Positions 1 to 64,000 of a stretch of 64,000 nucleotides of DNA are shown here, piece by piece. Source of the stretch: Nitrosopumilus sp. (GTDB lineage: Archaea; Thermoproteota; Nitrososphaeria; Nitrososphaerales; Nitrosopumilaceae). The notes beneath the pieces were generated by a model. It was given only the letters and a program-made list of their open reading frames with translations. It did not search any database and was not told the origin of the DNA. Location of the stretch: positions 1,536,001 to 1,600,000 of the forward strand of contig OZ241981.1 of NCBI GenBank assembly GCA_965204345.1. Reading direction: 5' to 3'. The translations under genes were made by a program, and so were the position numbers. The first letter of the stretch is position 1. Every line of letters begins with the position of its first letter.

Positions 1-679
1 ATATTCGATTGCATCGCACGCAGAAAACAGGGATTATTTTGAATTTGTAATTAGATGGGTAAGAAAACCGCTGCCAGGCCGTGTAACGACTGAATTATTC
101 TATCTGAGCGTTGGCGATGAGGTATCTCTTGGAGATCCAACCGGAGCTGCATTACAAATCAGTGACAAGTTACCTGACGGAGAAAAAGACAACAGAAGAA
201 TAATCTGTGTGGGTGGGGGCACAGGACTGGCACCGTTTATTGCATTTGCAAAACACTTTCACGATACAGATGACAAGCGAGAAATAATCGTATTGCATGG
301 CGCAAGTTACGTAGATGAGTTAAGCTACAAGCGTCTTTTAACGGATTTGGAATTAGAAAGTGAAAAAAGAGGAAGGGATCAATGGAACTTTAGATACAGA
401 GCTGCAATAAGCAGGCCAAAGGAATTTTTCAACAGATCATGGTCTGGTCATGTAGGCAGGGTAGAGTCATTTTTCAAGCCTGATAAGAAATCAGGGCTGT
501 CCCCGGTAGAGGAAATGGTGGGAGAAGAGCTTACTCCGGAAAATTCAATCATATACATTTGTGGATACCAAGGAACAATTGACGGTGTAATTGAACACCT
601 TGGTCCAAAGGGATTTGTTACAGAGCATGAAAAAAAACCGGACGGAAGTTTTGGAATAAAGTTCGAGTCGTACGGATAG
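1..679 (+). CDS. Ferredoxin-NADP+ reductase family FAD/NAD(P)-binding oxidoreductase (5' end outside window)
   Basis: Frame open from window start (YSIASH...); GGGTGLAPF and ICG motifs, C-terminal FESYG; paralog at 31973. Confidence 0.9.
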   Translation, partial: YSIASHAENRDYFEFVIRWVRKPLPGRVTTELFYLSVGDEVSLGDPTGAALQISDKLPDGEKDNRRIICVGGGTGLAPFIAFAKHFHDTDDKREIIVLHGASYVDELSYKRLLTDLELESEKRGRDQWNFRYRAAISRPKEFFNRSWSGHVGRVESFFKPDKKSGLSPVEEMVGEELTPENSIIYICGYQGTIDGVIEHLGPKGFVTEHEKKPDGSFGIKFESYG

Positions 680-810
680 GAACCTTTGATAAACTAACTG
701 CTGATCTTCATTTCTGGGAATTTCAATTGTTTTAGGTCAGGTTATCACACTTGTAAATGATTTTAGAATACACCTGTGGATTTTTATATTGAGTATATTT
801 TCCCCAAAGT

Positions 811-978
811 ATGGTCAAACTCAAGTGTAGTGATTATGGATTTGAGTGTGACTTTGTATCTGATGGGGAGCTGGAGACTGTGCTAGATGATTTTAGAAAT
901 CATACAGAAGAAGAGCATGGAATAGATTACTCTAAAGAAGCAGTCATGCAGTTTATCCTAAGAAAACAGAAATTATAA
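811..978 (+). CDS. Small DUF1059-like metal-binding protein (55 aa)
   Basis: Read manually: MVKLKCSDYGFECDFVS...FRNHTEEEHG; Cys/Cys/His/His pattern like ORF 50624. Confidence 0.75.
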   Translation: MVKLKCSDYGFECDFVSDGELETVLDDFRNHTEEEHGIDYSKEAVMQFILRKQKL

Positions 979-983
979 TAAAA

Positions 984-2072
984 CTAGGCATCCAGCTTTC
1001 TCATTCTAGCAGATAAAACCGGAAGTTCCTTGTCTATGATTTTTTCCACGGCAGGCACAAGTCCGGCCCTTGCCTTGACACTTTCCTCATAAAGCTCCGT
1101 AATTTGATCTCTGAATAATAACTTGATTCCGGGAAGCGCAGTTATGCCCTCATCAACAGTCCTTGGATCAGATAAATCCAGAATTAAGGTGCCTTTTTTC
1201 TTTTCTTCCATCACTAGCTTGATCCTATCAAATGTAATCAAAAAGTAATCAGAAGTAGTTGCAACAAAAATTATGTCATATTTATCAAATCCTGCCAATA
1301 CATCGTTAAAATCCACAGGAGTACCGCCAAGAATGGTTGTAAACCCGGTAGCACGCCCAATACTTCTGCTTGTGACATCAAAGGCAACCTCCTTTTTATT
1401 CAGAGTCTTTGCAAGCATTGCGGCAGGCTCACCGGTACCAATTACGAGCACCTTTTTCTTGGAATCCAGACCCGCCTTTTCATCAACAAGCTTTACTGCA
1501 ACATCACCCAAAGAAATCACATTTTTTGAGATTCCTGTGGTATCCCTCATTCGTATGGCAAGTCTGATCACACTGTCAAATAATTTATTGAGAATGTTTC
1601 CAGATACTCCTGCATCCTTTGCTTTTGCTAGGGATTGTACAATCTCATCAAAGACTTCCTGTTTGCCGACTACTACAGAATCCAGACCCGATGCCAATCG
1701 CAGCAAATGCAAATAGACGTCATCGCCTTTGTAGACTTCAAGCGTTTGATCAAAATGATCAATATCAATTTGCTCTAACGAGGATAAAGACACCCATGTG
1801 TCTTTTATTTTGTTTAACACAAGCGTTTTTCCCTCTTCCCTTCTAGCGTCTGGAGAGTCATCAGTTTCAACATTGCTAACAGTGAATATTTCGACCCTGC
1901 TTGCCGTCTGGATAATAATACATTCATCAACACCGGGAATTTTTTTGAATTCCTCGCATGCTGCATTGACATCCTTGAAGGTAAATTTGGAGAGTGTGTG
2001 CAGAGGAATATTTTTGAAAGTTACCCTGGCATTCATTACATCAAAAGATACGCGGCCCAAAACATCACCCAT
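984..2072 (-). CDS. hemA: Glutamyl-tRNA reductase-like protein (atypical, catalytic Cys absent)
   Basis: LASGLDSVVVG, VIGTGE, LILDLSDPR motifs; TASRVE in place of TCNRxE. Confidence 0.8.
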   Translation of the reverse strand: MGDVLGRVSFDVMNARVTFKNIPLHTLSKFTFKDVNAACEEFKKIPGVDECIIIQTASRVEIFTVSNVETDDSPDARREEGKTLVLNKIKDTWVSLSSLEQIDIDHFDQTLEVYKGDDVYLHLLRLASGLDSVVVGKQEVFDEIVQSLAKAKDAGVSGNILNKLFDSVIRLAIRMRDTTGISKNVISLGDVAVKLVDEKAGLDSKKKVLVIGTGEPAAMLAKTLNKKEVAFDVTSRSIGRATGFTTILGGTPVDFNDVLAGFDKYDIIFVATTSDYFLITFDRIKLVMEEKKKGTLILDLSDPRTVDEGITALPGIKLLFRDQITELYEESVKARAGLVPAVEKIIDKELPVLSARMRKLDA

Positions 2073-2878
2073 TATGCGCTAATTTTATCCCGTCCGCCCT
2101 TGGCTGTTCTAAAAACATTCATACCGATATAGAAATTCTCATGCAATGATTCCAAATAAGTAATCTCATTCTTTGTGTCCTGAATTTCTTTCTCAGTGGC
2201 ATCAGGATCGTCTTTTAATTGTTTTAATTTCTGCCTAGTCTCCTCTAAAAATGAGCTAACGCCACGTTCATAATTTGAAACGCCCTCAAATTCGGGACTA
2301 AGAACATTTTCTGGAACATAGGCAGGAGTCTGATCCTGCGGGATCTCTGCCTTTCTTGTAAGCGATTCTTGCTCATCTGCAGAAAGTATGGGTCTTGGAA
2401 ATCTGTCTTTTTTATCTAGGAAGAATTCCGGCTCGCCCATATCACGTCTGAAAATTTCTTCACCCTGTCTTTTGAAAGTATGATCAGACTTTTTGGTCGC
2501 ATCTGCCTTAACTTCAGCAGCAATTGCTTTGTATTCTTCCTCGGCTGCTGCCTCTGCCTGTTCTTTAGCTGCCTTTGCTTTTGCAAGGGCCTCTTTGACT
2601 GCACGTTCGGCCTCTTCTACGGCCTTGGCAGCGGCTTCTGCCTTTAATGTCGCATCCTCAGCCGCTTTTGCATCATCAGCTGTTTTTTCAGCCGCTTTTG
2701 CAGTTGCATCCTCAGCCGCTTTTGCATCTTCAGCTGCTTTTTCAGCCGCTTTTGCAGTTGCATCCTCAGCCGCTTTTGCATCCTCAGCCGCTTTTGCAGT
2801 TGCATCCTCAGCCGCTTTTTCAGAGGCTGAATCTTTAGTTGGTTTTACTTTAGACTCTTTTTTCTCTTCAGACAACAA
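2072..2878 (-). CDS. Ala/Lys/Glu-rich repeat protein with non-repetitive C-terminal region
   Basis: 268-aa ORF with repeated AKAAEDAT units; stop overlaps the start of the hemA-like gene. Confidence 0.7.
   Translation of the reverse strand: MLSEEKKESKVKPTKDSASEKAAEDATAKAAEDAKAAEDATAKAAEKAAEDAKAAEDATAKAAEKTADDAKAAEDATLKAEAAAKAVEEAERAVKEALAKAKAAKEQAEAAAEEEYKAIAAEVKADATKKSDHTFKRQGEEIFRRDMGEPEFFLDKKDRFPRPILSADEQESLTRKAEIPQDQTPAYVPENVLSPEFEGVSNYERGVSSFLEETRQKLKQLKDDPDATEKEIQDTKNEITYLESLHENFYIGMNVFRTAKGGRDKISA
2652..2822. repeat. Tandem 18/21-bp coding repeats (gcatcctcagccgcttttgca variants)
   Basis: Directly visible. Confidence 0.85.
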
Positions 2879-3001
2879 ATTTCACTAAAATTCCCTGAAT
2901 TTTAATATTTTTGTGAGACAGTTAAATGACATCGTTTAGAGGATATGTTATGTTGTTCTGATCGGCTACAAAATGATTCTAAATATTGAAAATGAAAATA
3001 A

Positions 3002-3020
3002 TGGCACCCTCGGTGGGATT
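3002..3020 (-). repeat. att-like remnant of the tRNA-Asp 3' end
   Basis: tggcaccctcggtgggatt vs tggcgccctcggcgggatt (17/19). Confidence 0.8.
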
Positions 3021-3917
3021 CAATATTTTTGTTTAAATCCCCAAACTATGATTACGTATAAAAAAATTCATTTAAATCGATTTTTGTACTTTATCAATTC
3101 AGATCGTCATCATTAAATCTACTTCTACTCATTGCACTAAAGCCTGTAATTGGTCAAACTCCACTAAGTTTGGTTTTCATTTTGTGGATCTTTTACTTTG
3201 AATTATTGGATTTAGCGCAGAACTACGCTCTCATCACTGATTTTTACTTAAAAAGAAACCATTCATTTTCAATAAATACAATCTAAAAAGCATGTTTTGT
3301 TGGAATTACACCTTTTCTTCACCTTTGGTTTTAGTAGCAACATCAATTGTTATGGGTTCTGCTGTAGATGTAACAATATCAACTGCATATGCACACAAAT
3401 CAACGGGTATGGGATTACTCACACTCCAAGTAATTTCACCAACAGTATTTATTTCAAAATTCAGATGTGGATAAGCATTTGCAAATATTTTTTGATATTA
3501 TGGAATTAATTCCATATTTGATTCGTCTATAGTAATTAATAATACAGAAGAATCCATTGAACCAACTAGCTGTTCCTCCAAGCTTTTCATATTTAGGACA
3601 TGATGGTTCTTTTTTATTTTTCAATTTATTTTTACAATGTATACATCGATAAAAAGATCAAGTCTAATTTTCTAATCGAAGATTCTAAAGACTATGCAGC
3701 ATTTTGTAACTCTTTTTTGGAGAGATCATCAGAATTATCATTTTGAACACAACAATGAATAACATTTGTTTCTCTCTCACGTAAAACAACAATCTTAATT
3801 TTTGAGATTAATTTGGCATTATCCACTATGTCATCTATTTCATGATCAAATGGATTATCCTATTGATGAGGTGACAATTAAAAAGAATTAAGAGATATAG
3901 GATTTAAACAAAGCTGA

Positions 3918-3939
3918 TGGCACTCTCAGCGGAATTTGA
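3918..3939 (-). repeat. att-like remnant of the tRNA-Asp 3' end
   Basis: tggcactctcagcggaatttga vs tggcgccctcggcgggatttga (18/22), preceded by ggatttaaacaaa as near the tRNA. Confidence 0.7.
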
Positions 3940-3957
3940 TGCTTTCAAGTCGGCCCT

Positions 3958-4059
3958 CTGGATGGATTGCACCTGAAATTTCTATTGGATTAGGGGGGGG
4001 GAAAACCCTGCATCGCCTTTCAAACCCTGGATGGATTGCACCTGAAATTTCTATTGGAT
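3958..4059. repeat. 33-bp direct repeat pair (3958-3990, 4027-4059) around a 36-bp spacer
   Basis: ctggatggattgcacctgaaatttctattggat occurs twice. Confidence 0.9.
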
Positions 4060-4480
4060 AAATTGGTTTTTGACAAGCAAAACTAAGAAATTTTTGGATA
4101 TTTGATAATTTCTCTTGAAATTCAAAAATGATCTTGATTCGTTAAATTCCATACTCAATACTATTCTCTAACGAATTTCTTACTTTTTCTCCCCAATATA
4201 TTCAAAATGAGAGTCATTCCAAAGAAAATAGATAATGAGAATTTCTCACCAAGTTCAAATTTAATTTCTTTAGGTTGAATATGTTTGATATTAAAAACAT
4301 CTTTTTTTATTTGTTCAATACCTACATCAAATCCTGACAATCTTCCTACTCATCAAAATATGTTAGATGTGAATTAACCTAAGAGTAATTTTACCACAGC
4401 CCTCTGCATAGCATGGGTATTGTATGTAGAACTATCAGAAATAAAGTATAAGCATTACAAAGGCAGGAAAAATGTCCATA
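4050..4480 (-). pseudogene. Decayed ORF, possibly an ApeA-like (HEPN) N-terminal domain
   Basis: Fragments YFDE*/GRLSGFDV and IQKFLSFACQKPIYP broken by stops and frameshifts. Confidence 0.35.
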
Positions 4481-4510
4481 AGTTATCGCATCTCGGTGGT
4501 TATTGATGGC

Positions 4511-6358
4511 TTAGAATAGTCGTTTCTGACTTCTTTCTATATTTTTCATGCCTATTTTCTTTTTCCTTGATTTTTTGCTCTTTTTAGTTTTCTTGGATGC
4601 TTTTGAGACAATTTTTTCTTCCTTTGATTTATCCAGATTTAGTTTTGGTTGTTTACCCCATACCATCTTTTCTAGCTCTGCTCTCAATCTCATCGTCTCG
4701 ATTGAGACAGTTGTTACTTTTCGTAACAGATCTATCACATGTTCCTTATGATCTGCAAATTTGTACGTGTTGAATTTTTTCCTAATTTTGGGATCATCAC
4801 ACGATTTGGCGTGGATCATGTTTTTGGATTCTTTGTAGAATTCCAGAATCCATTCCAGTGCACACCTTGAGCTGAACTTGTATCTGAGGGCATCGTCTGG
4901 TATGTCTTCCAACATGGTCTGTTCATCTATTACTATTTTTGATAGTTTGTCCTCTTCCTTGGATTTCTTTAGACTTAATTTGACGCGGTTTTTCTTGGTT
5001 TTTTTGTCAGTTCGCTTTAGAGGATATGGTTTAGCACTTTCGAATCCAACATGAAGATCATAGAGTTTTTTGCCTATCCCAACCCATTCCATGAAATTTT
5101 CTGCCAAGGGTATTCTCGGGAATTTTCGTTGCAGATTGAACATATATTTTTCTGAATATTTTGGGTCATTGAATATGGCATATGTGTAATAGAATATGTC
5201 CTCATAAGTTATTTTACTACTTTTGTAATATGTTTGAAATAATTTTAAACCAAACTCTGTGATATTACTGTATCGTTTATTATTATCTCCATACATGTAA
5301 AGTGGAATACATTGTGCGCCAGGAATACAATCGTTTGAAGTTATTTTATTCGTTGCCAATGTTTGAAATAATATGTTAGTTTTTGGATTTACAAAACATA
5401 TTATCTTATTTGAATTTTGATCTGGAAATATCTGCGGAAATTTTCTTAACCAATCGATTATTATTTTGTCAAAGTATTGATATTTTACTACGAACGGTCT
5501 ATACATTGTCTTTTGAATATTTGTTTTGGTGTAAGATAAGCGATTACCGCGCAATAAATGATTTAATCCGCCTCTAGTCCATTTTATTGTTTTGTCTATC
5601 TCTTTCCCAATTTCTTTTACAGACTTTGTTGTATTTTCATATGTAACAATTTGACGATTATAAAATGTGAAAAAATATTTGATTTTATTTTCTAATCTTT
5701 TTTTATCAAAACTATATACCCAATCGTCTTTGGATGACATCGTTCCCATTGAAAGCAATTCAAACAGGGAATTCTCATCATACGCCACAGGAACCAACTC
5801 ATCAAAATCATTATTGGTCTGGTTAAGCCAATTAGCCTCCTTGTCAGGCATTATTTGCCTTAGTGATAGTGTAGAAAGCGAGTTGTCCGCAAGCCATTTG
5901 AGCTTCTCTTCTCTTTTCATATCGTCATCGACTTGTGTATAATAGATCTTAGATACCTTTTCACCAGTTTTAATAAAGAAGGAGATTGTGATGCCTATCT
6001 TCGCTTTACTTCCAAATACTTTTCCACCTTGTTTTCTCCAATTGGTTACATTTTGATTTCCTTTTAAATTTACAGTATAGATGTAATCAAATTCCTCATA
6101 TACTGCTCTCCTAAAACCGTCATCTGACTTTGCATCAAGAAAAGAATTATTGCTAATAAACACAACCATGCCATTTTTCTTGATACGCTCACTTGACCAC
6201 TTAAGAAACCGTTTGTACATGTCATACTTGGTGCTACCTTTTTTCACATTGGTATTGCTCCAAGTCTTTTCGATTTTTTGGTCAATGTCAGGATATTTGT
6301 CTGCAGGGTTAGCATCATTGAAGGATACCTGTATCGCGTTGTACGGCGGGTTTCCCAA
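4511..6358 (-). CDS. Truncated alternative C-terminal cassette (motif IV onward plus TRD) of the Type ISP/IIG-like methyltransferase
   Basis: Starts at (L)GNPPYN, lacks SAM-binding motif I; block-wise near-identical to the C-terminal part of 11252..14413. Confidence 0.9.
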   Translation of the reverse strand: MGNPPYNAIQVSFNDANPADKYPDIDQKIEKTWSNTNVKKGSTKYDMYKRFLKWSSERIKKNGMVVFISNNSFLDAKSDDGFRRAVYEEFDYIYTVNLKGNQNVTNWRKQGGKVFGSKAKIGITISFFIKTGEKVSKIYYTQVDDDMKREEKLKWLADNSLSTLSLRQIMPDKEANWLNQTNNDFDELVPVAYDENSLFELLSMGTMSSKDDWVYSFDKKRLENKIKYFFTFYNRQIVTYENTTKSVKEIGKEIDKTIKWTRGGLNHLLRGNRLSYTKTNIQKTMYRPFVVKYQYFDKIIIDWLRKFPQIFPDQNSNKIICFVNPKTNILFQTLATNKITSNDCIPGAQCIPLYMYGDNNKRYSNITEFGLKLFQTYYKSSKITYEDIFYYTYAIFNDPKYSEKYMFNLQRKFPRIPLAENFMEWVGIGKKLYDLHVGFESAKPYPLKRTDKKTKKNRVKLSLKKSKEEDKLSKIVIDEQTMLEDIPDDALRYKFSSRCALEWILEFYKESKNMIHAKSCDDPKIRKKFNTYKFADHKEHVIDLLRKVTTVSIETMRLRAELEKMVWGKQPKLNLDKSKEEKIVSKASKKTKKSKKSRKKKIGMKNIERSQKRLF

Positions 6359-6362
6359 GACC
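6056..6362. repeat. 307-bp perfect inverted repeat, left arm (partner 12550-12856)
   Basis: Reverse complement matches ggtcttgggaaacccgccgtac...aatttaaaaggaaat. Confidence 0.95.
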
Positions 6363-6366
6363 TGTC

Positions 6367-7530
6367 TTAATGGTGTGTGAGTATAGCCAGAATGCAGTCA
6401 ATCTGCTTCGGTGTAGCCTGATCTATCATCTCTTGTATTCGTTGCTTTTGCTCCAATTTGGGAATCTCACTAACTTGATCCAGATATTTCTCAGATCGTG
6501 CAAAAGCATTACTCATCTCGTTTACTAGAATTACAGGAAGTATTCCCTTGTTTGTAGTATATCTTGATTCTATGGTTCCTTTGTGTCCCATAAAGAAGGT
6601 ACGAAAATCATGTGCCATCTTTCCACGAGATTCTGCGATTAACAGTTGTGTATCAAAATATGCACGTAATACATAAGGCCTCCATGTAAATTTTGGTCTG
6701 AAAGTCTGACGTATTCTATCGCTTATGCGCTGTGTTGGAAGGAATGCCTTTTTTGATCTACGCCAAGTGTGTGTTGCTCGGTGGTCATTTGGAGATATTA
6801 CCGGTGAGTGTCCACACAGATCCTCCCCACATGCCAGCCTGTCGTTTAGATACGTCACAAGATGTTCTGTTGCAGATCTTGTGGAAAATGTAAAGTATTG
6901 ATGTCCAGCTTTTGACAGCTCACGTCTTACTATGATTTTATTTGGTAACTGATTGCACTTTACTTTCCCATGACATATTGTAATATCTGGAAGATCTCTT
7001 ATCTGTAAACCATCAGTTCCTCTATAGTTTCCAATTACTCCCGGTCTTAGACCTGATTTAGCCATCAGAGAAATCATTACAGATTCCCTCAAATCGGTTT
7101 TACGGTATATGTCTAACATCTCACTTGCATCTGGCACTCGTTCGTTCTGTAATGTAGGGGAAAAACCGAGTGATGCTACTCTTACTTTCCTTCTTACCAT
7201 TACGTCAAAATGTCTGAACCATGATTTTACGGTGTTTATATGATCTTCAATGTAACCGGGAGAATAATTGTGAGATTCCATCATTGTTATATGATCCTCC
7301 AGTAGATCGGTTGCAGTTCTTAGATCATTTACCGCTAGATCTGCAAGATGTGCAGGGTTAGTATGGTGCATCTCGCAGAACCTTCCCAGCTTTCGAAGAC
7401 GTCCTTCAGCTGTAAGCGGACTTCCACGTACCATGTTGTCATACCATCTTTTGACATCTTGATCCTGAAGCAGTTTAGATTTTTTGTGTTTGATTGAGCT
7501 AGCTTTTGTACATGATTTGTGAGTTGTCAT
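6367..7530 (-). CDS. Tyrosine recombinase / site-specific integrase (candidate invertase)
   Basis: SGLRP (R), YVLRAYFDT (HxxR equivalent), FMGH, ESRY (catalytic Y). Confidence 0.88.
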   Translation of the reverse strand: MTTHKSCTKASSIKHKKSKLLQDQDVKRWYDNMVRGSPLTAEGRLRKLGRFCEMHHTNPAHLADLAVNDLRTATDLLEDHITMMESHNYSPGYIEDHINTVKSWFRHFDVMVRRKVRVASLGFSPTLQNERVPDASEMLDIYRKTDLRESVMISLMAKSGLRPGVIGNYRGTDGLQIRDLPDITICHGKVKCNQLPNKIIVRRELSKAGHQYFTFSTRSATEHLVTYLNDRLACGEDLCGHSPVISPNDHRATHTWRRSKKAFLPTQRISDRIRQTFRPKFTWRPYVLRAYFDTQLLIAESRGKMAHDFRTFFMGHKGTIESRYTTNKGILPVILVNEMSNAFARSEKYLDQVSEIPKLEQKQRIQEMIDQATPKQIDCILAILTHH

Positions 7531-7880
7531 ACATATGGGTTTTAAACTAGCAACTTAATTCCGTTACCCAAGAAATTACTCTCTGTTTATAAAAAAACAT
7601 CACGCAACATGCATATTAGAATCATTATTGCTGTTTGATATCCACCCAAACCCATATGACCTCAGAATATCGTTTATCCCACACAAGATTTGTTTGTCTA
7701 TACACGACTATGCAAGAATTGAACTCCCAATAGGTGAACATATTAAGAATTATCCGCCAAAGAAAAAATAACCATGATAGTCAACAGAAGGCCAACGTCA
7801 TTCACATCACAAGGCATGCCAAAAAAATACAAAATATCTGTTGAAATGTTGAGATTAAAAAGGAGGCCATATAACCTAAA

Positions 7881-10800
7881 ATGAGTAATATGTCTGATGA
7901 AGAATGTCACATAGACAACGAAGACATAATAGACAATGAACATCACATACTCATCGATCATCTTCGTTCTGCCTTGCCAGAAACCAAGAGAGCAAGTATT
8001 GCTGTAGGTTATTTTTTCATCTCGGGATTTTCTGAAATTATGGACAGCTTAGCAAGAATAGAGAACAGTGAAGATCCAAACGACATGATACGCCTGCTAA
8101 TATCCCCCACCACAAACCGTGCTACAGCTGAGGCTCTACTTGCTAGCAATGAGAATTTGGATTCCGTTCGAAAAAATATATCAGTAAAAGAAACCACTGA
8201 TGAGCAGGAAGTAGGAATCATGAAAGACCAAGTGAAAAAAACTTTGGAATACATGCCTCAGACAACAAAAGATCAAGTAGCTGCCAAAAAGATCAGAGAA
8301 TTAATTCAAAAGAAAAAGCTACAGGTAAAGGTATACACCAGAGAACAACTACATGCAAAAGCATACATCTTTGAGCTTGATAACACCATAGCTCCACGGA
8401 TGGCAATAGTTGGATCCAGCAATCTTTCAATATCTGGAATAAAGGAACATACTGAATTAAATTTAAAGACCAAGAATGATGCAAATGTCAAAGGTCTGCT
8501 ACAGTGGTTTGATTGTCATTGGAATGATAAAAGTTGTAAGGAATTTACAGAAGAGATTGCAGATATTTTAGATCGATCATGGACAGGCAATGACAACACT
8601 CCTGAAGATGTATACGGCAAGGCATCCTTGTATGAACATGAAAAATTAATAGGTCATGGAGTTGACGGTGAGTCTAATGGAACTAAGGAACTGTTTGACT
8701 TTCAAAATAAGGCTGTCAGTGAGGCACTTACAAAACTCGATAATTACAATGGCGTGATCATTGCAGATGTGGTTGGCACAGGCAAGTCATATATTGGTAG
8801 TGAGATACTGAAGCGTCTCAAGGATTATCAACACGCAAAACCTTTGGTGATCTGTCCTCCACATCTAATTGAAATGTGGAGAAATCTTTTGCGCGATTTT
8901 GACATTTATGGAGAAGTAGAATCCAGATTTAAAATAGGTATGGATGATAATGTGTTACGTCGTTATACACATTGTGATGTGATACTGATAGATGAGAGCC
9001 ATAACTTTAGACATCACGATACCAATGCATATCAAGCACTGTCTGCATTTATGGAAGAAAAGACCGATGAGGCAAAAATGATAATGCTTACTGCCACACC
9101 AATATCCAACACCATACACGATCTTAAAAACCAGCTAAAGCTATTTCCTACAGAGGGTGTTGAAAGAATACCGCCTGTTGGATCTACCAAATTGGATGAG
9201 TACTTTAAAGGACTAGAAAGTGCAACCAGAGAGGTCAGTCCAGAAGGGGTAATCAAGATCCAAGAACTGTTAAAACATGTACTAATACGCAGAACTCGAA
9301 CCCAGATCATAAAAAAATACGCAAAACGTGATGGTAATAGATATTATATGGACATGAAAGAAGGACGTAAATATTTTCCAAAACGAAAGCTGCAAAATCC
9401 AGAGGAATATGATGCAGATAAGGTATACAACAATGCCTTTGCACAGATAGAAAATGCAATAGAATCACTTCATCTAGCAAGATATGTTCCAGGAAAATAT
9501 ATCAAAGATGAATTTCTCACAGATACAAGATATGCTGATCTTGTAAACATCTCAAGACCAATGTCTGGCATAGTCAGAACATCCCTACTGAAACGAATGG
9601 AAAGCAGCCTAAAGGCCTTTGATACTAGTATCAACAACTACCAGAAAGGATACAGACTATTTAAAAAACAATTAGAGAAGGGTAGAATTCCAATTGGAAA
9701 GGAATTCAAGGATGTAATATACAAAAAGATGGATGATGATTATGATGACAAAGATTATGATGAAGATATTGCAAACATCAAATCAAAATATGATATCAAG
9801 GCATTTGATGTGGATTTGTGGAAAAAAGAGATTGATGAGGATCTTAGCAAGTTTGCTGAAATTGTAGGCCATCTACGAGGTGAGGAATTTACAAAACGAG
9901 ATGACAAACTTCACAAGCTCCGAGATCTGATCAAAGACAAGGATGAAAAGATCTTAATATTCTCAGAATCAGCAGAAACTGTCAAATACATTTATGATTA
10001 CCTGAAAGATGAGCTCCCAAAAGATAGAAAGATAGAAAAGATTGACTCCAAGGTGGATCAAAAGACAAAAACATCGCTAGTGGAGAGATTTGATCCCAAG
10101 AACAACAATGCGGCTGATAAAATACCCGAAAACAAAGAGATTGACATACTGGTAAGCACTGATGTTTTATCAGAAGGAGTAAATCTGCATGCTGGCAAAA
10201 CCGTAATCAACTATGACTTTCACTGGAATCCGGTACGACTCATTCAAAGAGTCGGAAGACTGGACAGGATTGGTTCAGAGCATCCGATAATCGATATTTT
10301 CAATTTTCTACCTACAACAAAAATTGACATAGCACTATCATTACAGGAAAGAGTATCTGAAAAAATTAGAACAATTCGTAGAATAATTGGTTCTGACCAA
10401 CAAATATTGGTGGCAACAGAAGACATTGATGAAAAAGGCATATCGCCAATATACAATCCTGATGACAATGATGACATATCAGATCCAGAGATACAGAGTG
10501 GCATTTTCGACATAGAGGAAACAGATTCTGAAAAACATGCAGATGATATAAGCCAAGATAAGGAGAAGAAAAATTATTTTGACAATTTACCGTTTGGAAT
10601 AAGGGCAGTAACTGGTTCAGACAAGCTCATAATAGCATGCGAGGCAGAAGGATCAATTTTGGATCAAGACGGAAGGGGTAATCTCGGTACAGCATTTAGA
10701 AAGCATTATGAAATAACAAAAAATGGAAATCTGAATTCCATAACTCCATCATCTTTTCTCAAACAGATTGGTAACAACATCAACCATACAGGAAAATGTG

Positions 10801-11252
10801 ATGACTTGCAGTACAATGATTTAGTAGGCATTGCGTGGAAACGGTTCGTACGGGATATGAAAAATGAATCAGTCCGAAATACAGAGCGTAAACATCAGAT
10901 ATTTTTTGATAAAAAATTGACACGTATTGCAACACATGATAGGTCTCTTGCAGAACGTGCAAAGAAACTAAAACCGTTTGTGACTGCTGAAAAGTCCGCC
11001 ATGCTAGCATCACGAGCTACACTTGCAGAACGTGCAAAGAAACTAAAACCGTTTGTGACATCTAGAATGAGGCACACACATCAGCCTTATAGAAGCCTGT
11101 CTGAGTTGCACAGACAGATTGACAAAGACGTTTCAATGAATGATGCTACGATAATTGATGAACTTGAAAAAATCCAAAAAAAATACGGCCACATCAAATA
11201 TACAAAGACCATCAAAAAGCCCAGAATATTATACAGTATGATGGTGAGCTAA
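7881..11252 (+). CDS. PLD-family nuclease fused to SF2 (SNF2-like) helicase; putative restriction subunit
   Basis: LHAKAY...GSSNLS; ADVVGTGKS, DESH, TATP, STDVLSEGVNL, QRVGRLDRIG. Confidence 0.88.
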   Translation: MSNMSDEECHIDNEDIIDNEHHILIDHLRSALPETKRASIAVGYFFISGFSEIMDSLARIENSEDPNDMIRLLISPTTNRATAEALLASNENLDSVRKNISVKETTDEQEVGIMKDQVKKTLEYMPQTTKDQVAAKKIRELIQKKKLQVKVYTREQLHAKAYIFELDNTIAPRMAIVGSSNLSISGIKEHTELNLKTKNDANVKGLLQWFDCHWNDKSCKEFTEEIADILDRSWTGNDNTPEDVYGKASLYEHEKLIGHGVDGESNGTKELFDFQNKAVSEALTKLDNYNGVIIADVVGTGKSYIGSEILKRLKDYQHAKPLVICPPHLIEMWRNLLRDFDIYGEVESRFKIGMDDNVLRRYTHCDVILIDESHNFRHHDTNAYQALSAFMEEKTDEAKMIMLTATPISNTIHDLKNQLKLFPTEGVERIPPVGSTKLDEYFKGLESATREVSPEGVIKIQELLKHVLIRRTRTQIIKKYAKRDGNRYYMDMKEGRKYFPKRKLQNPEEYDADKVYNNAFAQIENAIESLHLARYVPGKYIKDEFLTDTRYADLVNISRPMSGIVRTSLLKRMESSLKAFDTSINNYQKGYRLFKKQLEKGRIPIGKEFKDVIYKKMDDDYDDKDYDEDIANIKSKYDIKAFDVDLWKKEIDEDLSKFAEIVGHLRGEEFTKRDDKLHKLRDLIKDKDEKILIFSESAETVKYIYDYLKDELPKDRKIEKIDSKVDQKTKTSLVERFDPKNNNAADKIPENKEIDILVSTDVLSEGVNLHAGKTVINYDFHWNPVRLIQRVGRLDRIGSEHPIIDIFNFLPTTKIDIALSLQERVSEKIRTIRRIIGSDQQILVATEDIDEKGISPIYNPDDNDDISDPEIQSGIFDIEETDSEKHADDISQDKEKKNYFDNLPFGIRAVTGSDKLIIACEAEGSILDQDGRGNLGTAFRKHYEITKNGNLNSITPSSFLKQIGNNINHTGKCDDLQYNDLVGIAWKRFVRDMKNESVRNTERKHQIFFDKKLTRIATHDRSLAERAKKLKPFVTAEKSAMLASRATLAERAKKLKPFVTSRMRHTHQPYRSLSELHRQIDKDVSMNDATIIDELEKIQKKYGHIKYTKTIKKPRILYSMMVS
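10947..11059 (+). repeat. 38-bp direct repeat pair (10947-10984, 11022-11059) with 37-bp spacer, in frame
   Basis: cttgcagaacgtgcaaagaaactaaaaccgtttgtgac twice; LAERAKKLKPFVT duplicated. Confidence 0.9.
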
Positions 11253-14200
11253 TGAGTTTTGATGAGCACATAAAACCACTGCAAAGAGATTTTCAGAATG
11301 TAGGGTACACTACAATCCGGGAACCGTGGGATACCAGCAGACTTTGCAACGAAGACGCTGTGATAGATGTGGAAATAATTGCAAGGAAGGATTATTTCAA
11401 TATTTTGTATCTTGAGGCAGAATCAAATTGGAGGGGATTATCCAGTCAAGTAGCCCAAAAAAACACAAATCCCTGTATGGTGATTACCCGATACGGCGAT
11501 ACACATCACATCTTTACTACAATGAGAGATCACGGAACTTTGCATGCAAAGCCTCGACATGTCATATTGAGGACAGAGATTAAAAAAGAGTTGATTGTCA
11601 AATTCATTCACGAGATTAAGGTTAACGTAAATGATGAACACATAGAAGTTGACACAAAAGTACAAAATGCATTTGATAAATTCACTGCATACCAACAGGC
11701 CATTGATGAATTTGCTGAGAATCTTGAAAAAGCGATAAAAAATACACGTGCTATAATAGTCAAGTCATCAAAAGACAGCAAAGACTATGATGTAGAAGCT
11801 GCAAAATTTCTAGACATGTGTCGCAAGGTAATTAGCGATAAGCTAGAACCAAACGACATTACAGAAATGTTATTGCAACATGTCCTAACATACAGAATTT
11901 TTGCCCTGATATATGATGAACACAAGCTTCATACTACAAATGCAGTTGCACGATCTCTCGAAGGATTGATCAACATACTTGGCATGGATGTAAAAGAGAT
12001 TAATGCAAACTATAGTACAATAGAGCTTGTCGCAGAGTCTATCACTGATGCTACAGAAAAACAGGATTTTCTAAAGCAGGTATATGAAACATTTTATGCA
12101 AAGTATGATCCAAAAAACAAGGACAGTTGGGGAATAGCATACACGCCATCAGAAGTAGTAGACTTTATGGTAAAGTCTACAGAACAATTACTTGAGAAAC
12201 ATTTTGGAAGAAATCTCTCTGATGACAATGTCACAATACTTGATCCTGCAACTGGAACCGGAACATTTGTGACATCCGTTTTGAGACATACAAAACCGAC
12301 ATCGCTTGAATCAAAATACAACAATGATATTTTTGCAAATGACATATCTATACTTGCGTATTACATCGCAGCTCTAAACATAGAGAATACCTATCAGGAA
12401 ATAACAGGCAAGATTAAAGAATTTGAGAATATTTGTTGGATGGATACTCTTACAAGCGGTACAAAAGATTTTGGTAAATTAAGCTCATATTTTGACGGAC
12501 AAGACAACGTAAAGCGCATATCAAGGCAACAAACAAAGGACATATGTGTGGTCTTGGGAAACCCGCCGTACAACGCGATACAGGTATCCTTCAATGATGC
12601 TAACCCTGCAGACAAATATCCTGACATTGACCAAAAAATCGAAAAGACTTGGAGCAATACCAATGTGAAAAAAGGTAGCACCAAGTATGACATGTACAAA
12701 CGGTTTCTTAAGTGGTCAAGTGAGCGTATCAAGAAAAATGGCATGGTTGTGTTTATTAGCAATAATTCTTTTCTTGATGCAAAGTCAGATGACGGTTTTA
12801 GGAGAGCAGTATATGAGGAATTTGATTACATCTATACTGTAAATTTAAAAGGAAATGCAAGAACATCTGGTGAGCTACGACGAGAACAAGCAGGCAATGT
12901 ATTTCGAGATACTATCAAGGTAGGAATCACCATATCGTTCTTCGTTAAAACTAGTGAGAATAAATCAGAGATTCATTATACTGAGATAGATAACTACCTA
13001 AAAAGCGAAGAGAAGCTCAAATGGCTTGCGGACAACTCGCTTTCTACACTATCACTAAGGCAAATAATGCCTGACAAGGAGGCTAATTGGCTTAACCAGA
13101 CCAATAATGATTTTGATGAGTTGGTTCCTGTGGTAAATGATGTCAACTCTGTATTTAAGAAGTTTTCATACGGTTCTCAATCAAATCGAGATGAATGGGT
13201 ATATGATTTTGATAAAAAAAGATTAGAAAATAAAATCAAATATTTTTCCACATTTTATAATCGTCAAATTGTTACATATGAAAATACAACAAAGTCTGTA
13301 AAAGAAATTGGGAAAGAGGTAGACAAAACAATAAAATGGACTAGAGGTGGATTAAATCATTTATTGCGCGGTAATCGCTTATCTTACACCAAAACAAATA
13401 TTCAAAAGACAATGTATAGGCCGTTCGTAGTAAAATATCAATACTTTGACAAAATAATAATCGAGTGGTTAAGAAAATTTCCTAGTATATTCCAAGATTC
13501 CAAGCCAAACATGTTAATTGGATTTCCAAATCCCAAGACTAACATACCATTCCATACATTAGTAGCTGATAAAATTATGGACACAGGCTCTGTTCTTGAT
13601 ACACAATGTATTCCACTTTACATGTATGGAGATAATAACAAACGATACAGTAATATCACAGAGTTTGGTCTAAAATTATTTCAAACATATTACAAAAGTA
13701 GCAAAATAACTTATGAGGACATATTCTATTACACATATGCCATATTCAATGACCCAAAATATTCAGAAAAATATATGTTCAATCTGCAACGAAAATTCCC
13801 GAGAATGCCATTGGCAGAAAATTTCATGGAATGGGTTGGGATAGGTAAAAAACTCTATGATCTTCATGTGGGGTTCGAAAGTGCTAAACCATATCCCCTA
13901 AAGCGAATCGACAAAAAAACCAACAAAAATAACGTCAAATTAAGCCTAAAGAAATCAAAAATAATGATCGATAATCAGACAATTCTTGAAGATATTCCAA
14001 ATCAGGCATTACAATACAAGTTTAGCTCAAAATGTGCACTAGAATGGATTTTGGAATTCTATAAGGAATCAAAAAATCAAATATCAGACAAGTCATGTGA
14101 TGATCCCAAAATTAGGAAAAAATTCAACACATACAAGTTTGCTGATTACAAGGAACATGTGATAGATCTGTTACGAAGAGTAACAACCGTCTCAGTCGAA

Positions 14201-14413
14201 ACTATGAGATTGAGAACAGAATTAGAAAATATGCCTTGGGGCAAACAACCAAAACTAAATCTGGATAAATCAAAAGGAGAACAAACTATCTCAAAAGTAT
14301 TCAAGAAAACTAAAAAGAGCAAAAAAGTAGCAAAAAAAACCCGCAAGAAAACAAAACAGGCAGCCGGTATGCAAGAAACACTTGACGACCATGGTCAAAA
14401 AAGGCTGCTCTAA
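11252..14413 (+). CDS. N6-adenine DNA methyltransferase with Type ISP-like C-terminal specificity domain
   Basis: YTPSEVVDFMV, LDPATGTGTF, GNPPYN, NLKGN, RDEWVY, YRPF, IFYYTYAIF, ALEWI; TAATG coupling to the upstream gene. Confidence 0.9.
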   Translation: MSFDEHIKPLQRDFQNVGYTTIREPWDTSRLCNEDAVIDVEIIARKDYFNILYLEAESNWRGLSSQVAQKNTNPCMVITRYGDTHHIFTTMRDHGTLHAKPRHVILRTEIKKELIVKFIHEIKVNVNDEHIEVDTKVQNAFDKFTAYQQAIDEFAENLEKAIKNTRAIIVKSSKDSKDYDVEAAKFLDMCRKVISDKLEPNDITEMLLQHVLTYRIFALIYDEHKLHTTNAVARSLEGLINILGMDVKEINANYSTIELVAESITDATEKQDFLKQVYETFYAKYDPKNKDSWGIAYTPSEVVDFMVKSTEQLLEKHFGRNLSDDNVTILDPATGTGTFVTSVLRHTKPTSLESKYNNDIFANDISILAYYIAALNIENTYQEITGKIKEFENICWMDTLTSGTKDFGKLSSYFDGQDNVKRISRQQTKDICVVLGNPPYNAIQVSFNDANPADKYPDIDQKIEKTWSNTNVKKGSTKYDMYKRFLKWSSERIKKNGMVVFISNNSFLDAKSDDGFRRAVYEEFDYIYTVNLKGNARTSGELRREQAGNVFRDTIKVGITISFFVKTSENKSEIHYTEIDNYLKSEEKLKWLADNSLSTLSLRQIMPDKEANWLNQTNNDFDELVPVVNDVNSVFKKFSYGSQSNRDEWVYDFDKKRLENKIKYFSTFYNRQIVTYENTTKSVKEIGKEVDKTIKWTRGGLNHLLRGNRLSYTKTNIQKTMYRPFVVKYQYFDKIIIEWLRKFPSIFQDSKPNMLIGFPNPKTNIPFHTLVADKIMDTGSVLDTQCIPLYMYGDNNKRYSNITEFGLKLFQTYYKSSKITYEDIFYYTYAIFNDPKYSEKYMFNLQRKFPRMPLAENFMEWVGIGKKLYDLHVGFESAKPYPLKRIDKKTNKNNVKLSLKKSKIMIDNQTILEDIPNQALQYKFSSKCALEWILEFYKESKNQISDKSCDDPKIRKKFNTYKFADYKEHVIDLLRRVTTVSVETMRLRTELENMPWGKQPKLNLDKSKGEQTISKVFKKTKKSKKVAKKTRKKTKQAAGMQETLDDHGQKRLL
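12550..12856. repeat. 307-bp perfect inverted repeat, right arm
   Basis: Partner of 6056-6362. Confidence 0.95.
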
Positions 14414-15059
14414 CCTAGAATCTCTGTACTAAGCCATCAGAATATGACTTGCTATTTTTGAGGAATTTTGGAGAAAATTTAGATCCCCGCCTAGATTTAA
14501 TGGTGAAAATTTCATATACTGTTTTCTGAAGTGTCCTATGATGTACTAATGTTCAAATTTTTGTAGAAAGACATGACGATTAAGGACTTTCAGAGGTAAA
14601 ACCATCAAATGAAATCATCAGAGAAAAAAATAGTTATCAGTAATTCTGCTAGCAGGGGCAAATGGCAGGCGTTTTCTAATTGCAGTTTTTTCTTATCTCA
14701 CAAAACCGCTAATCTGCCTTTTTCTTTATGCGTAATGATTTTTTTATTTTATGCGTAAAAACCCTCTTTACCTCAATCCGTCGATTTCTATATGCGTAAC
14801 AAGGGAGGTAACGATTTTCCGTAAAGTCAAGAAAGTTTACGATATGTTACCGTTAACTTGTAATTTTATTTGTTATACTTTCACACCAATCAAAATTAAT
14901 GATATTCCCAAGTGATCTCTTTAGTACTATTGCATCATTCCCAAAAAAAGAATCTTTGGACAGATTACAACCAGTAGGGTATGCCATGCAATAGAAAGAT
15001 GGGTCAAGAGCCTCCGATCCCCTGAAAAGATAACCTAATATGCCCCATCATAGTATGCA

Positions 15060-15183
15060 AAGTTATCAGTACCAAACATTCTCAGGCTGTTCATTACAGG
15101 CGATAATATGTTATATTTTCACTTTAGCCAAAGAGAATTTTATATCATCAAGATTTGCAGGAATACAACAGATTCAAGCATAA
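15060..15183 (+). pseudogene. HicB-like antitoxin remnant
   Basis: SVPNI/SGCSLQ and ...RFAGIQQIQA* with TAATG overlap into the hicA remnant. Confidence 0.45.
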
Positions 15184-15400
15184 TGAAACTCAATCTTGTT
15201 TCTGATAGGAATATCTGTAAGATTGTTGAAAAATTAGGTTTTACAAAAATTCATCAATAAGAAGTCATGTGAGATATGTTCATTCTGATGGTCGTAAGAC
15301 AGTTGTTCTGGTGTATGGTAATGAAATGTTAGGTAGAGGTTTGATTAATGAAATTTCAAGGACAAGACTGGTAGAAGGAACGATTTATTCTAAGTTGGAT
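15183..15400 (+). pseudogene. hicA: HicA toxin pseudogene
   Basis: MKLNLVSDRNICKIVEKLGFTKIHQ* then frameshift to SHVRYVHSDGRKTVV...LGRGLINEI. Confidence 0.75.
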
Positions 15401-15894
15401 TATCTGATTGAATACCCATTATTTACAGATTCAAAATGGAGAAATCTTTCACAAATAGTAGATTGTGTAGCTTTTGTATCAGGAAGAAATTCAGGAGAAA
15501 TACAATATTAATACACACCACAAATTGGGACAGATATTATGACATGATAGAAAAGAAATTCCGCAAAGTCAATGGAACTCATCATAGTTATAGATTAAAG
15601 ATTTTTCCAAAATAGAAAGGTTAGGGGAGAAACTCCGCATCACCTTCCCAATGTGACCTAGGTCATTCGCTAATTAAACTAGCAATTGCTGCTTTAAATA
15701 ATTATATTATATGGTAATTACCAACAAAGTAATTTATTTAGATTAACAAACTCGGCATGGAGATTAGTTTGAAAAATCTTATGATGTACATATATTCAAA
15801 TCCCATTTAGGAGATTAAACAATTCAAATTATCATTATGAGTAAAATTTGAACCTAAAAACGATGTAGGAAGCATGGATATGAACAAAAATTAA

Positions 15895-15914
15895 TGGGCC
15901 CTCGTTAGGATTTG
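15895..15914 (-). repeat. att-like remnant of the tRNA-Asp 3' end
   Basis: tgggccctcgttaggatttg preceded by aacaaaaattaa, similar to the tRNA flank aaacaaaattag. Confidence 0.55.
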
Positions 15915-16164
15915 TCAAATCTGTCTACTCTTCTCATTTATTTATGGCTAGAAAATTCAAAATTACGTTATAGATCAAAAGCTAGTTCGTAAGAGTTTAA
16001 AGAAATATCAAAGTATCATATTGTATGTATACGCAGGGTAAAACACACACCGTTATGATAGAACAAGACAAAGACGGTTTGCAATATTGTCCATTATGAG
16101 GGACACGTTGCATTGCAAAGAACAGCAACAGCATAAGAAAAATTACAGCAATATTTTATATCAG

Positions 16165-16998
16165 CTAGACTTTGATTAGCGTTGATTTTTTATTCTGTAT
16201 TTTAGTGATGCAGAAATTGGCAAATTCTTTTTCGGTATATTCCACTTCCTTTAGGACACTGTTGACCTTGGTGACTGTTGGGTATTGATCATATGTCCTG
16301 CCTTTGATTGTACGTCCTCCAGACTTTGGTCTGATTCCTCCCCATTGTTTGAAAAAAACACAAACCTTTTGCTTTTTGCATTGTTTTATGATATCTAGAA
16401 TCCACTTTTCTTCTACTTTGCGGTAACCTGGGCCACTTTCTCCTCCAATGATAACCCAGTCAATGTTTTTCAGATTTAGTTGGCCAACTGAACCAATCAA
16501 CGGCTCTATGCTCAAAAATCTTGTATGACATTTTACTTTCCGTAAATCATCAACTCTCCATTTGTAGTCTCGGTTTTCGACACTCACTCCCATCCAAATA
16601 TGTGGAGGTATTTTTTCTCCAAAGTAATCTCTAAACAGTTTTGAGAATTCAAGCATGACATGAGAACGTTTTGTCAGGACCTGATAGAAATGATGATCTG
16701 CTCGTAGCATGGTGTGAAAACAGCTGCCAATGTATTCCATTCTGGATTTTTCATGAAACAAATCCGACATGCTGTTTACAAAAACTTTCTTGCTTTTCTT
16801 CCAAGTCAAAGGTAATTCCAAGTCATCAGGCTGTTCTGTAAACTCAAAATTATTTTTGTATTTTTTTACTCCCATTGCTTTTAGTCTTTTTGAAAGTTTT
16901 TCAGCATAACAATTTGCACAACCGGGAGATATCTTGGTGCACCCTGTTGTAGGATTCCACGTTGCCTCTGTCCATTCAATGGCGGAATTGTTTGCCAT
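16165..16998 (-). CDS. DUF5131 / phage Gp37Gp68 family protein (three-Cys motif)
   Basis: IEWTEATWNPTTGCTKISPGCANCYA, FVNSMSDLFH, GGESG, FFKQWGG. Confidence 0.9.
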   Translation of the reverse strand: MANNSAIEWTEATWNPTTGCTKISPGCANCYAEKLSKRLKAMGVKKYKNNFEFTEQPDDLELPLTWKKSKKVFVNSMSDLFHEKSRMEYIGSCFHTMLRADHHFYQVLTKRSHVMLEFSKLFRDYFGEKIPPHIWMGVSVENRDYKWRVDDLRKVKCHTRFLSIEPLIGSVGQLNLKNIDWVIIGGESGPGYRKVEEKWILDIIKQCKKQKVCVFFKQWGGIRPKSGGRTIKGRTYDQYPTVTKVNSVLKEVEYTEKEFANFCITKIQNKKSTLIKV

Positions 16999-17139
16999 AT
17001 TTTTATCAGATCTATACTATTACTAAAATATTCATTTTGTAGATTGCGTTAAATTTTGACTATGGGTGCACGTATGTTCCACTGCGAAAATAAATAGCTC
17101 TAAAAAAATTAATATCATTGAATCATCACAAGGTATTAC

Positions 17140-18102
17140 TTGCCGAACAAATTTTCTATAACTGACAGCATCAAGCGAGCAAGAACAAGTTTTTCACACA
17201 TTTACAATGACGGTTTGGAAAAATCCATCGGAGATATCTGGTCCATCAAGAAATTTCTCTTGCTTGACTATTACATGCCTGTTTTCATATCTATCGTAAG
17301 CAACAATAATTTCAAGGAATTTTATTATGCAGATCCTTTTTGCGGTTCGGGAAAGTTTGCAGATTTTAAGGATCCTATCTTGAAAAAAGAATCTTTTCCA
17401 GGTTCTGCGCTAATTGGAGCACTAAATGCATCATGTTTGGGATATACCGGCTGTATTTTCTCTGATACTAATTCGGCTTATGTTGATTCATTTAATGCTC
17501 GCTTGGAGAAAAGTAAGATTATTCCAAATAATATTTCTTACAAGGCAGACACTATGGACTTTGAAAATACTGTAAAGAAAATCTTGGCGATGAGAAAATA
17601 TCAGGTTGCAATTCTTGTTTTGATAGACCCTGCTGCATATGTTCCGATTAAGTGGCATCTTATGGAGAAGTTATCTAAAGAGATTGGCGTAGACATTATC
17701 CTTAATTTTTACACTCACAGAATAGCACAGAATGTTTCTGCTACAAAGAAAAACAAGAGTGTAGAAAAGAATCTTGATGAGTTTTTTGGCGATGATTCTT
17801 GGAAGAAAATCAGAGACGGTCCAAGGTCCTCTTCTTTGGGAGAAAAATTGCTAGCACTTTACTTGGAAAAGATTCGTGTAGCATCTAAAAAAAATGTAAT
17901 AGATATAGGGGTGTACAAAGAGGGATCTCAGAAACTGTATGATTTGATTGTAATTACAAGAAGTCATGCAGGTGCAAAAGTAATAACAGATGCAAAAGAA
18001 GTGATGAGAAACGCTACTACTGAAGCTATAAAGCGTGAGCTCAAGACTCAGATTACGTCACAGACAAGACTCTTTTCTAATTCATCAAAAGACTTTGCGT
18101 AA
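17140..18102 (+). CDS. Three-Cys-motif partner protein (TcmP-like methyltransferase fold)
   Basis: WSIKKFLLLDYY, YADPFCGSG, GSALI, LIDP, FFGDDSW; adjacent to DUF5131. Confidence 0.8.
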   Translation: MPNKFSITDSIKRARTSFSHIYNDGLEKSIGDIWSIKKFLLLDYYMPVFISIVSNNNFKEFYYADPFCGSGKFADFKDPILKKESFPGSALIGALNASCLGYTGCIFSDTNSAYVDSFNARLEKSKIIPNNISYKADTMDFENTVKKILAMRKYQVAILVLIDPAAYVPIKWHLMEKLSKEIGVDIILNFYTHRIAQNVSATKKNKSVEKNLDEFFGDDSWKKIRDGPRSSSLGEKLLALYLEKIRVASKKNVIDIGVYKEGSQKLYDLIVITRSHAGAKVITDAKEVMRNATTEAIKRELKTQITSQTRLFSNSSKDFA

Positions 18103-18350
18103 AAAGATATGATTGTGGATAAGAGAAGATCTGCAAAAGAACAGCAAAAAAGGGATTCTAGTAAATTTTGATGATCTGATCACCGGAAATTAACAGCAAA
18201 TTGCAAGAGATGATTTTCTTAAAAATTACCAAGTTTTAATCATCAAAAAATCTCAAAGTACAACTCAGAGATTACTAAATATGTGAATTATGACATAGAT
18301 CACCAAAATTTACCAGAACCGGATTGAGCTAGGAATTTAAACAAAATTAG

Positions 18351-18428
18351 TGGCGCCCTCGGCGGGATTTGAACACGCGTCTCAGCCGTGACAGGGCCGA
18401 ATTCTAGACCGGGCTATACTACAAGGGC
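18351..18428 (-). tRNA. tRNA-Asp(GTC), CCA encoded
   Basis: Cloverleaf gcccttg...cgagggc-g-cca; anticodon loop CT-GTC-AC. Confidence 0.93.
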
Positions 18429-18524
18429 ACAAGTTGTTTGAAATAAAATGCCCGATTAAAAGTTTCTGTCATAACAAAATCTTTTGTAAAAGACTAAATT
18501 ATACAGTAAAGGCATTTTTTACGA

Positions 18525-18598
18525 GGGTCTATGGCGCAGCCAGGTAGCGCACCGGACTTTTAATCCGGTTGTCAAGGGTCCGAATCCCTTTAGACCCG
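18525..18598 (+). tRNA. tRNA-Lys(TTT)
   Basis: gggtcta...tagaccc-g; ccgga-CTTTTAA-tccgg. Confidence 0.95.
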
Positions 18599-18807
18599 CT
18601 TCTCTTTTATCTCATTTTCAAGGCTCAAAAGTACCATGATGACCGATTGAAATCTATAGTAGTCTTGTAGGACATAGTATAATCATGTCAAAGACGTTCA
18701 AACTTTCAATAGATGATCGTATAACTTAGCACTAGGAGAATCTACGCGTTTTTTTATATCCTTTTTACCGCAGTCTATCTTTAAAATAGCATTATTTTTC
18801 AAATTTT

Positions 18808-19770
18808 TTATTTGATTTTAAGATGATATACCTTTTCAATGAAAGGAATTGCATTTTTTATATCGTCTTTATTATTGATTTCAGACATATAATCACCAAT
18901 TCCCCAGTGACCAATTTTTTCTCCATTTTTTTTACGCATGTATCTAACAAATTTTGATTCAGGCATAATGTCTTTCTTGCTTGTAGAATAACAGCATTTC
19001 AGTTTGACCGTAGATATCTCAAGTGTACATATTGCAGAGCCATTAGTATTAGAATAGAATCCACCATACCTACTTTTTTGTTTAAATTCTAAATCAGGAA
19101 ATTTTTCCAAAATACGATTTTTCATTAACTTGTATAATCTTCTTGCAGATTCTTTTGGTATTCTGTTTCGAAAATATTTTCCGGCAAGATAATCATCTTC
19201 AGAATATTCATCCAGTCTTTGAGGACGATTTGTTTTTGTTTTTGAGGAATCTATTCTACTTTTCTGAATTTTTTCTAGGATTATAATGTCATCTTCAAAT
19301 CGACTAATCTTGTATAGATCAATTGGATCCTTTGTTCTGTTTGCAGACCGTAGTTGATGTAGGGTGAATTCTGGTGCAATAATGATCACCTTTGATTCTT
19401 CCCATTCAACATCATTCATCTTGAGTGATTTACTTTTTTCATTATTGTATAACAAAAGAAAAGCTTCTTTTTTATCTTCCAACAAATCAAGATATGCCAT
19501 TCCTTGATCTAATACTCCTCCATGTTTGATGTTCTTGTATTCAATTATGACAAAAGAGTTTGATTCTTTGTTGAATGCAACAGAATCAATCCTTAAACCA
19601 TCCAAAGAAAATTCAGTATAAATAAATTCCAATTCAGGGAAAATTATTTCAATATTTCTTTCAACTAATGTTTGAATCATCTTTTCATAGTCAAATGCCC
19701 TCTTTTTATCACCGATTTCTTTAATGCCCGTAAATCCGGATGGTTTAGATTGAAAAATCATTACACCCAT
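18808..19770 (-). CDS. NucS/DUF91-like PD-(D/E)XK endonuclease with DUF5655-like C-terminus
   Basis: RIDSVAF...IIEYK...DQGMAY; C-terminal GHWGIGD. Confidence 0.75.
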   Translation of the reverse strand: MGVMIFQSKPSGFTGIKEIGDKKRAFDYEKMIQTLVERNIEIIFPELEFIYTEFSLDGLRIDSVAFNKESNSFVIIEYKNIKHGGVLDQGMAYLDLLEDKKEAFLLLYNNEKSKSLKMNDVEWEESKVIIIAPEFTLHQLRSANRTKDPIDLYKISRFEDDIIILEKIQKSRIDSSKTKTNRPQRLDEYSEDDYLAGKYFRNRIPKESARRLYKLMKNRILEKFPDLEFKQKSRYGGFYSNTNGSAICTLEISTVKLKCCYSTSKKDIMPESKFVRYMRKKNGEKIGHWGIGDYMSEINNKDDIKNAIPFIEKVYHLKIK

Positions 19771-20141
19771 ATGAAAATATGAAATTTTAATTTTTTATAA
19801 ATAGATCGATTGAATTCACTAAAGAGATTCATTAATCTATACATTCTGAAAGATTTGAAATCATCGTATAAGATTTGAAATCAATATACTCACAAACTAA
19901 AACCAGATGAACTATTGATCAAGAGTTTAGAAAATAGGTTAGAATTACGGACAGAAAAATCCAGAACAATTAGAGACAAATACTTTTTTTGCTTCCTCAA
20001 TATGTTTACAAGGATTAGAATATGTCTTAGGTGCCATTCCAAAAAATCAATAATTTATTAGATCATCAAATAGCCTCTATCTAAAACAGTAGGTGCTCTA
20101 TTTCATGAAATGAATTTGAAACAGGCAATATCAGAGCAAAT

Positions 20142-20156
20142 AATCCGTTTAGACCC
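20142..20156 (+). repeat. att-like remnant of the tRNA-Lys 3' end
   Basis: aatccgtttagaccc vs aatccctttagaccc (18583-18597), 14/15. Confidence 0.65.
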
Positions 20157-20171
20157 TCTCTCTTACTTTAA

Positions 20172-21632
20172 TCATCCAATAATTTTCTGGACTTGTTTTT
20201 CTAGGGAACTAATTGATGAGATGATCTTGTTTTCCCGATCAGATACATCTGTTCGGTACTGGTTGATTTTTTGAGTTCTCTCAGAAATCATCCTTTTTTG
20301 CTCATCATATCCAGACGAACCGTGTGATCTTCTATCCTTAAGGGAGGAAACAACAGTTGTTGTACTGATGATTCCTGAGACAATTTTAGGATCAACCTTG
20401 GTACCCTCTACTGATTTTTTGATTTGCTGCAAAGTCAGCTTTGATATGGGTTTTTTTGAACCGTGTGCTAACTGAACCAAAATTCCTGAAATTTTATGGG
20501 TGACCCTAAACGGAATGCCTTGCTGAACCAGTTTTTCAGCTATATCCAATGCGATAAGATTGCTGGATTCTGTGGTCCTTTTCATCTGTTTTTCATTTAC
20601 CTTTAAAGTTAACAGAATAGATTTTAAAATCAGCAGCGCACTAATGGAAATCTCTGATGTGGACCAGATTGATGACTTTATCTGCTGTAAATCACGTCCG
20701 TATCCGGATGCCAGGCCTTTAACAGTAGTTAAAATCGCAGTCAAATTCCCAATAACCTCGGCAGTCTTGCCCCTGGTCAGTTCCAAGATATCGGGATTCT
20801 TTTTTTGAGGCATTACGCTTGAAGGAGACGTAAACTCATCTGAGAGCTCAATAAACGAAAACTCAGAGGTAGACCAGATTACAAAGTCTTCGGATATCTT
20901 GCTTAGATTAGTCATCAGAATAGAAACCATTGCAACATATTCTGCTACAAAATCACGCGTACTAGTAGCATCAATAGAGTTCTCAACAAGACTGTCAAAA
21001 CCCAGCATCCTTGCTGTACTGTGTCTGTCAATTGGAATGCTTGTTCCACCTACGGGCCCTGCGCCAAGGGGACTCTGATTTACTCTCCCAAACGTTCCAA
21101 ACAGTCTTTCAAAGTCTCGCGTTAGTACATCAGCATGTGCTAAAAGATAATGAGAAAACAGGCCTGCCTGAGCCTGCTGAAGGTGTGTGTACAATGGCAT
21201 GATTGTTTTTTGGTGATTTTTAGCCACAGAAACAAGGGCCTCAATGGTATCTAAAAGGCAGTTACATAGAGTATTGATATCATCTCTGATCTTCATTCGT
21301 ATGTCCAAAACAACTTGATCGTTGCGGGATCTTGCAGTATGCATCTTGCCGCCGCTTGCCATGCCAGCTTTCTTTATTACCAACGTCTCAATTAGCTCAT
21401 GAATATCCTCAGCGCCAGACGCTGCATCAAGTTTCTCATTTTTTAAGCTCTCTAAGGCAGATAAAATTTTTTTGGCATCATTTTTTGTAATAATGTTGTT
21501 TTGAAACAACATCAGGGAATGAGCCTGACTTCCAAGAATATCATATAGTGAGATTTGAGAGTCATCATTAATAGAGGAAACATAATCCAGAGTAATCTCA
21601 CTCAGACCGGTACCAAGACGGGAACGATACAT
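20172..21632 (-). CDS. argH: Argininosuccinate lyase
   Basis: HTARSRNDQ, YTHLQQAQ, SSVMPQKKNPD. Confidence 0.96.
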   Translation of the reverse strand: MYRSRLGTGLSEITLDYVSSINDDSQISLYDILGSQAHSLMLFQNNIITKNDAKKILSALESLKNEKLDAASGAEDIHELIETLVIKKAGMASGGKMHTARSRNDQVVLDIRMKIRDDINTLCNCLLDTIEALVSVAKNHQKTIMPLYTHLQQAQAGLFSHYLLAHADVLTRDFERLFGTFGRVNQSPLGAGPVGGTSIPIDRHSTARMLGFDSLVENSIDATSTRDFVAEYVAMVSILMTNLSKISEDFVIWSTSEFSFIELSDEFTSPSSVMPQKKNPDILELTRGKTAEVIGNLTAILTTVKGLASGYGRDLQQIKSSIWSTSEISISALLILKSILLTLKVNEKQMKRTTESSNLIALDIAEKLVQQGIPFRVTHKISGILVQLAHGSKKPISKLTLQQIKKSVEGTKVDPKIVSGIISTTTVVSSLKDRRSHGSSGYDEQKRMISERTQKINQYRTDVSDRENKIISSISSLEKQVQKIIG

Positions 21633-21681
21633 TATCTAAGGTTCTAAAATGGTTATATATAGGATCGTTGGTTCTGACGAC

Positions 21682-22005
21682 ATGAGCCAAGATATCAAAC
21701 AGATGCGAGTAAAAATATTTGACGAGTTATCCAAGATTGTAGATCCTGAAATCAATACGTCAATTGTAGAGCTGGAACTAATTGATGAGGTTGACATCAA
21801 CGACAGCAATGTCAAAGTTGACTTGCATCTTACCAGTCCGTTCTGTCCGGCAGTATTTGGTTTTAAGATTTGCCAGGATGTTCACGACAACCTGCTTAAA
21901 GTGGAAGGGGTCAATGACGTTAAGGTAAATGTCTCAAATCACTTTATGGCAGAACAGATTAACAATCAGGTAAACAACAGCCCAAATCCAAAAAAATTAG
22001 GCTAG
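21682..22005 (+). CDS. DUF59/MIP18-like iron-sulfur cluster assembly protein
   Basis: DPEINTSIVELELI, LTSPFCP. Confidence 0.85.
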   Translation: MSQDIKQMRVKIFDELSKIVDPEINTSIVELELIDEVDINDSNVKVDLHLTSPFCPAVFGFKICQDVHDNLLKVEGVNDVKVNVSNHFMAEQINNQVNNSPNPKKLG

Positions 22006-22769
22006 TCTCTAAAACCCAGCATGTAACCCCGGAGTAACTGGATTCCCATTGCAGGGTCAACACCCTTTGGACATACCTGACTGCAAGAACCGGCAAAGTG
22101 ACATCTCCAAATTCCATGAGAGTCATCAATTATCTTTAATCTGGAATCCTTTCCCTTGTCCCTGCTGTCAGCAACGTAACGATATGCCTGGGCCAGTGCC
22201 TGAGGCCCGACAAAAGACGAATCAGTAGCCATTGTAGGACATGCAGAGTTGCACAAACCGCATTTGATACAGTTTGCAAATTGTATGTACTGCTCAACCT
22301 CTTCAGGAGACTGTAGGAACTCTTTTTCATCTGAGACTAGTTCTGTGCCATCACGAATCAAAAACGGTTTGATCTTCTGGTGCGTGTCAAATAATTTTTC
22401 AAACTTGACTGCAAGATCACGGATAACTGGAAAATTGTTCATAGGTTCGACAGTTACGACATTTGAGTTTAGCTCGCTAATTTTTGTAAAGCATGCAAGC
22501 CTGGGCTTTCCGTTAATCATCATTCCGCATGAGCCACACGTGGCCTGCCTGCAAGAATAACGGACTGCCACTGAATGATCAAGGTGCTTCTTTACATCAA
22601 GAATTGCCTCAAGAACCGTTGTCCATTTCTCATACGGCACAGAAAACTCCATAAAACTCTTGGATTCGTCGTGTTCCGGATTGAACCTTGAGATTCTAAG
22701 GGTGACAGACTTTGCAGAAGACAGTGGCGTGGAGGTCTGCTCATCTGCAATACTTGCCAGCTGTGCCAT
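22002..22769 (-). CDS. sdhB: Succinate dehydrogenase iron-sulfur subunit
   Basis: SCRQATCGSC, CIKCGLCNSACP, CHFAGSCSQVCP. Confidence 0.96.
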   Translation of the reverse strand: MAQLASIADEQTSTPLSSAKSVTLRISRFNPEHDESKSFMEFSVPYEKWTTVLEAILDVKKHLDHSVAVRYSCRQATCGSCGMMINGKPRLACFTKISELNSNVVTVEPMNNFPVIRDLAVKFEKLFDTHQKIKPFLIRDGTELVSDEKEFLQSPEEVEQYIQFANCIKCGLCNSACPTMATDSSFVGPQALAQAYRYVADSRDKGKDSRLKIIDDSHGIWRCHFAGSCSQVCPKGVDPAMGIQLLRGYMLGFRD

Positions 22770-22771
22770 TC

Positions 22772-23128
22772 CTATACTGCCCCCATGTTAGTCATAATAA
22801 TTGTTCTTGAACCGTAGGCTATTAACCCAATCATTGCAGCCAGGCAGCCATAAGAGACAGCTTTCTCATAGGTTCTTCCCTGTCTTAATTCCAACAAAAT
22901 AACCCTCAATCCATTGAATCCGTGAACAGAAAGCAAGATTAAGATTAGTTCAAGCATTATGGCATAGGGAATGAATCTGTAATTGGCAAGAACGCTTTCG
23001 TACTCTAAGGATTCTGCAAATCCCTGGGTTAGGCGCATCAAAATATGGACTGCCACCAGTGCAACAGCTGCCAAAGCCGTTCCATAGTGAATTTTCATTA
23101 TTGTGCTTTCTCTCATGTTACTCACCAA
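22772..23128 (-). CDS. sdhD: Succinate dehydrogenase membrane anchor
   Basis: Three hydrophobic helices, HGFNGLRVI; operon context. Confidence 0.85.
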   Translation of the reverse strand: MVSNMRESTIMKIHYGTALAAVALVAVHILMRLTQGFAESLEYESVLANYRFIPYAIMLELILILLSVHGFNGLRVILLELRQGRTYEKAVSYGCLAAMIGLIAYGSRTIIMTNMGAV

Positions 23129-23549
23129 ACATTACCGCCAGACCATACATCATTGCAAGTGCTGCAAGGACTATTGCCGAATAGATGCCTATCTTGTGCC
23201 TATAGTTCTGTGATGCCGGATCATATGGATAGTCAGGTCTTGCAGGCCTTCCTACGCCGACTCCGCCGTGCCCTAGCATCACTCTAATTCCGTTTACCGT
23301 GTGAAATACACACATTCCAATGACTAGTGCCAAAAATACGTGTCCTTCTGTAGTCTGAGTCAGATCAAGAAACTCATTCCAGCCGACTCGTCCCCTCAGA
23401 ATATTGCTTGTCTCATAAATGTGGGCTACAAAATAGATCAACAATCCCAATCCGCTTAGTCTCATCAGCCAGTATGCAACACGCTCAATCCCGTATCGGG
23501 TTGGATTGGCCATTCCTTTGATGCCCTCTTTGTGTTCATCCTTGGTCAT
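23118..23549 (-). CDS. sdhC: Succinate dehydrogenase cytochrome b subunit
   Basis: RLSGL, FHTVNGIR; operon context. Confidence 0.88.
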   Translation of the reverse strand: MTKDEHKEGIKGMANPTRYGIERVAYWLMRLSGLGLLIYFVAHIYETSNILRGRVGWNEFLDLTQTTEGHVFLALVIGMCVFHTVNGIRVMLGHGGVGVGRPARPDYPYDPASQNYRHKIGIYSAIVLAALAMMYGLAVMFGE

Positions 23550-23551
23550 TT

Positions 23552-25264
23552 CTAGTATTTCCTCTCCACTGGCTGATACTTTGTAATTGTGACCGGGTGG
23601 GTCTTCATAATTGGCACATCAGGATCATAATAAGCAAGGGTATGATGTAAAAAGTTGACATCATCACGTTTTGTATAATCAGTTCTTGCATGAGCGCCAC
23701 GAGACTCTCTTCTATTAATTGCACCAAGCAGCACAATCTCTGCCACCCTGAACATGGAATCAAGTTCCATCACGTTTGCAAAGTTGGTATTGTACTCTTT
23801 TGCCTTGTCATCTACATGTTTCCAGGCCTGCTGTTTTAATTCGCGGATTTTTTTAAGACCCTCAACCAGATCAGTCTCATTTCTGTAAACATATGCCTTG
23901 TCATTCATGGTATCTGTAAGCTGTTGTCTGACCTCATATGGATTGATGCCCCCGCCTCCCCGGAATATTCCGTCATAGATCCTCTTTTCTTCGGCTGCAA
24001 CCAGGTGATGTGGCCAGGGATTAGTCTGTGGATTGCTCCGGATGTAATCAACTGCCAACTCCCCTGTAATCTTTCCCCAAACGATGCATTCTGAAGTGGA
24101 GTTTGCACCCAGACGATTAGAGCCATGAACGCTGTTGCATGCAGCCTCGCCGGCAGCCCAGACTCCCTGGATTTCAGTTGCCCCATCAATGTTAGTATGA
24201 AGTCCGCCCATCATGTAATGGCAGACAGGCCGAATATCAAGCAAGTCAGTGGCAGGGTCCTGGCCTGAAAACTTTATGGATATTTCCCTGATTCCGCCCA
24301 GCTTCTCTTTGATTTTTTCATCCCCAAGATGTCTCAAATCAAGCTTCATACAATCAACACCTGTCTCATGTTTAAAGCCGCGACCTTCCTGAATTTCTGT
24401 CATAATTGATCTGGATACAATATCACGTGGAGCCAACTCCATTTTACCTGCCGCATATGTCCTCATAAATCGTTCACCCCTATTGTTAAGAAGATAGCCG
24501 CCTTCCCCCCTTGCACCTTCTGTAATTAAAATTCCAGATGGCAAAATTCCCGTCGGATGAAACTGGACAAACTCCATATCCTTGAGAGCAATGCCTGCAC
24601 GCAATCCCATATCCAAGCCATCAGGAGTAGAGGATAGGGCATAGGTTGAAAAGCTGTACAGCCGTCCGGCACCGCCGGTTGCAATGATTAGTGCCCTTCC
24701 CCTGATCTTGTAAAATATGCCAGAACCCAATTCAATTGCAGTGACTCCCATGAACCGCCTCCCGTCATGAACAATTGATGTTACAAACCATTCATTGAGA
24801 TATTCGATATTTTCAAATTTCTGACACGTGTCATACAGAGTCTGCATCTCAAAGAATCCTACCTTGTCAGATGCATAGGTTGCCCTAGGAAAGCTATAGC
24901 CGCCAAAATTTCGCTGATCAATTCTGCCATCACGCCTTCTAGACCATGGCATGCCCCAATGATCTAATTGATGAATTTCTTGGGGCGTTTCAACACACAA
25001 CCTTTCGGCAACGTCCTGATCTGCAAGAAAATCACTTCCTTTGACAGTATCATAAACGTGCGACTCTATTGTGTCGCCTTCATCCTCAAAAAGAACCGCG
25101 GCAGTTCCGCCCTCTGCAGAAACAGAATGAGAACGCATTACCTGTACCTTGGATACAATGCCAATTTTGAGATGGGGGCCCTTTCTTGCAGCAGCTATAG
25201 CTGCCCGCAGACCTGCAAGACCAGAACCACAAATAATCAGATCAAATTCGATAGACTCTGTCAT
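23552..25264 (-). CDS. sdhA: Succinate dehydrogenase flavoprotein
   Basis: GSGLAG, RSHSVSAEGG, QFHPTG, HGSNRLGANS. Confidence 0.97.
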   Translation of the reverse strand: MTESIEFDLIICGSGLAGLRAAIAAARKGPHLKIGIVSKVQVMRSHSVSAEGGTAAVLFEDEGDTIESHVYDTVKGSDFLADQDVAERLCVETPQEIHQLDHWGMPWSRRRDGRIDQRNFGGYSFPRATYASDKVGFFEMQTLYDTCQKFENIEYLNEWFVTSIVHDGRRFMGVTAIELGSGIFYKIRGRALIIATGGAGRLYSFSTYALSSTPDGLDMGLRAGIALKDMEFVQFHPTGILPSGILITEGARGEGGYLLNNRGERFMRTYAAGKMELAPRDIVSRSIMTEIQEGRGFKHETGVDCMKLDLRHLGDEKIKEKLGGIREISIKFSGQDPATDLLDIRPVCHYMMGGLHTNIDGATEIQGVWAAGEAACNSVHGSNRLGANSTSECIVWGKITGELAVDYIRSNPQTNPWPHHLVAAEEKRIYDGIFRGGGGINPYEVRQQLTDTMNDKAYVYRNETDLVEGLKKIRELKQQAWKHVDDKAKEYNTNFANVMELDSMFRVAEIVLLGAINRRESRGAHARTDYTKRDDVNFLHHTLAYYDPDVPIMKTHPVTITKYQPVERKY

Positions 25265-25337
25265 TTTTCAGTCAAACTTGCTTGTGGCGGGATAAATATG
25301 TAGTAATTGCTAGGCAGCAATCAAAATATTAAAATAT

Positions 25338-25361
25338 ATCACTAGTGATATCACTAGTGAT
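25338..25361. promoter_or_regulatory. 24-bp perfect palindrome (atcactagtgat x2), probable PadR operator
   Basis: Overlaps the probable PadR start; lies between divergent sdhA and padR. Confidence 0.6.
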
Positions 25362-25866
25362 GATCTCTGAATGGTTTGAAAGAGTAGGCAGCTCAGTCCC
25401 CAGGGGATTTTCGAGGTATTTCATTTTAGAATTGCTCAAAAAGACTCCGCATACCGGAAAAGAGATAATTGATTATGCAGTAAAACAAAGTAACGGGATT
25501 TGGAAACCATCACCCGGACTAATCTATCCGTTACTGGGGAGATTGTTAGATGAGGGACTAGTTGAGGAAACCAAGGATGGCAGATATCAGCTAACAAAAA
25601 AAGGAAGGGATACAGCAGATGATGTCGATAAAATAAACGATATTGTAAAGAAGCAGCTAGAGGTATTGTTCAGGCTAGGAAACGTGGGAAGATTCGTTGC
25701 AATAGATCTGCTAGAAAAGATTTCAACTATGGGCTCCATTGTAAGCTCTAATTTTGCAAACATGACCGAAGATGAAACCAAAAAATACAAACAATTTCTA
25801 GAGTCAGAACTAAAGAAGGTTCAAGAAAAAGGCACAAAGAAGAAAGATGACAAAGGTCAGGACTGA
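25360..25866 (+). CDS. PadR family transcriptional regulator
   Basis: ILELL...GKEII...WKPSPGLIYPLL...YQLT. Confidence 0.9.
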   Translation: MISEWFERVGSSVPRGFSRYFILELLKKTPHTGKEIIDYAVKQSNGIWKPSPGLIYPLLGRLLDEGLVEETKDGRYQLTKKGRDTADDVDKINDIVKKQLEVLFRLGNVGRFVAIDLLEKISTMGSIVSSNFANMTEDETKKYKQFLESELKKVQEKGTKKKDDKGQD

Positions 25867-25957
25867 ATACAAGCTGATTTCCGGCTCTTAAGAAGGCAGG
25901 CCATTTTTTTTAAATTCTGGATTAAAGTCATAAATAATTCAGAAGGGAAGCTCAAGT

Positions 25958-26824
25958 ATGAAAAATTTGAGGAATATGCTAAAGTCAAACAAACCGCTTG
26001 TAATACCCGGAGTCTATGATGCACTAGGTGCAAAAATTGCTCAAAAAGTGGGGTTTGATGCAATGTTTCAAACAGGCTATGGAACCTCTGCAACCCTGTT
26101 TGGAATGCCCGACTATGGGTTTATCGGAGCTACAGAAACAGTAGACAATGCCAGAAGAATATGCAGGGCAGTATCAGTACCGGTAATTGTTGACTCAGAC
26201 ACAGGATATGGAAACGCACTAAGCGTATGGAAATTGGTAAAAGAGTTGGAGACGGCAGGGGCAGCAGGCATCTTCCTAGAGGATCAAAGGTGGCCTAAAA
26301 GATGCGGACACATGCAAGGAAAAGAGGTGATTTCACAGGAGGAATATACAGAAAAATTATCAGCAGCAGTTGATGCAAGAGAAAACAAAGATTTCATAAT
26401 AGTTGCTAGGACAGACGCGAGGGCAACTGAGGGACTCGATGAGGCAATTCAGAGGAGCAAGCAAAACAAGGAGACAGGTGCCGATGTAATCTTTGTCGAA
26501 GCGCCAAAGTCACTAGATGAGATGAGAAAAATCGGAAGAGAGATCAGCGCACCGCTAGTTGCAAATATGATTGAGGGCGGAGCTACGCCGCTAAGCTCAG
26601 CTGACGTACTAAACAAAATGGGATTCAAGATAGTTCTGTATCCGCTGTCAGTATTATATGCCAGCACGTTTGCAACGATGAATATTCTAACCGAGTTAAA
26701 AAAGACAGGCAGCACCGCAAGGCATAAACGAAAAATTGTAAACTTTGATCAGTTCAACGACTTGGTGGAATTATCAAAGTTTAGGAACATGGAGAAGAGA
26801 TACGGAAAATCAAAAAGAGGATAA
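25958..26824 (+). CDS. Isocitrate lyase / PEP mutase family (methylisocitrate lyase-like)
   Basis: DSDTGYG, LEDQ, KRCGH, IVARTDA. Confidence 0.9.
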   Translation: MKNLRNMLKSNKPLVIPGVYDALGAKIAQKVGFDAMFQTGYGTSATLFGMPDYGFIGATETVDNARRICRAVSVPVIVDSDTGYGNALSVWKLVKELETAGAAGIFLEDQRWPKRCGHMQGKEVISQEEYTEKLSAAVDARENKDFIIVARTDARATEGLDEAIQRSKQNKETGADVIFVEAPKSLDEMRKIGREISAPLVANMIEGGATPLSSADVLNKMGFKIVLYPLSVLYASTFATMNILTELKKTGSTARHKRKIVNFDQFNDLVELSKFRNMEKRYGKSKRG

Positions 26825-26850
26825 AATAAAAAATTTCAAGTAAAGTACGA

Positions 26851-27138
26851 TTAAGACGTAACTCTCTTTACTTCAATTTCTATTGTTGAAACGTTTCTAG
26901 TTCTACCGTCTTGTGACTCTAGTGACTCTGAGCCAATCTTGATTTCGCCGATAGCGTAGCCTGCATTTTCAGTCTTTCTTGCGATGATTTGAGCTACATC
27001 CACAGCACGTCCAATGCTGAGTCCTCTAGCTTTGATGTTGACGGTAGGTAAGTTTGCCAGTTGAATTAGCGCTGATGTTACATATGCCATCAATGGTTTC
27101 TTACCAATGAATATGGTGTCTCTGGTTTCATTTGACAT
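26851..27138 (-). CDS. albA: Chromatin protein Alba
   Basis: IGKKPLMAYV, KARGLSIGRAVDVA, VSTIEI. Confidence 0.95.
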   Translation of the reverse strand: MSNETRDTIFIGKKPLMAYVTSALIQLANLPTVNIKARGLSIGRAVDVAQIIARKTENAGYAIGEIKIGSESLESQDGRTRNVSTIEIEVKRVTS

Positions 27139-27192
27139 GTCACGTTTGGTATTTAACGATAATTTAAAGCTAAAAGGATTTTTCAGAATTAA

Positions 27193-27792
27193 ATGAAAAA
27201 AATAGAAAAATTTGAACTAATATTAACCAGAAAAAATGAATTTATTCATAACTTGGAAGATATTTCAAAAGTTTTAGAGATGGGAAGCAGTCAAGAAAAA
27301 ATCGAGATTTTAGAGACTCTGGATAATGCCGATAATCCGGAGATTTTGGATAAAATAATCTCAAAACTAGATGATGATAGCATTGAGGTAAGGGGAGAGG
27401 CATTTAGTGCGCTTGTACTAAATAAAAACAAAATTTCAAATCTTTTAATCACGAGTCTGAATACCCCAAATAAAAACATCAAAGGTTTCGTACTGCTAGT
27501 ATTGGCAAACAGAAATGAAACGTCTGCAATTCCTCAAATAACAAAGATGGCAAAAGATGAACAACCAATGGTAAGATCATGTGCACTTGGAGCATTAGGG
27601 CATCTCAAGGCTCAAGAAGCTAAAGAGATCTTTGTAGAAGCTCTAGAAGACTCTGAGATCGAAGTAAGAAAAAGTGCATTACAGGCAATCATTGATTTGA
27701 AAATTCAAATCCCAGAAGAGAAGATAAAGGAAATTCTCAAAGAAAAGGATGCAGAAATAGAAAAAATGATCTGTCTATTAAAAAATAGGTGA
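27193..27792 (+). CDS. HEAT-repeat protein
   Basis: Repeated DxxxEVRxxA units. Confidence 0.85.
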   Translation: MKKIEKFELILTRKNEFIHNLEDISKVLEMGSSQEKIEILETLDNADNPEILDKIISKLDDDSIEVRGEAFSALVLNKNKISNLLITSLNTPNKNIKGFVLLVLANRNETSAIPQITKMAKDEQPMVRSCALGALGHLKAQEAKEIFVEALEDSEIEVRKSALQAIIDLKIQIPEEKIKEILKEKDAEIEKMICLLKNR

Positions 27793-27903
27793 ACCGGGAG
27801 GTCTCAACTTGCTCAGACACCACACACCTGCAATTCATGCAAACGCAATAGCAGCAGCAGGAATCCCAAGCAAAATAAATAACATTGCTGCTTCTGTTTT
27901 ACA

Positions 27904-29040
27904 ATGAAATGCACTATATGCGGACTAGTACTAGTTCTAGCAATTGGAGTTCTCGTACCTGTTGCATATGCTGATATGCTCTCACCACTAAAACAACTTG
28001 AAAGCGGCATACCTCTGTACCAAATACGGTGTAATGCTGAGAATACTACACTATTGCAGTCACCTAGTGGCAGACCAGCTTGCGTAACTATGGATACGTC
28101 AGACAAACTACTTGACAGAGGTTTTACTTTGGTCAAATCAGTACCACAAAACACGTCAACTGAATCATTGGATAGTTTGGAACCCGAAAAATTATACGAC
28201 ATGGATGTATACCATAGTTCTACCCATTTTAACATCCATGATTACACTTATGAATTTCGTGGTTTTCCTGTTGTCGGTGAAACTGGTGAGCTCATCTTAA
28301 CCATGACACATAAGATATTGGCCGATGATGCAATCAAGATACTTGGTTATGACGAAGATGGAAATCCAATCGAAGTTCCTGCAGTATATGGAGTGAATGC
28401 TCATCTATACCCTGTAAAACTGGACATAGCATTTCTTCCACCATCAACTATTAGGGTCTACGACATTGTATCAAACATTAACTCTGATGATCCTTTTGTG
28501 TTTTTGCCCTATGACCACACTACAGAAACCACGATTGCAGAGCCAGGCAAAACATATACCGTAAAGGCAAAAGTTGATGTGCTTGAAGAAGGATTTGTGT
28601 TTTTTTATGCCAAGGGTTTAGAAGGTGATTATGTGCAGACATCCTATGCAATTGGCAAAGATGAAACACTGGAATTCTGGGAATATGAAAAATATGACGA
28701 AACGTATCTTGATCATACACTTCGAAAACGTCCCGTAACTGGAGACAGTCAATCACAACTACCCGTTGATCAACTTGTTCCGCCGGAACCCAAGATAGCA
28801 CCAGAACCCACTACGCCGCGAAACCATGAAGAAGAATATGAAGAATGGAAAAACTACATAGCATCGTATCACTTGGAAGAAGAGTCTCCTTATGAAGACG
28901 TTCTAGAAGAGTTAGTTCAGTATGAATTTACAATTCAAAACATGAGGGAATTCTTTGCTAACAGGATGAATTACACTAATGCTGTAATTGATGAGCTAAT
29001 CAGTTCATTGCCTGATGATTATGGTGCTGGATCTAGATGA
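27904..29040 (+). CDS. Exported hypothetical protein with SPLKQ..C..PACV..KL..RG motif
   Basis: Signal peptide (VAYA|D); acidic. Confidence 0.75.
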   Translation: MKCTICGLVLVLAIGVLVPVAYADMLSPLKQLESGIPLYQIRCNAENTTLLQSPSGRPACVTMDTSDKLLDRGFTLVKSVPQNTSTESLDSLEPEKLYDMDVYHSSTHFNIHDYTYEFRGFPVVGETGELILTMTHKILADDAIKILGYDEDGNPIEVPAVYGVNAHLYPVKLDIAFLPPSTIRVYDIVSNINSDDPFVFLPYDHTTETTIAEPGKTYTVKAKVDVLEEGFVFFYAKGLEGDYVQTSYAIGKDETLEFWEYEKYDETYLDHTLRKRPVTGDSQSQLPVDQLVPPEPKIAPEPTTPRNHEEEYEEWKNYIASYHLEEESPYEDVLEELVQYEFTIQNMREFFANRMNYTNAVIDELISSLPDDYGAGSR

Positions 29041-29930
29041 ATAAGACACAACAGGCGACACTACTTTCTACGATTCCAGTTATTCTAGTCATGCTTGCTG
29101 TGTATTATTTGCCTGTTTCTGATATGGATGAGAAGGAACAGACATCAGACACCATGGATTACAGTGTTCCAGGCGATGAGGACTCATTTTGTTTTCATCA
29201 TCCAATTCCCTCTCCATCTTTGCCATATTTCAAACTGCGAGAAAGTATCTGCGGTACTTGGGGGAATGTCACAAAAACCCTTTTGTCAAGAGGTACTTGT
29301 CAGGGCCAATATACTCCTGAATGCTACACCGAATCATTTTTAGACGATTATAATCTTGTGGATGATGCGCCTAGACGAACTTGTCAGGGCCAACATTATC
29401 CTACATGCTACATCGAATCATCGTCAGGTGAAATGTTGCTTTTTGCGCCTTCTGTGGGTCCCCCAGACTATCCTGCTTACCCTGATGAGGAATCATATTG
29501 TTATCACTATCCTGTTTGGTCAGACGGTGAATCAAAGGCAAGTATTTGCGGCACATGGGAAAATGTCACAAAGACTCTGATATCCAAATATCATTGTCAG
29601 GGTGAACGTCATTATGAATGTCCAATCGAGTCTGCATCAGGTGAGGTAACCCTCTTTTCACCTTTGTGGAGAACTATACAGCCTTCTTTTGATTATAATG
29701 ACGGTCCATTTTGTTATCATTACCCTCTTTTGCCAGATGCTGAACCACGAGAAAGCATTTGCGACAACACTTGGGTACGTGTTACAGCAACTCTTTTGTC
29801 AAGAGATCACTGCATAGGTGAGCCTGACTATACATGCAACATCGAATCATCGTCAGGACAAACAATTGCTTATTCGCCACTACTGAATCCCGAACAGTGG
29901 CACACCGCTAGTTGGAGATATGATGACTGA
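29037..29930 (+). CDS. Membrane-anchored protein with three Cys-rich repeats
   Basis: N-terminal hydrophobic helix; CxHxP...SICxxWxxVTxTLxSxxxCxGxxxxxCxxES three times. Confidence 0.75.
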   Translation: MNKTQQATLLSTIPVILVMLAVYYLPVSDMDEKEQTSDTMDYSVPGDEDSFCFHHPIPSPSLPYFKLRESICGTWGNVTKTLLSRGTCQGQYTPECYTESFLDDYNLVDDAPRRTCQGQHYPTCYIESSSGEMLLFAPSVGPPDYPAYPDEESYCYHYPVWSDGESKASICGTWENVTKTLISKYHCQGERHYECPIESASGEVTLFSPLWRTIQPSFDYNDGPFCYHYPLLPDAEPRESICDNTWVRVTATLLSRDHCIGEPDYTCNIESSSGQTIAYSPLLNPEQWHTASWRYDD

Positions 29931-29997
29931 CTAGCCAGTAACTTTGATAGAGTTTACGCTTAATCACAATGGATGTAAATGTATACGCCTATGATCT

Positions 29998-30603
29998 CTA
30001 AAAGTTATTTTTGAGGTAGTTATTTACCAATGCTTCTCCTCTTTCTGCATTATTTAAATGAAATTCATCTTCATTTTTTTGTTCATCAATAATCTGTAAA
30101 AATAATCGACTTTTTGGCAATCCTGTAATCCAACTGTAAATATCACACTGATCAATAGCATATTGACGATTTTTTTTTAATCGTCTTCTCGAAGTAATGA
30201 ATTTTGCCTCAATTATGGTATCCTCATTTTTATCATCTAACATACCAGTTATGTAATACACATTTTCATTGAAGACAATACTTTTCTTTATGAAATCTTC
30301 TTTGAATCCTCTGCTCACAAAACCATTTGTTGCGTGTAAATATGAACCCATTTTCATTGAAGCTGCCTGTGATGATAATCTTCGGATACGATCTTCAAGT
30401 TCCTTTAATGTCATATCTCCGATTTTCTTTGTCTTATCTTCTTCATCCTTATAGTGAATATCAGCTAAAATAGTACTGACTGAAATGACTAGATGTTCAT
30501 GATTTGTTTCATCCAGATTAAACATAGGCCAAGTTCCATCTTCTGCAGATCGTCGAATTATCTCTTTATCGCATAAATGACAAGTTGTCCTAAAATCACC
30601 CAT
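29998..30603 (-). CDS. Putative Zn-binding plus PD-(D/E)XK nuclease-like protein
   Basis: CHLC...HEH; GMLD...IIEAK...QCDIY. Confidence 0.55.
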   Translation of the reverse strand: MGDFRTTCHLCDKEIIRRSAEDGTWPMFNLDETNHEHLVISVSTILADIHYKDEEDKTKKIGDMTLKELEDRIRRLSSQAASMKMGSYLHATNGFVSRGFKEDFIKKSIVFNENVYYITGMLDDKNEDTIIEAKFITSRRRLKKNRQYAIDQCDIYSWITGLPKSRLFLQIIDEQKNEDEFHLNNAERGEALVNNYLKNNF

Positions 30604-30796
30604 ATTTTCAATATGTACATCAAATCTAAAAACATGATCCCATAAACTGTCAGAACATTTTTGATTGATCCAAAATTTCTACTTTAATTCAAAAATGTTC
30701 TGATAATCAGATTCTTAGGTCAATCTACTGTCACATCCGAATCAATTAATAAATCCTCATTAAGGTTAAATTTTGATACGTTTTCTTGTATCTTAG

Positions 30797-31351
30797 ATGG
30801 GATTAGATGTATTTGACGCAATTGCATTAACCCTGTATGCAAATGATAATGAAATTACAAACAAAACAACGGTACAAAAATTGGTGTATTTTCACACAGA
30901 GGTAATCAAAGACTTGGACATATCGAGTTACACTCATCATTTCTATGGACCATTTAATAGTGAAGTTTCAACTGCGCTAGAAGATATGTCTGAATTTTCT
31001 TATATTGATCAAAATATAATTTCTGGGTATTATGAAACTTATAACTACAAATTAACTGAAAATGGAATCAAATATGCTGAAACTGCACAACAAAAATATC
31101 CTGACGAATTTAACATAATCACTAAAACCCTCCAAATATGTAAAGAATATTGTGAATTGAAACCTACACCGTTATCGTATGCTGCAAAAGCACATTACAT
31201 TTTAGCAAACTCTAGTGATAAACTTCAAGATAAATACTCGGCAGGTGACGTAAAAACAATTGCAAAAGATTTTGATTGGAATATTTCAAAAGATGATGCA
31301 ATAACTGGACTTAAACTACTTCAAAACCTAAATCTTGTCTCTGCCTCATAG
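30797..31351 (+). CDS. YwgA/Panacea-like winged-helix protein
   Basis: KTTVQKLVYF, HFYGPFNSEV, YKLTENG. Confidence 0.65.
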   Translation: MGLDVFDAIALTLYANDNEITNKTTVQKLVYFHTEVIKDLDISSYTHHFYGPFNSEVSTALEDMSEFSYIDQNIISGYYETYNYKLTENGIKYAETAQQKYPDEFNIITKTLQICKEYCELKPTPLSYAAKAHYILANSSDKLQDKYSAGDVKTIAKDFDWNISKDDAITGLKLLQNLNLVSAS

Positions 31352-31700
31352 CTACTTTAGATCTAAAGCAATAAGAGATCTATTTTATGGTTTCATTGAT
31401 CTTTCTGAATTAGAAACAAAAGTAATTGATACTGAAATTTTTAGAAGACTCTAATTTATCAAACAGCTTTATCATGCTTATGCTGTATATCCTTCCTCAA
31501 TTCATGCTAGGTTTGAACACTTGCGAGGAACCAATTTTGTTTCTAATATTATGGCTAATGAATTAGGGTTTACCAAACATGATGGTTGGTTTGCCATGTG
31601 TTTGGCTTGTACAATCTGTCATTCTCCTATGAAATAATGATGACTTGCATAACACGGAAGATATGTATCCACTCTTGCAGATAATTTTCTGAAAAGATAT
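31335..31700 (+). pseudogene. HD-domain phosphohydrolase (YwfO-like) pseudogene
   Basis: IRDLFYGFIDLSELETKVIDTEIFRRL*FIKQL...VYPS..HARFEH with stop, frameshift and truncation. Confidence 0.75.
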
Positions 31701-31773
31701 CATTACTTGGAAAAGATGAAACTTTGATACAAGATTTGTGCCTGAAAAACAGATATCCATTACTTTGAGAAAG

Positions 31774-31847
31774 TGGACCGGAAGGGATTTGAACCCTCGA
31801 TCCGATGCATGCCATGCACCTATCCTACCAGACTAGACGACCGGCCC
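31774..31847 (-). tRNA. tRNA-Ala(GGC)
   Basis: gggccgg...ccggtcc-a with G3:U70; anticodon loop AT-GGC-AT. Confidence 0.92.
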
Positions 31848-31972
31848 AATAATCAGTATTCTGATTGAAATACGTTTTTCAAATTGGTTATTAACGTTTA
31901 GCGGTCTAAAAGAAAATCATCACATAGAACCAACACAATATATTTAACCTTGGAAATGCTGACTGAATCGTT

Positions 31973-32818
31973 ATGGTAGTAGATAACAAGGCAACTGTCA
32001 CTTATGTACAATTACTAAAAGAGGATCTTGTAATCATGAGATTGGTTCCAAAGGATGGACCGGTTCCAGAATACAAAGCAGGTCAATTCATTACATTAGG
32101 ACTGCCAAATCCTGTAGAGGATGGAAAGATTGTTAGACGTGCATATTCAATTGCATCCCATCCAGAAAACCGAGATTATGTTGAATTGGTAATTAGGTGG
32201 GTTAGAAAGCCACTACCTGGCAGACTGACTACACAAATATTTAATGCAAAAGAAGGGGATGAAATTCTTTGGTTAAAGCCAACTGGTAAGGCGTTAGAAA
32301 TTAATGAGGAATTAGCAAACGGTGAAAAAGACAATAGGCGGATTATTTGCATTGGCGGAGGAACAGGCTTGGCCCCCTTTGTAAGCTTTGCACAGCATCT
32401 CCATGACATTAATGATAAGCGTGAAATCATAGTATTGCACGGAGCAAGCTATGTTGACGAATTAAGCTACAAGGACTTGCTAACCGGTCTTGAAAACGAT
32501 AGTATTGCCAGAGGCAAGAATGAATGGAATTTCAGATACAGAGCTGCAATAAGCAGACCACAAGAATGGTTCAACAGATCATGGGCCGGCCAAGTTGGAA
32601 GGGTTGAGACATTCCTACGACCAAGAGAAAACGGTGTATCCCCACTAGAGGAACTAATTGATGATAAAATTACAAAGGAAAACACAATATTCTATGTCTG
32701 TGGTTGGCAGGGAACAATAGACGGGGTAATGGACTTTTTAAAGCCCAAAGGATTTGTTACTGAACATGACAAAAGAGAAGACGGTAGCTTTGAAGTCAAG
32801 TACGAGTCATACGGATAG
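31973..32818 (+). CDS. Ferredoxin-NADP+ reductase family oxidoreductase
   Basis: RRAYSIAS, GGGTGLAPF, YVCG, YESYG. Confidence 0.92.
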   Translation: MVVDNKATVTYVQLLKEDLVIMRLVPKDGPVPEYKAGQFITLGLPNPVEDGKIVRRAYSIASHPENRDYVELVIRWVRKPLPGRLTTQIFNAKEGDEILWLKPTGKALEINEELANGEKDNRRIICIGGGTGLAPFVSFAQHLHDINDKREIIVLHGASYVDELSYKDLLTGLENDSIARGKNEWNFRYRAAISRPQEWFNRSWAGQVGRVETFLRPRENGVSPLEELIDDKITKENTIFYVCGWQGTIDGVMDFLKPKGFVTEHDKREDGSFEVKYESYG

Positions 32819-32870
32819 AAATTAAAAAATTCAATCATTGAAATATGAGGTTTATCTAGCTGATGTATAA

Positions 32871-33470
32871 TTGATTACGGCACTATATCTTGCACATCTA
32901 AATCCGGTAACTAATGCGCATATAGAAATCATTTCAGAACTAAAAAAGGCAGCAGATGTTGTGAAGGTTATGCCTGTGGTATTCCGGGATGGAGACAGGG
33001 AAATCAACAGCAAGAGCTTCCCATTTAATTTTGAGACCAGAAAAAAAATGCTGACTGCGATATTTGGCGATTCAATTCAGATTACAGATGACTATGCCTT
33101 TGTTGCCCCGTTCAAAAAATATTTGCCGCCGCTAGTAAGACGCAAATCATGGAAGCTCCGAAAACAGATTCTTCAGGGGGTTGACGGGGAATTTTTTTCA
33201 TATACGGGAAACAAGGCAGAAGGATACATGTTGAAAATGTACAGATTAAAACCAAAAATTGGGGAAAGAAAGTCCCTGTCTGCAACATCAGTCAAAGAAA
33301 AACTGTATGATTCAGTGACCAAAAAAGAGTCTTCATGGAAAAAAGACGTGCCAGAAAAGATTGTAGGCATAATTGAGGAGGAGTGGAAGACAGTTGAAAA
33401 ATATGCAAACATGGAAGACATGACCACAAGGGTTGTAGGGATGAAATTCCCCAAAGAGGGGTACCATTGA
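32871..33470 (+). CDS. Nucleotidyltransferase (cytidylyltransferase-like fold)
   Basis: HLNPVTNAH (HxGH-like), PFNFETRKKM, LSATSVK. Confidence 0.7.
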   Translation: MITALYLAHLNPVTNAHIEIISELKKAADVVKVMPVVFRDGDREINSKSFPFNFETRKKMLTAIFGDSIQITDDYAFVAPFKKYLPPLVRRKSWKLRKQILQGVDGEFFSYTGNKAEGYMLKMYRLKPKIGERKSLSATSVKEKLYDSVTKKESSWKKDVPEKIVGIIEEEWKTVEKYANMEDMTTRVVGMKFPKEGYH

Positions 33471-33504
33471 AAATAGATTAATACACACTGCGTAAAAGTT
33501 TCCT

Positions 33505-34422
33505 ATGAAACTTTCACTTTCAAAATACGTGTGGTTTGACGGAAGATATGTCCTTGCACAAAAAGCCCACGTTCCAATTACAACACATGCAATACACTAT
33601 GGAACCTCGGTCTTTGAAGGCATAAGGGCATATTGGAACGGGAGGAATCTTTACGTGTTTAGACTAGACGAACATGTAAAACGATTCAGAAAGTCAGGCC
33701 AATTCTATAATATCTCGCTTAATTTTTCGGATCAGCAAATTACTGATGCGGTAATAGGAATTTGCAAAAAAAATAAAATAAAAAAGTCCTGTTACATCAG
33801 GCCGTTTTACTTTGTGGGAGACTATGGAATTAACCTGCACGTAACTGAAAAAGCCCCTACAAACGTCGCAATCTTTACATTTCCTTTCGGTGATCTGTTT
33901 GACAAAAACGGAATTACCGCAGGAGTCGTATCCTGGAGAAAGTTTTCAGATGCCTCAACCCCGCCGCAAGCAAAAATGGGCGGAAACTATCTAAACTCAA
34001 TTATTGCCACACAAGAGGCAAAGCGCAACGGGGTAGATGAGGCAGTCCTGCTTGATCATAACGGAAATGTCAGTGAGGCGCCAGGTGAGAATATTTTCAT
34101 CGTAAGAAACGGCCAGCTGATAACACCGCCACTTGCATCGTCGGCTTTGGAGGGAATCACGCGCGATGCAATAATCAAAATTGCAAAAGATTTGGATGTG
34201 GATGTCATTGAAAGGGAAATCACAAGAAGCGAGCTGATCATATCAGATGAAATCTTTCTAACAGGCACAGCAGCTGAGATAACGCCCATCATAGAAATGG
34301 ATTCAAGGAAGATAGGCAACAGAAGACCAGGAGATATGACAAAAAAGATGATGCAGGAATATGCAGAGATTGTAATGAATAAAAATGAGGATTACGCCCA
34401 TTGGCTGACTGAGGTATACTGA
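33505..34422 (+). CDS. ilvE: Branched-chain amino acid aminotransferase
   Basis: HYGTSVFEGIRAY, AKMGGNY, LEGITR, GTAAEI. Confidence 0.95.
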   Translation: MKLSLSKYVWFDGRYVLAQKAHVPITTHAIHYGTSVFEGIRAYWNGRNLYVFRLDEHVKRFRKSGQFYNISLNFSDQQITDAVIGICKKNKIKKSCYIRPFYFVGDYGINLHVTEKAPTNVAIFTFPFGDLFDKNGITAGVVSWRKFSDASTPPQAKMGGNYLNSIIATQEAKRNGVDEAVLLDHNGNVSEAPGENIFIVRNGQLITPPLASSALEGITRDAIIKIAKDLDVDVIEREITRSELIISDEIFLTGTAAEITPIIEMDSRKIGNRRPGDMTKKMMQEYAEIVMNKNEDYAHWLTEVY

Positions 34423-35357
34423 TGAAAATTGTACAAATTGGAACAGGCGGATGGGGAAAGAATCACACCAGGGTCTTGTCCCAGTTAGGCGTACTAGCAG
34501 CCGTATGTGATGCAGACTCACAGAAAAGCAAAGAGTATGGAGAACAGTATTCAGTTAACCACTATACATCATTAGATGAATTATTAGATTCTGAGGAGTT
34601 TGATGGTGCATTTGTTGTAACACCGACATCCACCCATGCTGAAATTGCACAAAAATTGCTAGAGATGAAAAAACACGTCTTTGTTGAAAAACCCATGACG
34701 TATCAGTCCGAAGACGGCAAAAGACTTGCAAGACTGGCAGAAAAAAATAAGGTTATTCTGACATGCGGGTACATTGAAAGATTCAATCCTGCTGTCGATG
34801 TTGTAAAAAATATGGTGAAAGAAAAAAGATATGGTGAGCTGATGATGCTTGAATTTCACAGGGAGAATAGAATGCCCCTGCACATCAAGGATGTGGGCAT
34901 TATTTATGATACTTCAGTACACGATATTGATACTGCTAACTGGCTGTTTGATGATATGCCCCAAGTAGTATTTGCAAGGGCGGGAAAAATAAAGCATGAA
35001 CATGAAGACTTTGCCAGCATTATGCTGGGATACAAAAATGACAGGGTTGCAATCATTTCATCAAACTGGATCACGCCAAAGAAAGTCAGAAAATTTAACG
35101 CAGTATGTGCAGATGCAATAGTCTCATCTGATTTTATCAGCCAGGAAATTATAGTGGAAAAAGATACAGAATCAGAAACGGTCCAAAACGAAAAACAGGA
35201 GCCATTACTACTAGAAATTCAGAGTTTTCTAGGGGCAATTGAGGGTAAAAACCAGCAAGTGGTAAAATCACACGAGGCAGTAAGTGTTACAAAGATTGCC
35301 GAAGCTGCACTTTTATCTAGCCAAAAGGGAATTCCCATTTATCTGGATTTAAAATGA
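34422..35357 (+). CDS. Gfo/Idh/MocA oxidoreductase
   Basis: GTGGWG, VEKPM, ERFNP, HDID. Confidence 0.9.
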   Translation: MKIVQIGTGGWGKNHTRVLSQLGVLAAVCDADSQKSKEYGEQYSVNHYTSLDELLDSEEFDGAFVVTPTSTHAEIAQKLLEMKKHVFVEKPMTYQSEDGKRLARLAEKNKVILTCGYIERFNPAVDVVKNMVKEKRYGELMMLEFHRENRMPLHIKDVGIIYDTSVHDIDTANWLFDDMPQVVFARAGKIKHEHEDFASIMLGYKNDRVAIISSNWITPKKVRKFNAVCADAIVSSDFISQEIIVEKDTESETVQNEKQEPLLLEIQSFLGAIEGKNQQVVKSHEAVSVTKIAEAALLSSQKGIPIYLDLK

Positions 35358-35623
35358 ACAAGACAATGATGGATATTTTGGCATGTCCTATTGACAAGGC
35401 TCATCCCTTGGAACTATTTGAAATAAAGGCAAAAGGCGAAGTCGTCTCAGAGGGTGCACTATTCTGCCCAAAATGTTCCCGATTTTATCCAATTATTGAA
35501 GAAATTCCAATTATGCTGCCTGATGAATTGCGGGACAAAAAGCAAGAAATGGAATTTCTAAAAAATTACAGCGATAAATTACCTGAAAAAATTATTACAA
35601 AGGCAAACCCCTGGCATTTGTGA
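35354..35623 (+). CDS. Trm112 family protein
   Basis: DILACPID...CPKCSRFYPIIEEIPIML. Confidence 0.88.
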   Translation: MNKTMMDILACPIDKAHPLELFEIKAKGEVVSEGALFCPKCSRFYPIIEEIPIMLPDELRDKKQEMEFLKNYSDKLPEKIITKANPWHL

Positions 35624-35627
35624 AACA

Positions 35628-36107
35628 ATGGTTACTACCAACTCAGTTTCAGAAAGGGCAAAGATTGGCCAAAATGTCCAGATTTGGCATTTTTCATATG
35701 TTGGAGATGATGTAGAGGTTGGGGATAACGTCAAAATTGGTTCCCTTGCACATATAGATTATGACGTAAAGATTGGAGAGAATACAAAGATTGAAGGCCA
35801 GGCATACATTCCGCCACTTTCAAGAATTGGAAAAAATGTATTCATTGGACCTGCAGCAGTACTGACAAATGATCCTTACCCGATGTGTGAGAAGATGAGG
35901 GGTGTTACAATTAAAGACAATGCCATAATTGGCGCACGCGCAGTCATCAGGGCAGGGGTTACCGTCGGAGAGAACAGCGTTGTAGCAATGGGGGCAGTAG
36001 TGGTAAGGGACGTTCCAGAAAATTCCGTTGTTATTGGCTCTCCTGCTACAGTTAGGTACAGCAGGGAAGAATACGACAAAAAACAAAGACGGTGGAAACA
36101 AGGCTAG
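35628..36107 (+). CDS. Hexapeptide-repeat acyltransferase (WbpD-like)
   Basis: IG hexapeptide repeats, LTNDPYP, IGSPA. Confidence 0.88.
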   Translation: MVTTNSVSERAKIGQNVQIWHFSYVGDDVEVGDNVKIGSLAHIDYDVKIGENTKIEGQAYIPPLSRIGKNVFIGPAAVLTNDPYPMCEKMRGVTIKDNAIIGARAVIRAGVTVGENSVVAMGAVVVRDVPENSVVIGSPATVRYSREEYDKKQRRWKQG

Positions 36108-36334
36108 CGCCCAATTTCTTGTCTGAAAATAAAGTTTTTTAACTTTGATAAGGTTACAATCCAAACCAAAACAAGGATTAACGCAATTGCAGCCTTGATC
36201 ACAGATGCAACAAGCCAGTTTAGATCACCAAAACCGGCAATGGTTATTGGTCCTAGTAGATTAACTACGATTCCGCCGCCAACCATCATTAGAACCCACA
36301 TTGCAAAAAGAAATCTATACAGACCAAACTTCAA
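36104..36334 (-). CDS. Small membrane protein
   Basis: Two hydrophobic helices; overlaps upstream gene stop. Confidence 0.6.
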   Translation of the reverse strand: MKFGLYRFLFAMWVLMMVGGGIVVNLLGPITIAGFGDLNWLVASVIKAAIALILVLVWIVTLSKLKNFIFRQEIGR

Positions 36335-37326
36335 AGTTTTACACCCATCATAAATGCAGTGATTACTGCCAGTGTCCCTGAAAATATTGCCAGCTTGAAG
36401 ATCGCAAATCCGACTTGCTTCTCAGACAATGGTCCTGCGCCTGTTAAAATCAGTCTCACCAAAGTGACAGGCGCTTTTGCATCATCTGTTGCCTTTAGTT
36501 TGAAATCCTCGGTATGCTCAACTGGGACGCCGCTGATTTGCCGATGCTCTACAACTCGTTTTACGCTTGAGAGAAACAAAAACGAATTGATTATTGCAGG
36601 CAGTAGGGCTACTGTTGCAACAATTTCTACCTCGCCCACAATGGCAATGGTGCCATACATTGCACCAAATGCCAGGGCTCCAGAATCACCAGGAAAAATT
36701 TTGCTTGGAATCTTGTGGTATTTGTAAAATGCCAAGGAAACAAACCCAAGCGGCAGACTGGCTATTGCAATCTCATAGTTTTGCATGACAAACAGACAAA
36801 TGGATAGTGAGAAACCTGCAATGACCATAAAGCCGCTTGCAACACCGTTTAGCACATCAATTGAATTAATTGTATTTCCAGTTACAGAAATCATGAAAAC
36901 TATCAATACCAAATACAAAATAGGAATTTGTACTTCGCCAAATAACGGGAACGCAAGATTTGTATCATATGCACCAAGTGCAATTATTGGAAGCGCTGCA
37001 ATTCCAAGTGCCACTGGTTTGAACCAGCCTCCCATGACTTTTCTATCATCAACATATCCAATTGCAAAAGCAGCAGACGTTGTAACCATAATTGCAAGAA
37101 TCTCATTTGTCTGTAAAAACGCATAAAGAACAATTTCGGATGCCACTATCCCGAAAATAATTGACAGGCCCCCGGGCCTTGCTATCATGATGTCTCCTTT
37201 TTTGTTCACGTCTTTTACTGTAAAATTTCTTTTTTCTAGAAATCTGATCAGCGGAGGAGTTGTTGCAAATACGACAAAAAATGCAACAATGCATGAGATT
37301 ACTGCAGGTATTACTAGCTCAATCAA
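36331..37326 (-). CDS. Glycosyl transferase family 4 (UDP-GlcNAc:dolichol-phosphate GlcNAc-1-P transferase, AglH/MraY-like)
   Basis: GYVDD, NTINSIDVLNG, IFPGDSG. Confidence 0.9.
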   Translation of the reverse strand: MIELVIPAVISCIVAFFVVFATTPPLIRFLEKRNFTVKDVNKKGDIMIARPGGLSIIFGIVASEIVLYAFLQTNEILAIMVTTSAAFAIGYVDDRKVMGGWFKPVALGIAALPIIALGAYDTNLAFPLFGEVQIPILYLVLIVFMISVTGNTINSIDVLNGVASGFMVIAGFSLSICLFVMQNYEIAIASLPLGFVSLAFYKYHKIPSKIFPGDSGALAFGAMYGTIAIVGEVEIVATVALLPAIINSFLFLSSVKRVVEHRQISGVPVEHTEDFKLKATDDAKAPVTLVRLILTGAGPLSEKQVGFAIFKLAIFSGTLAVITAFMMGVKL

Positions 37327-39453
37327 TTATCTAACCCTTTGTAGTTCTGCCTTTATGTTATCTGCTATGGTTGAGCCAATTTTATCAATCTCTGCCAATT
37401 TGTTTACCCGAATTTTTCTCAAATCATCCAAATTCTTTATCCCGTGTTTGTAAAGAATCCTGGCTCTGACTCGTCCAATTCCCTTGACTCTGACTAGATC
37501 AAGCAGTTCCTCTCTGATTCCATAAACAACCCTTCTTCTCAAATCACCCAGCTCTTCAAGCAAGTCGGCTCTTTGGACATTCTTTGAAATCTCTCTCAAG
37601 CAGTACGAGAGCCAGTTGGCATTTTCAGCCATTCTGTGCATGTCTCCGGATTCAATTCCTAATCTATCAGATAGGGATAGTTCAGTAGACTCGGTAATCC
37701 AAGACTGTAAAGCAAGCAGGCTCCTTGAGCAGTCATATTCAGATATCGGCTCTAGTAACTCTGAGGAATTATTCTCAATTAATAGACTGGCAGCTTCGTA
37801 GTCCTTTTGCCGAAGTGAGAATTTTGGGAAAAACTCCTCAGAGTTTGTAATCAGATGCAGGTATCCAAAAGTATGTTTTCTGTCTTGAGATACGCCCTCA
37901 ATTGCATCCCTAAAGTCTGTGGCAGTCACCGGATCAATGTACAGCATGGATGCCTTTTTTCCAAACTCAGTGGCAGCGTATCTTTGGCCCTTTTTTATAA
38001 TTAAGAGCTTGCTTGATAAAAACCTCAAGGAGATATCAATTGCAAACTTTATGGTTGGTTTTCTTGATTGCAATCCTCCCAGAGTCTGCAAAAAGAATTC
38101 CAGAATTTCCTCTTTTTTAATTCCCGGATGAGTTACTATGACACTTAGAATATGGGTCCGCAAAGACTTGTCATCAGTAATTCTTGATTCAATTGGTTCT
38201 GGCTCTCCATCAATGTAGTGCTCTGTCAGATCCTCCGTGTTTCCATTTCCGACAATTATTGATTCCCCATAATCATCATACTGCGGTCTTCCGGCCCGTC
38301 CGCAAAGCTGCTTGTATTCCAGGATGCTAATTGGCCTGTTTGCACCGACCTTTGCATTGTATCTGTTTACGTTTGATATTACAACCCTTCTTGCAGGCAG
38401 GTTAACGCCTGCTGCCAGTGTGGGAGTTGATGACAGCAGCTTGATGGTTCCCTTGCGAAATTCTGCCTCGACGGTCTCTCTGCACCTCTGATTCAGTCCC
38501 GCATGATGAAACGCAACCCCCTTTTTTACAAGCAGCGCCAGCGTCTTTACCAATTCGGTATGCTCGTTTTCAGACAGAATTTTTCTTGATGCCTCTTCTA
38601 GTGCTGTAATCTCTTTTTTTTCTAGCATTTTTGATATCACATCAGATGCCTTTGTTGCCAAAGACTTTGAGCGGGTTCTGGTTTCTGCAAACACCAGGGA
38701 TTGGCCCCCCTGTTCTACTGACTGCACGCCCAAGTCAATTGGGGTTCCACGTAAGCTGCGCTTAACCTCAAATGTCTTGCCATCACTCATTGTAACCTCG
38801 CCTCCGTCACATACCCCCTCAGAGAGAGGAACCGGTCTCCAGTCGTTTGTTACCAGCTTGCAACCAAGCCAATCTGCAATTTCATCAGAATTTGTAATTG
38901 TTGCGCTAAGACCGACAATCTGGGGTCTGGTATCTAGTAATTTTAACTGTGTTAGAATCATCTCAAGTGTCGGACCCCTGCTTTCATCTCCAATCAGGTG
39001 CACTTCATCAGAAATAACCAGACCTATATCATCAACCCATTCGGCACCATGCCTGATGACTGAATCCATCTTTTCATTAGTCAATATCAGCACGTTGCTT
39101 TTTTCTAGATTTTTTTCAATGTTTTCAAAGTCCCCGGTAGATACTGCGACCCTTACTTTGTTTCCCAAAGATACCTTTTCCAATTTTTTAAACTCTGTGA
39201 ATTTCTCAGCAGCTAGTGCTCGCAACGGACTGAGATAAACCACCTTTCCTTTGTTTTTTGAAATATAGCTCATCATTGCAAGCATTGCAATCAGGGTCTT
39301 TCCGCTTGCAGTGGGGGCAGAAACCAAAATGCTCTTCTCATCTAATAGTCCGGACTTTACACTGTCTGCCTGTGGGGGATACAATTCCTCAAAACCCTGG
39401 GATCTTAGAAACTCAATTGCAGAATTTGGAAGTTTCAGCTTATCTATTTTCAT
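37327..39453 (-). CDS. hel308: Ski2-like DNA helicase Hel308
   Basis: PTASGKT, DEVH, LSAT, AAGVNLPA, GRAGRP, C-terminal HhH. Confidence 0.93.
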   Translation of the reverse strand: MKIDKLKLPNSAIEFLRSQGFEELYPPQADSVKSGLLDEKSILVSAPTASGKTLIAMLAMMSYISKNKGKVVYLSPLRALAAEKFTEFKKLEKVSLGNKVRVAVSTGDFENIEKNLEKSNVLILTNEKMDSVIRHGAEWVDDIGLVISDEVHLIGDESRGPTLEMILTQLKLLDTRPQIVGLSATITNSDEIADWLGCKLVTNDWRPVPLSEGVCDGGEVTMSDGKTFEVKRSLRGTPIDLGVQSVEQGGQSLVFAETRTRSKSLATKASDVISKMLEKKEITALEEASRKILSENEHTELVKTLALLVKKGVAFHHAGLNQRCRETVEAEFRKGTIKLLSSTPTLAAGVNLPARRVVISNVNRYNAKVGANRPISILEYKQLCGRAGRPQYDDYGESIIVGNGNTEDLTEHYIDGEPEPIESRITDDKSLRTHILSVIVTHPGIKKEEILEFFLQTLGGLQSRKPTIKFAIDISLRFLSSKLLIIKKGQRYAATEFGKKASMLYIDPVTATDFRDAIEGVSQDRKHTFGYLHLITNSEEFFPKFSLRQKDYEAASLLIENNSSELLEPISEYDCSRSLLALQSWITESTELSLSDRLGIESGDMHRMAENANWLSYCLREISKNVQRADLLEELGDLRRRVVYGIREELLDLVRVKGIGRVRARILYKHGIKNLDDLRKIRVNKLAEIDKIGSTIADNIKAELQRVR

Positions 39454-41537
39454 ACTCGGTTATAGTGACCGGGTTTTGATTCATAAATAGATGCTTCTCT
39501 GAGCATTCTTTGGATGTACTTTCTTGCCTCCTCTTCTGTGAATTTTTCACTCTTTTCTAGTTCCTTGACAAACCCCTTTTCATCTACCGGTATCTTGTTG
39601 TCCCCTTCAAGGCCCTTGAGTACGTCCATGAACAGCTGCATCTTTGAGACCTCGCTTCTTGGCTTTCCTTGCAATACGCCAAGATCCACCTTGCCTGTAT
39701 TGACATCAACTCCTGCATCTTGCAGCATGCTCTGAATTAGAAAGATTGCACGCTCTGCATCCTCTTCTTCTACCTTGTCTTTCATGAGTAGTCTTGCCCT
39801 TGCAGTAGAAAGCCTGATAATTCCCTCCAGTTGCCTGGGGGTAACTGTAATCATTTCTTCAGATTCCACATTTCTCATCTGCAGATAATAGTCCAAGATC
39901 TTTGTTTCTGCATCCTTTGTTAGTTCCGGTTCTCCGCGCTTTGCATATGCCAAATATTTTGTCAGTAAATCAACATCAACTACAGATTTTTTATCAATTT
40001 TTTGCGGAGTGTGCAAATCAATGATGTGCCTTGCAATCTGAGTGTCTCTTTCTCTGGTTGGAATGTCCCTTACAACAAAGATCAGGTCAAACCTTGTAAG
40101 CAACGGAATTGGCAGATTGACGTTTTCTGTAATGTTTTTGAATGGATCATACTTTCCATACATTGGGTTTGCAGCAGCTAAGATGGAAGTTCTGGCATTT
40201 AGCGTAGCTACGATGCCGCCCTTTGCAATGCTTGCAGACTGTTGCTCCATAACCTCGTGCAATGCACTGCGGTCTTCAGGTTTCATTTTGTCAAATTCGT
40301 CTATGCTTACGAGTCCCTGATCACCTAGTACGACGGCTCCTGCCTCTAGCATCATAATTCCGGTCTTGTCTCGAACTACTGCGGCAGTAAGACCAGCTGC
40401 GGTAGAACCCCTGCCAGAAGTGTACAGGCCTCTTGGTGCAATTCTTGCACAAAACTTTAGCATCTCGGATTTTGCAGTACCGGGATCTCCGACTAGAAAT
40501 ACGTTAATGTCCCCTCTGATCTTGCTTCCATCGCCAAGCAGCCGCTGATTGGAACCGACAATAAGTAACAGAATAGCCTCCTTGATTAGTGACTGGCCCT
40601 GAATGTGTGGTGCAAACGAATCAATCAATCTTTGGTATACATCGGGACTTTGGCCTAACCTCTTGATCATCTCTTCTTCTTCAGGAGAAATTTCCTCTCT
40701 TCCAATCTTTCTGTCAGTTTTAGAACCGCGTCCACTCAAAAATTCAATATTGTTTCCCTCAATTCTTAATCTGTACAATCCGCTGTGGCCTCTCTGAATT
40801 CCTGCAACGGATTCCTGCTCAACTCTGACTATGCCTGTGAGAATAACTCTGTCTCCGGGCCTTGAGTTATCTACCAAATCCTGCCTGGTTGTGACGTCAA
40901 TATAGTGGGGCAGCTGTCCTGGGGGCAGGTCTTCTGGAAGTTCCTGCAGTCTTAGTATCTGAAAATCAATAAACTTGCTTGCTTCAGGTTTTAGCTCAAA
41001 ATCCCTGTGCTTGCAGGCAGGATTATCACAGACTATGGGAATTTTCACATCCATCCCTTTGATTTGAATCACCTTGGTTGGATGCTCATCAGGACATACA
41101 AAGACCAATTCTTTTGCAAGCGGCTTTACCTCTGATGCTCTGACCACCATTCCTGAAACGCTGGTAATATGACCGATGGTTTCTGCATTGATCTGTCTTA
41201 GACTTCGCTCCAATGGGAAATTGATGAGCCTTACACGGACTTCATCTTTGATCTTTTCTGCATAATCGGGAAATCTTGTCTGCAGTGCTTCCTTGATTGC
41301 TCTTGCAAACGCATCAAATATCCTATCGGGATTTGTAGCAAAGATTGACTCAATTTGCGGTTCTATTACCAGATCATTGTAATCGACGATGATGTATTTG
41401 GAATTTTTTGGCATCATCTCATCGATTGCATCTACATACTTGTAGTTGCCATCCCTGTCCTTGAATCTAGTAAGAAATTCTTTTACTTTGTCTGACAGTG
41501 CAGAATCCGTAAATGTGCTAGCTTGAGCGGTGCTCAT
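39450..41537 (-). CDS. mcm: Replicative helicase MCM
   Basis: GDPGTAKS, IDEFDKM, AAANP, TPRQLE; no intein. Confidence 0.97.
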   Translation of the reverse strand: MSTAQASTFTDSALSDKVKEFLTRFKDRDGNYKYVDAIDEMMPKNSKYIIVDYNDLVIEPQIESIFATNPDRIFDAFARAIKEALQTRFPDYAEKIKDEVRVRLINFPLERSLRQINAETIGHITSVSGMVVRASEVKPLAKELVFVCPDEHPTKVIQIKGMDVKIPIVCDNPACKHRDFELKPEASKFIDFQILRLQELPEDLPPGQLPHYIDVTTRQDLVDNSRPGDRVILTGIVRVEQESVAGIQRGHSGLYRLRIEGNNIEFLSGRGSKTDRKIGREEISPEEEEMIKRLGQSPDVYQRLIDSFAPHIQGQSLIKEAILLLIVGSNQRLLGDGSKIRGDINVFLVGDPGTAKSEMLKFCARIAPRGLYTSGRGSTAAGLTAAVVRDKTGIMMLEAGAVVLGDQGLVSIDEFDKMKPEDRSALHEVMEQQSASIAKGGIVATLNARTSILAAANPMYGKYDPFKNITENVNLPIPLLTRFDLIFVVRDIPTRERDTQIARHIIDLHTPQKIDKKSVVDVDLLTKYLAYAKRGEPELTKDAETKILDYYLQMRNVESEEMITVTPRQLEGIIRLSTARARLLMKDKVEEEDAERAIFLIQSMLQDAGVDVNTGKVDLGVLQGKPRSEVSKMQLFMDVLKGLEGDNKIPVDEKGFVKELEKSEKFTEEEARKYIQRMLREASIYESKPGHYNRV

Positions 41538-42048
41538 TTAGATCTCCTGTTATCTGTTTTTCAAATTCTGCGCTGTTATCATGAATTGTCTTGTAGAAAA
41601 CATTTTCTTCCACAGTCAGTTTACCGTATAGTTCGGAATTGAGCTTGATGGAATCTGCAAGTTTTACCAGCTTGCCTCTACGCATCCGGAATAATTCTAG
41701 CATCATGCTTTCAACTTTGTCAAAATCATTGCCATTAAGTTCCTTCATTGACTCTCTTAGCTTGATGTAAAAGTGCGGATCCAGTGTGGATATTTGGTAT
41801 TCTCCAACCATCTTTTCTTTTGATAGCGCTTGTTTTAGCTCAGTTATCATGTCTGGAGAATCTAGTACTCCTAAATTATTATCAGAGAGAATTTTGCCTA
41901 CCCACTGTGGCAGGTTATTGACCTCACCCTGAGTGCCCTCAATTTTCATTCCGGCCACATTATACTTGAAATCCTGATTGACTGTAACCTTGGCATCCTT
42001 TAGGCGGTATCCTATTGAATGCACTTTTTCTACTTTGTCTATTTCCAT
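41518..42048 (-). CDS. GINS family protein
   Basis: Upstream of mcm; LPQWVG, RRGKLVKLA. Confidence 0.8.
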   Translation of the reverse strand: MEIDKVEKVHSIGYRLKDAKVTVNQDFKYNVAGMKIEGTQGEVNNLPQWVGKILSDNNLGVLDSPDMITELKQALSKEKMVGEYQISTLDPHFYIKLRESMKELNGNDFDKVESMMLELFRMRRGKLVKLADSIKLNSELYGKLTVEENVFYKTIHDNSAEFEKQITGDLNEHRSS

Positions 42049-42242
42049 TTTAGATCACTTTTACTGATTTAGATCCTCAAGTATGGGATCGATCACTTCT
42101 GTTAACAATTTGGTGAGATCATTTGATCCTAACTGAATTTGAGACTGATCGCACCTGTTTTGCCCCAAAGTCTGATTTTAAGATATGCCATATCATAATA
42201 ACCAATTCGGATTTATTAATGGGACTCAGCTTTTGATCTCAT

Positions 42243-43193
42243 ATGGCTGCAACAGGCATGTGGGTAGAAAAGTATAGGCCAACAAAACTCTCTGAGATGG
42301 TAAATCAAACCGAGGTGATCGGCAGTCTGGAGGCCTTGATCAAGGATCCAACTGACATGCCACACCTGATGTTTTCAGGTTCTGCCGGAGTTGGAAAAAC
42401 AACCACTGCATTGTGTCTCTCAAGACAAGTCTTGGGAGAGTATGCCAAAGACTACACGCTAGAGCTAAACGCCTCTGATGAAAGGGGAATTGGCATGGTA
42501 AGGGAAAAAGTCAAAAAGTTTTCAAGATTTGCAGGAATGGCCGATGTGCCATTTAAGATCATAATTTTGGATGAGGCAGACGAGATGACAGGGGATGCCC
42601 AAACAGCATTAAGGAGAATAATTGAGGACACTGCAAAAATTTGCAGGTTTATCTTTATTGCAAATAACATTTCAAAGATTATCGACCCAATTCAAAGCAG
42701 ATGTGCTGTCTTTAAATTCATATCCGTTTCTGAGGAGGACATTATTGGCAGGCTAGAAGAGATTGCCAAAAAGGAAAAAATAAAGACTGACAAAAAAGGA
42801 CTCAAGGCAATTTATGAGTATTCAGAAGGGGACCTGAGACATGCAATTAATCTCATGCAGGCAACTGCAAGTCTTGGTGGAATTACCGAAGAGAACGTAA
42901 AGTCATCAGCCGGACTAACAAAGACTAGTGACGTTGATAAAGTTCTCGAAACTGCATTATCTGGCAAAGTTGCAGAGGCCAGAGAGAAGATGATAGAGCT
43001 AATCAAGGTTTATGGAATGTCAGAATCTGATTTTCTAAAGTATCTAAACTCTGCGGTATTCAAGTCAAAACATGCCAAACTTGGAGACATTCTGGAGGTA
43101 ATTGCAAAGTATGATTATAGGGTACTAGTCGGAGCAAATTCTGAGATTCAGCTGTCTGCAATGCTGGCAGAACTAGCCAAGATAGAGAATTAG
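42243..43193 (+). CDS. rfcS: Replication factor C small subunit
   Basis: WVEKYRP, GVGKTT, ELNASD, DEAD, IQSRC. Confidence 0.96.
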   Translation: MAATGMWVEKYRPTKLSEMVNQTEVIGSLEALIKDPTDMPHLMFSGSAGVGKTTTALCLSRQVLGEYAKDYTLELNASDERGIGMVREKVKKFSRFAGMADVPFKIIILDEADEMTGDAQTALRRIIEDTAKICRFIFIANNISKIIDPIQSRCAVFKFISVSEEDIIGRLEEIAKKEKIKTDKKGLKAIYEYSEGDLRHAINLMQATASLGGITEENVKSSAGLTKTSDVDKVLETALSGKVAEAREKMIELIKVYGMSESDFLKYLNSAVFKSKHAKLGDILEVIAKYDYRVLVGANSEIQLSAMLAELAKIEN

Positions 43194-43269
43194 AAAAATG
43201 CAGACTAGAAGTCTTTTGTCTGCCCACAGACAACAAATCAGCATGTTTTGGAGCTAACCATAAAGTGGT

Positions 43270-43566
43270 TCACACAGGCATCAGGTTTTTGTCTTTCTGC
43301 ATTTGTCTATAGGACTGAAAATAGTCAGAACCGGTAATGCGCATGAACACCCAAGATCTCAAAATCTTTTCTTGATTCGTGCCTGTCCTAACACTTGATT
43401 TTAAGGCAAGAAATGCTTGTAAAATCCTGACTAGTGTGATTCCATCAGCCTTTTGCCATCTTGTGCATTTATCAGCATCTTTTTGAGTATCAAAAAATCC
43501 CATTTTGATACATTGTATCTGTTCTTTGCATTTAGCAAATAGGGATTCAAACACAGAATATTCCAA
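43270..43566 (-). CDS. Hypothetical protein
   Basis: 98-aa ORF only. Confidence 0.35.
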   Translation of the reverse strand: MEYSVFESLFAKCKEQIQCIKMGFFDTQKDADKCTRWQKADGITLVRILQAFLALKSSVRTGTNQEKILRSWVFMRITGSDYFQSYRQMQKDKNLMPV

Positions 43567-43592
43567 CCCTTTTTTTGCATTAATTTTTTATT

Positions 43593-43847
43593 TTGTTATT
43601 GTCTGGAAAAAGTGTGGCGTTAAAATGGTCAAAATTTCATTTCTATGATTGGATTCCGATGGTTGTCCGGCTACAGTCTGTCAAGGATAGTGATTGGCAG
43701 CAAACTCGCAAATCCATGCTTAAAACAACTTTGAAATTCAAATATGACACATTGGAAAAGTGGCTTGAACAAAACAAATACTCTGAAAAATCTAAAGTTC
43801 AGACTCAACATTACGTACAGGCATTAAGACGGAGCGGCCTGCTTTAG
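43593..43847 (+). CDS. Hypothetical protein
   Basis: 84-aa ORF, convergent with the next gene. Confidence 0.55.
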   Translation: MLLSGKSVALKWSKFHFYDWIPMVVRLQSVKDSDWQQTRKSMLKTTLKFKYDTLEKWLEQNKYSEKSKVQTQHYVQALRRSGLL

Positions 43848-45184
43848 TAATTTGATTTGTTTAGATACTCCATAATCTTTGGATGACACAAGATTGAGCT
43901 GTGTGCTGCCGAATCAGTCCCAATGCCATAGCTAACTGTAGAATCCCCCACAAAATACAGTCCTTTGATTTTGCTTACTTTATGCGGCATTTTTTGCTTC
44001 CAAACCATTCCCGGTTCTTTTACCACTGCCTCTACCAGTTTCCATGCCATTGGACGCTCCCAAAGCAAGGAATCCTCAAAATTGGGATAAATTTCAGATA
44101 TCTCCTTTCTCATTTTTTCGCTTACCTCCTTGATCTTTGATGGGCTTTCAGTATATTCTGATGGGACAGGGGTTCCGGCCATCAGGAGGTGCTGTCCCGG
44201 AGGAGAAACTTTTGGGGTTATGTTTGTTATGAAAAAAATCCCTTTTGCAGTATAATCCCCAACTGGAAACACCACCTGTCTTGTGTCTATCCTCTCAGAA
44301 GTACAAAAATGAGTCTCAATAACAGATGTTGTCTTGTTTAGTTTTTCTATCTGCTCTAACATCTTTTTATCAAAGACTCCCTCATCAAAAAGCTGCTTTA
44401 CTGCCAGATATGCCGGATACGAAACGACTACGCAATCAGATTTTATGAGCTTGTTGTTACTGTCAATAACTCCTTCCACTCTGTTATCCTTGATCAGAAT
44501 CTTCTTAATCGGCGTGCTAAGGTTGACCCTGTTTCCGTTTTCCTGTATGTATCTTGATAGTATTTCTGATATCCTGTCATATCCACCTTCGTCCGGGTAG
44601 GCAAATTCGCTAGTTCCTCCCTTGAATGGATTTGCCCTAATCATGGTCCTCGTGAATTCTCCCAAGGAAATATGCTCTGGCGTGTCTGCAAAGGCAAGCA
44701 TACAGACTGCATCAAAAAAGGATCTTGTGCTGTGATCTAATTTTTCTGTCAAGTCAACTAATGATCTGTTGTCATTTTTTTCAGCCTTGTCCATAGATGA
44801 GAAAGCCATAGGAAGCAAAATACGCAAAAGTTTCAGCCTACTCTTAAATGGTATTAGTGACAATCCAAAAATATCAGAAATTCCTTTGGGATACTTGAAG
44901 AATCCTTGTCCGTTATAAAATGCAATATCGTCTACTATGGCAAGTTTTAGTCTGGAAACAATATCAACCTGTTCAAGAATCTGGTATACTGCTGATGTTT
45001 TGTAAAAAGGCATAATGTGAAATCCGTTATCCAAAATGTGGTTGCGAAACACCGAACATGCGGTCCTGCCTCCGGGCTTGGAGGATTTTTCAAATATCTG
45101 TACAGATATGTTGTCTTTTGTAAGCAGAGCTCCAGTTGATAATCCACTAATGCCTGCACCTATTATTGCCACTTTTTTTAACAA
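43844..45184 (-). CDS. FAD-dependent oxidoreductase (phytoene desaturase / amine oxidase family)
   Basis: IIGAGISGL, GGR, LDNGFH, LYFVGDS. Confidence 0.88.
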   Translation of the reverse strand: MLKKVAIIGAGISGLSTGALLTKDNISVQIFEKSSKPGGRTACSVFRNHILDNGFHIMPFYKTSAVYQILEQVDIVSRLKLAIVDDIAFYNGQGFFKYPKGISDIFGLSLIPFKSRLKLLRILLPMAFSSMDKAEKNDNRSLVDLTEKLDHSTRSFFDAVCMLAFADTPEHISLGEFTRTMIRANPFKGGTSEFAYPDEGGYDRISEILSRYIQENGNRVNLSTPIKKILIKDNRVEGVIDSNNKLIKSDCVVVSYPAYLAVKQLFDEGVFDKKMLEQIEKLNKTTSVIETHFCTSERIDTRQVVFPVGDYTAKGIFFITNITPKVSPPGQHLLMAGTPVPSEYTESPSKIKEVSEKMRKEISEIYPNFEDSLLWERPMAWKLVEAVVKEPGMVWKQKMPHKVSKIKGLYFVGDSTVSYGIGTDSAAHSSILCHPKIMEYLNKSNY

Positions 45185-45612
45185 TTCTACAAATTCTCAA
45201 CTATGCACTTTTTTAAACTACCCTAGATGCAAAACAAGTTACCACTAGGTACGAGTATGCATCACCCTGAAAATCATCTGAATAAATTTTTGAATAAGTG
45301 AGAAAATGCATAATCAGAATAGACATGCCAGCTAACGATAAAACAACAGCGATAAAATTATTTTTTCAGGATTATCACTAGCAAGATGAGAAAACTCTTT
45401 TCTGGCACAAAAGAAGTACTGCCTAAAAATAGCATCCAAAATTTTATTGCTGAATTATAGTGAGGTTCTTTTGCTGTATGTGACTGGGAATCCTTGATAG
45501 TTTTGGAGAAAACTCAGGTCTGTAAACTTGACAGCCAAAACTCTATACCGCATTTCTTAACAGTGTCAACCGACAGATTTTCTCTAGCGTGTACCATCAT
45601 TAATTATAAAAA

Positions 45613-45696
45613 CGCAGAGAGAGGGATTTGAACCCCCGTATGCTTGCGCACACAGGCTCTCAAGGCCCGCGCCCTACCGAGCTAGGCGACCTCTGC
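45613..45696 (-). tRNA. tRNA-Ser(TGA)
   Basis: gcagagg...tctctgc-g; cgggc-CTTGAGA-gcctg; long variable arm. Confidence 0.9.
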
Positions 45697-45769
45697 AGAA
45701 GTTCTTAGATAATAGCGATTAAAATCTGTTGAGGTAAAATAGAAAAATAAGAAAAAAGAAAAAATTTCT

Positions 45770-46318
45770 TTAATCGTGTGCGTGTGGATTTTCAGAACCG
45801 GATTTCATAATTACATATGTTCCGGCTGCTTTTTCGTGCCATTCCTGGTTAGCTGACTCGATACGGATAGCTCCTTCAGGACAAATTTCTTGACAAGCCA
45901 TACAAACTGTACAATCATGTTCTCTGATTGGCTGGGATTTGTCTGTATAATCTAATCTCTCATCCTGTTCTGTCAAGCCAGTACCGTCAAAAGTCTCTCC
46001 CATTGCTTTGTCTGCTGGGATGTCTTTTTCGGTTCTGTACCATTGGAATGTTTGAACTGGACATACACTCATGCATGAACCAGCTGCAACACATGAATCC
46101 CAATCGACTGCAACAGTAGTGCCATGAATTCCAAGAGGAACTTGTTCCTCTCCTCGTTCTGCATAGGCTGCTTTTACATCGTCGTTTGAGAATGCTGCAC
46201 CATCTGATCTTCCGTCACCCCAGATATAATGAAAATTTTCACCATCTGAATGGTTAGTTTGGCCTTTTGGCTTTACGTCATTGTGACAAAAGTCTTCAGG
46301 GATTTGTAGATCTGCCAT
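45770..46318 (-). CDS. Dicluster ferredoxin with N-terminal extension
   Basis: CVAAGSCMSVCP and CTVCMACQEICP. Confidence 0.9.
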   Translation of the reverse strand: MADLQIPEDFCHNDVKPKGQTNHSDGENFHYIWGDGRSDGAAFSNDDVKAAYAERGEEQVPLGIHGTTVAVDWDSCVAAGSCMSVCPVQTFQWYRTEKDIPADKAMGETFDGTGLTEQDERLDYTDKSQPIREHDCTVCMACQEICPEGAIRIESANQEWHEKAAGTYVIMKSGSENPHAHD

Positions 46319-46419
46319 ACATACATTATTTCAGAATATTATTTAAAGCTAGACAAAATTAGTCGAGACTAAATCAAAAATAAATAGAAAAATCATTAGT
46401 CTCTAGGTTTGTCTAGATT

Positions 46420-46941
<522 letters not shown>

Positions 46942-47058
46942 TTACAGTTATTATTTAAATCTAGAGAGCTTGGTTTCTGCCAAACAGGCAAATGATCGAT
47001 CAATTAGGAACGAAAAATTTCCTTACGTTCATAACGATCAAGGTATAATTCTCCGGAT

Positions 47059-47724
47059 ATGGATATTATAAAGTATAATGTGTATAGGGGGCCAAACCTT
47101 GGAGTGTACATTACAGTTAATGACAGTATTGGGCTAGTCCCGATGGGATTTGCAGAAAGCAAAGCCGAGAAACTTGCAGAATATATGAACATTGAAATTC
47201 ATTATACGGCAGTTGCAAATACCCGGCTGATTGGCGCACTAGCAGTAATGAACAACAAAGGAATCTTGCTGCCTAGCACTGCATATCAAGACGAGTATGA
47301 TTATTTGAAGAAAGAGACTGACTTGGAGGTTGGTGTCTTAGATACAAAGTTTAACGCGTTAGGAAACGTGATCTGTGCAAATGACAAAGGGGCAGTGGCC
47401 TCTCCATGGCTTTCAAAAGACGATTGCAGTACCATATCTGATGTCTTGGGCGTTGAGGTAATTCAGAAAAAGATTGCCGGACACAACCAGACAGGTGTGG
47501 TGCTAGTTGCAAATAATTCAGGCGCTGCAATTCATCCGGAAACTGACGAGGAGGACATGAAGGTTATATCCAACACTCTAGGCGTAAAAGTAGAGCAGAG
47601 CTCAATTAACAACGGCATTCCATATGTGTCATCGGGAATTCTGGCAAACAACCACTGTCTGGTGGTGGGTTCACTGACTACCGGCCCTGAGATTATGATG
47701 CTGACTAGGGCGTTTCTAAATTAA
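47059..47724 (+). CDS. eif6: Translation initiation factor aIF-6
   Basis: NLGVY, ALGNVICANDKGA, VGSLTTGPE. Confidence 0.93.
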   Translation: MDIIKYNVYRGPNLGVYITVNDSIGLVPMGFAESKAEKLAEYMNIEIHYTAVANTRLIGALAVMNNKGILLPSTAYQDEYDYLKKETDLEVGVLDTKFNALGNVICANDKGAVASPWLSKDDCSTISDVLGVEVIQKKIAGHNQTGVVLVANNSGAAIHPETDEEDMKVISNTLGVKVEQSSINNGIPYVSSGILANNHCLVVGSLTTGPEIMMLTRAFLN

Positions 47725-48988
47725 GAACGGACCTTGGGTCTTCTGTTAGCTTTTCAATTGAGACAGTTCCTTCAGTCCCAGTACTCATGTCTTTGAGCAC
47801 GGCATTCCCGTTTTCTAGCTCTTGCGGTCCGACAATTATTGCAAATCTTGCGTCTGTTGCAATATCCATCTGCTTTTTCATGTTACGTCCTGCCAGGTCA
47901 ATGTCAGTTGGAATGTTGTTTAGACGCAGCAATGATGCGATGGAGTGAGCTACCTTCTGCATTTCATTATTGATGTACAGCACTGCAACCCTCTTTTGCG
48001 CTGTTTCTGGAATTATTTTCTGCTCTTGCATTGCTAGTATGATTCTCTCTACCCCTCCTGCAACCCCCGTTGCGCCAATGTCCTCTCTGTTAAATGCCCT
48101 AGTCAGTGCGTCATATCTGCCACCGCCTGCCAGTGCGCCTAGTGTGGAGTTTTTATCAAAGACCTCAAAAACGATACCTGAATAGTAATCCAGTCCCCTA
48201 ACTATGCCGAAATTAATTCTGACATTTGAGACTCCCCTGTTGCTTAGTGAGTCTACTAGCTGTTTTAGTTCGTCCCATGACTCTAGCTGCGCTGTATCAA
48301 ATGAATCCTCCACTTCTGCCACTGTTCCTTTGATCTGTGAGAACTCTAGAACTTTTTCCAGCTTGCCAGTTTCATATCCTTTTGACTCAAACTCTTTTAG
48401 AATTTGCTCCTTGGATTTTTTTGCAATCTTGTCTACTGCCCTTAGAATGTCTGCAACCAGTCCGGGTTCCTTTGAATCAAATATTTTATTGATGTACGAC
48501 TCTGCGAGATTGCGGTGATTGACGTCAATTGTAATGTCCTTGAGCAGCAGCGAATCAAATAATCGCGATGTAATCTCTATTATCTCAGACTCTGATTCGA
48601 GGCCGGCCTTTCCATAAACTTCGATATCCCACTGGTGAAAGTATCGATATCTTCCTTTTTGTGGTTCGTCATATCGGAACACTCCGCCAAATGCTGAGAT
48701 TTTGGCTGGCAGCCTCATTGATTTTTGAGCCGCTGCATATCTTGTTAGTCCCATTGTAAAGTCAAAACGCAGTGCCACCTCTCTGTCTCCCTTGTCTTTG
48801 AAATAGTAAATCTCGTCTCTGATTCCGGGGCCTGACTTGGTTTCCAGGGTGGTTAGCAGCTCAATTGGAGATGGATCCATAAATGAAAATCCGTACAGAT
48901 TTGATAATCTCTTGAAATGACTTCTTACGTGCTCGATGCCTGCGTTTTCTTTAGCCTCAAAGTCCTTCATTCCGCGCGGCAGTTCCAA
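47705..48988 (-). CDS. hisS: Histidine--tRNA ligase
   Basis: PRGMKDF, LRFDFT, RGLDYY, GGGRYD. Confidence 0.96.
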   Translation of the reverse strand: MELPRGMKDFEAKENAGIEHVRSHFKRLSNLYGFSFMDPSPIELLTTLETKSGPGIRDEIYYFKDKGDREVALRFDFTMGLTRYAAAQKSMRLPAKISAFGGVFRYDEPQKGRYRYFHQWDIEVYGKAGLESESEIIEITSRLFDSLLLKDITIDVNHRNLAESYINKIFDSKEPGLVADILRAVDKIAKKSKEQILKEFESKGYETGKLEKVLEFSQIKGTVAEVEDSFDTAQLESWDELKQLVDSLSNRGVSNVRINFGIVRGLDYYSGIVFEVFDKNSTLGALAGGGRYDALTRAFNREDIGATGVAGGVERIILAMQEQKIIPETAQKRVAVLYINNEMQKVAHSIASLLRLNNIPTDIDLAGRNMKKQMDIATDARFAIIVGPQELENGNAVLKDMSTGTEGTVSIEKLTEDPRSVLNLETP

Positions 48989-49107
48989 GATAATTTCTCA
49001 TCAAATGATTATGATTTAGATATTTCTCTAGTGTGTGCGTATATGTGCAGTTGATCAGTATATCACAAACATTAAGATTTATAGAATAAAGTGATCACCT
49101 GTATTGA

Positions 49108-49851
49108 TTGTCTGATAAGATACTGCCTGATGAGAATTCTGACTATAGCTTGCCTGGTAGAATGGAGGAGAGTAATTCTGCATATTTTGGACCTGGACCA
49201 CAAATAGAGGAAAGAGAGGATGATGTGCCCAAATCAAAAAGCAAGGCATTGGCAATTGCATCAGTTGTCTTTGTGTTGATATCTGCAGGATTTTTTTCAT
49301 ATTATTTCTTGAATCAGAACCAAATCGATGCAGGGATCTTGGATAATGATGCCTTTAAGACACTAGAAGAGAAGATGGTGAGCCATTATGGCGTGAGATC
49401 GTATGGCAGTGATCATGCACATGCTGCACTAGCTGTTTTTGTGGAGAATGAAAGGATAGACTTTGGCCTGGAGCAGTTTCAGCTTCGAAGCAAGTACATC
49501 CATTTTGAGAATCACAACCCATATCAGATTCACAAGCATGCAACTAATGTTCCATTGCACATGCTATTTGCATCAATAGGAATGGAAATTACGCCTCAAT
49601 GCATAGAGTTCTACGATAGAGTGGATTCGAGGATGTACTGTAGTGATTCGGAGAATTCTTTGGTGTTTCTGATTAACGGGGAACAGCATTCAGATATTAC
49701 CACATATGAAATAAAACACAATGACAGAATCCTGATATCCTTTGGAGATTACGAGTCAGTTTCTGCACAGCTGGGATTTTTAGAGTCACTGGAAATTCAT
49801 GATGTTCCAAAAAGAAATCAGCTAGTGCCGGGACAAGACATCTCAGTTTGA
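49108..49851 (+). CDS. Membrane-anchored hypothetical protein (HAH / IHFE / HKH metal-binding-like motifs)
   Basis: One TM helix, His motifs, C-terminal DRILISFG. Confidence 0.7.
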   Translation: MSDKILPDENSDYSLPGRMEESNSAYFGPGPQIEEREDDVPKSKSKALAIASVVFVLISAGFFSYYFLNQNQIDAGILDNDAFKTLEEKMVSHYGVRSYGSDHAHAALAVFVENERIDFGLEQFQLRSKYIHFENHNPYQIHKHATNVPLHMLFASIGMEITPQCIEFYDRVDSRMYCSDSENSLVFLINGEQHSDITTYEIKHNDRILISFGDYESVSAQLGFLESLEIHDVPKRNQLVPGQDISV

Positions 49852-50016
49852 GTTTGCAAGTTCCAATGGCATAATTCTCATGCTTTGGAATCTTTTACAT
49901 TACATTTGTGAATCCTGATAAAATACTCGCTGGAGGGATGGATTCTCTCATAGATGAAAATGCTGACTGGGGAAAAAACGTAAAAGAGATTAAAGCCAAA
50001 GATTAGGGTTGGAGAA

Positions 50017-50568
50017 ATGAAGCCGATAATAGTTTTTGCAATAACAATTCCAATTGTTGCTGCTGTTGTGGTGGCATTTTCCGTGTTTTTAGTGCCGCCA
50101 ATGGGGCAGCAAAATTTTGAGGAGGACACACATGAGAATCAACATGAAGATGCCGCATGGCAATCACTACAAAAAATGCAGGGTGAATCTGTGGTTTCTG
50201 CAAAGTGCTCAGGCACTCAGAGATGCATCTTGGGAGTTGTAACTGACATCATTGATGGGGATACCATACGAGTCGGTGGGGAATCAGTTCGTTTTGCGCT
50301 ATCATCAGCTCCGGAACTTGATGAAACAAGAGGAACGGAGGCAAGGGAATTCATTGGTGCTATCTGTCCTCCGGGCTCTGATGTTACAGTCGATCAGGAT
50401 GACTTGCAGCCTGTTGACAGGTATGGCAGAGTGCTCGGTGTGATTTACTGCAATGACGTGAATCTTAATGAAAGATTGCTAGAATCCGGATGGGGCTATC
50501 TTTCATCACAGTTTTGCAGTACAAGTGAGTTTGAAAATGCTTCATGGGCTCAGAAATACGGATGCTAG
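50017..50568 (+). CDS. Thermonuclease (SNase) family, exported
   Basis: IIDGDTI, VRF...APE, DRYGRVLG. Confidence 0.88.
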   Translation: MKPIIVFAITIPIVAAVVVAFSVFLVPPMGQQNFEEDTHENQHEDAAWQSLQKMQGESVVSAKCSGTQRCILGVVTDIIDGDTIRVGGESVRFALSSAPELDETRGTEAREFIGAICPPGSDVTVDQDDLQPVDRYGRVLGVIYCNDVNLNERLLESGWGYLSSQFCSTSEFENASWAQKYGC

Positions 50569-50623
50569 CCTCTTTTTGGGACACTAGAACATGGAATAAA
50601 TATCTCTGAGAAAATTGCACATT

Positions 50624-50803
50624 ATGACAAAAAGCATCAGTTGTTCAGATGCAGGAAAAGACTGTGGATGGTCTGCAACTGCAGAATCTGAAGAAGAGTT
50701 GATGAGGCAGGTTACAGAGCATGTTCTATCTGATCATAAGGAAATTGATATAAATGATGATGGTAACGTTGCCCAAATCAAAGCACTCATCAAAGAAGTT
50801 TAA
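50624..50803 (+). CDS. DUF1059 small metal-binding protein
   Basis: SCSDAGKDCGW...EEELM...EHVLSDH. Confidence 0.85.
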   Translation: MTKSISCSDAGKDCGWSATAESEEELMRQVTEHVLSDHKEIDINDDGNVAQIKALIKEV

Positions 50804-51102
50804 ATTTCTATAACTAGGCCAAGATATGCCACATTTTTTTGATGTTAATTTTGATCTTGTATTGAGTTCTAGCCCACGTTTAACACATGATATACTTGAA
50901 GAGAATGTATACGTAATAAAATTTTGGTCTAGGCCTCAAGAACCATTAGATATAAGATCAGAACTTGTTGAATCTGGCAAATCTTTGAAAACAAATTCTA
51001 AAAAAATGGTGGGTCATATTCAAAAAATAAAATAGTAACACGACAGAATAAAGCTTACAGGTTATCTTTTGAGTATCACTTGCACTTGATCCAACTAGTC
51101 TT

Positions 51103-52242
51103 TTAGATTAAACAAGCAACTACTATTTCAACCAGTTCTGAATCAGATTCATATGGTAATTTTACAGTAGTAAAACTAGGTGTTTTGCTAATTTCTTCAT
51201 ATTCTTCTACTTCCATGCCGTCAACTAAATAAAAGAAATAGTGAGAATCTGCAATTCCGTTGAATTCAATACAATAGTCTTTAAACATATTAGACTCAAT
51301 GGATGGAAGCGTTACCACCAAATTCCCTTCCTCTTTTGTAGGTGTTAGAGATACATTCAAAACATAATCCTCAATCACATATCCTGCATCTGAATAAATC
51401 TCAACAGAGTCAACTATTCCTTCATTTGTTTGATATGTAATGTGATGATAGTCCCCATCATAAAAAACGGATGTGGTAACCTGTGGTGCGTCATATTCTG
51501 AATATAACACAGTATCCCAGCTTAGGTGTTTTGCGGTTTCAAAGTAAACACAGGCCCAATTAGAATTAGGCCGTAAAACAAGTACGTGCTCGGGATTAGG
51601 GCAAGTGAGAGGTTCACCTACTTGCCTGTCCTCTAAAATTTCCTTTAGTGTATGATGGAAATGCCATGTTGAGTTTGTTAAAACCATTTTTTCAAAGATG
51701 GTTTCCACATCTACATCAGCTGAATTTTCTAATTCTGTGATAAATGCATCTCTGTTTCCTGCATAACTGCTAGTCTCAAAGTCATCAGGATCAACCATAA
51801 CTATCATCTTTCTGTATTTGTTGTCTGGAAATACATCATAAACACCATTTTTGTTCAGATAATTCCCAGTCAAGGTCTCCAAAGCATTATCAAAGATTGC
51901 CTGTGTCTCCTCATTCAATATGTAAGACTCGATATTCAATTTTTCAACTTCAGCTGCCTTTTTCCATAATCTGTCGTTTTCTGCCTTTTTGTCTTTGATT
52001 CGTTTTTCAATCTTTATGATATCCGCACTAGATAATTTTGATTTATCTTTTAGTTTTTTGCTATCCTCTTCAATTGATTCCTTGTTATCCCAAATCTTTG
52101 CGAGGATCTCCTCATACAGAGATACATAGTCTGTCATGTCTGATTCTTTCTTTGCTTCTGAAAGTTGTATGCCACTAAATGGCAAAATCATTGTAGCAAT
52201 CAAGGATGCAAACAGTATTGTTTTTGCGTTTTTTGCAATCAT
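51103..52242 (-). CDS. Exported hypothetical protein, apparently chimeric
   Basis: Signal peptide KTILFASLIATMILPFSG; internal Cys motif CPNP...WACV. Confidence 0.75.
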   Translation of the reverse strand: MIAKNAKTILFASLIATMILPFSGIQLSEAKKESDMTDYVSLYEEILAKIWDNKESIEEDSKKLKDKSKLSSADIIKIEKRIKDKKAENDRLWKKAAEVEKLNIESYILNEETQAIFDNALETLTGNYLNKNGVYDVFPDNKYRKMIVMVDPDDFETSSYAGNRDAFITELENSADVDVETIFEKMVLTNSTWHFHHTLKEILEDRQVGEPLTCPNPEHVLVLRPNSNWACVYFETAKHLSWDTVLYSEYDAPQVTTSVFYDGDYHHITYQTNEGIVDSVEIYSDAGYVIEDYVLNVSLTPTKEEGNLVVTLPSIESNMFKDYCIEFNGIADSHYFFYLVDGMEVEEYEEISKTPSFTTVKLPYESDSELVEIVVACLI

Positions 52243-52435
52243 TACTACATGTTATATGCGTACATTACCTAAAAATTGATATTGATTTGCAACATGATTT
52301 TTCATTATACAATATTTTAATTTTTTTGCAGCATACAGTGGAACTCATTCAATAAAGATGATGCTGAATTTTGCAGTGCTGTAAAATGTGGAATATCTGG
52401 TACTGTATGAAATGCAATCAAGATCTAAAATTAAC

Positions 52436-52915
52436 CTAAAATGTCCATTTTTCACTTTGAAACATTCCTGTCAATTTCAAACTTTCAATACCGAATGTTC
52501 TTGAAACGTGAGGGATTCGATCAGTTTTGATATCATTTTCATCTGTAACTATAATTGGCTTTGAGCCTAAAATATTTGATTTCAAAGATCTTGCCAGTGC
52601 TATAAGAAAAGGATCTGCTGTTTCTCTTGTAGCATGAGGGCTTATCAACTTAGGATATTTATGTACTATTTCTTGTGCAAATTTGATTACATCTGAAGAA
52701 TTATCCAAAAACATTCTCTTATTTTCCTTACACCACTTTATCAAATCACCATCTCCTCCTTGTTCAATCTCTTTGAAAACTTGATTAGGTGCCAAAATGT
52801 TTTTGGCTTTAATCAAATCTTCAACGCTTCCCCATAAACTAGAAAATACTTTTTTTGGGTAATGCTGAGATAATAGTATCAGTGCACTTGCATCAACAAC
52901 ATAAATCGAGTTCAT
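52436..52915 (-). CDS. DUF4411-like PIN-domain protein
   Basis: YVVDASALI, VFKEI, ADPFLIALA, IVTDE, RIPHV. Confidence 0.85.
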   Translation of the reverse strand: MNSIYVVDASALILLSQHYPKKVFSSLWGSVEDLIKAKNILAPNQVFKEIEQGGDGDLIKWCKENKRMFLDNSSDVIKFAQEIVHKYPKLISPHATRETADPFLIALARSLKSNILGSKPIIVTDENDIKTDRIPHVSRTFGIESLKLTGMFQSEKWTF

Positions 52916-52921
52916 TCTTTA

Positions 52922-54100
52922 CTAAATTTTTGATTGAAGTTTATCAAAATATTTTACTTTCAAATTCAAATAGCTAATCATAGAATTTGTTGTAATCAGT
53001 TGTTTGTTTTTAGAATCAGAAACTAATCGGACATATTTTTTTCCCTTTTGATTGATGCATTTATCAGCCTGACTTATAGCTCCTCCTCCTTTTTTCTTAG
53101 GCTTTGAAGGAGATTCCCAAATAATCTTGCCATAGTATTCTAGATACATTTTCTTGTATGATTTATTTGCAGACAGGTTCAAAATTCTAACAATAGTTGC
53201 TTTTTTACTAGCTCTAAATTTTTTTGATAGATTTTCTACTATTCTTATGTCTTCGAATTTTTCTTCATTTGTTCTGAGTTCTCTTAAAAATTCTTTTTTA
53301 GGCATAAGTAATGAGCCGGCAAAAGCATTACACCATTTTTCAATTTGTTGTGTTTTATTTGAATTAGAATCAAAGTTTTCAGAATTAGGTAAGCAAATTC
53401 CGTCTTTTTTTAGTAAAACATGGGCATATTCATGAAGTAAAGTAAACGTTCTAGGTTTTACGTCATCTGCTGAATTTACTACTATTATTCTTGGAAATTG
53501 ATCAGTTAGTGAGAATCCACGTGCCTCAGTTATTGGCATATTTGATTGTAGAACAAAAATATTCATTGATTCTATTTTCTCTCTTAATTCACTATAGACT
53601 TGCTGAATTGGTTTTTTGGCGACTCTGCCATCATCTTTTTTTGTTTCAAATTCAAAATTCAACTTTCGTCGCTGATATAATGCAACCTCTTCAGGATCAT
53701 CTTTCAAGCTAACGTTTTCAACATCAGGTTCTTCCTCCATATTTTGAAGTTCGATTAATTCACGAGCAGTTGATTGAATATAACGTGCATTTCTTATTGC
53801 ATCTAGAGTTTTTTTAGAAAGTCTTTCATTTTCAAATCCAGCAATTTTTCTATAATCAGTTAACTTATCTTCTTTTGGAGGTTCTGGAAGAAAAAATACT
53901 GCCAAAGGTTTCTTGATATTAAATGCAATTTTTTCCAATTTTGATAATTCTATTGATGATGCTTTACTTTGCCATTGTGTGATTTGTTCTGGATCAATTT
54001 TGGTTTTTTGAGATAATTCCTTAATACTCCATCCAGTACTATCGATACTCCATTTTAGCACTTTGGGATTGATTTTAACAAGTGTTTTTTGATTCCTCAT
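52922..54100 (-). CDS. XRE-HTH plus ImmA/IrrE metallopeptidase
   Basis: N-terminal HTH, FFLPEPP, RGFSL, FTLLHEYAH, EKWCNAFAGSLLMP. Confidence 0.9.
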   Translation of the reverse strand: MRNQKTLVKINPKVLKWSIDSTGWSIKELSQKTKIDPEQITQWQSKASSIELSKLEKIAFNIKKPLAVFFLPEPPKEDKLTDYRKIAGFENERLSKKTLDAIRNARYIQSTARELIELQNMEEEPDVENVSLKDDPEEVALYQRRKLNFEFETKKDDGRVAKKPIQQVYSELREKIESMNIFVLQSNMPITEARGFSLTDQFPRIIVVNSADDVKPRTFTLLHEYAHVLLKKDGICLPNSENFDSNSNKTQQIEKWCNAFAGSLLMPKKEFLRELRTNEEKFEDIRIVENLSKKFRASKKATIVRILNLSANKSYKKMYLEYYGKIIWESPSKPKKKGGGAISQADKCINQKGKKYVRLVSDSKNKQLITTNSMISYLNLKVKYFDKLQSKI

Positions 54101-54627
54101 CTTTTTGAATATTATTTTAATGGTATTAATTAATTATAGATTCCAAATGATTCTAAATATCAGACCATCTCTTACCATGAACGTATCGATTAATTCCATA
54201 AACTCTTTTTGCTTTATGTTGAGTACAGGCTCCTTTACAGACCATGATAAAATTATGCCAAAAAATACAATTTATGAATCTTGAACCATCAAACTTAATA
54301 ACTTTAAACATGGAAAAACTATGTCGACATCTCCTGAAAGGGAACTTTTGTAAGGTATCGCACCTTGCTAGGCTACTGGAAATGTCCTTGCGGACTTTTC
54401 AGTAGAGATTTAATTCAAAGCAAATCCTCTGATTGGAAATCTCTTGATTTTGGATTACTGTAAATTTACCATCCTAACGTAACAATAAACCAGCTGAATG
54501 TAACACTGGGTTTGAAATGGGAGAAATTTGTGAAATGTACCTAAAGATATACCAGTGTAAAATTAGCAACATAACTTGTCTGTCAAATTTTAACAACTCT
54601 TATTTTGGATATGGTTTGATGAATTGT

Positions 54628-55275
54628 ATGGAAATTACTGTTGATCAGATGTATAAAATTGAAAATAAAGGACATGATATGGGATTTTTTAAAAAATTCA
54701 TGATGGAAAATGCCGGTGCAGCATCTGTCAGGCAATTGACGAATAAATTTGAGACACTGGATTCAAAAAACATTCTGATTTTTGCTGGACTGGGAAATAA
54801 TGGCGGTGATGGGCTGGTAATGGCAAGACATCTGGCAGGCCATGGTGCCAAAGTCACAGTAATGCTTTTGGGCACTCCTGAAAAAATCAAAACCGAAGAA
54901 AGCAGCTGGAACTGGTCCATTTTGCAAAAAATGCCTTCTGTAAAGTTACTGACCGGAGATACCTTGGAGTTTGATTTTGCCCCTGATCTCATAATAGATG
55001 CAATACTTGGCACCGGCATCTCCGGAGATATCCGAGAGCCGTATGCATCTGCAATAAATTACATTAACCAGACCCCCTGCTACAAGTTTGCAGTGGATGT
55101 GCCTTCCGGGCTAGACCCCCAAACAGGAGAGGTTGCAAACATTTACTCAAAATGCGACATGACTGTAACTTTTCATAAGATAAAACAGGGCATTCCCAAA
55201 AGAAAAGACTTGACTGGCGAACTGTTTGTAGAAAAAATTGGAATTCCACCCGAAGCTGAAGAGGGCATTTTATGA
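54628..55275 (+). CDS. nnrE: NAD(P)H-hydrate epimerase
   Basis: MMENAG, GNNGGDG, DAILGTG, DVPSG. Confidence 0.93.
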   Translation: MEITVDQMYKIENKGHDMGFFKKFMMENAGAASVRQLTNKFETLDSKNILIFAGLGNNGGDGLVMARHLAGHGAKVTVMLLGTPEKIKTEESSWNWSILQKMPSVKLLTGDTLEFDFAPDLIIDAILGTGISGDIREPYASAINYINQTPCYKFAVDVPSGLDPQTGEVANIYSKCDMTVTFHKIKQGIPKRKDLTGELFVEKIGIPPEAEEGIL

Positions 55276-55883
55276 AAGTGCATCAAATTCAGGTTGGAAG
55301 CATGCAAAATTTTTCCTATATTGTCGAAGACGAAGATACTAGCGAGGCAATCATAATTGATCCCTCTTGGGACTTGATGGAATTGGAAATGGTAATCAAA
55401 AAAAATGATCTAAAGATAAAGTACATTGTAAATACCCATCACCATTTTGATCATACTTTGGGAAATGAGGCCATGGTTGAATCCACCGGGGCCCCGGTAA
55501 TCCAGCATGAGTCATCTGAACTAAAACATGAAATTGCAGTAAAAGATGGAGATTTTATAGAATTTGGCAACAATTCAAAATTAAGAGTCCTTCACACACC
55601 TGGCCATTCCCAGGACAGTATTTGTCTGATTGGTGATGGGAAAATTTTCTCAGGTGACACCCTCTTTGTTGGAAACTGTGGCAGAATTGACCTGCCCGGA
55701 GGTAATGCAAAAGATCTCTATCATAGTCTTTTTGATGTTTTGTATAATTTAGATGAGAACTTGGTAATGTATCCGGGACACAACTATGGAAGCTCTGAGA
55801 TCTCTACACTTGGAGAAGAAAAAATGACTAATCATGTGATGCAAAGACGTACCGAGCAACAGTTTCTTGATATGATGGGCTGA
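55272..55883 (+). CDS. MBL-fold hydrolase (glyoxalase II-like)
   Basis: THHHFDH, TPGHS, GDTLF, PGH. Confidence 0.9.
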   Translation: MKVHQIQVGSMQNFSYIVEDEDTSEAIIIDPSWDLMELEMVIKKNDLKIKYIVNTHHHFDHTLGNEAMVESTGAPVIQHESSELKHEIAVKDGDFIEFGNNSKLRVLHTPGHSQDSICLIGDGKIFSGDTLFVGNCGRIDLPGGNAKDLYHSLFDVLYNLDENLVMYPGHNYGSSEISTLGEEKMTNHVMQRRTEQQFLDMMG

Positions 55884-55890
55884 TAATCTT

Positions 55891-56949
55891 ATGGATAACC
55901 TTGAATTATTTGGAGACGCCAATAAATCCCAAAACTTTCTTGATGTCATAAAATCCAAAAGACTGCTCTTTTCATTTGTGACATCTTATACTGAAACCTG
56001 TGAAATTCCTGGAATTACTTTTGCAGGCGCAGACAAGGACTCTGTACAGTTCACTCCTCCTGCAGATGCAGAGTATCTTCATTATGGATATTGCAAGACA
56101 ATTGATAAGATTCCCATGACTCCTGACGGAAAGCCTACTCCTGGCGTACTGACTAAAACTGCATTGGAATCTGCAAGCATTCCCCATCTGACTATCAATG
56201 CCGGCAGCAAGATTCCTCCCCAGTTACCCTTTATTGAAACAGGACTCTCTTTTGGGAGGAATATCTCAATACAGCCTGCAATGACTGATTCACAGGTATC
56301 ACACGCAGTTGATTATGGGCGGATTGTTGGAAGAAACATGGCATCCCTTACTGACTGCCTGATAATTGGGGAGAGCATCCCTGGGGGGACAACCACTGCT
56401 TTGGCTGCGCTGCGTTCTCTTGGATTTGATGCTAAAGTTAGCTCTAGCATGCCTGATAATCCGACTGAGTTAAAAAACAAGATTGTTGATTCTGCCCTTA
56501 AAAGGGTTGACTCTGATCATCCCTATGGCATTATGGCAAAAGTTGGGGATCCCATGATTCCGTTTGTAGCAGGAATGCTAAGCTCAGCCTCTAGCGTGTG
56601 TAATGTTATGCTGGCCGGTGGCACTCAAATGGCTGCAGTATTGGCATTTGCATCCAAAATTGGATTCAATGAAGAAAAAACCGCCATTGGGACTACCTCT
56701 TATGTAACAGGTGATAAAAGTGCGAATTTTAAGGAACTTGTGCAAAAGATCGCCGACATCCCAATTATTGTGGTAAATCCCAAATTGGAGGATTCCAGAT
56801 ATTCGGGGCTAAGATCTTTCTCAGAAGGATTTGCCAAGGAGGGTGTTGGTGCCGGCGGAAGTATAATTTCCTCCATGCTCAAAACCGGCAATGATTCTAC
56901 AAAATTTTTGGAATTGGCAGAAAAAGAATACCGCAGACTGACTACTTGA
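55891..56949 (+). CDS. cobT: Archaeal-type nicotinate-nucleotide phosphoribosyltransferase CobT
   Basis: GESIPGGTTTA, LAGGTQM, KEGVGAGG. Confidence 0.85.
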   Translation: MDNLELFGDANKSQNFLDVIKSKRLLFSFVTSYTETCEIPGITFAGADKDSVQFTPPADAEYLHYGYCKTIDKIPMTPDGKPTPGVLTKTALESASIPHLTINAGSKIPPQLPFIETGLSFGRNISIQPAMTDSQVSHAVDYGRIVGRNMASLTDCLIIGESIPGGTTTALAALRSLGFDAKVSSSMPDNPTELKNKIVDSALKRVDSDHPYGIMAKVGDPMIPFVAGMLSSASSVCNVMLAGGTQMAAVLAFASKIGFNEEKTAIGTTSYVTGDKSANFKELVQKIADIPIIVVNPKLEDSRYSGLRSFSEGFAKEGVGAGGSIISSMLKTGNDSTKFLELAEKEYRRLTT

Positions 56950-58702
56950 CTGTGACTGATTTTGCCAAATTTCTGGGATAATCCGGGTCTGTCTCTTTTT
57001 CAAGAGCTGCATAATATGACAGCAGCTGTATTGGAACAATCTCTGAAATTGGATATGATGTTTCATTTGAAATGGGGATTTTTATCCAAAAATCGTACAC
57101 GTCACTTTCAATATCTGAAATTCCTATAATCTTGGCACCGCGTGCTTTGATTTCCCTAGCACTCGTTAGTGTGTCTGAGTATGTTGAGTCATTTGGATTG
57201 ATAATTATCACAAATACGTTTGAGTCCATGAGTGCAAGAGGGCCGTGCTTTAACTCCCCTCCCGGAATGCCTTCTGCATGAATGTACGTAAGCTCCTTTA
57301 GTTTTAGTGATGCCTCTAATGCAATTGGATAGTTTATGCCCCTGCCTAGGACATAAATGTCTGAAATATTTTTTAACCTGCCTGCTATCCTTTGAGTTTT
57401 TTCTGCGTCTTCTAATGATTCTGAAACATACTTTGAAATCATTTCAAAATCTATTTCTATCTTATCACCACATAGCCTCTGTATGATTTTGTAGAGTATT
57501 ACCAGCTGTGAAGTAAAGCTCTTTGTTGCTGCAACTCCTATTTCCGGCCCGCAGTTCATGCCTATTACTATGTCTGCCTCCCGTGATAATGACGATGTTA
57601 GTAAATTAACAATGGCTATGACTTTACAGCTTGCCTTTTTTGCAATCTTTACTGCCTCTAAAACGTCTGCACTTTCCCCACTCTGGGATATGGCAACGAT
57701 GACGGAATTATCCTCAATCACATCTGGCGTAAACTGAAGTTCACTTGACATGATTGGCTCTGCCTTAATTTTGGCATATTTTGATAGGATTTGTTTTGCA
57801 ATTAACGCTGAATTGTAGCTGGTTCCACTTCCTGTTATGTAGATATTTTTTGCATCTCTTATGAGAGCCGCTGTCTTTTTGATTGCCTCTGATGTTTTTA
57901 CCCCTGCCTTTAACACCGTCTCAGGCTGCTCGTAAATCTCTTTTAGTGTAAAGTGTGCATAATCTCCCTTGTATGCGTCTCCGAACTCCTTTGATACCTT
58001 TGTAATTCCATACTTTGCACGCTCCCCATGAAAATCCAGGATTTGAAACTTGTTTTTATCCAAAATTACAAAATTGCCATTTTCTAAATATATTGCATCA
58101 TCTGTATACTCAATAAATCCTAAAATGTCACTTGACAAAAAGAAATCGCCCTGGCCGATTCCAATTATTAATGGCTTGTGAAACCTTGCCGCTGCAAGCT
58201 GGCCGTTTTCAAACATTGCAACAAAAGCATACTGTCCCTTTATTTGTGACACTGTTTTTAAGATCGCCTCTTTGACAGTCTTTGTTATCTCATAGTGCTT
58301 TTGAAGCAGGTTTGCAATAATTTCACTATCTGTCTCACTCTTGAAACTGTATCCCTCTTCTTGCAGTTCTTTTCTTAACTCTTCAAAATTCTCTATTATT
58401 CCATTATGTACAATTGCAATTTTTCCTGAGTTGCTTGGATGCGGATGCGCGTTAAAATCTGTAATTTTCCCATGTGTTGCCCATCTGGTATGGCCTATTC
58501 CTGTTTTTCCTGGAAGCATGTCTAGCTGAATCTCTGAATTTACCTCGTTTACCTTTCCAATCCCTTTTTTTAATTCAATTTGACTGTTTGATTCAGTTGC
58601 AACGCCTACGCTATCGTATCCCCTATACTCCATTCTTTTGAGCCCTTTGACCAAAATTGGTGCTGCCGGCTCGTCTCCACAATAGCCAATTATTGAACAC
58701 AT
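56942..58702 (-). CDS. glmS: Glutamine--fructose-6-phosphate transaminase
   Basis: N-terminal Cys, YRGYDS, HTRWATHG, SQSGES, PRNLAKSVTV. Confidence 0.97.
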   Translation of the reverse strand: MCSIIGYCGDEPAAPILVKGLKRMEYRGYDSVGVATESNSQIELKKGIGKVNEVNSEIQLDMLPGKTGIGHTRWATHGKITDFNAHPHPSNSGKIAIVHNGIIENFEELRKELQEEGYSFKSETDSEIIANLLQKHYEITKTVKEAILKTVSQIKGQYAFVAMFENGQLAAARFHKPLIIGIGQGDFFLSSDILGFIEYTDDAIYLENGNFVILDKNKFQILDFHGERAKYGITKVSKEFGDAYKGDYAHFTLKEIYEQPETVLKAGVKTSEAIKKTAALIRDAKNIYITGSGTSYNSALIAKQILSKYAKIKAEPIMSSELQFTPDVIEDNSVIVAISQSGESADVLEAVKIAKKASCKVIAIVNLLTSSLSREADIVIGMNCGPEIGVAATKSFTSQLVILYKIIQRLCGDKIEIDFEMISKYVSESLEDAEKTQRIAGRLKNISDIYVLGRGINYPIALEASLKLKELTYIHAEGIPGGELKHGPLALMDSNVFVIIINPNDSTYSDTLTSAREIKARGAKIIGISDIESDVYDFWIKIPISNETSYPISEIVPIQLLSYYAALEKETDPDYPRNLAKSVTVK

Positions 58703-58797
58703 GAATGTATTATCTGATAAAAGGGGTTATTTACTAATATGTATCGCAGAAAGGCGCCAGGCGGTTAAATATATCATTGGCATTACTCTGTTATGAT

Positions 58798-59640
58798 ATG
58801 TTGACACTCCTAGATGCCACCTCCCCCCTGGTCATTCTTTGGGCTAATGGCACAATCCATACTAGCAAAAGTTCCAAAAAATACCTAAAATTATTGGATC
58901 TGAGTTCTGGCAAGGCACTGCTGTCACAGTGCAATCAGATATGGCCACACTATGGCGAGGTGATTAAAAACAGAAAAAAATGTATCTTAAATTTGATTCT
59001 TGATAATATTCTAAGAAAAAAAATTACACAAGTGGCAGTCCTTGGCAGTGGTCTGGACGCCCTATCCTTGGAGATTGCATCAAGGGTAAAGGGTGTCACA
59101 GTTTATGAAACGGATGCAACACAGATGGATCTTAAGCGCAGTCTCATAAAACAGGCAGACCCTAAACTCTGTAATTCAATCAAGTGCATAACATCTGATC
59201 TAACAGATACCCAAAAGACCCTTGATGACCTAGTTGAGAATGGATGGGATGGCAGCAAGCCATCAGTTCTGATATTTGAGGGAATATCTTATTTTTTGAC
59301 AGAGAAGAATTTGTGGAACCTAATTGGAATGTTTAAAACAAAGAATCAACAAAATGTACTGCTCTTGGAATATCTTTTGGATGCTAGCCTAGTCTCCAAA
59401 GACAGATCAAAGATAAGCGGACAGGTCTTTGATGCAATTCAAAAGGGCACTGGTCTTGGCAACACAACTCTGGTTACTAGATACATGCGGGATCAAATAG
59501 AGTGCAATCTTGAGAAATTTGGCGGGCGTGTGACTCTGCAGTACACTATGAAAGATATGGAAAAAGACAGGGTTGGACATAATATACATTTTAAGACAAG
59601 TAAGAGTGGCTGGATTGAGATATGCCAAATCTCAATTTGA
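58798..59640 (+). CDS. Class I SAM-dependent methyltransferase (leucine carboxyl methyltransferase-like)
   Basis: QVAVLGSGLD, YETD, IFEGISYFL. Confidence 0.8.
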   Translation: MLTLLDATSPLVILWANGTIHTSKSSKKYLKLLDLSSGKALLSQCNQIWPHYGEVIKNRKKCILNLILDNILRKKITQVAVLGSGLDALSLEIASRVKGVTVYETDATQMDLKRSLIKQADPKLCNSIKCITSDLTDTQKTLDDLVENGWDGSKPSVLIFEGISYFLTEKNLWNLIGMFKTKNQQNVLLLEYLLDASLVSKDRSKISGQVFDAIQKGTGLGNTTLVTRYMRDQIECNLEKFGGRVTLQYTMKDMEKDRVGHNIHFKTSKSGWIEICQISI

Positions 59641-59958
59641 CTGTCTTACCTGCACGGATTGAAATTCTTAAGGGATTGGCATCTGAGATGCCTGGCATCT
59701 GTCATATAATCAAGATTAATGCAATCATAATGCAAATGAGTTTAATCAATGATTGATTTGGATTCTAAACAATTTGTTGTGCTGTCTTTTTGGATCTGAC
59801 TCATGTCTTGAAAGAATGTGACTCTGATTGGCTAAATTGTCGTTGCTGTTCTGTTATTGACCTGTTTCTGAACCCAAACTAGCTGTTTTCATCTTTTTTT
59901 TGGACAAAAATCTGTTTCAGATAATCTGTATGACCCTTTACAAGCCATTTTTTTTCAA

Positions 59959-60531
59959 TTATTTGGCCGAAGAATCTTCTTCTTTAGCTGCCTTTTCAAC
60001 AGGATCTTCTTCCCCTCCAGGTTTTAGTTGATCTTGCTCTAACATTGTTGGAATCTTTGATTCTGGAGTAAAATGAATGCTGTTTTCTTCTTCTACTGTA
60101 ACAGTATATGATGGAATATTGATTTTTCTCTCTCCAATCATAATGTGACCATGAATAACAGCCTGTCTTGCTTGATATGGTGTCTTAAATCCAAATTTCC
60201 TTGAAACCATGGTCTGTAATCTTCTTGAAAGCAGGTCTTCTGCATTTAAGTTCAATACATCATCTAATGTTGCATCTTCGCTCACTAGTCCAATTCGTGC
60301 AAGTGATTTCATTAGTATCGGTTCCTTTTCTGCTCTAACCTCTTGTCTTAATGCAAGCAATGATCTTGCCTGATGTCTTACCCGTGATAATTCAGTATGA
60401 GCTTTCCATAATTCTTTTTTGGTTCTTAATCCAAACGTGCCCAGAATTTTTAATTCATCCATTTTTAATTCATAATTAAGAGGCCTCTTTGGTTTTCTCC
60501 AAATCTTACGTGGATATTTTGGATCACCCAT
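59959..60531 (-). CDS. rps4: 30S ribosomal protein S4
   Basis: MGDPK, RRLQT, ARQAVIHGHI. Confidence 0.95.
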   Translation of the reverse strand: MGDPKYPRKIWRKPKRPLNYELKMDELKILGTFGLRTKKELWKAHTELSRVRHQARSLLALRQEVRAEKEPILMKSLARIGLVSEDATLDDVLNLNAEDLLSRRLQTMVSRKFGFKTPYQARQAVIHGHIMIGERKINIPSYTVTVEEENSIHFTPESKIPTMLEQDQLKPGGEEDPVEKAAKEEDSSAK

Positions 60532-60540
60532 TCATAACAC

Positions 60541-61137
60541 CTATTCTTTCTTCTCCTCTGCTCCTGCTGCTGCTGCTGCCGGAGCTGGTGTTTCAGCTGC
60601 TGGTGCTGCTTCTCCTTCTGCCGGTGCTGCCGCTGCTGCTGCCGGAGCTCCTGCGCCACCCTTCTTGACTGGTGCTGCAAGTCCTCCTTTTGCAACTCCT
60701 ACTGCGCCGCCCTTTCTGCCTGAGGTTCTGGTTCTTTGTCCCCTAACTTTAAGACCGCTTAGATGGCGATAACCTCTCCAGCTGGCTGTAATTCTTTCCC
60801 TTTCAATATCATTTCTCAATGTAAATGGAATATCTGATGTTAACAAATGCAAATCCTTTCCGGTTTCAATATCTTTTCTTCTATTGAGGAACCATGCTGG
60901 AAAGTCTCCTCCAATTGGATCTGTAATTAGTTTTTCAATTGCCTGAACATTATCCTCTGTAAGATTGCCTATGTTGGAGTTGGAATCAATTTTTAGTGTA
61001 TCTAGGATTGCTGTGGCAAAATTATAGCCTATTCCTTTAATTTGGGTTAAACCCACTATTGTTTTCTTTTCCCCTTTGATATCGTTTCCAACGATCCTCA
61101 CAATGTGCCTATATTCTTGTGCGCTCAAGTATTCCAA
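60541..61137 (-). CDS. rps13: 30S ribosomal protein S13 with Ala-rich tail
   Basis: [23 protein letters not shown]. Confidence 0.96.
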
Positions 61138-61215
61138 AATTCAAAGAATCCCCGATAAAAACCATGCTAGGCACCAAACCAGCTGTTTTTTGAATTATTT
61201 GACTTTAATTTTGGT

Positions 61216-61419
61216 TTATAGATTATGCCTAATGTTGAGAAATTTTTGAATCTGACTATCTAAAGTCTTCATCATCAGTCCAGTCATTGCCCTGAACATT
61301 CCATTGGCTGCATTTACAGCACTTTTTGATTCCCCTTTGGGCATCAATATCAACACAGAAACAGTGTATTCCTCTTCCTGATGGATCCTTGCTGCATAAT
61401 TTTTGCATGTTTTTATCAT
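61216..61419 (-). CDS. Hypothetical protein
   Basis: 67-aa ORF. Confidence 0.45.
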   Translation of the reverse strand: MIKTCKNYAARIHQEEEYTVSVLILMPKGESKSAVNAANGMFRAMTGLMMKTLDSQIQKFLNIRHNL

Positions 61420-61492
61420 TTTCTTTTTCCTAATTATCTTATTGGCAAAACCTGCTCAAAAAGTTATAACTCTCAAAATTCTCTACAATATT

Positions 61493-61804
61493 GTGAGTGA
61501 AACCTTTGATCGTGAAAAAGTCATAGAATGCATGTTTGATCCTACGACTTCATCCATTTTGGCAGAGCTCGAAGATGGGGAAAAAGACTGCTCATATTTA
61601 GCCGAGCAATCCTCAGTTTCAGAATCCGAAGTCCTTGAAAGATTATCGTACCTGATTGAGCATAAGTTTATTTTAAAGAATTCTGATGGTGACAAGTGCA
61701 CTTTGTCTGCCAACCCTCAAAAGTTATCAAGCATCATTGAAGATGGAGATAATTTTGATGCCACTATCAATGGATTGGAAAAAATGGACAGCTATCTAAA
61801 CTAG
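61493..61804 (+). CDS. Small winged-helix (ArsR-like) protein
   Basis: FDPTTSSILAEL...LAEQ...VLERLSYL. Confidence 0.65.
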   Translation: MSETFDREKVIECMFDPTTSSILAELEDGEKDCSYLAEQSSVSESEVLERLSYLIEHKFILKNSDGDKCTLSANPQKLSSIIEDGDNFDATINGLEKMDSYLN

Positions 61805-62302
61805 TTTTTTCCTGTTTTTAATCCCTAGCACCGCTGCAACTAGCAATCCTATCATTCCTACAATGATAATGGATAAAGCAATGATTGACAGGATTAGTTT
61901 TTTGTTGGCATCTGGCAATGGTCCTATTGCCCCTGTAACATAGATTTCATCATCACTTGAACTTTCAATAATCAGCTGATATGTTCCGGTTTCAAATACA
62001 TCAAACTCTTTTTCAAAATTTTCTTCGCCAATCCTTTGGGATACAATTTCAATACTTGACGGGTCTAAAATTTTTGCCGATATTGCGTTCTCTTTGAATT
62101 CCATTACCTGAACTGCAAAGATTCCCACCGGAGTCTCGTCCTTGCTCATTTCTACTGGGATTGTGACTGTCTCTACAGAGTTTACTCTTCCGTTTCCCTG
62201 ACTAATTCCCTCTAGTGTTATCTGATTTTCAACTACTGATACTGCTAATCCTGACACAATTAGCAACCCAAAAATTATTATGACCAGTCCTGACTTTTGC
62301 AC
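61796..62302 (-). CDS. Membrane protein with TM helices at both ends
   Basis: Hydrophobic termini. Confidence 0.7.
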   Translation of the reverse strand: MQKSGLVIIIFGLLIVSGLAVSVVENQITLEGISQGNGRVNSVETVTIPVEMSKDETPVGIFAVQVMEFKENAISAKILDPSSIEIVSQRIGEENFEKEFDVFETGTYQLIIESSSDDEIYVTGAIGPLPDANKKLILSIIALSIIIVGMIGLLVAAVLGIKNRKKLV

Positions 62303-62370
62303 AGATTTTGATTCATTATCTTTAGTTTAAACCTAATTTTTTTCAAACCTTTTGTATTTTTCATAAAAAG

Positions 62371-62403
62371 TTAGATTGAACTAAGAAAGTTAGCTTGGGG
62401 TAA
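62371..62403. promoter_or_regulatory. Tandem TTAG-N6-(C/G)TAA boxes, DtxR/MntR-like
   Basis: ttagattgaactaa and ttagcttggggtaa just upstream of tttaaata and the MCO-ZIP genes. Confidence 0.5.
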
Positions 62404-62436
62404 ATTTAAATAAAGATCTCAATTTTTTGACATATC

Positions 62437-63495
62437 TTGAAGGCCAGTCGCTCCACTGTAATGGCTCTGTTACTTTCATTTGTAGTTGGCTTTTCTGTGA
62501 TTGCGCTCTTCCCAACTTTTTCTGATGCCAAGTCTGAGCCAAAAACATTTGTCACACATTCTGGCGCTGTGGTTCAAACCACCGGTGAAATAATTGATCC
62601 GTTGTATACTGTTTCAACCGTGGAGTTTGATCCGATGGAATATCTTAGGGATTTCAATTATGGCAGAGTCTCTCAACTGTCTGATGGAACCACTCTGAGA
62701 GAATTTACAATTATTGCAGAGGATGATAAGATTATGGAAGTTTCTCCTGGCGTGTTTTACAACGTCTGGACTTTTAATGGAACCGTTCCCGGTCCTACCA
62801 TTAGAGCCACAGAAGGCGACTTGCTTAAAATCAATTTCATCAACAATGGCTCTAAGGAGCACACAATACATTTCCATGGAATTCATCCGGCCGGAATGGA
62901 TGGTGTCTTTGAACCTGTTGGAGGCAACGGTGGCAGGTTTGTATATGAATTTGAGGCTGGCCCTGTTGGGGTTCATCCTTATCACTGTCATGTCATGCCA
63001 TTGGAGGAACACATCATTCATGGACTTTACGGCGTGTTTATTGTAGACCCTAAAGAAGAACGTCCTCCTGCTGATGAAATGGTCATGGTTCTAAACGGAC
63101 TGGATACTGATTTTGATGCTGAAAATAATTTTTATGCTGCAAATACAATTCCCTTCTATTATCAACATCATCCCATTCAAATCAGTACCGATGAGTTAAT
63201 TCGGGTTTATGTTGTCAATATGGTGGAATTTGATCCAATAAACAACTTTCATCTTCATGGCAATCTGTACAAGTATTACCCGACAGGAACAGATCTTGTG
63301 CCATCGTTTTACACTGACATGATTACATTATCCCAAACCGAGCGTGGAATTATGGAATTTGTATATACTTTTCCGGGAAAATACCTCTTTCATGCTCACA
63401 AAGTAGAGTTCTCTGAAAAAGGATGGGTTGGAATATTTTTGGTAAGTGATTCCCCCCAAAAGGATACTGCTAAGGATTTAGACTATGAAACTTGA
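62437..63495 (+). CDS. Two-domain multicopper oxidase
   Basis: HTIHFHG, YHCH, FHLHG, FHAH. Confidence 0.9.
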   Translation: MKASRSTVMALLLSFVVGFSVIALFPTFSDAKSEPKTFVTHSGAVVQTTGEIIDPLYTVSTVEFDPMEYLRDFNYGRVSQLSDGTTLREFTIIAEDDKIMEVSPGVFYNVWTFNGTVPGPTIRATEGDLLKINFINNGSKEHTIHFHGIHPAGMDGVFEPVGGNGGRFVYEFEAGPVGVHPYHCHVMPLEEHIIHGLYGVFIVDPKEERPPADEMVMVLNGLDTDFDAENNFYAANTIPFYYQHHPIQISTDELIRVYVVNMVEFDPINNFHLHGNLYKYYPTGTDLVPSFYTDMITLSQTERGIMEFVYTFPGKYLFHAHKVEFSEKGWVGIFLVSDSPQKDTAKDLDYET

Positions 63496-64000
63496 CAATA
63501 ACAACAGCAATTCTTCAAAAATCAGAATCATTGCCAGTGGGGTGATACCATTTGCATTTGTCGTTCTTATGATGCTGTATATTTTTGGTCCGGGTGCCTC
63601 CTTGCTGGATTTTGGCGTTCAATTGCCTGAAATTACCATTGAAAAAGTAGATTTTATTGATTCTGAAATTCAGGCCACTGTCAGAAACACCGGCCCGATT
63701 CCAGTTGAAGTGGTCATGGCTGATGTAAATGATCGAATCCAGCCTGCTGCTGTAGAGCCTGATAGATTTCTAGAACGGTTTGAAACCACCTTGGTCCGAA
63801 TTCCCTTTGAATGGAATCACGCAGAGCCATACGTTGTTGGAATTACTATTGAGGATGGAACTAGATTTGAAAAAAAAATTGAGGCTGCCGCACCTGCATT
63901 GGAATTGTCTTGGGATCTTGCAATCTTCTTTGCAGTAATTGGCACCTATGTTGGAATTATTCCGGTAATGATTGGCCTGTTGTGGCTTCCATTCATTAAA
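63485..64000 (+). CDS. ZIP-family metal transporter with N-terminal extracellular domain (runs off window)
   Basis: MKLDNN...VRNTGP...IGTYVGIIPVMIGLLWLPF; overlaps MCO stop. Confidence 0.7.
   Translation, partial: MKLDNNNSNSSKIRIIASGVIPFAFVVLMMLYIFGPGASLLDFGVQLPEITIEKVDFIDSEIQATVRNTGPIPVEVVMADVNDRIQPAAVEPDRFLERFETTLVRIPFEWNHAEPYVVGITIEDGTRFEKKIEAAAPALELSWDLAIFFAVIGTYVGIIPVMIGLLWLPFIK

Follow-up and report, generated by a model that had tools for sequence, protein, structure and literature searches.

RM systems that change by inversion are best documented in bacteria, where Table 3 of Milman et al. 2023 (PMC9881135) presents programmed inversions of Type II (IIG, Cj0031-like) RM genes that adjoin a phospholipase-D + SNF helicase gene. 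As described in that work, variants were confirmed with long reads, some loci had more than two variants, and the scan was limited to bacteria. The structural account of LlaGI and LlaBIII, enzymes of Type ISP (PMC4872093), describes a target read by six loops and one helix, in which individual LlaGI loops read individual target positions and the guide subdomain of LlaGI has no part in target recognition. Loop-wise respecification is set out as an engineering goal in structural work on LlaGI/LlaBIII and MmeI. Such switches have hardly been described in archaea: a broad long-read survey called inversion-based variation there “only minimally investigated,” and the words “inversion,” “shufflon,” and “recombinase” are all absent from a survey of archaeal RM systems.

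Here, we describe a locus of an ammonia-oxidising-type archaeon (Nitrosopumilaceae-type) in which the DNA-reading half of an RM gene is duplicated as a silent inverted copy, and is probably swapped piecewise with that copy. RM inversions beside a PLD + SNF2 gene are known from bacteria; an archaeal member is new. The reading that we favour, and consider reasonably probable, is a gene-altering inversion of the shufflon type in a two-gene Type IIG/Type ISP-like RM system, with base-reading loops reassorted via two of the repeat blocks, C1 and C2.

Layout of the locus

The features of the locus within the window (the whole 64-kb stretch of DNA that was analysed) are collected in Table 1. The 1,053-aa protein matched PF22240, PF02384, PF07669, and PF18135 in Pfam, REase_MTase_IIG in PADLOC (E 1.2e-189), and in the PDB DrdV (7lo5; E 2.6e-191), LlaGI (5ffj), and LlaBIII (4xqk; E about 1e-115 for the latter two). 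Its NPPY motif lies at aa 437-440, and its N-terminal 150 aa matched 0 Pfam families. The 1,123-aa protein carried PLDc_2, SNF2-rel_dom, and Helicase_C, with a nuclease domain of the PLD/HKD kind (PF13091, PF09565), and matched “HKD+Snf2” C3a139 in PADLOC (E 1.3e-70). This gene pair was also found at four other loci (L018, L090, L005, and L085), which makes the HKD-SNF2 gene a conserved neighbour at five loci including the window. The silent cassette, open for only 628 aa in its frame, retained a match to PF18135 (E 2.6e-73).

Table 1. Genes, repeat blocks, and variable segments of the locus; for blocks and segments, positions are given for the active and the silent copy.
Feature	Position (active copy)	Strand	Silent copy	Identity between copies	Content
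Silent 3' cassette	4511..6358	-			615-aa open frame; begins at NPPY motif; without AdoMet-binding half
Tyrosine-recombinase-like protein	6367..7530	-			387 aa; within the putative invertible segment, directly upstream of silent cassette
HKD/PLD nuclease - SNF2 helicase	7881..11252	+			1,123 aa; 3' end overlaps MTase start
MTase/target-recognition gene	11252..14413	+			ORF, 1,053 aa; full-length (“active”) copy; N-terminal ~145 aa without assignment, ISP coupler, gamma-class N6-adenine MTase, Type ISP C-terminal specificity domain
C1	12550..12856		6056-6362	307/307 nt (base-by-base)	encodes loops I and II
V1	12857..13006		5912-6055		holds MTase loop III (aa 533-556, nt 12848-12919)
C2	13007..13133		5785-5911	127/127 nt (base-by-base)
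V2	13134..13206		5712-5784		holds TRD loop IV (aa 640-647, nt 13169-13192)
C3	13207..13482		5436-5711	98.2%	jaw, helix H, loop V (single change E738D)
V3	13483..13601		5317-5435		most of TRD loop VI (aa 776-786, nt 13577-13609)
C4	13602..13907		5011-5316	97.1%
Diverged tail including V4	13908..14337		4560-5010		guide subdomain

Repeat blocks and the proposed inversion

A repeat search of the window recovered five pairs of inverted repeats that link 4560-6362 with 12550-14337. The longest perfect pair, C1, is 100% complementary, and a perfect inverted repeat of 307 nt within 64 kb cannot be chance. The repeats lie inside both the full-length gene and the headless copy, so inversion alters coding sequence. 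An earlier note on this DNA had described the two C-terminal halves as near-identical blocks alternating with four divergent segments, an alternation that our comparison bears out, and the peptides it quoted for V1-V4 are all found in the two translations. Of the segments themselves, V1, V2, and V3 stand as described; V4 is not a discrete segment, its 3 differing residues out of 10 lying inside a tail that is diffusely diverged past about 13908 (82-88% nucleotide identity between copies). The indels between the copies, 6 nt in V1 and 21 nt in the tail, have lengths divisible by three, and every homologous crossover would therefore be in frame.

The favoured mechanism would act on a 6.2-kb “head,” which spans the genes for the recombinase and the HKD-SNF2 protein as well as the MTase gene's 5' half and is flanked by the inverted homology blocks. 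Inversion via C1 would attach the alternative 3' cassette to this head, replacing all DNA-reading elements distal to NPPY; a crossover further in, at C2 at least, would exchange the distal modules alone. The outcome would be loop III (V1) reassorted against loops IV and VI (V2, V3). On this reading, inversion would take place within a population, with the neighbouring tyrosine recombinase, and not homologous recombination, as its putative driver. A search for a motif shared among C1-C4 (14-mers, 2 mismatches allowed at most) came back empty save for three A/T-rich pairs at chance level; without a shared core, a site-specific recombinase is not expected to act at all four blocks.

Variable segments and base-reading loops

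Loops were assigned by alignment to DrdV and LlaGI, with the loop definitions given in PMC4872093 and the contacts in the published DrdV list. On this basis, the proposal that the variable segments cover DNA-contacting loops is supported for V1 (MTase loop III), V2 (TRD loop IV), and V3 (TRD loop VI, whose last residues extend into C4) and not supported for V4, which falls in the guide subdomain. Across the seven recognition elements, 28/79 aligned positions differed between the copies, vs 39/369 in the remainder of aa 436-885 (p 2.9e-7, Fisher test). The differences were concentrated in loop III (13/24, plus a 2-aa indel), loop IV (5/8), and loop VI (9/11), with one in loop V (1/8) and 0 in loops I and II and helix H. 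Half of the equivalents of DrdV base contacts (6/12) differed between the copies, all six within V1-V3: those of N548, R554, and D564 in loop III; that of N673 (N1228 of LlaGI) in loop IV, where the active copy has N and the silent copy S; and those of D803 and K807 in loop VI.

For loop III, the alignment permits a prediction. Q1118 and K1131 of LlaGI are reported in PMC4872093 to read C:G at position -1; their equivalents are A536 and N549 in the active copy and Q and K in the silent copy. The silent V1 is thus predicted to add a C:G read at -1 that is absent from the active V1. Since each loop reads particular target positions, chimeras should methylate and restrict different sequences, and we expect the chimeric enzymes to be active. 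V4 is irrelevant to specificity: with V4 in the nonreading guide subdomain, the up to 16 loop combinations envisaged in the earlier note are an overcount, and the ceiling for specificity is 8.

Homogenization of the repeat blocks

Synonymous divergence between the copies was low in the C blocks (dS of 0 in C1, 0.056 in C2, 0.04 in C3, and 0.157 in C4, the last with a dN of 0.004) and high in the variable parts (0.70-2.19 in V1, 2.08 in V2, 0.86-1.43 in V3, and 0.75 in the tail, where dN was 0.12). Because synonymous differences are beyond the reach of purifying selection on the protein, the low dS of the C blocks argues that recombination homogenizes them. For C1 and C2, the substitutions that separate the window's strain from its closest relative are common to both copies within each strain, a pattern of concerted evolution. 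C3 and C4 behave otherwise: in the protein pair of the closest relative they are diverged, with 14/41 and 70/99 residues identical, and their near-identity in the window therefore points to recent, nonreciprocal gene conversion. The suggestion that crossovers or conversion fall in different conserved blocks is supported for C1 and C2, through the exchange of V1, and not for C3 and C4, which we regard as recent gene-conversion tracts rather than conserved recombination blocks; they could also host crossovers.

Related strains and genomes

The closest relative encodes a full-length (P0122) and a partial (P0124) protein in which, at the protein level, V1 is reciprocally exchanged relative to the window and V2-V4 are unchanged. 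P0122 combines the window's silent V1 (45/45 residues identical, vs 22/47 to the active V1) with the active V2-V4 (V2 24/26, loop VI 11/11, and tail 54/55), and P0124 has the reciprocal set (V1 45/47 identical to the active copy); a nonparental combination thus exists in nature, as had been proposed. Both are predicted proteins of another assembly, and their shared contig is deduced from equal contig sizes; a recombinase 98% identical to the window's is listed on an equal-sized contig. Judged from these sequences, inversions at C1 and at C2 together would be expected to yield this reciprocal exchange. Short-read assembly over perfect repeats of 307 and 127 nt could mis-join in the assembly that yielded P0122 and P0124.

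A second pair, P0127 and P0129, was identical in 447/450 columns until just past NPPY and about 60% identical thereafter, as for a common head with different cassettes. Like the first, it matches repeat-mediated rearrangement at the protein level. With the window's own entries excluded, full-length proteins were paired with partial proteins of 580-635 aa on six other contigs (pairing by equal contig size).

The layout recurs in a different genus. In G288, an independent genome in 2 contigs, the gene order is as in the window: cassette (-), recombinase orthologue (78% identical), helicase, and MTase (+). Perfect blocks of 308 and 138 nt occupy the C1 and C2 positions, further blocks measure 191 nt and about 500 nt, and a third cassette begins at C2. 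Genome searches matched 4/61 genomes at E <= 1e-50, the window's own included, and 4/401 at E <= 1e-120, with several copies only in G288. A metagenome scan with the 29-nt C2 core gave 0 matches, and one with a cassette profile gave 3 loci, with inverted repeats in 0/3.

These comparisons bear on whether the locus reassorts loops or merely toggles. In a two-state switch, the recombinase would act at one C1 site, the identity of C2-C4 would stem from occasional gene conversion, and chimeras would be rare products of evolutionary time outside the programme. C1 is indeed the longest perfect block and of equal extent in the two genera, the break between head and cassette in P0127/P0129 falls at C1, and such a switch also accords with the lack of a common core motif in C1-C4 and with C3 and C4 not being conserved blocks. 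We nevertheless find it doubtful, as C2 is likewise perfect in both genomes, the third cassette of G288 starts there, and the reciprocal exchange of V1 in the nearest strain needs two crossovers, not one conversion. The fullest form of reassortment would be an archaeal combinatorial shufflon at the loop level, built from two cassettes and a few homogenized framework blocks, in which loops III, IV, and VI reassort independently to give up to 8 working specificities, driven either by homologous recombination or by a clade of archaeal tyrosine recombinases as yet unmodelled; we offer this form as a tentative possibility.

Public reads and the assembly

A search of public runs found the locus sequence in 8 runs from 3 studies. 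Four of these, from three studies, were compared as k-mer contigs, all of which end at the C1-C4 repeats; they covered both copies with unique flanks, and the k-mer depth of C1 was doubled (298 vs 139.5 in run X5). Two apparent “joints” in these contigs, 5068/5296 and 5296/13850, were rejected as recombinants, since SNP bubbles in C3/C4 appear collapsed in k-mer contigs. Mis-assembly of strain variants might in principle have produced the partial inverted copy or the mosaic within it: the genome comprises 9 contigs, its contamination is estimated at 3.49%, and a minority haplotype was present in silent loop VI in runs X5 and X7. Against this stand the coverage of both copies and their flanks, the doubled depth of C1, and the same structure in G288, and we consider such an artefact highly unlikely.

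The recombinase

The 387-aa protein had no sequence match in Pfam, NCBIfam, PADLOC, or the PDB, and an alignment of 28 sequences likewise gave no valid match in Pfam (searched member by member) or the PDB (searched as a profile). The best PDB profile matches of the alignment, TAL-effector repeats, were judged spurious. An AlphaFold2 model (pLDDT 75.1) matched XerA, Cre, IntI, and phage integrases in Foldseek at E 1e-5 to 1e-3; all 12 of the 12 matches at E <= 0.001 were tyrosine recombinases (XerA, archaeal Xer, IntI, Cre/Tre, and Brujita integrase), with low TM-scores of 0.30-0.41. The model thus predicts a tyrosine-recombinase fold for the product of a gene that sits within the candidate invertible segment. 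R162, K207, R289, H316, and Y324 were invariant in the alignment, and we take them to be the putative catalytic R-K-H-R-H/W-Y set, the order of which they fit.

The family is large (1,961 proteins at E <= 1e-5), and among 71 species-representative loci of recombinase relatives, a helicase and an MTase were adjacent in 1/71 (L018, without a cassette) and an inverted MTase duplicate in 0/71. The broad family therefore does not consist of dedicated invertases. These counts favour an unprogrammed origin, in which the partial copy would be a relic of duplication or of defence-island recombination, the neighbour the integrase of a mobile island with the RM genes as cargo, and any inversion accidental homologous recombination; the nearby tRNA genes (18351-18599) would also fit. 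We find this origin improbable. The silent frame stays open through 615 codons, and its framework parts show dN/dS of 0.03-0.2; the exact start at NPPY is shared with five other partial proteins; a second genus repeats both the layout and the places of the blocks; and no direct repeats of at least 18 nt, as att sites would give, were found flanking the locus.

Comparison with known systems

If the loop-level shufflon is true, it would show from nature that Type ISP/IIL enzymes have interchangeable base-reading loops. Given active chimeras, this locus and those related to it amount to a natural experiment in which Type ISP/IIL specificity has been rewired loop by loop, and ammonia-oxidising-type archaea would join the organisms in which switched restriction specificity serves as a hedge against viruses.

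The bacterial loci described in PMC9881135 are the closest in layout: they share the pairing of a PLD/HKD-SNF2 gene with a fused MTase-specificity gene, inverted repeats within coding sequence, and a recombinase nearby. Unlike those, the present locus has an archaeal host and a recombinase of an archaeal family without a Pfam model. In the present locus, the variable segments map to single base-reading loops. The published outline of MANTIS/Gao_RL, also considered as a match, is of a four-gene system, and it was rejected.

Type I hsdS shufflons, as described for example for pneumococcal SpnIII/ivr, likewise have silent partial specificity genes, several inverted-repeat blocks, and a tyrosine recombinase, and obtain more than two specificities from few cassettes, as proposed here. 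The parts described as swapped in them are complete target-recognition domains carried by a separate S subunit, whereas here the exchanged parts would be loops of a single MTase-TRD clamp, one of them in the MTase domain itself, and the flipped segment would be the 6.2-kb operon head.

In enzyme architecture, the nearest relatives are of Type ISP and Type IIL. As in LlaGI and LlaBIII (PMC4872093), a coupler (PF22240), a gamma-class N6A MTase with NPPY (PF02384), and a Type ISP C-terminal TRD or specificity domain (PF18135) are present. LlaGI and LlaBIII are presented there as single polypeptides with an Mrr-family nuclease and not as invertible; here, two ORFs (7881-11252 and 11252-14413) are found, the motor-nuclease being a separate HKD-SNF2 protein with a PLD/HKD nuclease. 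Type IIL DrdV (7lo5; bioRxiv 10.1101/2021.01.06.425610) is the best match over coupler/connector, MTase, and TRD (residues 146-991). As described, DrdV carries an endonuclease at its N-terminus and lacks an ATPase partner; its alignment with the 1,053-aa protein leaves out the first 145 residues of the latter.

The piecewise exchange itself is most like that reported in PMC9881135 for PglX of BREX type 1 in Lacticaseibacillus rhamnosus, in which nested inversions swap an internal part of a related MTase. In the two-inversion product described there, the architecture is restored and the middle part swapped, as we infer here for V1. PglX belongs to a six-gene BREX system and passes, in that account, through single-inversion intermediates without a C-terminus, whereas here every crossover would yield a full-length frame.

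Organization of the locus and mosaic structure of its two copies

The locus encodes four open frames (see table). In the 1123-aa protein a PLD/HKD nuclease precedes an SNF2 helicase (Pfam; PADLOC 'HKD+Snf2', E 1.3e-70), and the 1053-aa protein consists of an ISP coupler, an N6 adenine MTase, and a Type ISP C-terminal specificity domain (Pfam; PADLOC 'Type IIG restriction enzyme-methyltransferase', E 1.2e-189); residues 1-145 of the latter matched no Pfam family and aligned to none of DrdV, LlaGI, or LlaBIII. The 615-aa frame (silent copy) duplicates the part of the MTase protein that runs from NPPY to the C-terminal end (PF18135, E 2.6e-73), lacks the AdoMet-binding half, and has only 628 codons open. 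The assembly is 2.12 Mb in 9 contigs.

Five inverted-repeat pairs found by a repeat search of the window jointly span 4560-6362 and 12550-14337. The earlier note described near-identical blocks (C1 to C4) alternating with divergent segments (V1 to V4) between the silent copy and the 3' half of the MTase gene (active copy). Exact base counts bore out this alternation, and the peptides quoted for V1 to V4 were correct in the translations; V4, though, does not stand as a segment of its own, the entire region 3' of C4 (the tail) being diffusely diverged and V4 amounting to three substitutions there. Indels between the copies measure 6 nt (V1) and 21 nt (tail); any homologous crossover would therefore keep the reading frame. 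The mosaic is real and is the product of recombination.

Features of the locus and of the G288 genome, with differences between active and silent copies
Feature	Position	Strand or orientation	Remarks
Partial MTase frame, 615 aa	4511-6358	-	ORF
Recombinase frame, 387 aa	6367-7530	-	ORF
Helicase frame, 1123 aa	7881-11252	+	ORF
MTase frame, 1053 aa	11252-14413	+	ORF; start overlaps end of 1123-aa frame
C1	silent 6056-6362 / active 12550-12856	inverted	307/307 nt identical
C2	silent 5785-5911 / active 13007-13133	inverted	127/127 nt identical
C3	silent 5436-5711 / active 13207-13482	inverted	98.2% identity
C4	silent 5011-5316 / active 13602-13907	inverted	97.1% identity
Loop I	aa 436-446 of active protein		in C1; 0 residues differ
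Loop II	aa 471-480 of active protein		in C1; 0 residues differ
Loop III	aa 533-556 of active protein		in V1; 13/24 residues differ, plus 2-aa indel
Loop IV	aa 640-647 of active protein		in V2; 5/8 residues differ
Helix H	aa 698-706 of active protein		in C3; 0 residues differ
Loop V	aa 736-743 of active protein		in C3; 1/8 residues differs (E738D)
Loop VI	aa 776-786 of active protein		core of V3; 9/11 residues differ
G288 third cassette	L089 3443-5044	direct (+)	starts at C2 block
G288 perfect block, 308 nt	C1 position	inverted
G288 perfect block, 138 nt	C2 position	inverted
G288 perfect block, 191 nt	helix H to loop V	inverted
G288 perfect block, about 500 nt	tail and 3' flank	inverted

Several features of the surroundings were also recorded. 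Within the 3' end of the helicase gene (10947-11059), a 38-nt sequence recurs perfectly in direct orientation at 75-nt spacing and doubles the peptide 'LAERAKKLKPFVT'; public k-mer contigs break there. A 33-nt sequence occurs in two perfect copies (3958-3990 and 4027-4059; 69 nt apart, 36-nt spacing) in a gene-poor, A+T-rich stretch adjoining the silent cassette and may represent a repeat unit, CRISPR-like in minimal form or of another kind. An Ala/Glu/Lys-rich ORF at 2072-2878 (-) contains, at 2640-2828, a degenerate 81-nt direct-repeat family with 12-54-nt offsets. Divergent tRNA-Asp and tRNA-Lys genes (18351-18599) lie ~4 kb past the MTase gene, and G+C from ~3 kb to 20 kb is 0.29-0.39, below most of the flanks (0.36-0.47); these would fit an integrated island, but no flanking direct repeats of at least 18 nt were found. 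Elsewhere in the genome (G000:C1:1374830-1377424; L011/L003), an additional open frame encodes a Type ISP-like protein of 1592 aa as a single polypeptide, 32-35% identical to the MTase-TRD protein; no inverted copy of it was detected.

Recent homogenization of the conserved blocks

Nei-Gojobori estimates of dS between the copies were 0 (C1), 0.056 (C2), 0.04 (C3), and 0.157 (C4) in the blocks, versus 0.70-2.19 (V1), 2.08 (V2), 0.86-1.43 (V3), and 0.75 (tail) in the divergent segments; dN/dS was ~0.9 in loop III, 0.77 in loop VI, and 0.03-0.2 in framework parts. Because synonymous differences are not erased by protein-level selection, the C blocks must have been recently homogenized between two copies that are otherwise old. 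Where C1 and C2 of this genome differ from those of its closest relative (full-length protein P0122, partial protein P0124), the substitutions are common to both copies inside each strain, a case of concerted evolution. P0124 departs from the other three sequences in the jaw (C3) and in C4 (13-14/41 and 70-72/99 identical), so that the near-identity of C3 and C4 here is not conserved but stems from a recent conversion that was non-reciprocal.

Variable segments and base-reading loops

The LlaGI reading elements were those defined by Kulkarni et al. (PMC4872093), according to whom each position is read by particular loops and in whose numbering residues equal the chain index + 164 (verified on N1018, R1119, F1133, and R1138); for DrdV, a preprint lists 12 base-contacting residues (bioRxiv 10.1101/2021.01.06.425610). 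Both sets were mapped onto the two copies via HMMER alignments. Differences between copies affected 28/79 loop residues and 39/369 remaining residues (aa 436-885; Fisher p 2.9e-7), and 6 of the 12 DrdV contact equivalents differed, all six within V1 to V3. The proposal that V1 to V4 cover DNA-contacting loops thus holds, by alignment, for V1 (loop III), V2 (loop IV), and V3 (loop VI), which are base-reading elements, but not for V4, which aligns to the guide subdomain. LlaGI reads C:G at position -1 with Q1118 and K1131 (PMC4872093); the equivalents are A and N in the active copy and Q and K in the silent copy.

Reciprocal exchange of V1 among relatives

A search with the cassette protein gave 1007 relatives at E <= 1e-20; lengths of 533-782 aa occurred in 21 of the 120 listed, this genome's own included. 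Judging from equal contig sizes, full-length and partial forms are paired on six other contigs (own two entries excluded), four of which (164739, 3209351, 13722, and 314800) likewise carry recombinase homologues of 66-98% identity; such same-contig placement was confirmed at the DNA level for G288 only. The recombinase that shares the contig size of P0122/P0124 is 98% identical to that of the window.

Identical residues per segment between the copies of this genome and proteins of the closest relative
Segment	Active vs P0122	Active vs P0124	Silent vs P0122	Silent vs P0124
V1	22/47	45/47	45/45	23/47
V2	24/26	13/27	13/26	24/27
Loop VI	11/11	2/11	2/11	10/11
Tail	54/55	49/62	44/62	56/62

Because these identities cross over in V1 alone, V1 appears to have been swapped reciprocally between the silent and the expressed position, with no such swap in V2, V3, or the tail. 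Such a reciprocal exchange would not come from a single gene conversion. From the window's arrangement, inversion at C1 and then at C2 would give exactly the V1-swapped product, with the orientation of the head (the 6.2-kb segment between the inverted blocks) restored. Among relatives, the elements that differ vary from pair to pair: in P0134/P0131, V1 and helix H/loop V differ and V2 and V3 do not, and P0127/P0129 share 447/450 columns until just past NPPY, then ~60%, hence the same head with a different cassette. Each pair holds two different V1 types, either of which can occupy the expressed or the silent position.

The protein comparison with P0122/P0124 thus points to loop III having been reassorted, reciprocally and at least once in nature, relative to loops IV and VI, which makes a multi-site switch more likely than a simple two-state switch. 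The suggestion of up to 16 combinations, by crossovers or conversion, gains from this reassortment in its principle but not in its number, the ceiling being 8 specificities with V4 non-reading.

The G288 locus and the recombinase

Matches at E <= 1e-120 occurred in 4/401 genomes, and G288 (a different genus; 3.2 Mb in 2 contigs) was the only one besides the window's own to hold several copies. Its locus, L089, comprises in order a third cassette (+), the silent cassette (-), a recombinase orthologue (78% identical to the window's), an unrelated 447-aa ORF, the helicase gene, and the MTase gene (+). The third cassette is fused to a foreign N-terminus duplicated from a neighboring ORF (89% identity over 160 nt), and P0240, its database match, has a DDE transposase-family Pfam match; this cassette may have decayed or been captured. 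C1 and C2 are perfect within each of the two genomes, with many nucleotide differences between genomes.

Searches of Pfam, NCBIfam, PADLOC, and PDB assigned the 387-aa recombinase to no family by sequence. Its AlphaFold2 model (28-sequence alignment; pLDDT 75.1) matched tyrosine recombinases in Foldseek (XerA, archaeal Xer, IntI, Cre, and phage integrase; E 1e-5 to 1e-3), with low TM-scores (0.30-0.41), in keeping with two mobile domains; the predicted structure is thus tyrosine-recombinase-like. The wider family comprises 1961 proteins, mostly unrelated to this system. Among 71 recombinase loci of species-representative genomes, 3 had an MTase-like match of any kind, L018 alone had the helicase and MTase alongside (without a cassette), and none had an inverted MTase duplicate. 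From position only, in 2/2 DNA-level loci with cassettes, we infer that the recombinase is the invertase. No short motif common to C1 to C4 was found, which leaves the crossovers attributable to either the adjacent recombinase or homologous recombination.

Variation in public reads

A run search found eight public runs, in 3 studies, that carry the locus. The four examined, all as k-mer contigs, confirm active and silent copies, each with unique flanks; C1 depth is doubled (298 vs 139.5 in run X5). These contigs end at repeats and collapse C3/C4 SNPs, so that V1-V4 linkage is not readable from them. A silent loop VI haplotype, 5335 T>A (N to Y) plus 5351 C>T, is a minority form in X5 (28/188) and X7 (80/210) and the sole form in X1 and X2, both metagenome runs. 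P0124 carries the same N-to-Y change, and the haplotype does not derive from the active copy.

Comparison with known systems

In a literature search on restriction-modification, recombinases, and inversion in Nitrosopumilus, none of the papers listed named the genus. Inversions go unmentioned in an archaeal RM survey, and a long-read survey preprint covering 42 archaeal data sets calls archaeal invertons 'only minimally investigated.' This kind of system is already known from bacteria: Milman et al. (2023; PMC9881135) confirmed programmed inversions by long reads, in a scan that, as stated there, left archaea outside, and also described how two nested inversions switch an internal portion of PglX. 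Set against the accessible parts of that bacterial study, what is new here is the archaeal host, an unmodelled recombinase clade, and resolution at the level of individual loops.

Follow-up and report, generated by a model that had tools for sequence, protein, structure and literature searches.

In bacteria, programmed inversions that change restriction specificity have been studied at length as a means of bet-hedging. In Type I hsdS inversion, such as at the ivr/SpnIII locus of Streptococcus pneumoniae, there are several repeat pairs of different lengths, between which a neighbouring tyrosine recombinase reassorts half-specificity modules to give several methylation specificities. Gene-altering inversions of bacterial Type II restriction-modification systems with a phospholipase D-SNF helicase, confirmed by long reads, are described for CP083813.1 and CP044495.1 in passages of Milman et al. 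(Nucleic Acids Res 2023, PMC9881135), where the scope of the survey is given as bacteria only. The main text of a 2024 review of archaeal restriction-modification mentions neither phase variation nor inversion, and no archaeal case of such a specificity inversion was found in the literature searched.

The locus analyzed here, which lies in a 64-kb stretch of a Nitrosopumilaceae genome (G000; "the window" below is that whole stretch), is an archaeal case of the sort of locus already known from bacteria. As in the loci of Milman et al., so far as passages of that paper describe them, a PLD-SNF2 protein is paired with a large methyltransferase-specificity protein, the methyltransferase gene contains inverted repeats and has partial copies in its vicinity, and alternative alleles of one enzyme are the proposed outcome. 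Those loci are bacterial, whereas ours belongs to an archaeon and carries a recombinase of a family invisible to Pfam, and the likeness of the two is one of description. An earlier note on this DNA had stated that invertible specificity domains are known in bacteria; this holds and has to be widened, because loci of the same gene type already invert according to the same passages of PMC9881135. With Type I hsdS inversion (see also PMC7672463), the locus shares several inverted repeat pairs of unequal length beside a tyrosine recombinase. However, shuffling in Type I systems affects a small, separate S subunit, whereas here it would affect the methyltransferase gene itself, in its 3' half; the segment that would flip here carries the helicase, the methyltransferase 5' half and the recombinase.

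Table 1. Features of the candidate inversion locus (coordinates of the 64-kb window).
Feature	Coordinates	Strand	Description
Inverted repeat 1, left arm	6056-6362		307 nt, perfect
Inverted repeat 1, right arm	12550-12856		Perfect; inside methyltransferase gene, starts two codons before GNPPY
Inverted repeat 2, left arm	5785-5911		127 nt, exact; just past variable patch 1
Inverted repeat 2, right arm	13007-13133		127 nt, exact
Spare partial cassette	4511-6358	-	615 codons, frame intact; motif IV onward and Type ISP C-terminal specificity domain
Tyrosine-recombinase-fold ORF	6367-7530	-	387 aa; stop TAA at 6367-6369, 4 nt from left arm
Divergent intergenic region, recombinase/helicase	7531-7880		Inside candidate invertible segment, without ORF; promoters presumed
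PLD (HKD) nuclease-SNF2-type helicase fusion	7881-11252	+	1123 aa; Pfam PLDc_2, SNF2-rel_dom, Helicase_C
Full methyltransferase-specificity gene	11252-14413	+	1053 aa
Variable patch 1, expressed copy	12857-13006	+	Residues ~535-584; spare counterpart ~5912-6055
Variable patch 3, expressed copy	13490-13624	+	Residues ~747-791; spare counterpart ~5294-5431

The C-half of the methyltransferase gene is wholly duplicated in inverted orientation over 1.85 kb (Table 1), and 89.5% of the 1818 aligned nucleotide columns are identical. The spare cassette starts with L-G-N-P-P-Y, at the equivalent of residue 435 in the full protein, and is 83% identical in protein to residues 435-1013; Pfam finds Type_ISP_C (2.6e-73) and an Eco57I tail in it, and it has neither the coupler nor the N-part of N6_Mtase. 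The arms of repeat 1 are 100% complementary over 307 nt, an exact match confirmed by script, and the repeat occurs exactly twice in the 2.12-Mb genome, both times at this locus. Beyond repeat 1, there are exact inverted blocks of 127, 104, 71 and 70 nt. The anatomy given in the earlier note was thereby confirmed: the perfect repeat by its exact match and two genomic occurrences, the full methyltransferase gene with an inverted C-terminal-only copy from NPPY, lacking motif I, by the agreement of ORFs with protein alignment and Pfam, and the placing of a recombinase-like ORF, the PLD-helicase and the methyltransferase N-half between the arms, with the recombinase stop next to the arm, by the ORF coordinates.

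We consider it probable that the locus shuffles, by inversion, the specificity of a two-protein restriction-modification system. In the proposed mechanism, the promoter region, the PLD-SNF2 helicase gene, the 5' 1.3 kb of the methyltransferase gene and the recombinase gene would be flanked by inverted copies of the 3' half, and recombination between identical inverted blocks would flip the intervening segment. The candidate exchange blocks are the 307 nt just before motif IV, the 127 nt after patch 1 and shorter ones further on. A flip would fuse another mix of variable patches in frame to the constant 5' half, and the 3' half not in use would be stored right behind the recombinase gene. Simulated inversion of 6363-12549 yielded an in-frame gene of 1049 aa, which reproduces the fusion of the N-half to the alternative C-half that had been claimed before. 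Since exchange would use at least two repeat blocks, more than two versions of the gene would be possible.

The differences between the expressed and spare copies lie mainly in patches aligned with DNA-contacting residues of DrdV. Within the genome, 23 of 48 residues are identical in patch 1 and 23 of 45 in patch 3, where the windows of nucleotide identity give 0.72-0.73. A passage of the DrdV paper gives F562, K567, D803 and K807 as DNA-contacting residues; the patch 1 loop aligns with F562/K567, and patch 3 covers the positions aligned with D803 and K807, at both of which the copies differ, the expressed one having G and D and the spare one D and G. Because the variable patches would lie on DNA-touching loops, each enzyme version is expected to methylate, and to direct restriction to, a different sequence. 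The recognised sequence would really change between versions; with the past exchange between the copies seen in close relatives (below), the cell can probably change the DNA sequence that is marked and cut.

The full protein was closest to DrdV (7lo5, E 2.6e-191), then to LlaGI and LlaBIII (E 6e-115 and 8e-115), and it covers positions 150-1012 of the 1024 in the PADLOC Type IIG model. Its order is an N-domain (residues 1-145), a coupler, a gamma-class N6-adenine methyltransferase and a Type ISP C-terminal specificity domain (Pfam PF22240 (ISP_coupler), PF02384 and PF18135 (Type_ISP_C)). Type ISP enzymes are alike in their homologous coupler, gamma-class adenine methyltransferase and C-terminal specificity domain, but each joins these to an Mrr nuclease and a helicase in one polypeptide, whereas here the PLD nuclease-SNF2 helicase is on a separate protein (PADLOC 'HKD+Snf2', 1.3e-70); a classical single-chain Type ISP relative is found elsewhere in the same genome. 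DrdV carries a nuclease at its N-terminus but no helicase, and residues 1-145 of our protein have no match in DrdV or in Type ISP enzymes. No Pfam, PDB or PADLOC profile matched these residues, and a language-model match to the BpuSI N-terminal domain cluster (score 0.91) had few shared features. In passages of PMC9881135, BREX PglX and DISARM DrmMI are likewise large gamma-class adenine methyltransferases with a C-terminal specificity part and inversion beside a recombinase. Among the ORFs scanned in 1-20000, we found no BrxC, PglZ, DrmA or DUF1998 (DrmB) partner, and the helicase scored 113.9 bits against NCBIfam DrmD (cut-off 610). Membership in BREX and Class 1 DISARM was rejected, as the partner genes were absent from the neighbours scanned and the DrmD models stayed below their cut-offs.

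The ORF between the arms had no match in Pfam (including Phage_integrase), NCBIfam or PADLOC, and nothing usable in PHROGs or, by sequence or profile, in the PDB; a TAL effector repeat profile match was spurious. The best Foldseek matches of its AF2 model (pLDDT 73.7, moderate) were XerA, IntI and Cre (probability 1.00, 327-369 columns, TM 0.3-0.5), and among the matches listed all 19 with E <= 0.001 (19/19) were XerA, IntI, Cre/Tre or phage integrase. By these matches the model has the two-domain build of the tyrosine recombinase superfamily, with the catalytic domain at the C-terminus. Residues R162, K207, Y286, R289, H316 and Y324 are invariant in 20/20 sequences; by order and spacing, R162, K207, R289, H316 and Y324 form a candidate catalytic set, with Y286 at the place usually held by His. 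There are 1961 homologues, some of them named site-specific integrase. By its modelled fold and the source names of its homologues, the gene would be a tyrosine recombinase with predicted catalysis, and the fold match and the names bear out what had been proposed for it.

This recombinase family is widespread in Nitrosopumilaceae and related archaea; our genome has one full-length copy, and some other genomes have many family members. Of its genome loci, 77 of 80 had no methyltransferase or helicase match, and the same was true of all 80 metagenome loci, none of which showed such a layout or a recombinase closer than 58% identity. One of the 80 genome loci was syntenic (L059), with the recombinase beside the same two genes, 1.2 kb from tRNA-Lys and without a spare cassette; the L059 recombinase looks like an island integrase. 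The long inverted repeats of another locus (L048) turned out to be insertion sequences. Among the closest recombinase homologues (P0005-P0028), 8 of 24 come from contigs equal in size to contigs of methyltransferase homologues, and it is from this equal size that the two are assigned to one contig.

In G140, which belongs to another genus, the partial copy, recombinase, helicase and methyltransferase are arranged alike; the repeat, perfect over 311 nt, occupies the same codons, and patch 1 is followed by an exact block of 138 nt. The two genomes share 78% identity in the recombinase, 57% in the helicase and 64% in the methyltransferase, and only 4 nt separate the recombinase stop from the cassette in G000, while in G140 the two overlap by 44 nt. 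At the protein level, evidence of the layout was found on contigs of 164,739, 13,722 and 88,006 bases. Orthologous systems in G149 and G015 have broken genes and neither recombinase nor cassette, and the flanks of the window showed no synteny with L059, G140, G149 or G015. In a phylum-wide sample, matches occurred in 7 of 56 same-family genomes and in 0 of 344 other-family genomes, and this sample yielded no new paired cassettes.

The contigs of four public sequencing runs end at the repeat borders (e.g. 6335-10976, 11030-12577), as any perfect repeat breaks such short-word contigs. A minor culture-run contig joins 5068 to 5296 via unknown letters (depth 28.4/188 in X5 and 80.1/210 in X7), and another joins 4789 to 13119 or 5799 at a depth of about 5-6; such contigs could come from a sub-population or from another organism with a related gene. 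Two strain variants might have been assembled into an artefactual second copy, a possibility that the minor variant contigs in the cassette region of the culture runs would favour. However, two culture runs cover both cassettes at flank-like depth with the repeat bin about twice as deep (263.8 vs 139.5 in X5, contig depth being a weak measure), and the layout recurs in separate assemblies, in DNA in G140 and in protein on the three contigs named above, and we give this explanation almost no credence.

The spare copy differs from the expressed one with a pN/pS of 0.34 in G000 and 0.33 in G140, and the values are 0.29-0.30 for the positionally matched copies of the two genomes and 0.25-0.30 for all four cross-genome pairs. 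Under random substitution, the spare frame remained open in none of 20000 simulations when 242 changes were introduced and in 4 of 20000 when 121 were, and all length differences between the copies preserve the frame. By these substitution patterns, the spare copy is kept by purifying selection and is not decaying. A decaying duplication leftover without a role is conceivable in that partial gene copies beside mobile-element genes are common and in that a third copy in G140 is fused to a transposase fragment, but against it stand, besides the pN/pS and the intact frame, the perfect repeats at the same place in two genera and the patch types common to the genera, which leave it extremely improbable. 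Purifying selection and an open frame would also suit a protein in its own right, co-transcribed behind the recombinase from a TTG at 6358 with no inversion needed, as the partial copy is on the same strand and 9 nt past the recombinase stop. Such a protein, however, would start in the middle of the methyltransferase fold, without motif I and the whole N-part, and the reciprocal swaps given below require DNA exchange anyway; moreover, in G140 the recombinase frame continues into the repeat for 44 nt, and the junction can thus not be taken for a conserved start. We hold this explanation to be very unlikely, and a stored cassette for specificity shuffling to be the better reading of the partial copy.

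The copies carry traces of past exchange. In the conserved blocks, 93 of 94 informative residue sites group G000 and G140 copies by genome, whereas patch 1 groups across genomes: the G000 expressed and G140 spare versions are identical at 39 of 50 residues, and the other pairs at 23-28 of 48-50. A close relative (164,739-base contig; proteins P0005, P0126 and P0127, linked by the equal size of the reported contigs only) has a recombinase 98% identical to this one, and its full-length gene has the spare-type patch 1 of G000 (49/50) while its partial gene has the expressed type (48/50). Its informative sites are crossed in patch 1 (25 crossed, 0 same-position), same-position from patch 2 to patch 4 (0 crossed, 43 same-position) and in the tail (0 crossed, 17 same-position), and crossed again in a small C-terminal patch (3 crossed, 0 same-position); the boundary of the patch 1 swap falls in the 127-nt block of repeat 2. 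A second, independent swap of patch 1 was found between the 13,722-base contig and G140 (9 crossed, 1 same-position), and the first 99 residues after GNPPY are identical (99/99) in 4 of the 8 full/partial pairs compared. Since patch 1 is swapped reciprocally in two independent comparisons, the copies exchanged segments in the past, and the swaps in relatives are, as read from aligned proteins, the record of that exchange and not of its rate. The comparison across relatives suggested in the earlier note, done at the protein level, thus came out in its favour.

These exchanges might have been made by general homologous recombination, with the recombinase being only the integrase of a low-G+C island that carries the system. 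The exchange points lie in long identical blocks usable by it, and no motif common to repeats 1 and 2 rose above shuffled controls, so a shared recombinase core site is not evident. In addition, members of the recombinase family bear the name integrase in their sources, some genomes have multiple copies, L059 has the three genes near tRNA-Lys and no cassette, and the low-G+C region (0.29-0.39 at 3-20 kb vs 0.40-0.45 in the flanks) is bounded by tRNA-Asp and tRNA-Lys. On the other side, the cassette abuts or overlaps the recombinase in both DNA-readable genomes, the recombinase is better conserved between them than the helicase and the methyltransferase, its closest homologues and the methyltransferase homologues are on equal-sized contigs, and no direct repeat marking integration of an island was found. 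The sole match for a tRNA-linked attachment repeat was inverted (35 nt, 74%) and was rejected as an integration scar. We judge general homologous recombination an unlikely account of how the cassettes exchange, and we infer that the recombinase does the flipping and that inversion occurs within populations.

In its fullest form, the shuffling reading holds that a multi-site shufflon is active in ammonia-oxidising archaea, driven by the recombinase and giving at least four specificities of one restriction-modification enzyme per clonal population, in at least two genera of Nitrosopumilaceae; its tyrosine recombinase family, which standard profiles miss, would have been derived from island integrases. 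Neither a programmed gene-altering inversion nor a phase-variable methylome would have been described from Nitrososphaeria before, and we regard the chances of this full form as evenly balanced.

Viruses rank among the main causes of death in Nitrosopumilaceae, a family that belongs to the most abundant microbes of the sea. If their restriction specificity can be switched, virus-host dynamics and strain-level methylomes in this family would have to be read differently. Further, the 6.2-kb flip would offer a simple handle for testing site-specific recombination in Nitrosopumilaceae, a group that to our knowledge is without a genetic system.

Repeat 1, the 307-nt inverted repeat on which the earlier note had based its invertible segment, was confirmed by script as an exact match between both arms (Table), and a genome-wide search placed it at exactly two places in the 2.12-Mb genome. 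It heads a larger inverted duplication that repeats the entire 3' half of the methyltransferase gene, with 89.5% nucleotide identity (1818 aligned columns), 83% protein identity (487/586), exact blocks of 307, 127, 104, 71 and 70 nt plus shorter ones, and 72-88% identity in between. ORF calling returned the genes listed in that note: the partial copy begins L-G-N-P-P-Y and has no AdoMet-binding N-part, and the recombinase-like frame stops 4 nt from repeat 1. When 6363-12549 was reversed in a script, methyltransferase codon 434 was joined in frame to the left cassette, as had been proposed, giving a product of 1049 aa and leaving the right cassette immediately behind the recombinase gene. Helicase gene, intergenic region (350 nt) and methyltransferase 5' half move as one unit, so that the presumed expression signals remain with the constant part. 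The proposed reading holds but was too narrowly drawn: exchange blocks number two or more, which allows for four or more versions of the gene.

Table. Coordinates of the features in the window and in related loci
Feature	Position	Strand	Remark
268-aa protein gene	2072-2878	(-)	81-nt units x5
Low-G+C stretch	3000-20000		G+C 0.29-0.39 vs 0.40-0.45 outside; contains whole locus
33-nt exact direct repeat	3958-3990 / 4027-4059		69 nt apart; non-coding, left of spare cassette
Partial (spare) copy	4511-6358	(-)	615 aa
Second copy of 3' half	4511-6362		
Repeat 1	6056-6362 / 12550-12856		307 nt, perfect, inverted
Recombinase gene	6367-7530	(-)	387 aa; stop TAA 6367-6369
PLD-SNF2 helicase gene	7881-11252	(+)	1123 aa
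38-nt exact direct repeat	10947-10984 / 11022-11059		75 nt apart; helicase gene 3' end
Methyltransferase gene (expressed copy)	11252-14413	(+)	1053 aa; residues 1-145 at 11252-11686
DUF5131 gene	16165-16998		in low-G+C stretch
tRNA-Asp	18351-18428		end of low-G+C stretch
tRNA-Lys	18525-18599		end of low-G+C stretch
L015, second relative in G000	C1:1374830-1377424		outside window; 1592-aa open frame
G140 locus, gene 1			(-)	partial copy
G140 locus, gene 2			(-)	recombinase, 78% identical
G140 locus, gene 3				inserted transposase gene
G140 locus, gene 4			(+)	PLD-SNF2 gene, 57% identical
G140 locus, gene 5			(+)	methyltransferase gene, 64% identical
L130, split Type ISP locus	G143:C1:2077000-2096900, 5959-13661		another genus

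Contigs from two metagenome runs omit exactly 69 nt at the 33-nt direct repeat, so its copy number differs among strains. In the culture runs, minor contigs depart from the reference within the cassettes (4742-5800, 13119-13166), breaking off at 4742 and at 13166, joining 4789 to 13119 or 5799 (depth ~5-6) or joining 5068 to 5296 (in two samples, at 15% and 38% of the depth there); they may represent a sub-population or another organism.

The 1053-aa protein carries the Pfam domains ISP_coupler, N6_Mtase/Eco57I and Type_ISP_C, and its nearest solved relatives were 7lo5 (E 2.6e-191, residues 146-991), LlaGI and LlaBIII (E about 1e-115). In its deposition 7lo5 is called simply an adenine-specific methyltransferase; we take it to be DrdV, given the equal length of 1029 and residue numbers agreeing with the sections consulted of the DrdV preprint. 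Encoded upstream, with a stop codon that overlaps the start of the methyltransferase gene, the 1123-aa protein combines a PLD nuclease and an SNF2 helicase in one chain (Pfam; PADLOC 'HKD+Snf2'), and it scored far under the cut-offs of NCBIfam DISARM DrmD. The domain content of both proteins likens the system to a split Type ISP enzyme, and it would work like such an enzyme in two pieces with a different nuclease; judged by their defining features, and across the neighbouring genes scanned, it belongs to none of Type ISP, DISARM and BREX. Methyltransferase residues 1-145 had no match in Pfam, the solved relatives (PDB) or PADLOC, and a language-model search added no more than a weak hint at a BpuSI N-terminal domain cluster. 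Against P0126, a close relative, these residues are only 52% identical (75/145) and residues 146-534 are 96% identical (375/389); this sharp mosaic boundary at 145/146 suggests separate exchange or fast evolution of the N-terminal domain. The 38-nt repeat in the helicase gene duplicates a short peptide, and public-run contigs break there. The L015 protein is 32-34% identical to the methyltransferase part and has a length fitting a classical single-chain Type ISP enzyme.

The pN/pS between the two copies was 0.34 in G000, which holds the window, and 0.33 in G140, a genome of another genus, near the 0.29-0.30 of positionally matched copies between both genomes (0.25-0.30 across the four cross-genome pairs). 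When random substitutions were introduced into the expressed cassette outside the repeat (20000 trials), an open frame survived in 0/20000 with 242 substitutions, the observed number, and in 4/20000 with half as many. These results show the spare copy to be in use.

The differences between the copies are grouped in patches. Patch 1 (residues about 535-584) has a loop aligned with DrdV F562, which stacks on the flipped adenine, and K567, which fills the vacated place; patch 3 (about 747-791) includes positions aligned with D803 and K807, base-specific contacts of the specificity domain (DrdV preprint, sections consulted). Counted along alignments, the latter are G and D in the expressed copy and D and G in the spare copy. 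The methyltransferase contacts K486 and K488 lie inside the perfect repeat and show no variation. These positions support, without proving, an altered recognised sequence between copies.

The conserved blocks of G000 and G140 grouped by genome at 93/94 informative residue sites, so the two copies of each genome have been kept alike there, and patch 1 of the G000 expressed copy was closest to the G140 spare (39/50, vs 23-28 of 48-50 for other pairs). Searching proteins with the spare cassette as query yielded P0126 (full-length, 1051 aa) and P0127 (partial, 617 aa); both are attributed to a 164,739-base contig, a size also given for the contig of recombinase P0005 (98% identical to that of the window); the equal-sized contigs suggest that the three share one locus, and likewise P0137, P0134 and P0006. 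P0126 is 94% identical to the window methyltransferase over residues 585-1053 (442/469), and its patch 1 matches the spare type at 49/50 vs 22/50 for the expressed type; P0127 has the expressed type in patch 1 (48/50) and a spare-type body. Compared with the window, the informative sites of this pair were 25 crossed and 0 same-position in patch 1, 0 and 43 from patch 2 to patch 4, 0 and 17 in the tail, and 3 and 0 in a small C-terminal patch, with swap boundaries within repeat 1 and the 127-nt block (repeat 2). The presence of both reciprocal products makes this crossing-over between inverted copies, and the patch 1 swap represents two inversions at different blocks. One-way gene conversion was considered for this swap and ruled out, as both products are present. 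A 13,722-base contig, with P0137 as the full protein, P0134 as the partial one and P0006 as the recombinase, independently had 9 crossed and 1 same-position patch 1 sites against G140, and 11 and 0 against a contig of 88,006 bases. Three patch 1 types occur across the family, each in both full-length and partial proteins. Over the first 99 residues past GNPPY, full and partial copies were identical in 4/8 pairs compared; of the remaining four, one matched at 74/99, one was dissimilar, and two partial proteins start later, making comparison impossible.

Query protein P0001 had matches in 36/401 same-family genomes, G000 counted, and in a phylum-wide sample in 7/56 genomes of the family vs 0/344 elsewhere. 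Three matches fall inside one 13-kb stretch of G140, whose gene order is that of the window apart from the inserted transposase gene, with a perfect repeat of 311 nt, an inner border at most 1 nucleotide from the equivalent G000 position, and further exact blocks of 138, 191, 164 and 120 nt. At this locus (L129, 3944-5545 and 8902-10245) an IS240-type transposase gene lies between recombinase and helicase, and a third, truncated cassette forms a fusion with part of a DDE transposase. G149 and G015 have a broken helicase-methyltransferase pair with neither recombinase nor cassette. At L130, an insertion sequence interrupts a classical Type ISP gene (Mrr nuclease, helicase, coupler), opposite which the specificity domain is copied by itself (470 aa) in inverted orientation. 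Repeats of 841 nt (96%) and 506 nt (98%) flank a short divergent patch, and no recombinase relative lies within the 19.9 kb; the cassettes may here be arranged in a second way.

Pfam, NCBIfam, PHROGs, PADLOC and PDB sequences gave no match to the 387-aa recombinase; among at least 1961 homologues, a few are called site-specific integrase (Nitrosopumilus, Nitrosarchaeum records). A Foldseek search of the PDB with its AlphaFold model (20 input sequences, pLDDT 73.7, pTM 0.55) gave only tyrosine recombinases at the top (XerA, E 3.6e-6; IntI; Cre), and R162, K207, Y286, R289, H316 and Y324, invariant in 20/20 sequences, form a candidate catalytic set. It is the sole full-length family member in G000, and its position and predicted fold point to a role in flipping. 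The rival view, in which it is no more than an island integrase and homologous recombination makes the flips, finds real backing in the size of its family, in members named as integrases, in repeats that share no common core motif, in a low-G+C island ending at two tRNA genes, and in L059, where recombinase, helicase and methyltransferase keep the same divergent order 1.2 kb from tRNA-Lys with no cassette; yet the recombinase stop adjoins the cassette in both genomes read (G000, G140), the recombinase is conserved better than the restriction-modification genes, and 8/24 of its closest homologues come from a contig equal in size to one bearing a methyltransferase homologue. The low-G+C stretch is consistent with an acquired island. 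The 268-aa protein, which has no Pfam match, includes a repeat region rich in alanine, glutamate and lysine. Elsewhere, the recombinase family occurs at eight places of one Nitrosopumilus chromosome (L023, L028, L029, L033, L048, L085, L093, L094), at L048 with insertion sequences and a further DUF5131 gene around it, and overall looks tied to mobile elements.

Within the sections consulted, PMC9881135 (Milman et al. 2023) reports programmed inversions confirmed by long reads in bacterial targets, namely 'Type II restriction-modification' genes beside a phospholipase D and SNF helicase gene, DISARM-like genes and BREX PglX genes, and states that its scan was restricted to bacteria. Those of PMC10028968 (Chanin et al.) list 12 putative invertons from 42 archaeal long-read data sets (Euryarchaeota, Crenarchaeota), the one named there, intragenic, lying in an adenylosuccinate synthase gene, and those of PMC6563490, on integrated elements of Thaumarchaeota, handle tyrosine recombinases as integrases. 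The terms 'phase varia', 'inversion', 'invert', 'shufflon' and 'Type ISP' are absent from the main text of an archaeal restriction-modification review (PMC11033074). Literature titles and abstracts yielded no archaeal locus of this kind, although supplementary tables might list one. Judged from the sequences, the locus may switch within a population; it is real, archaeal and new, and it belongs to an already known kind of system rather than a new one.
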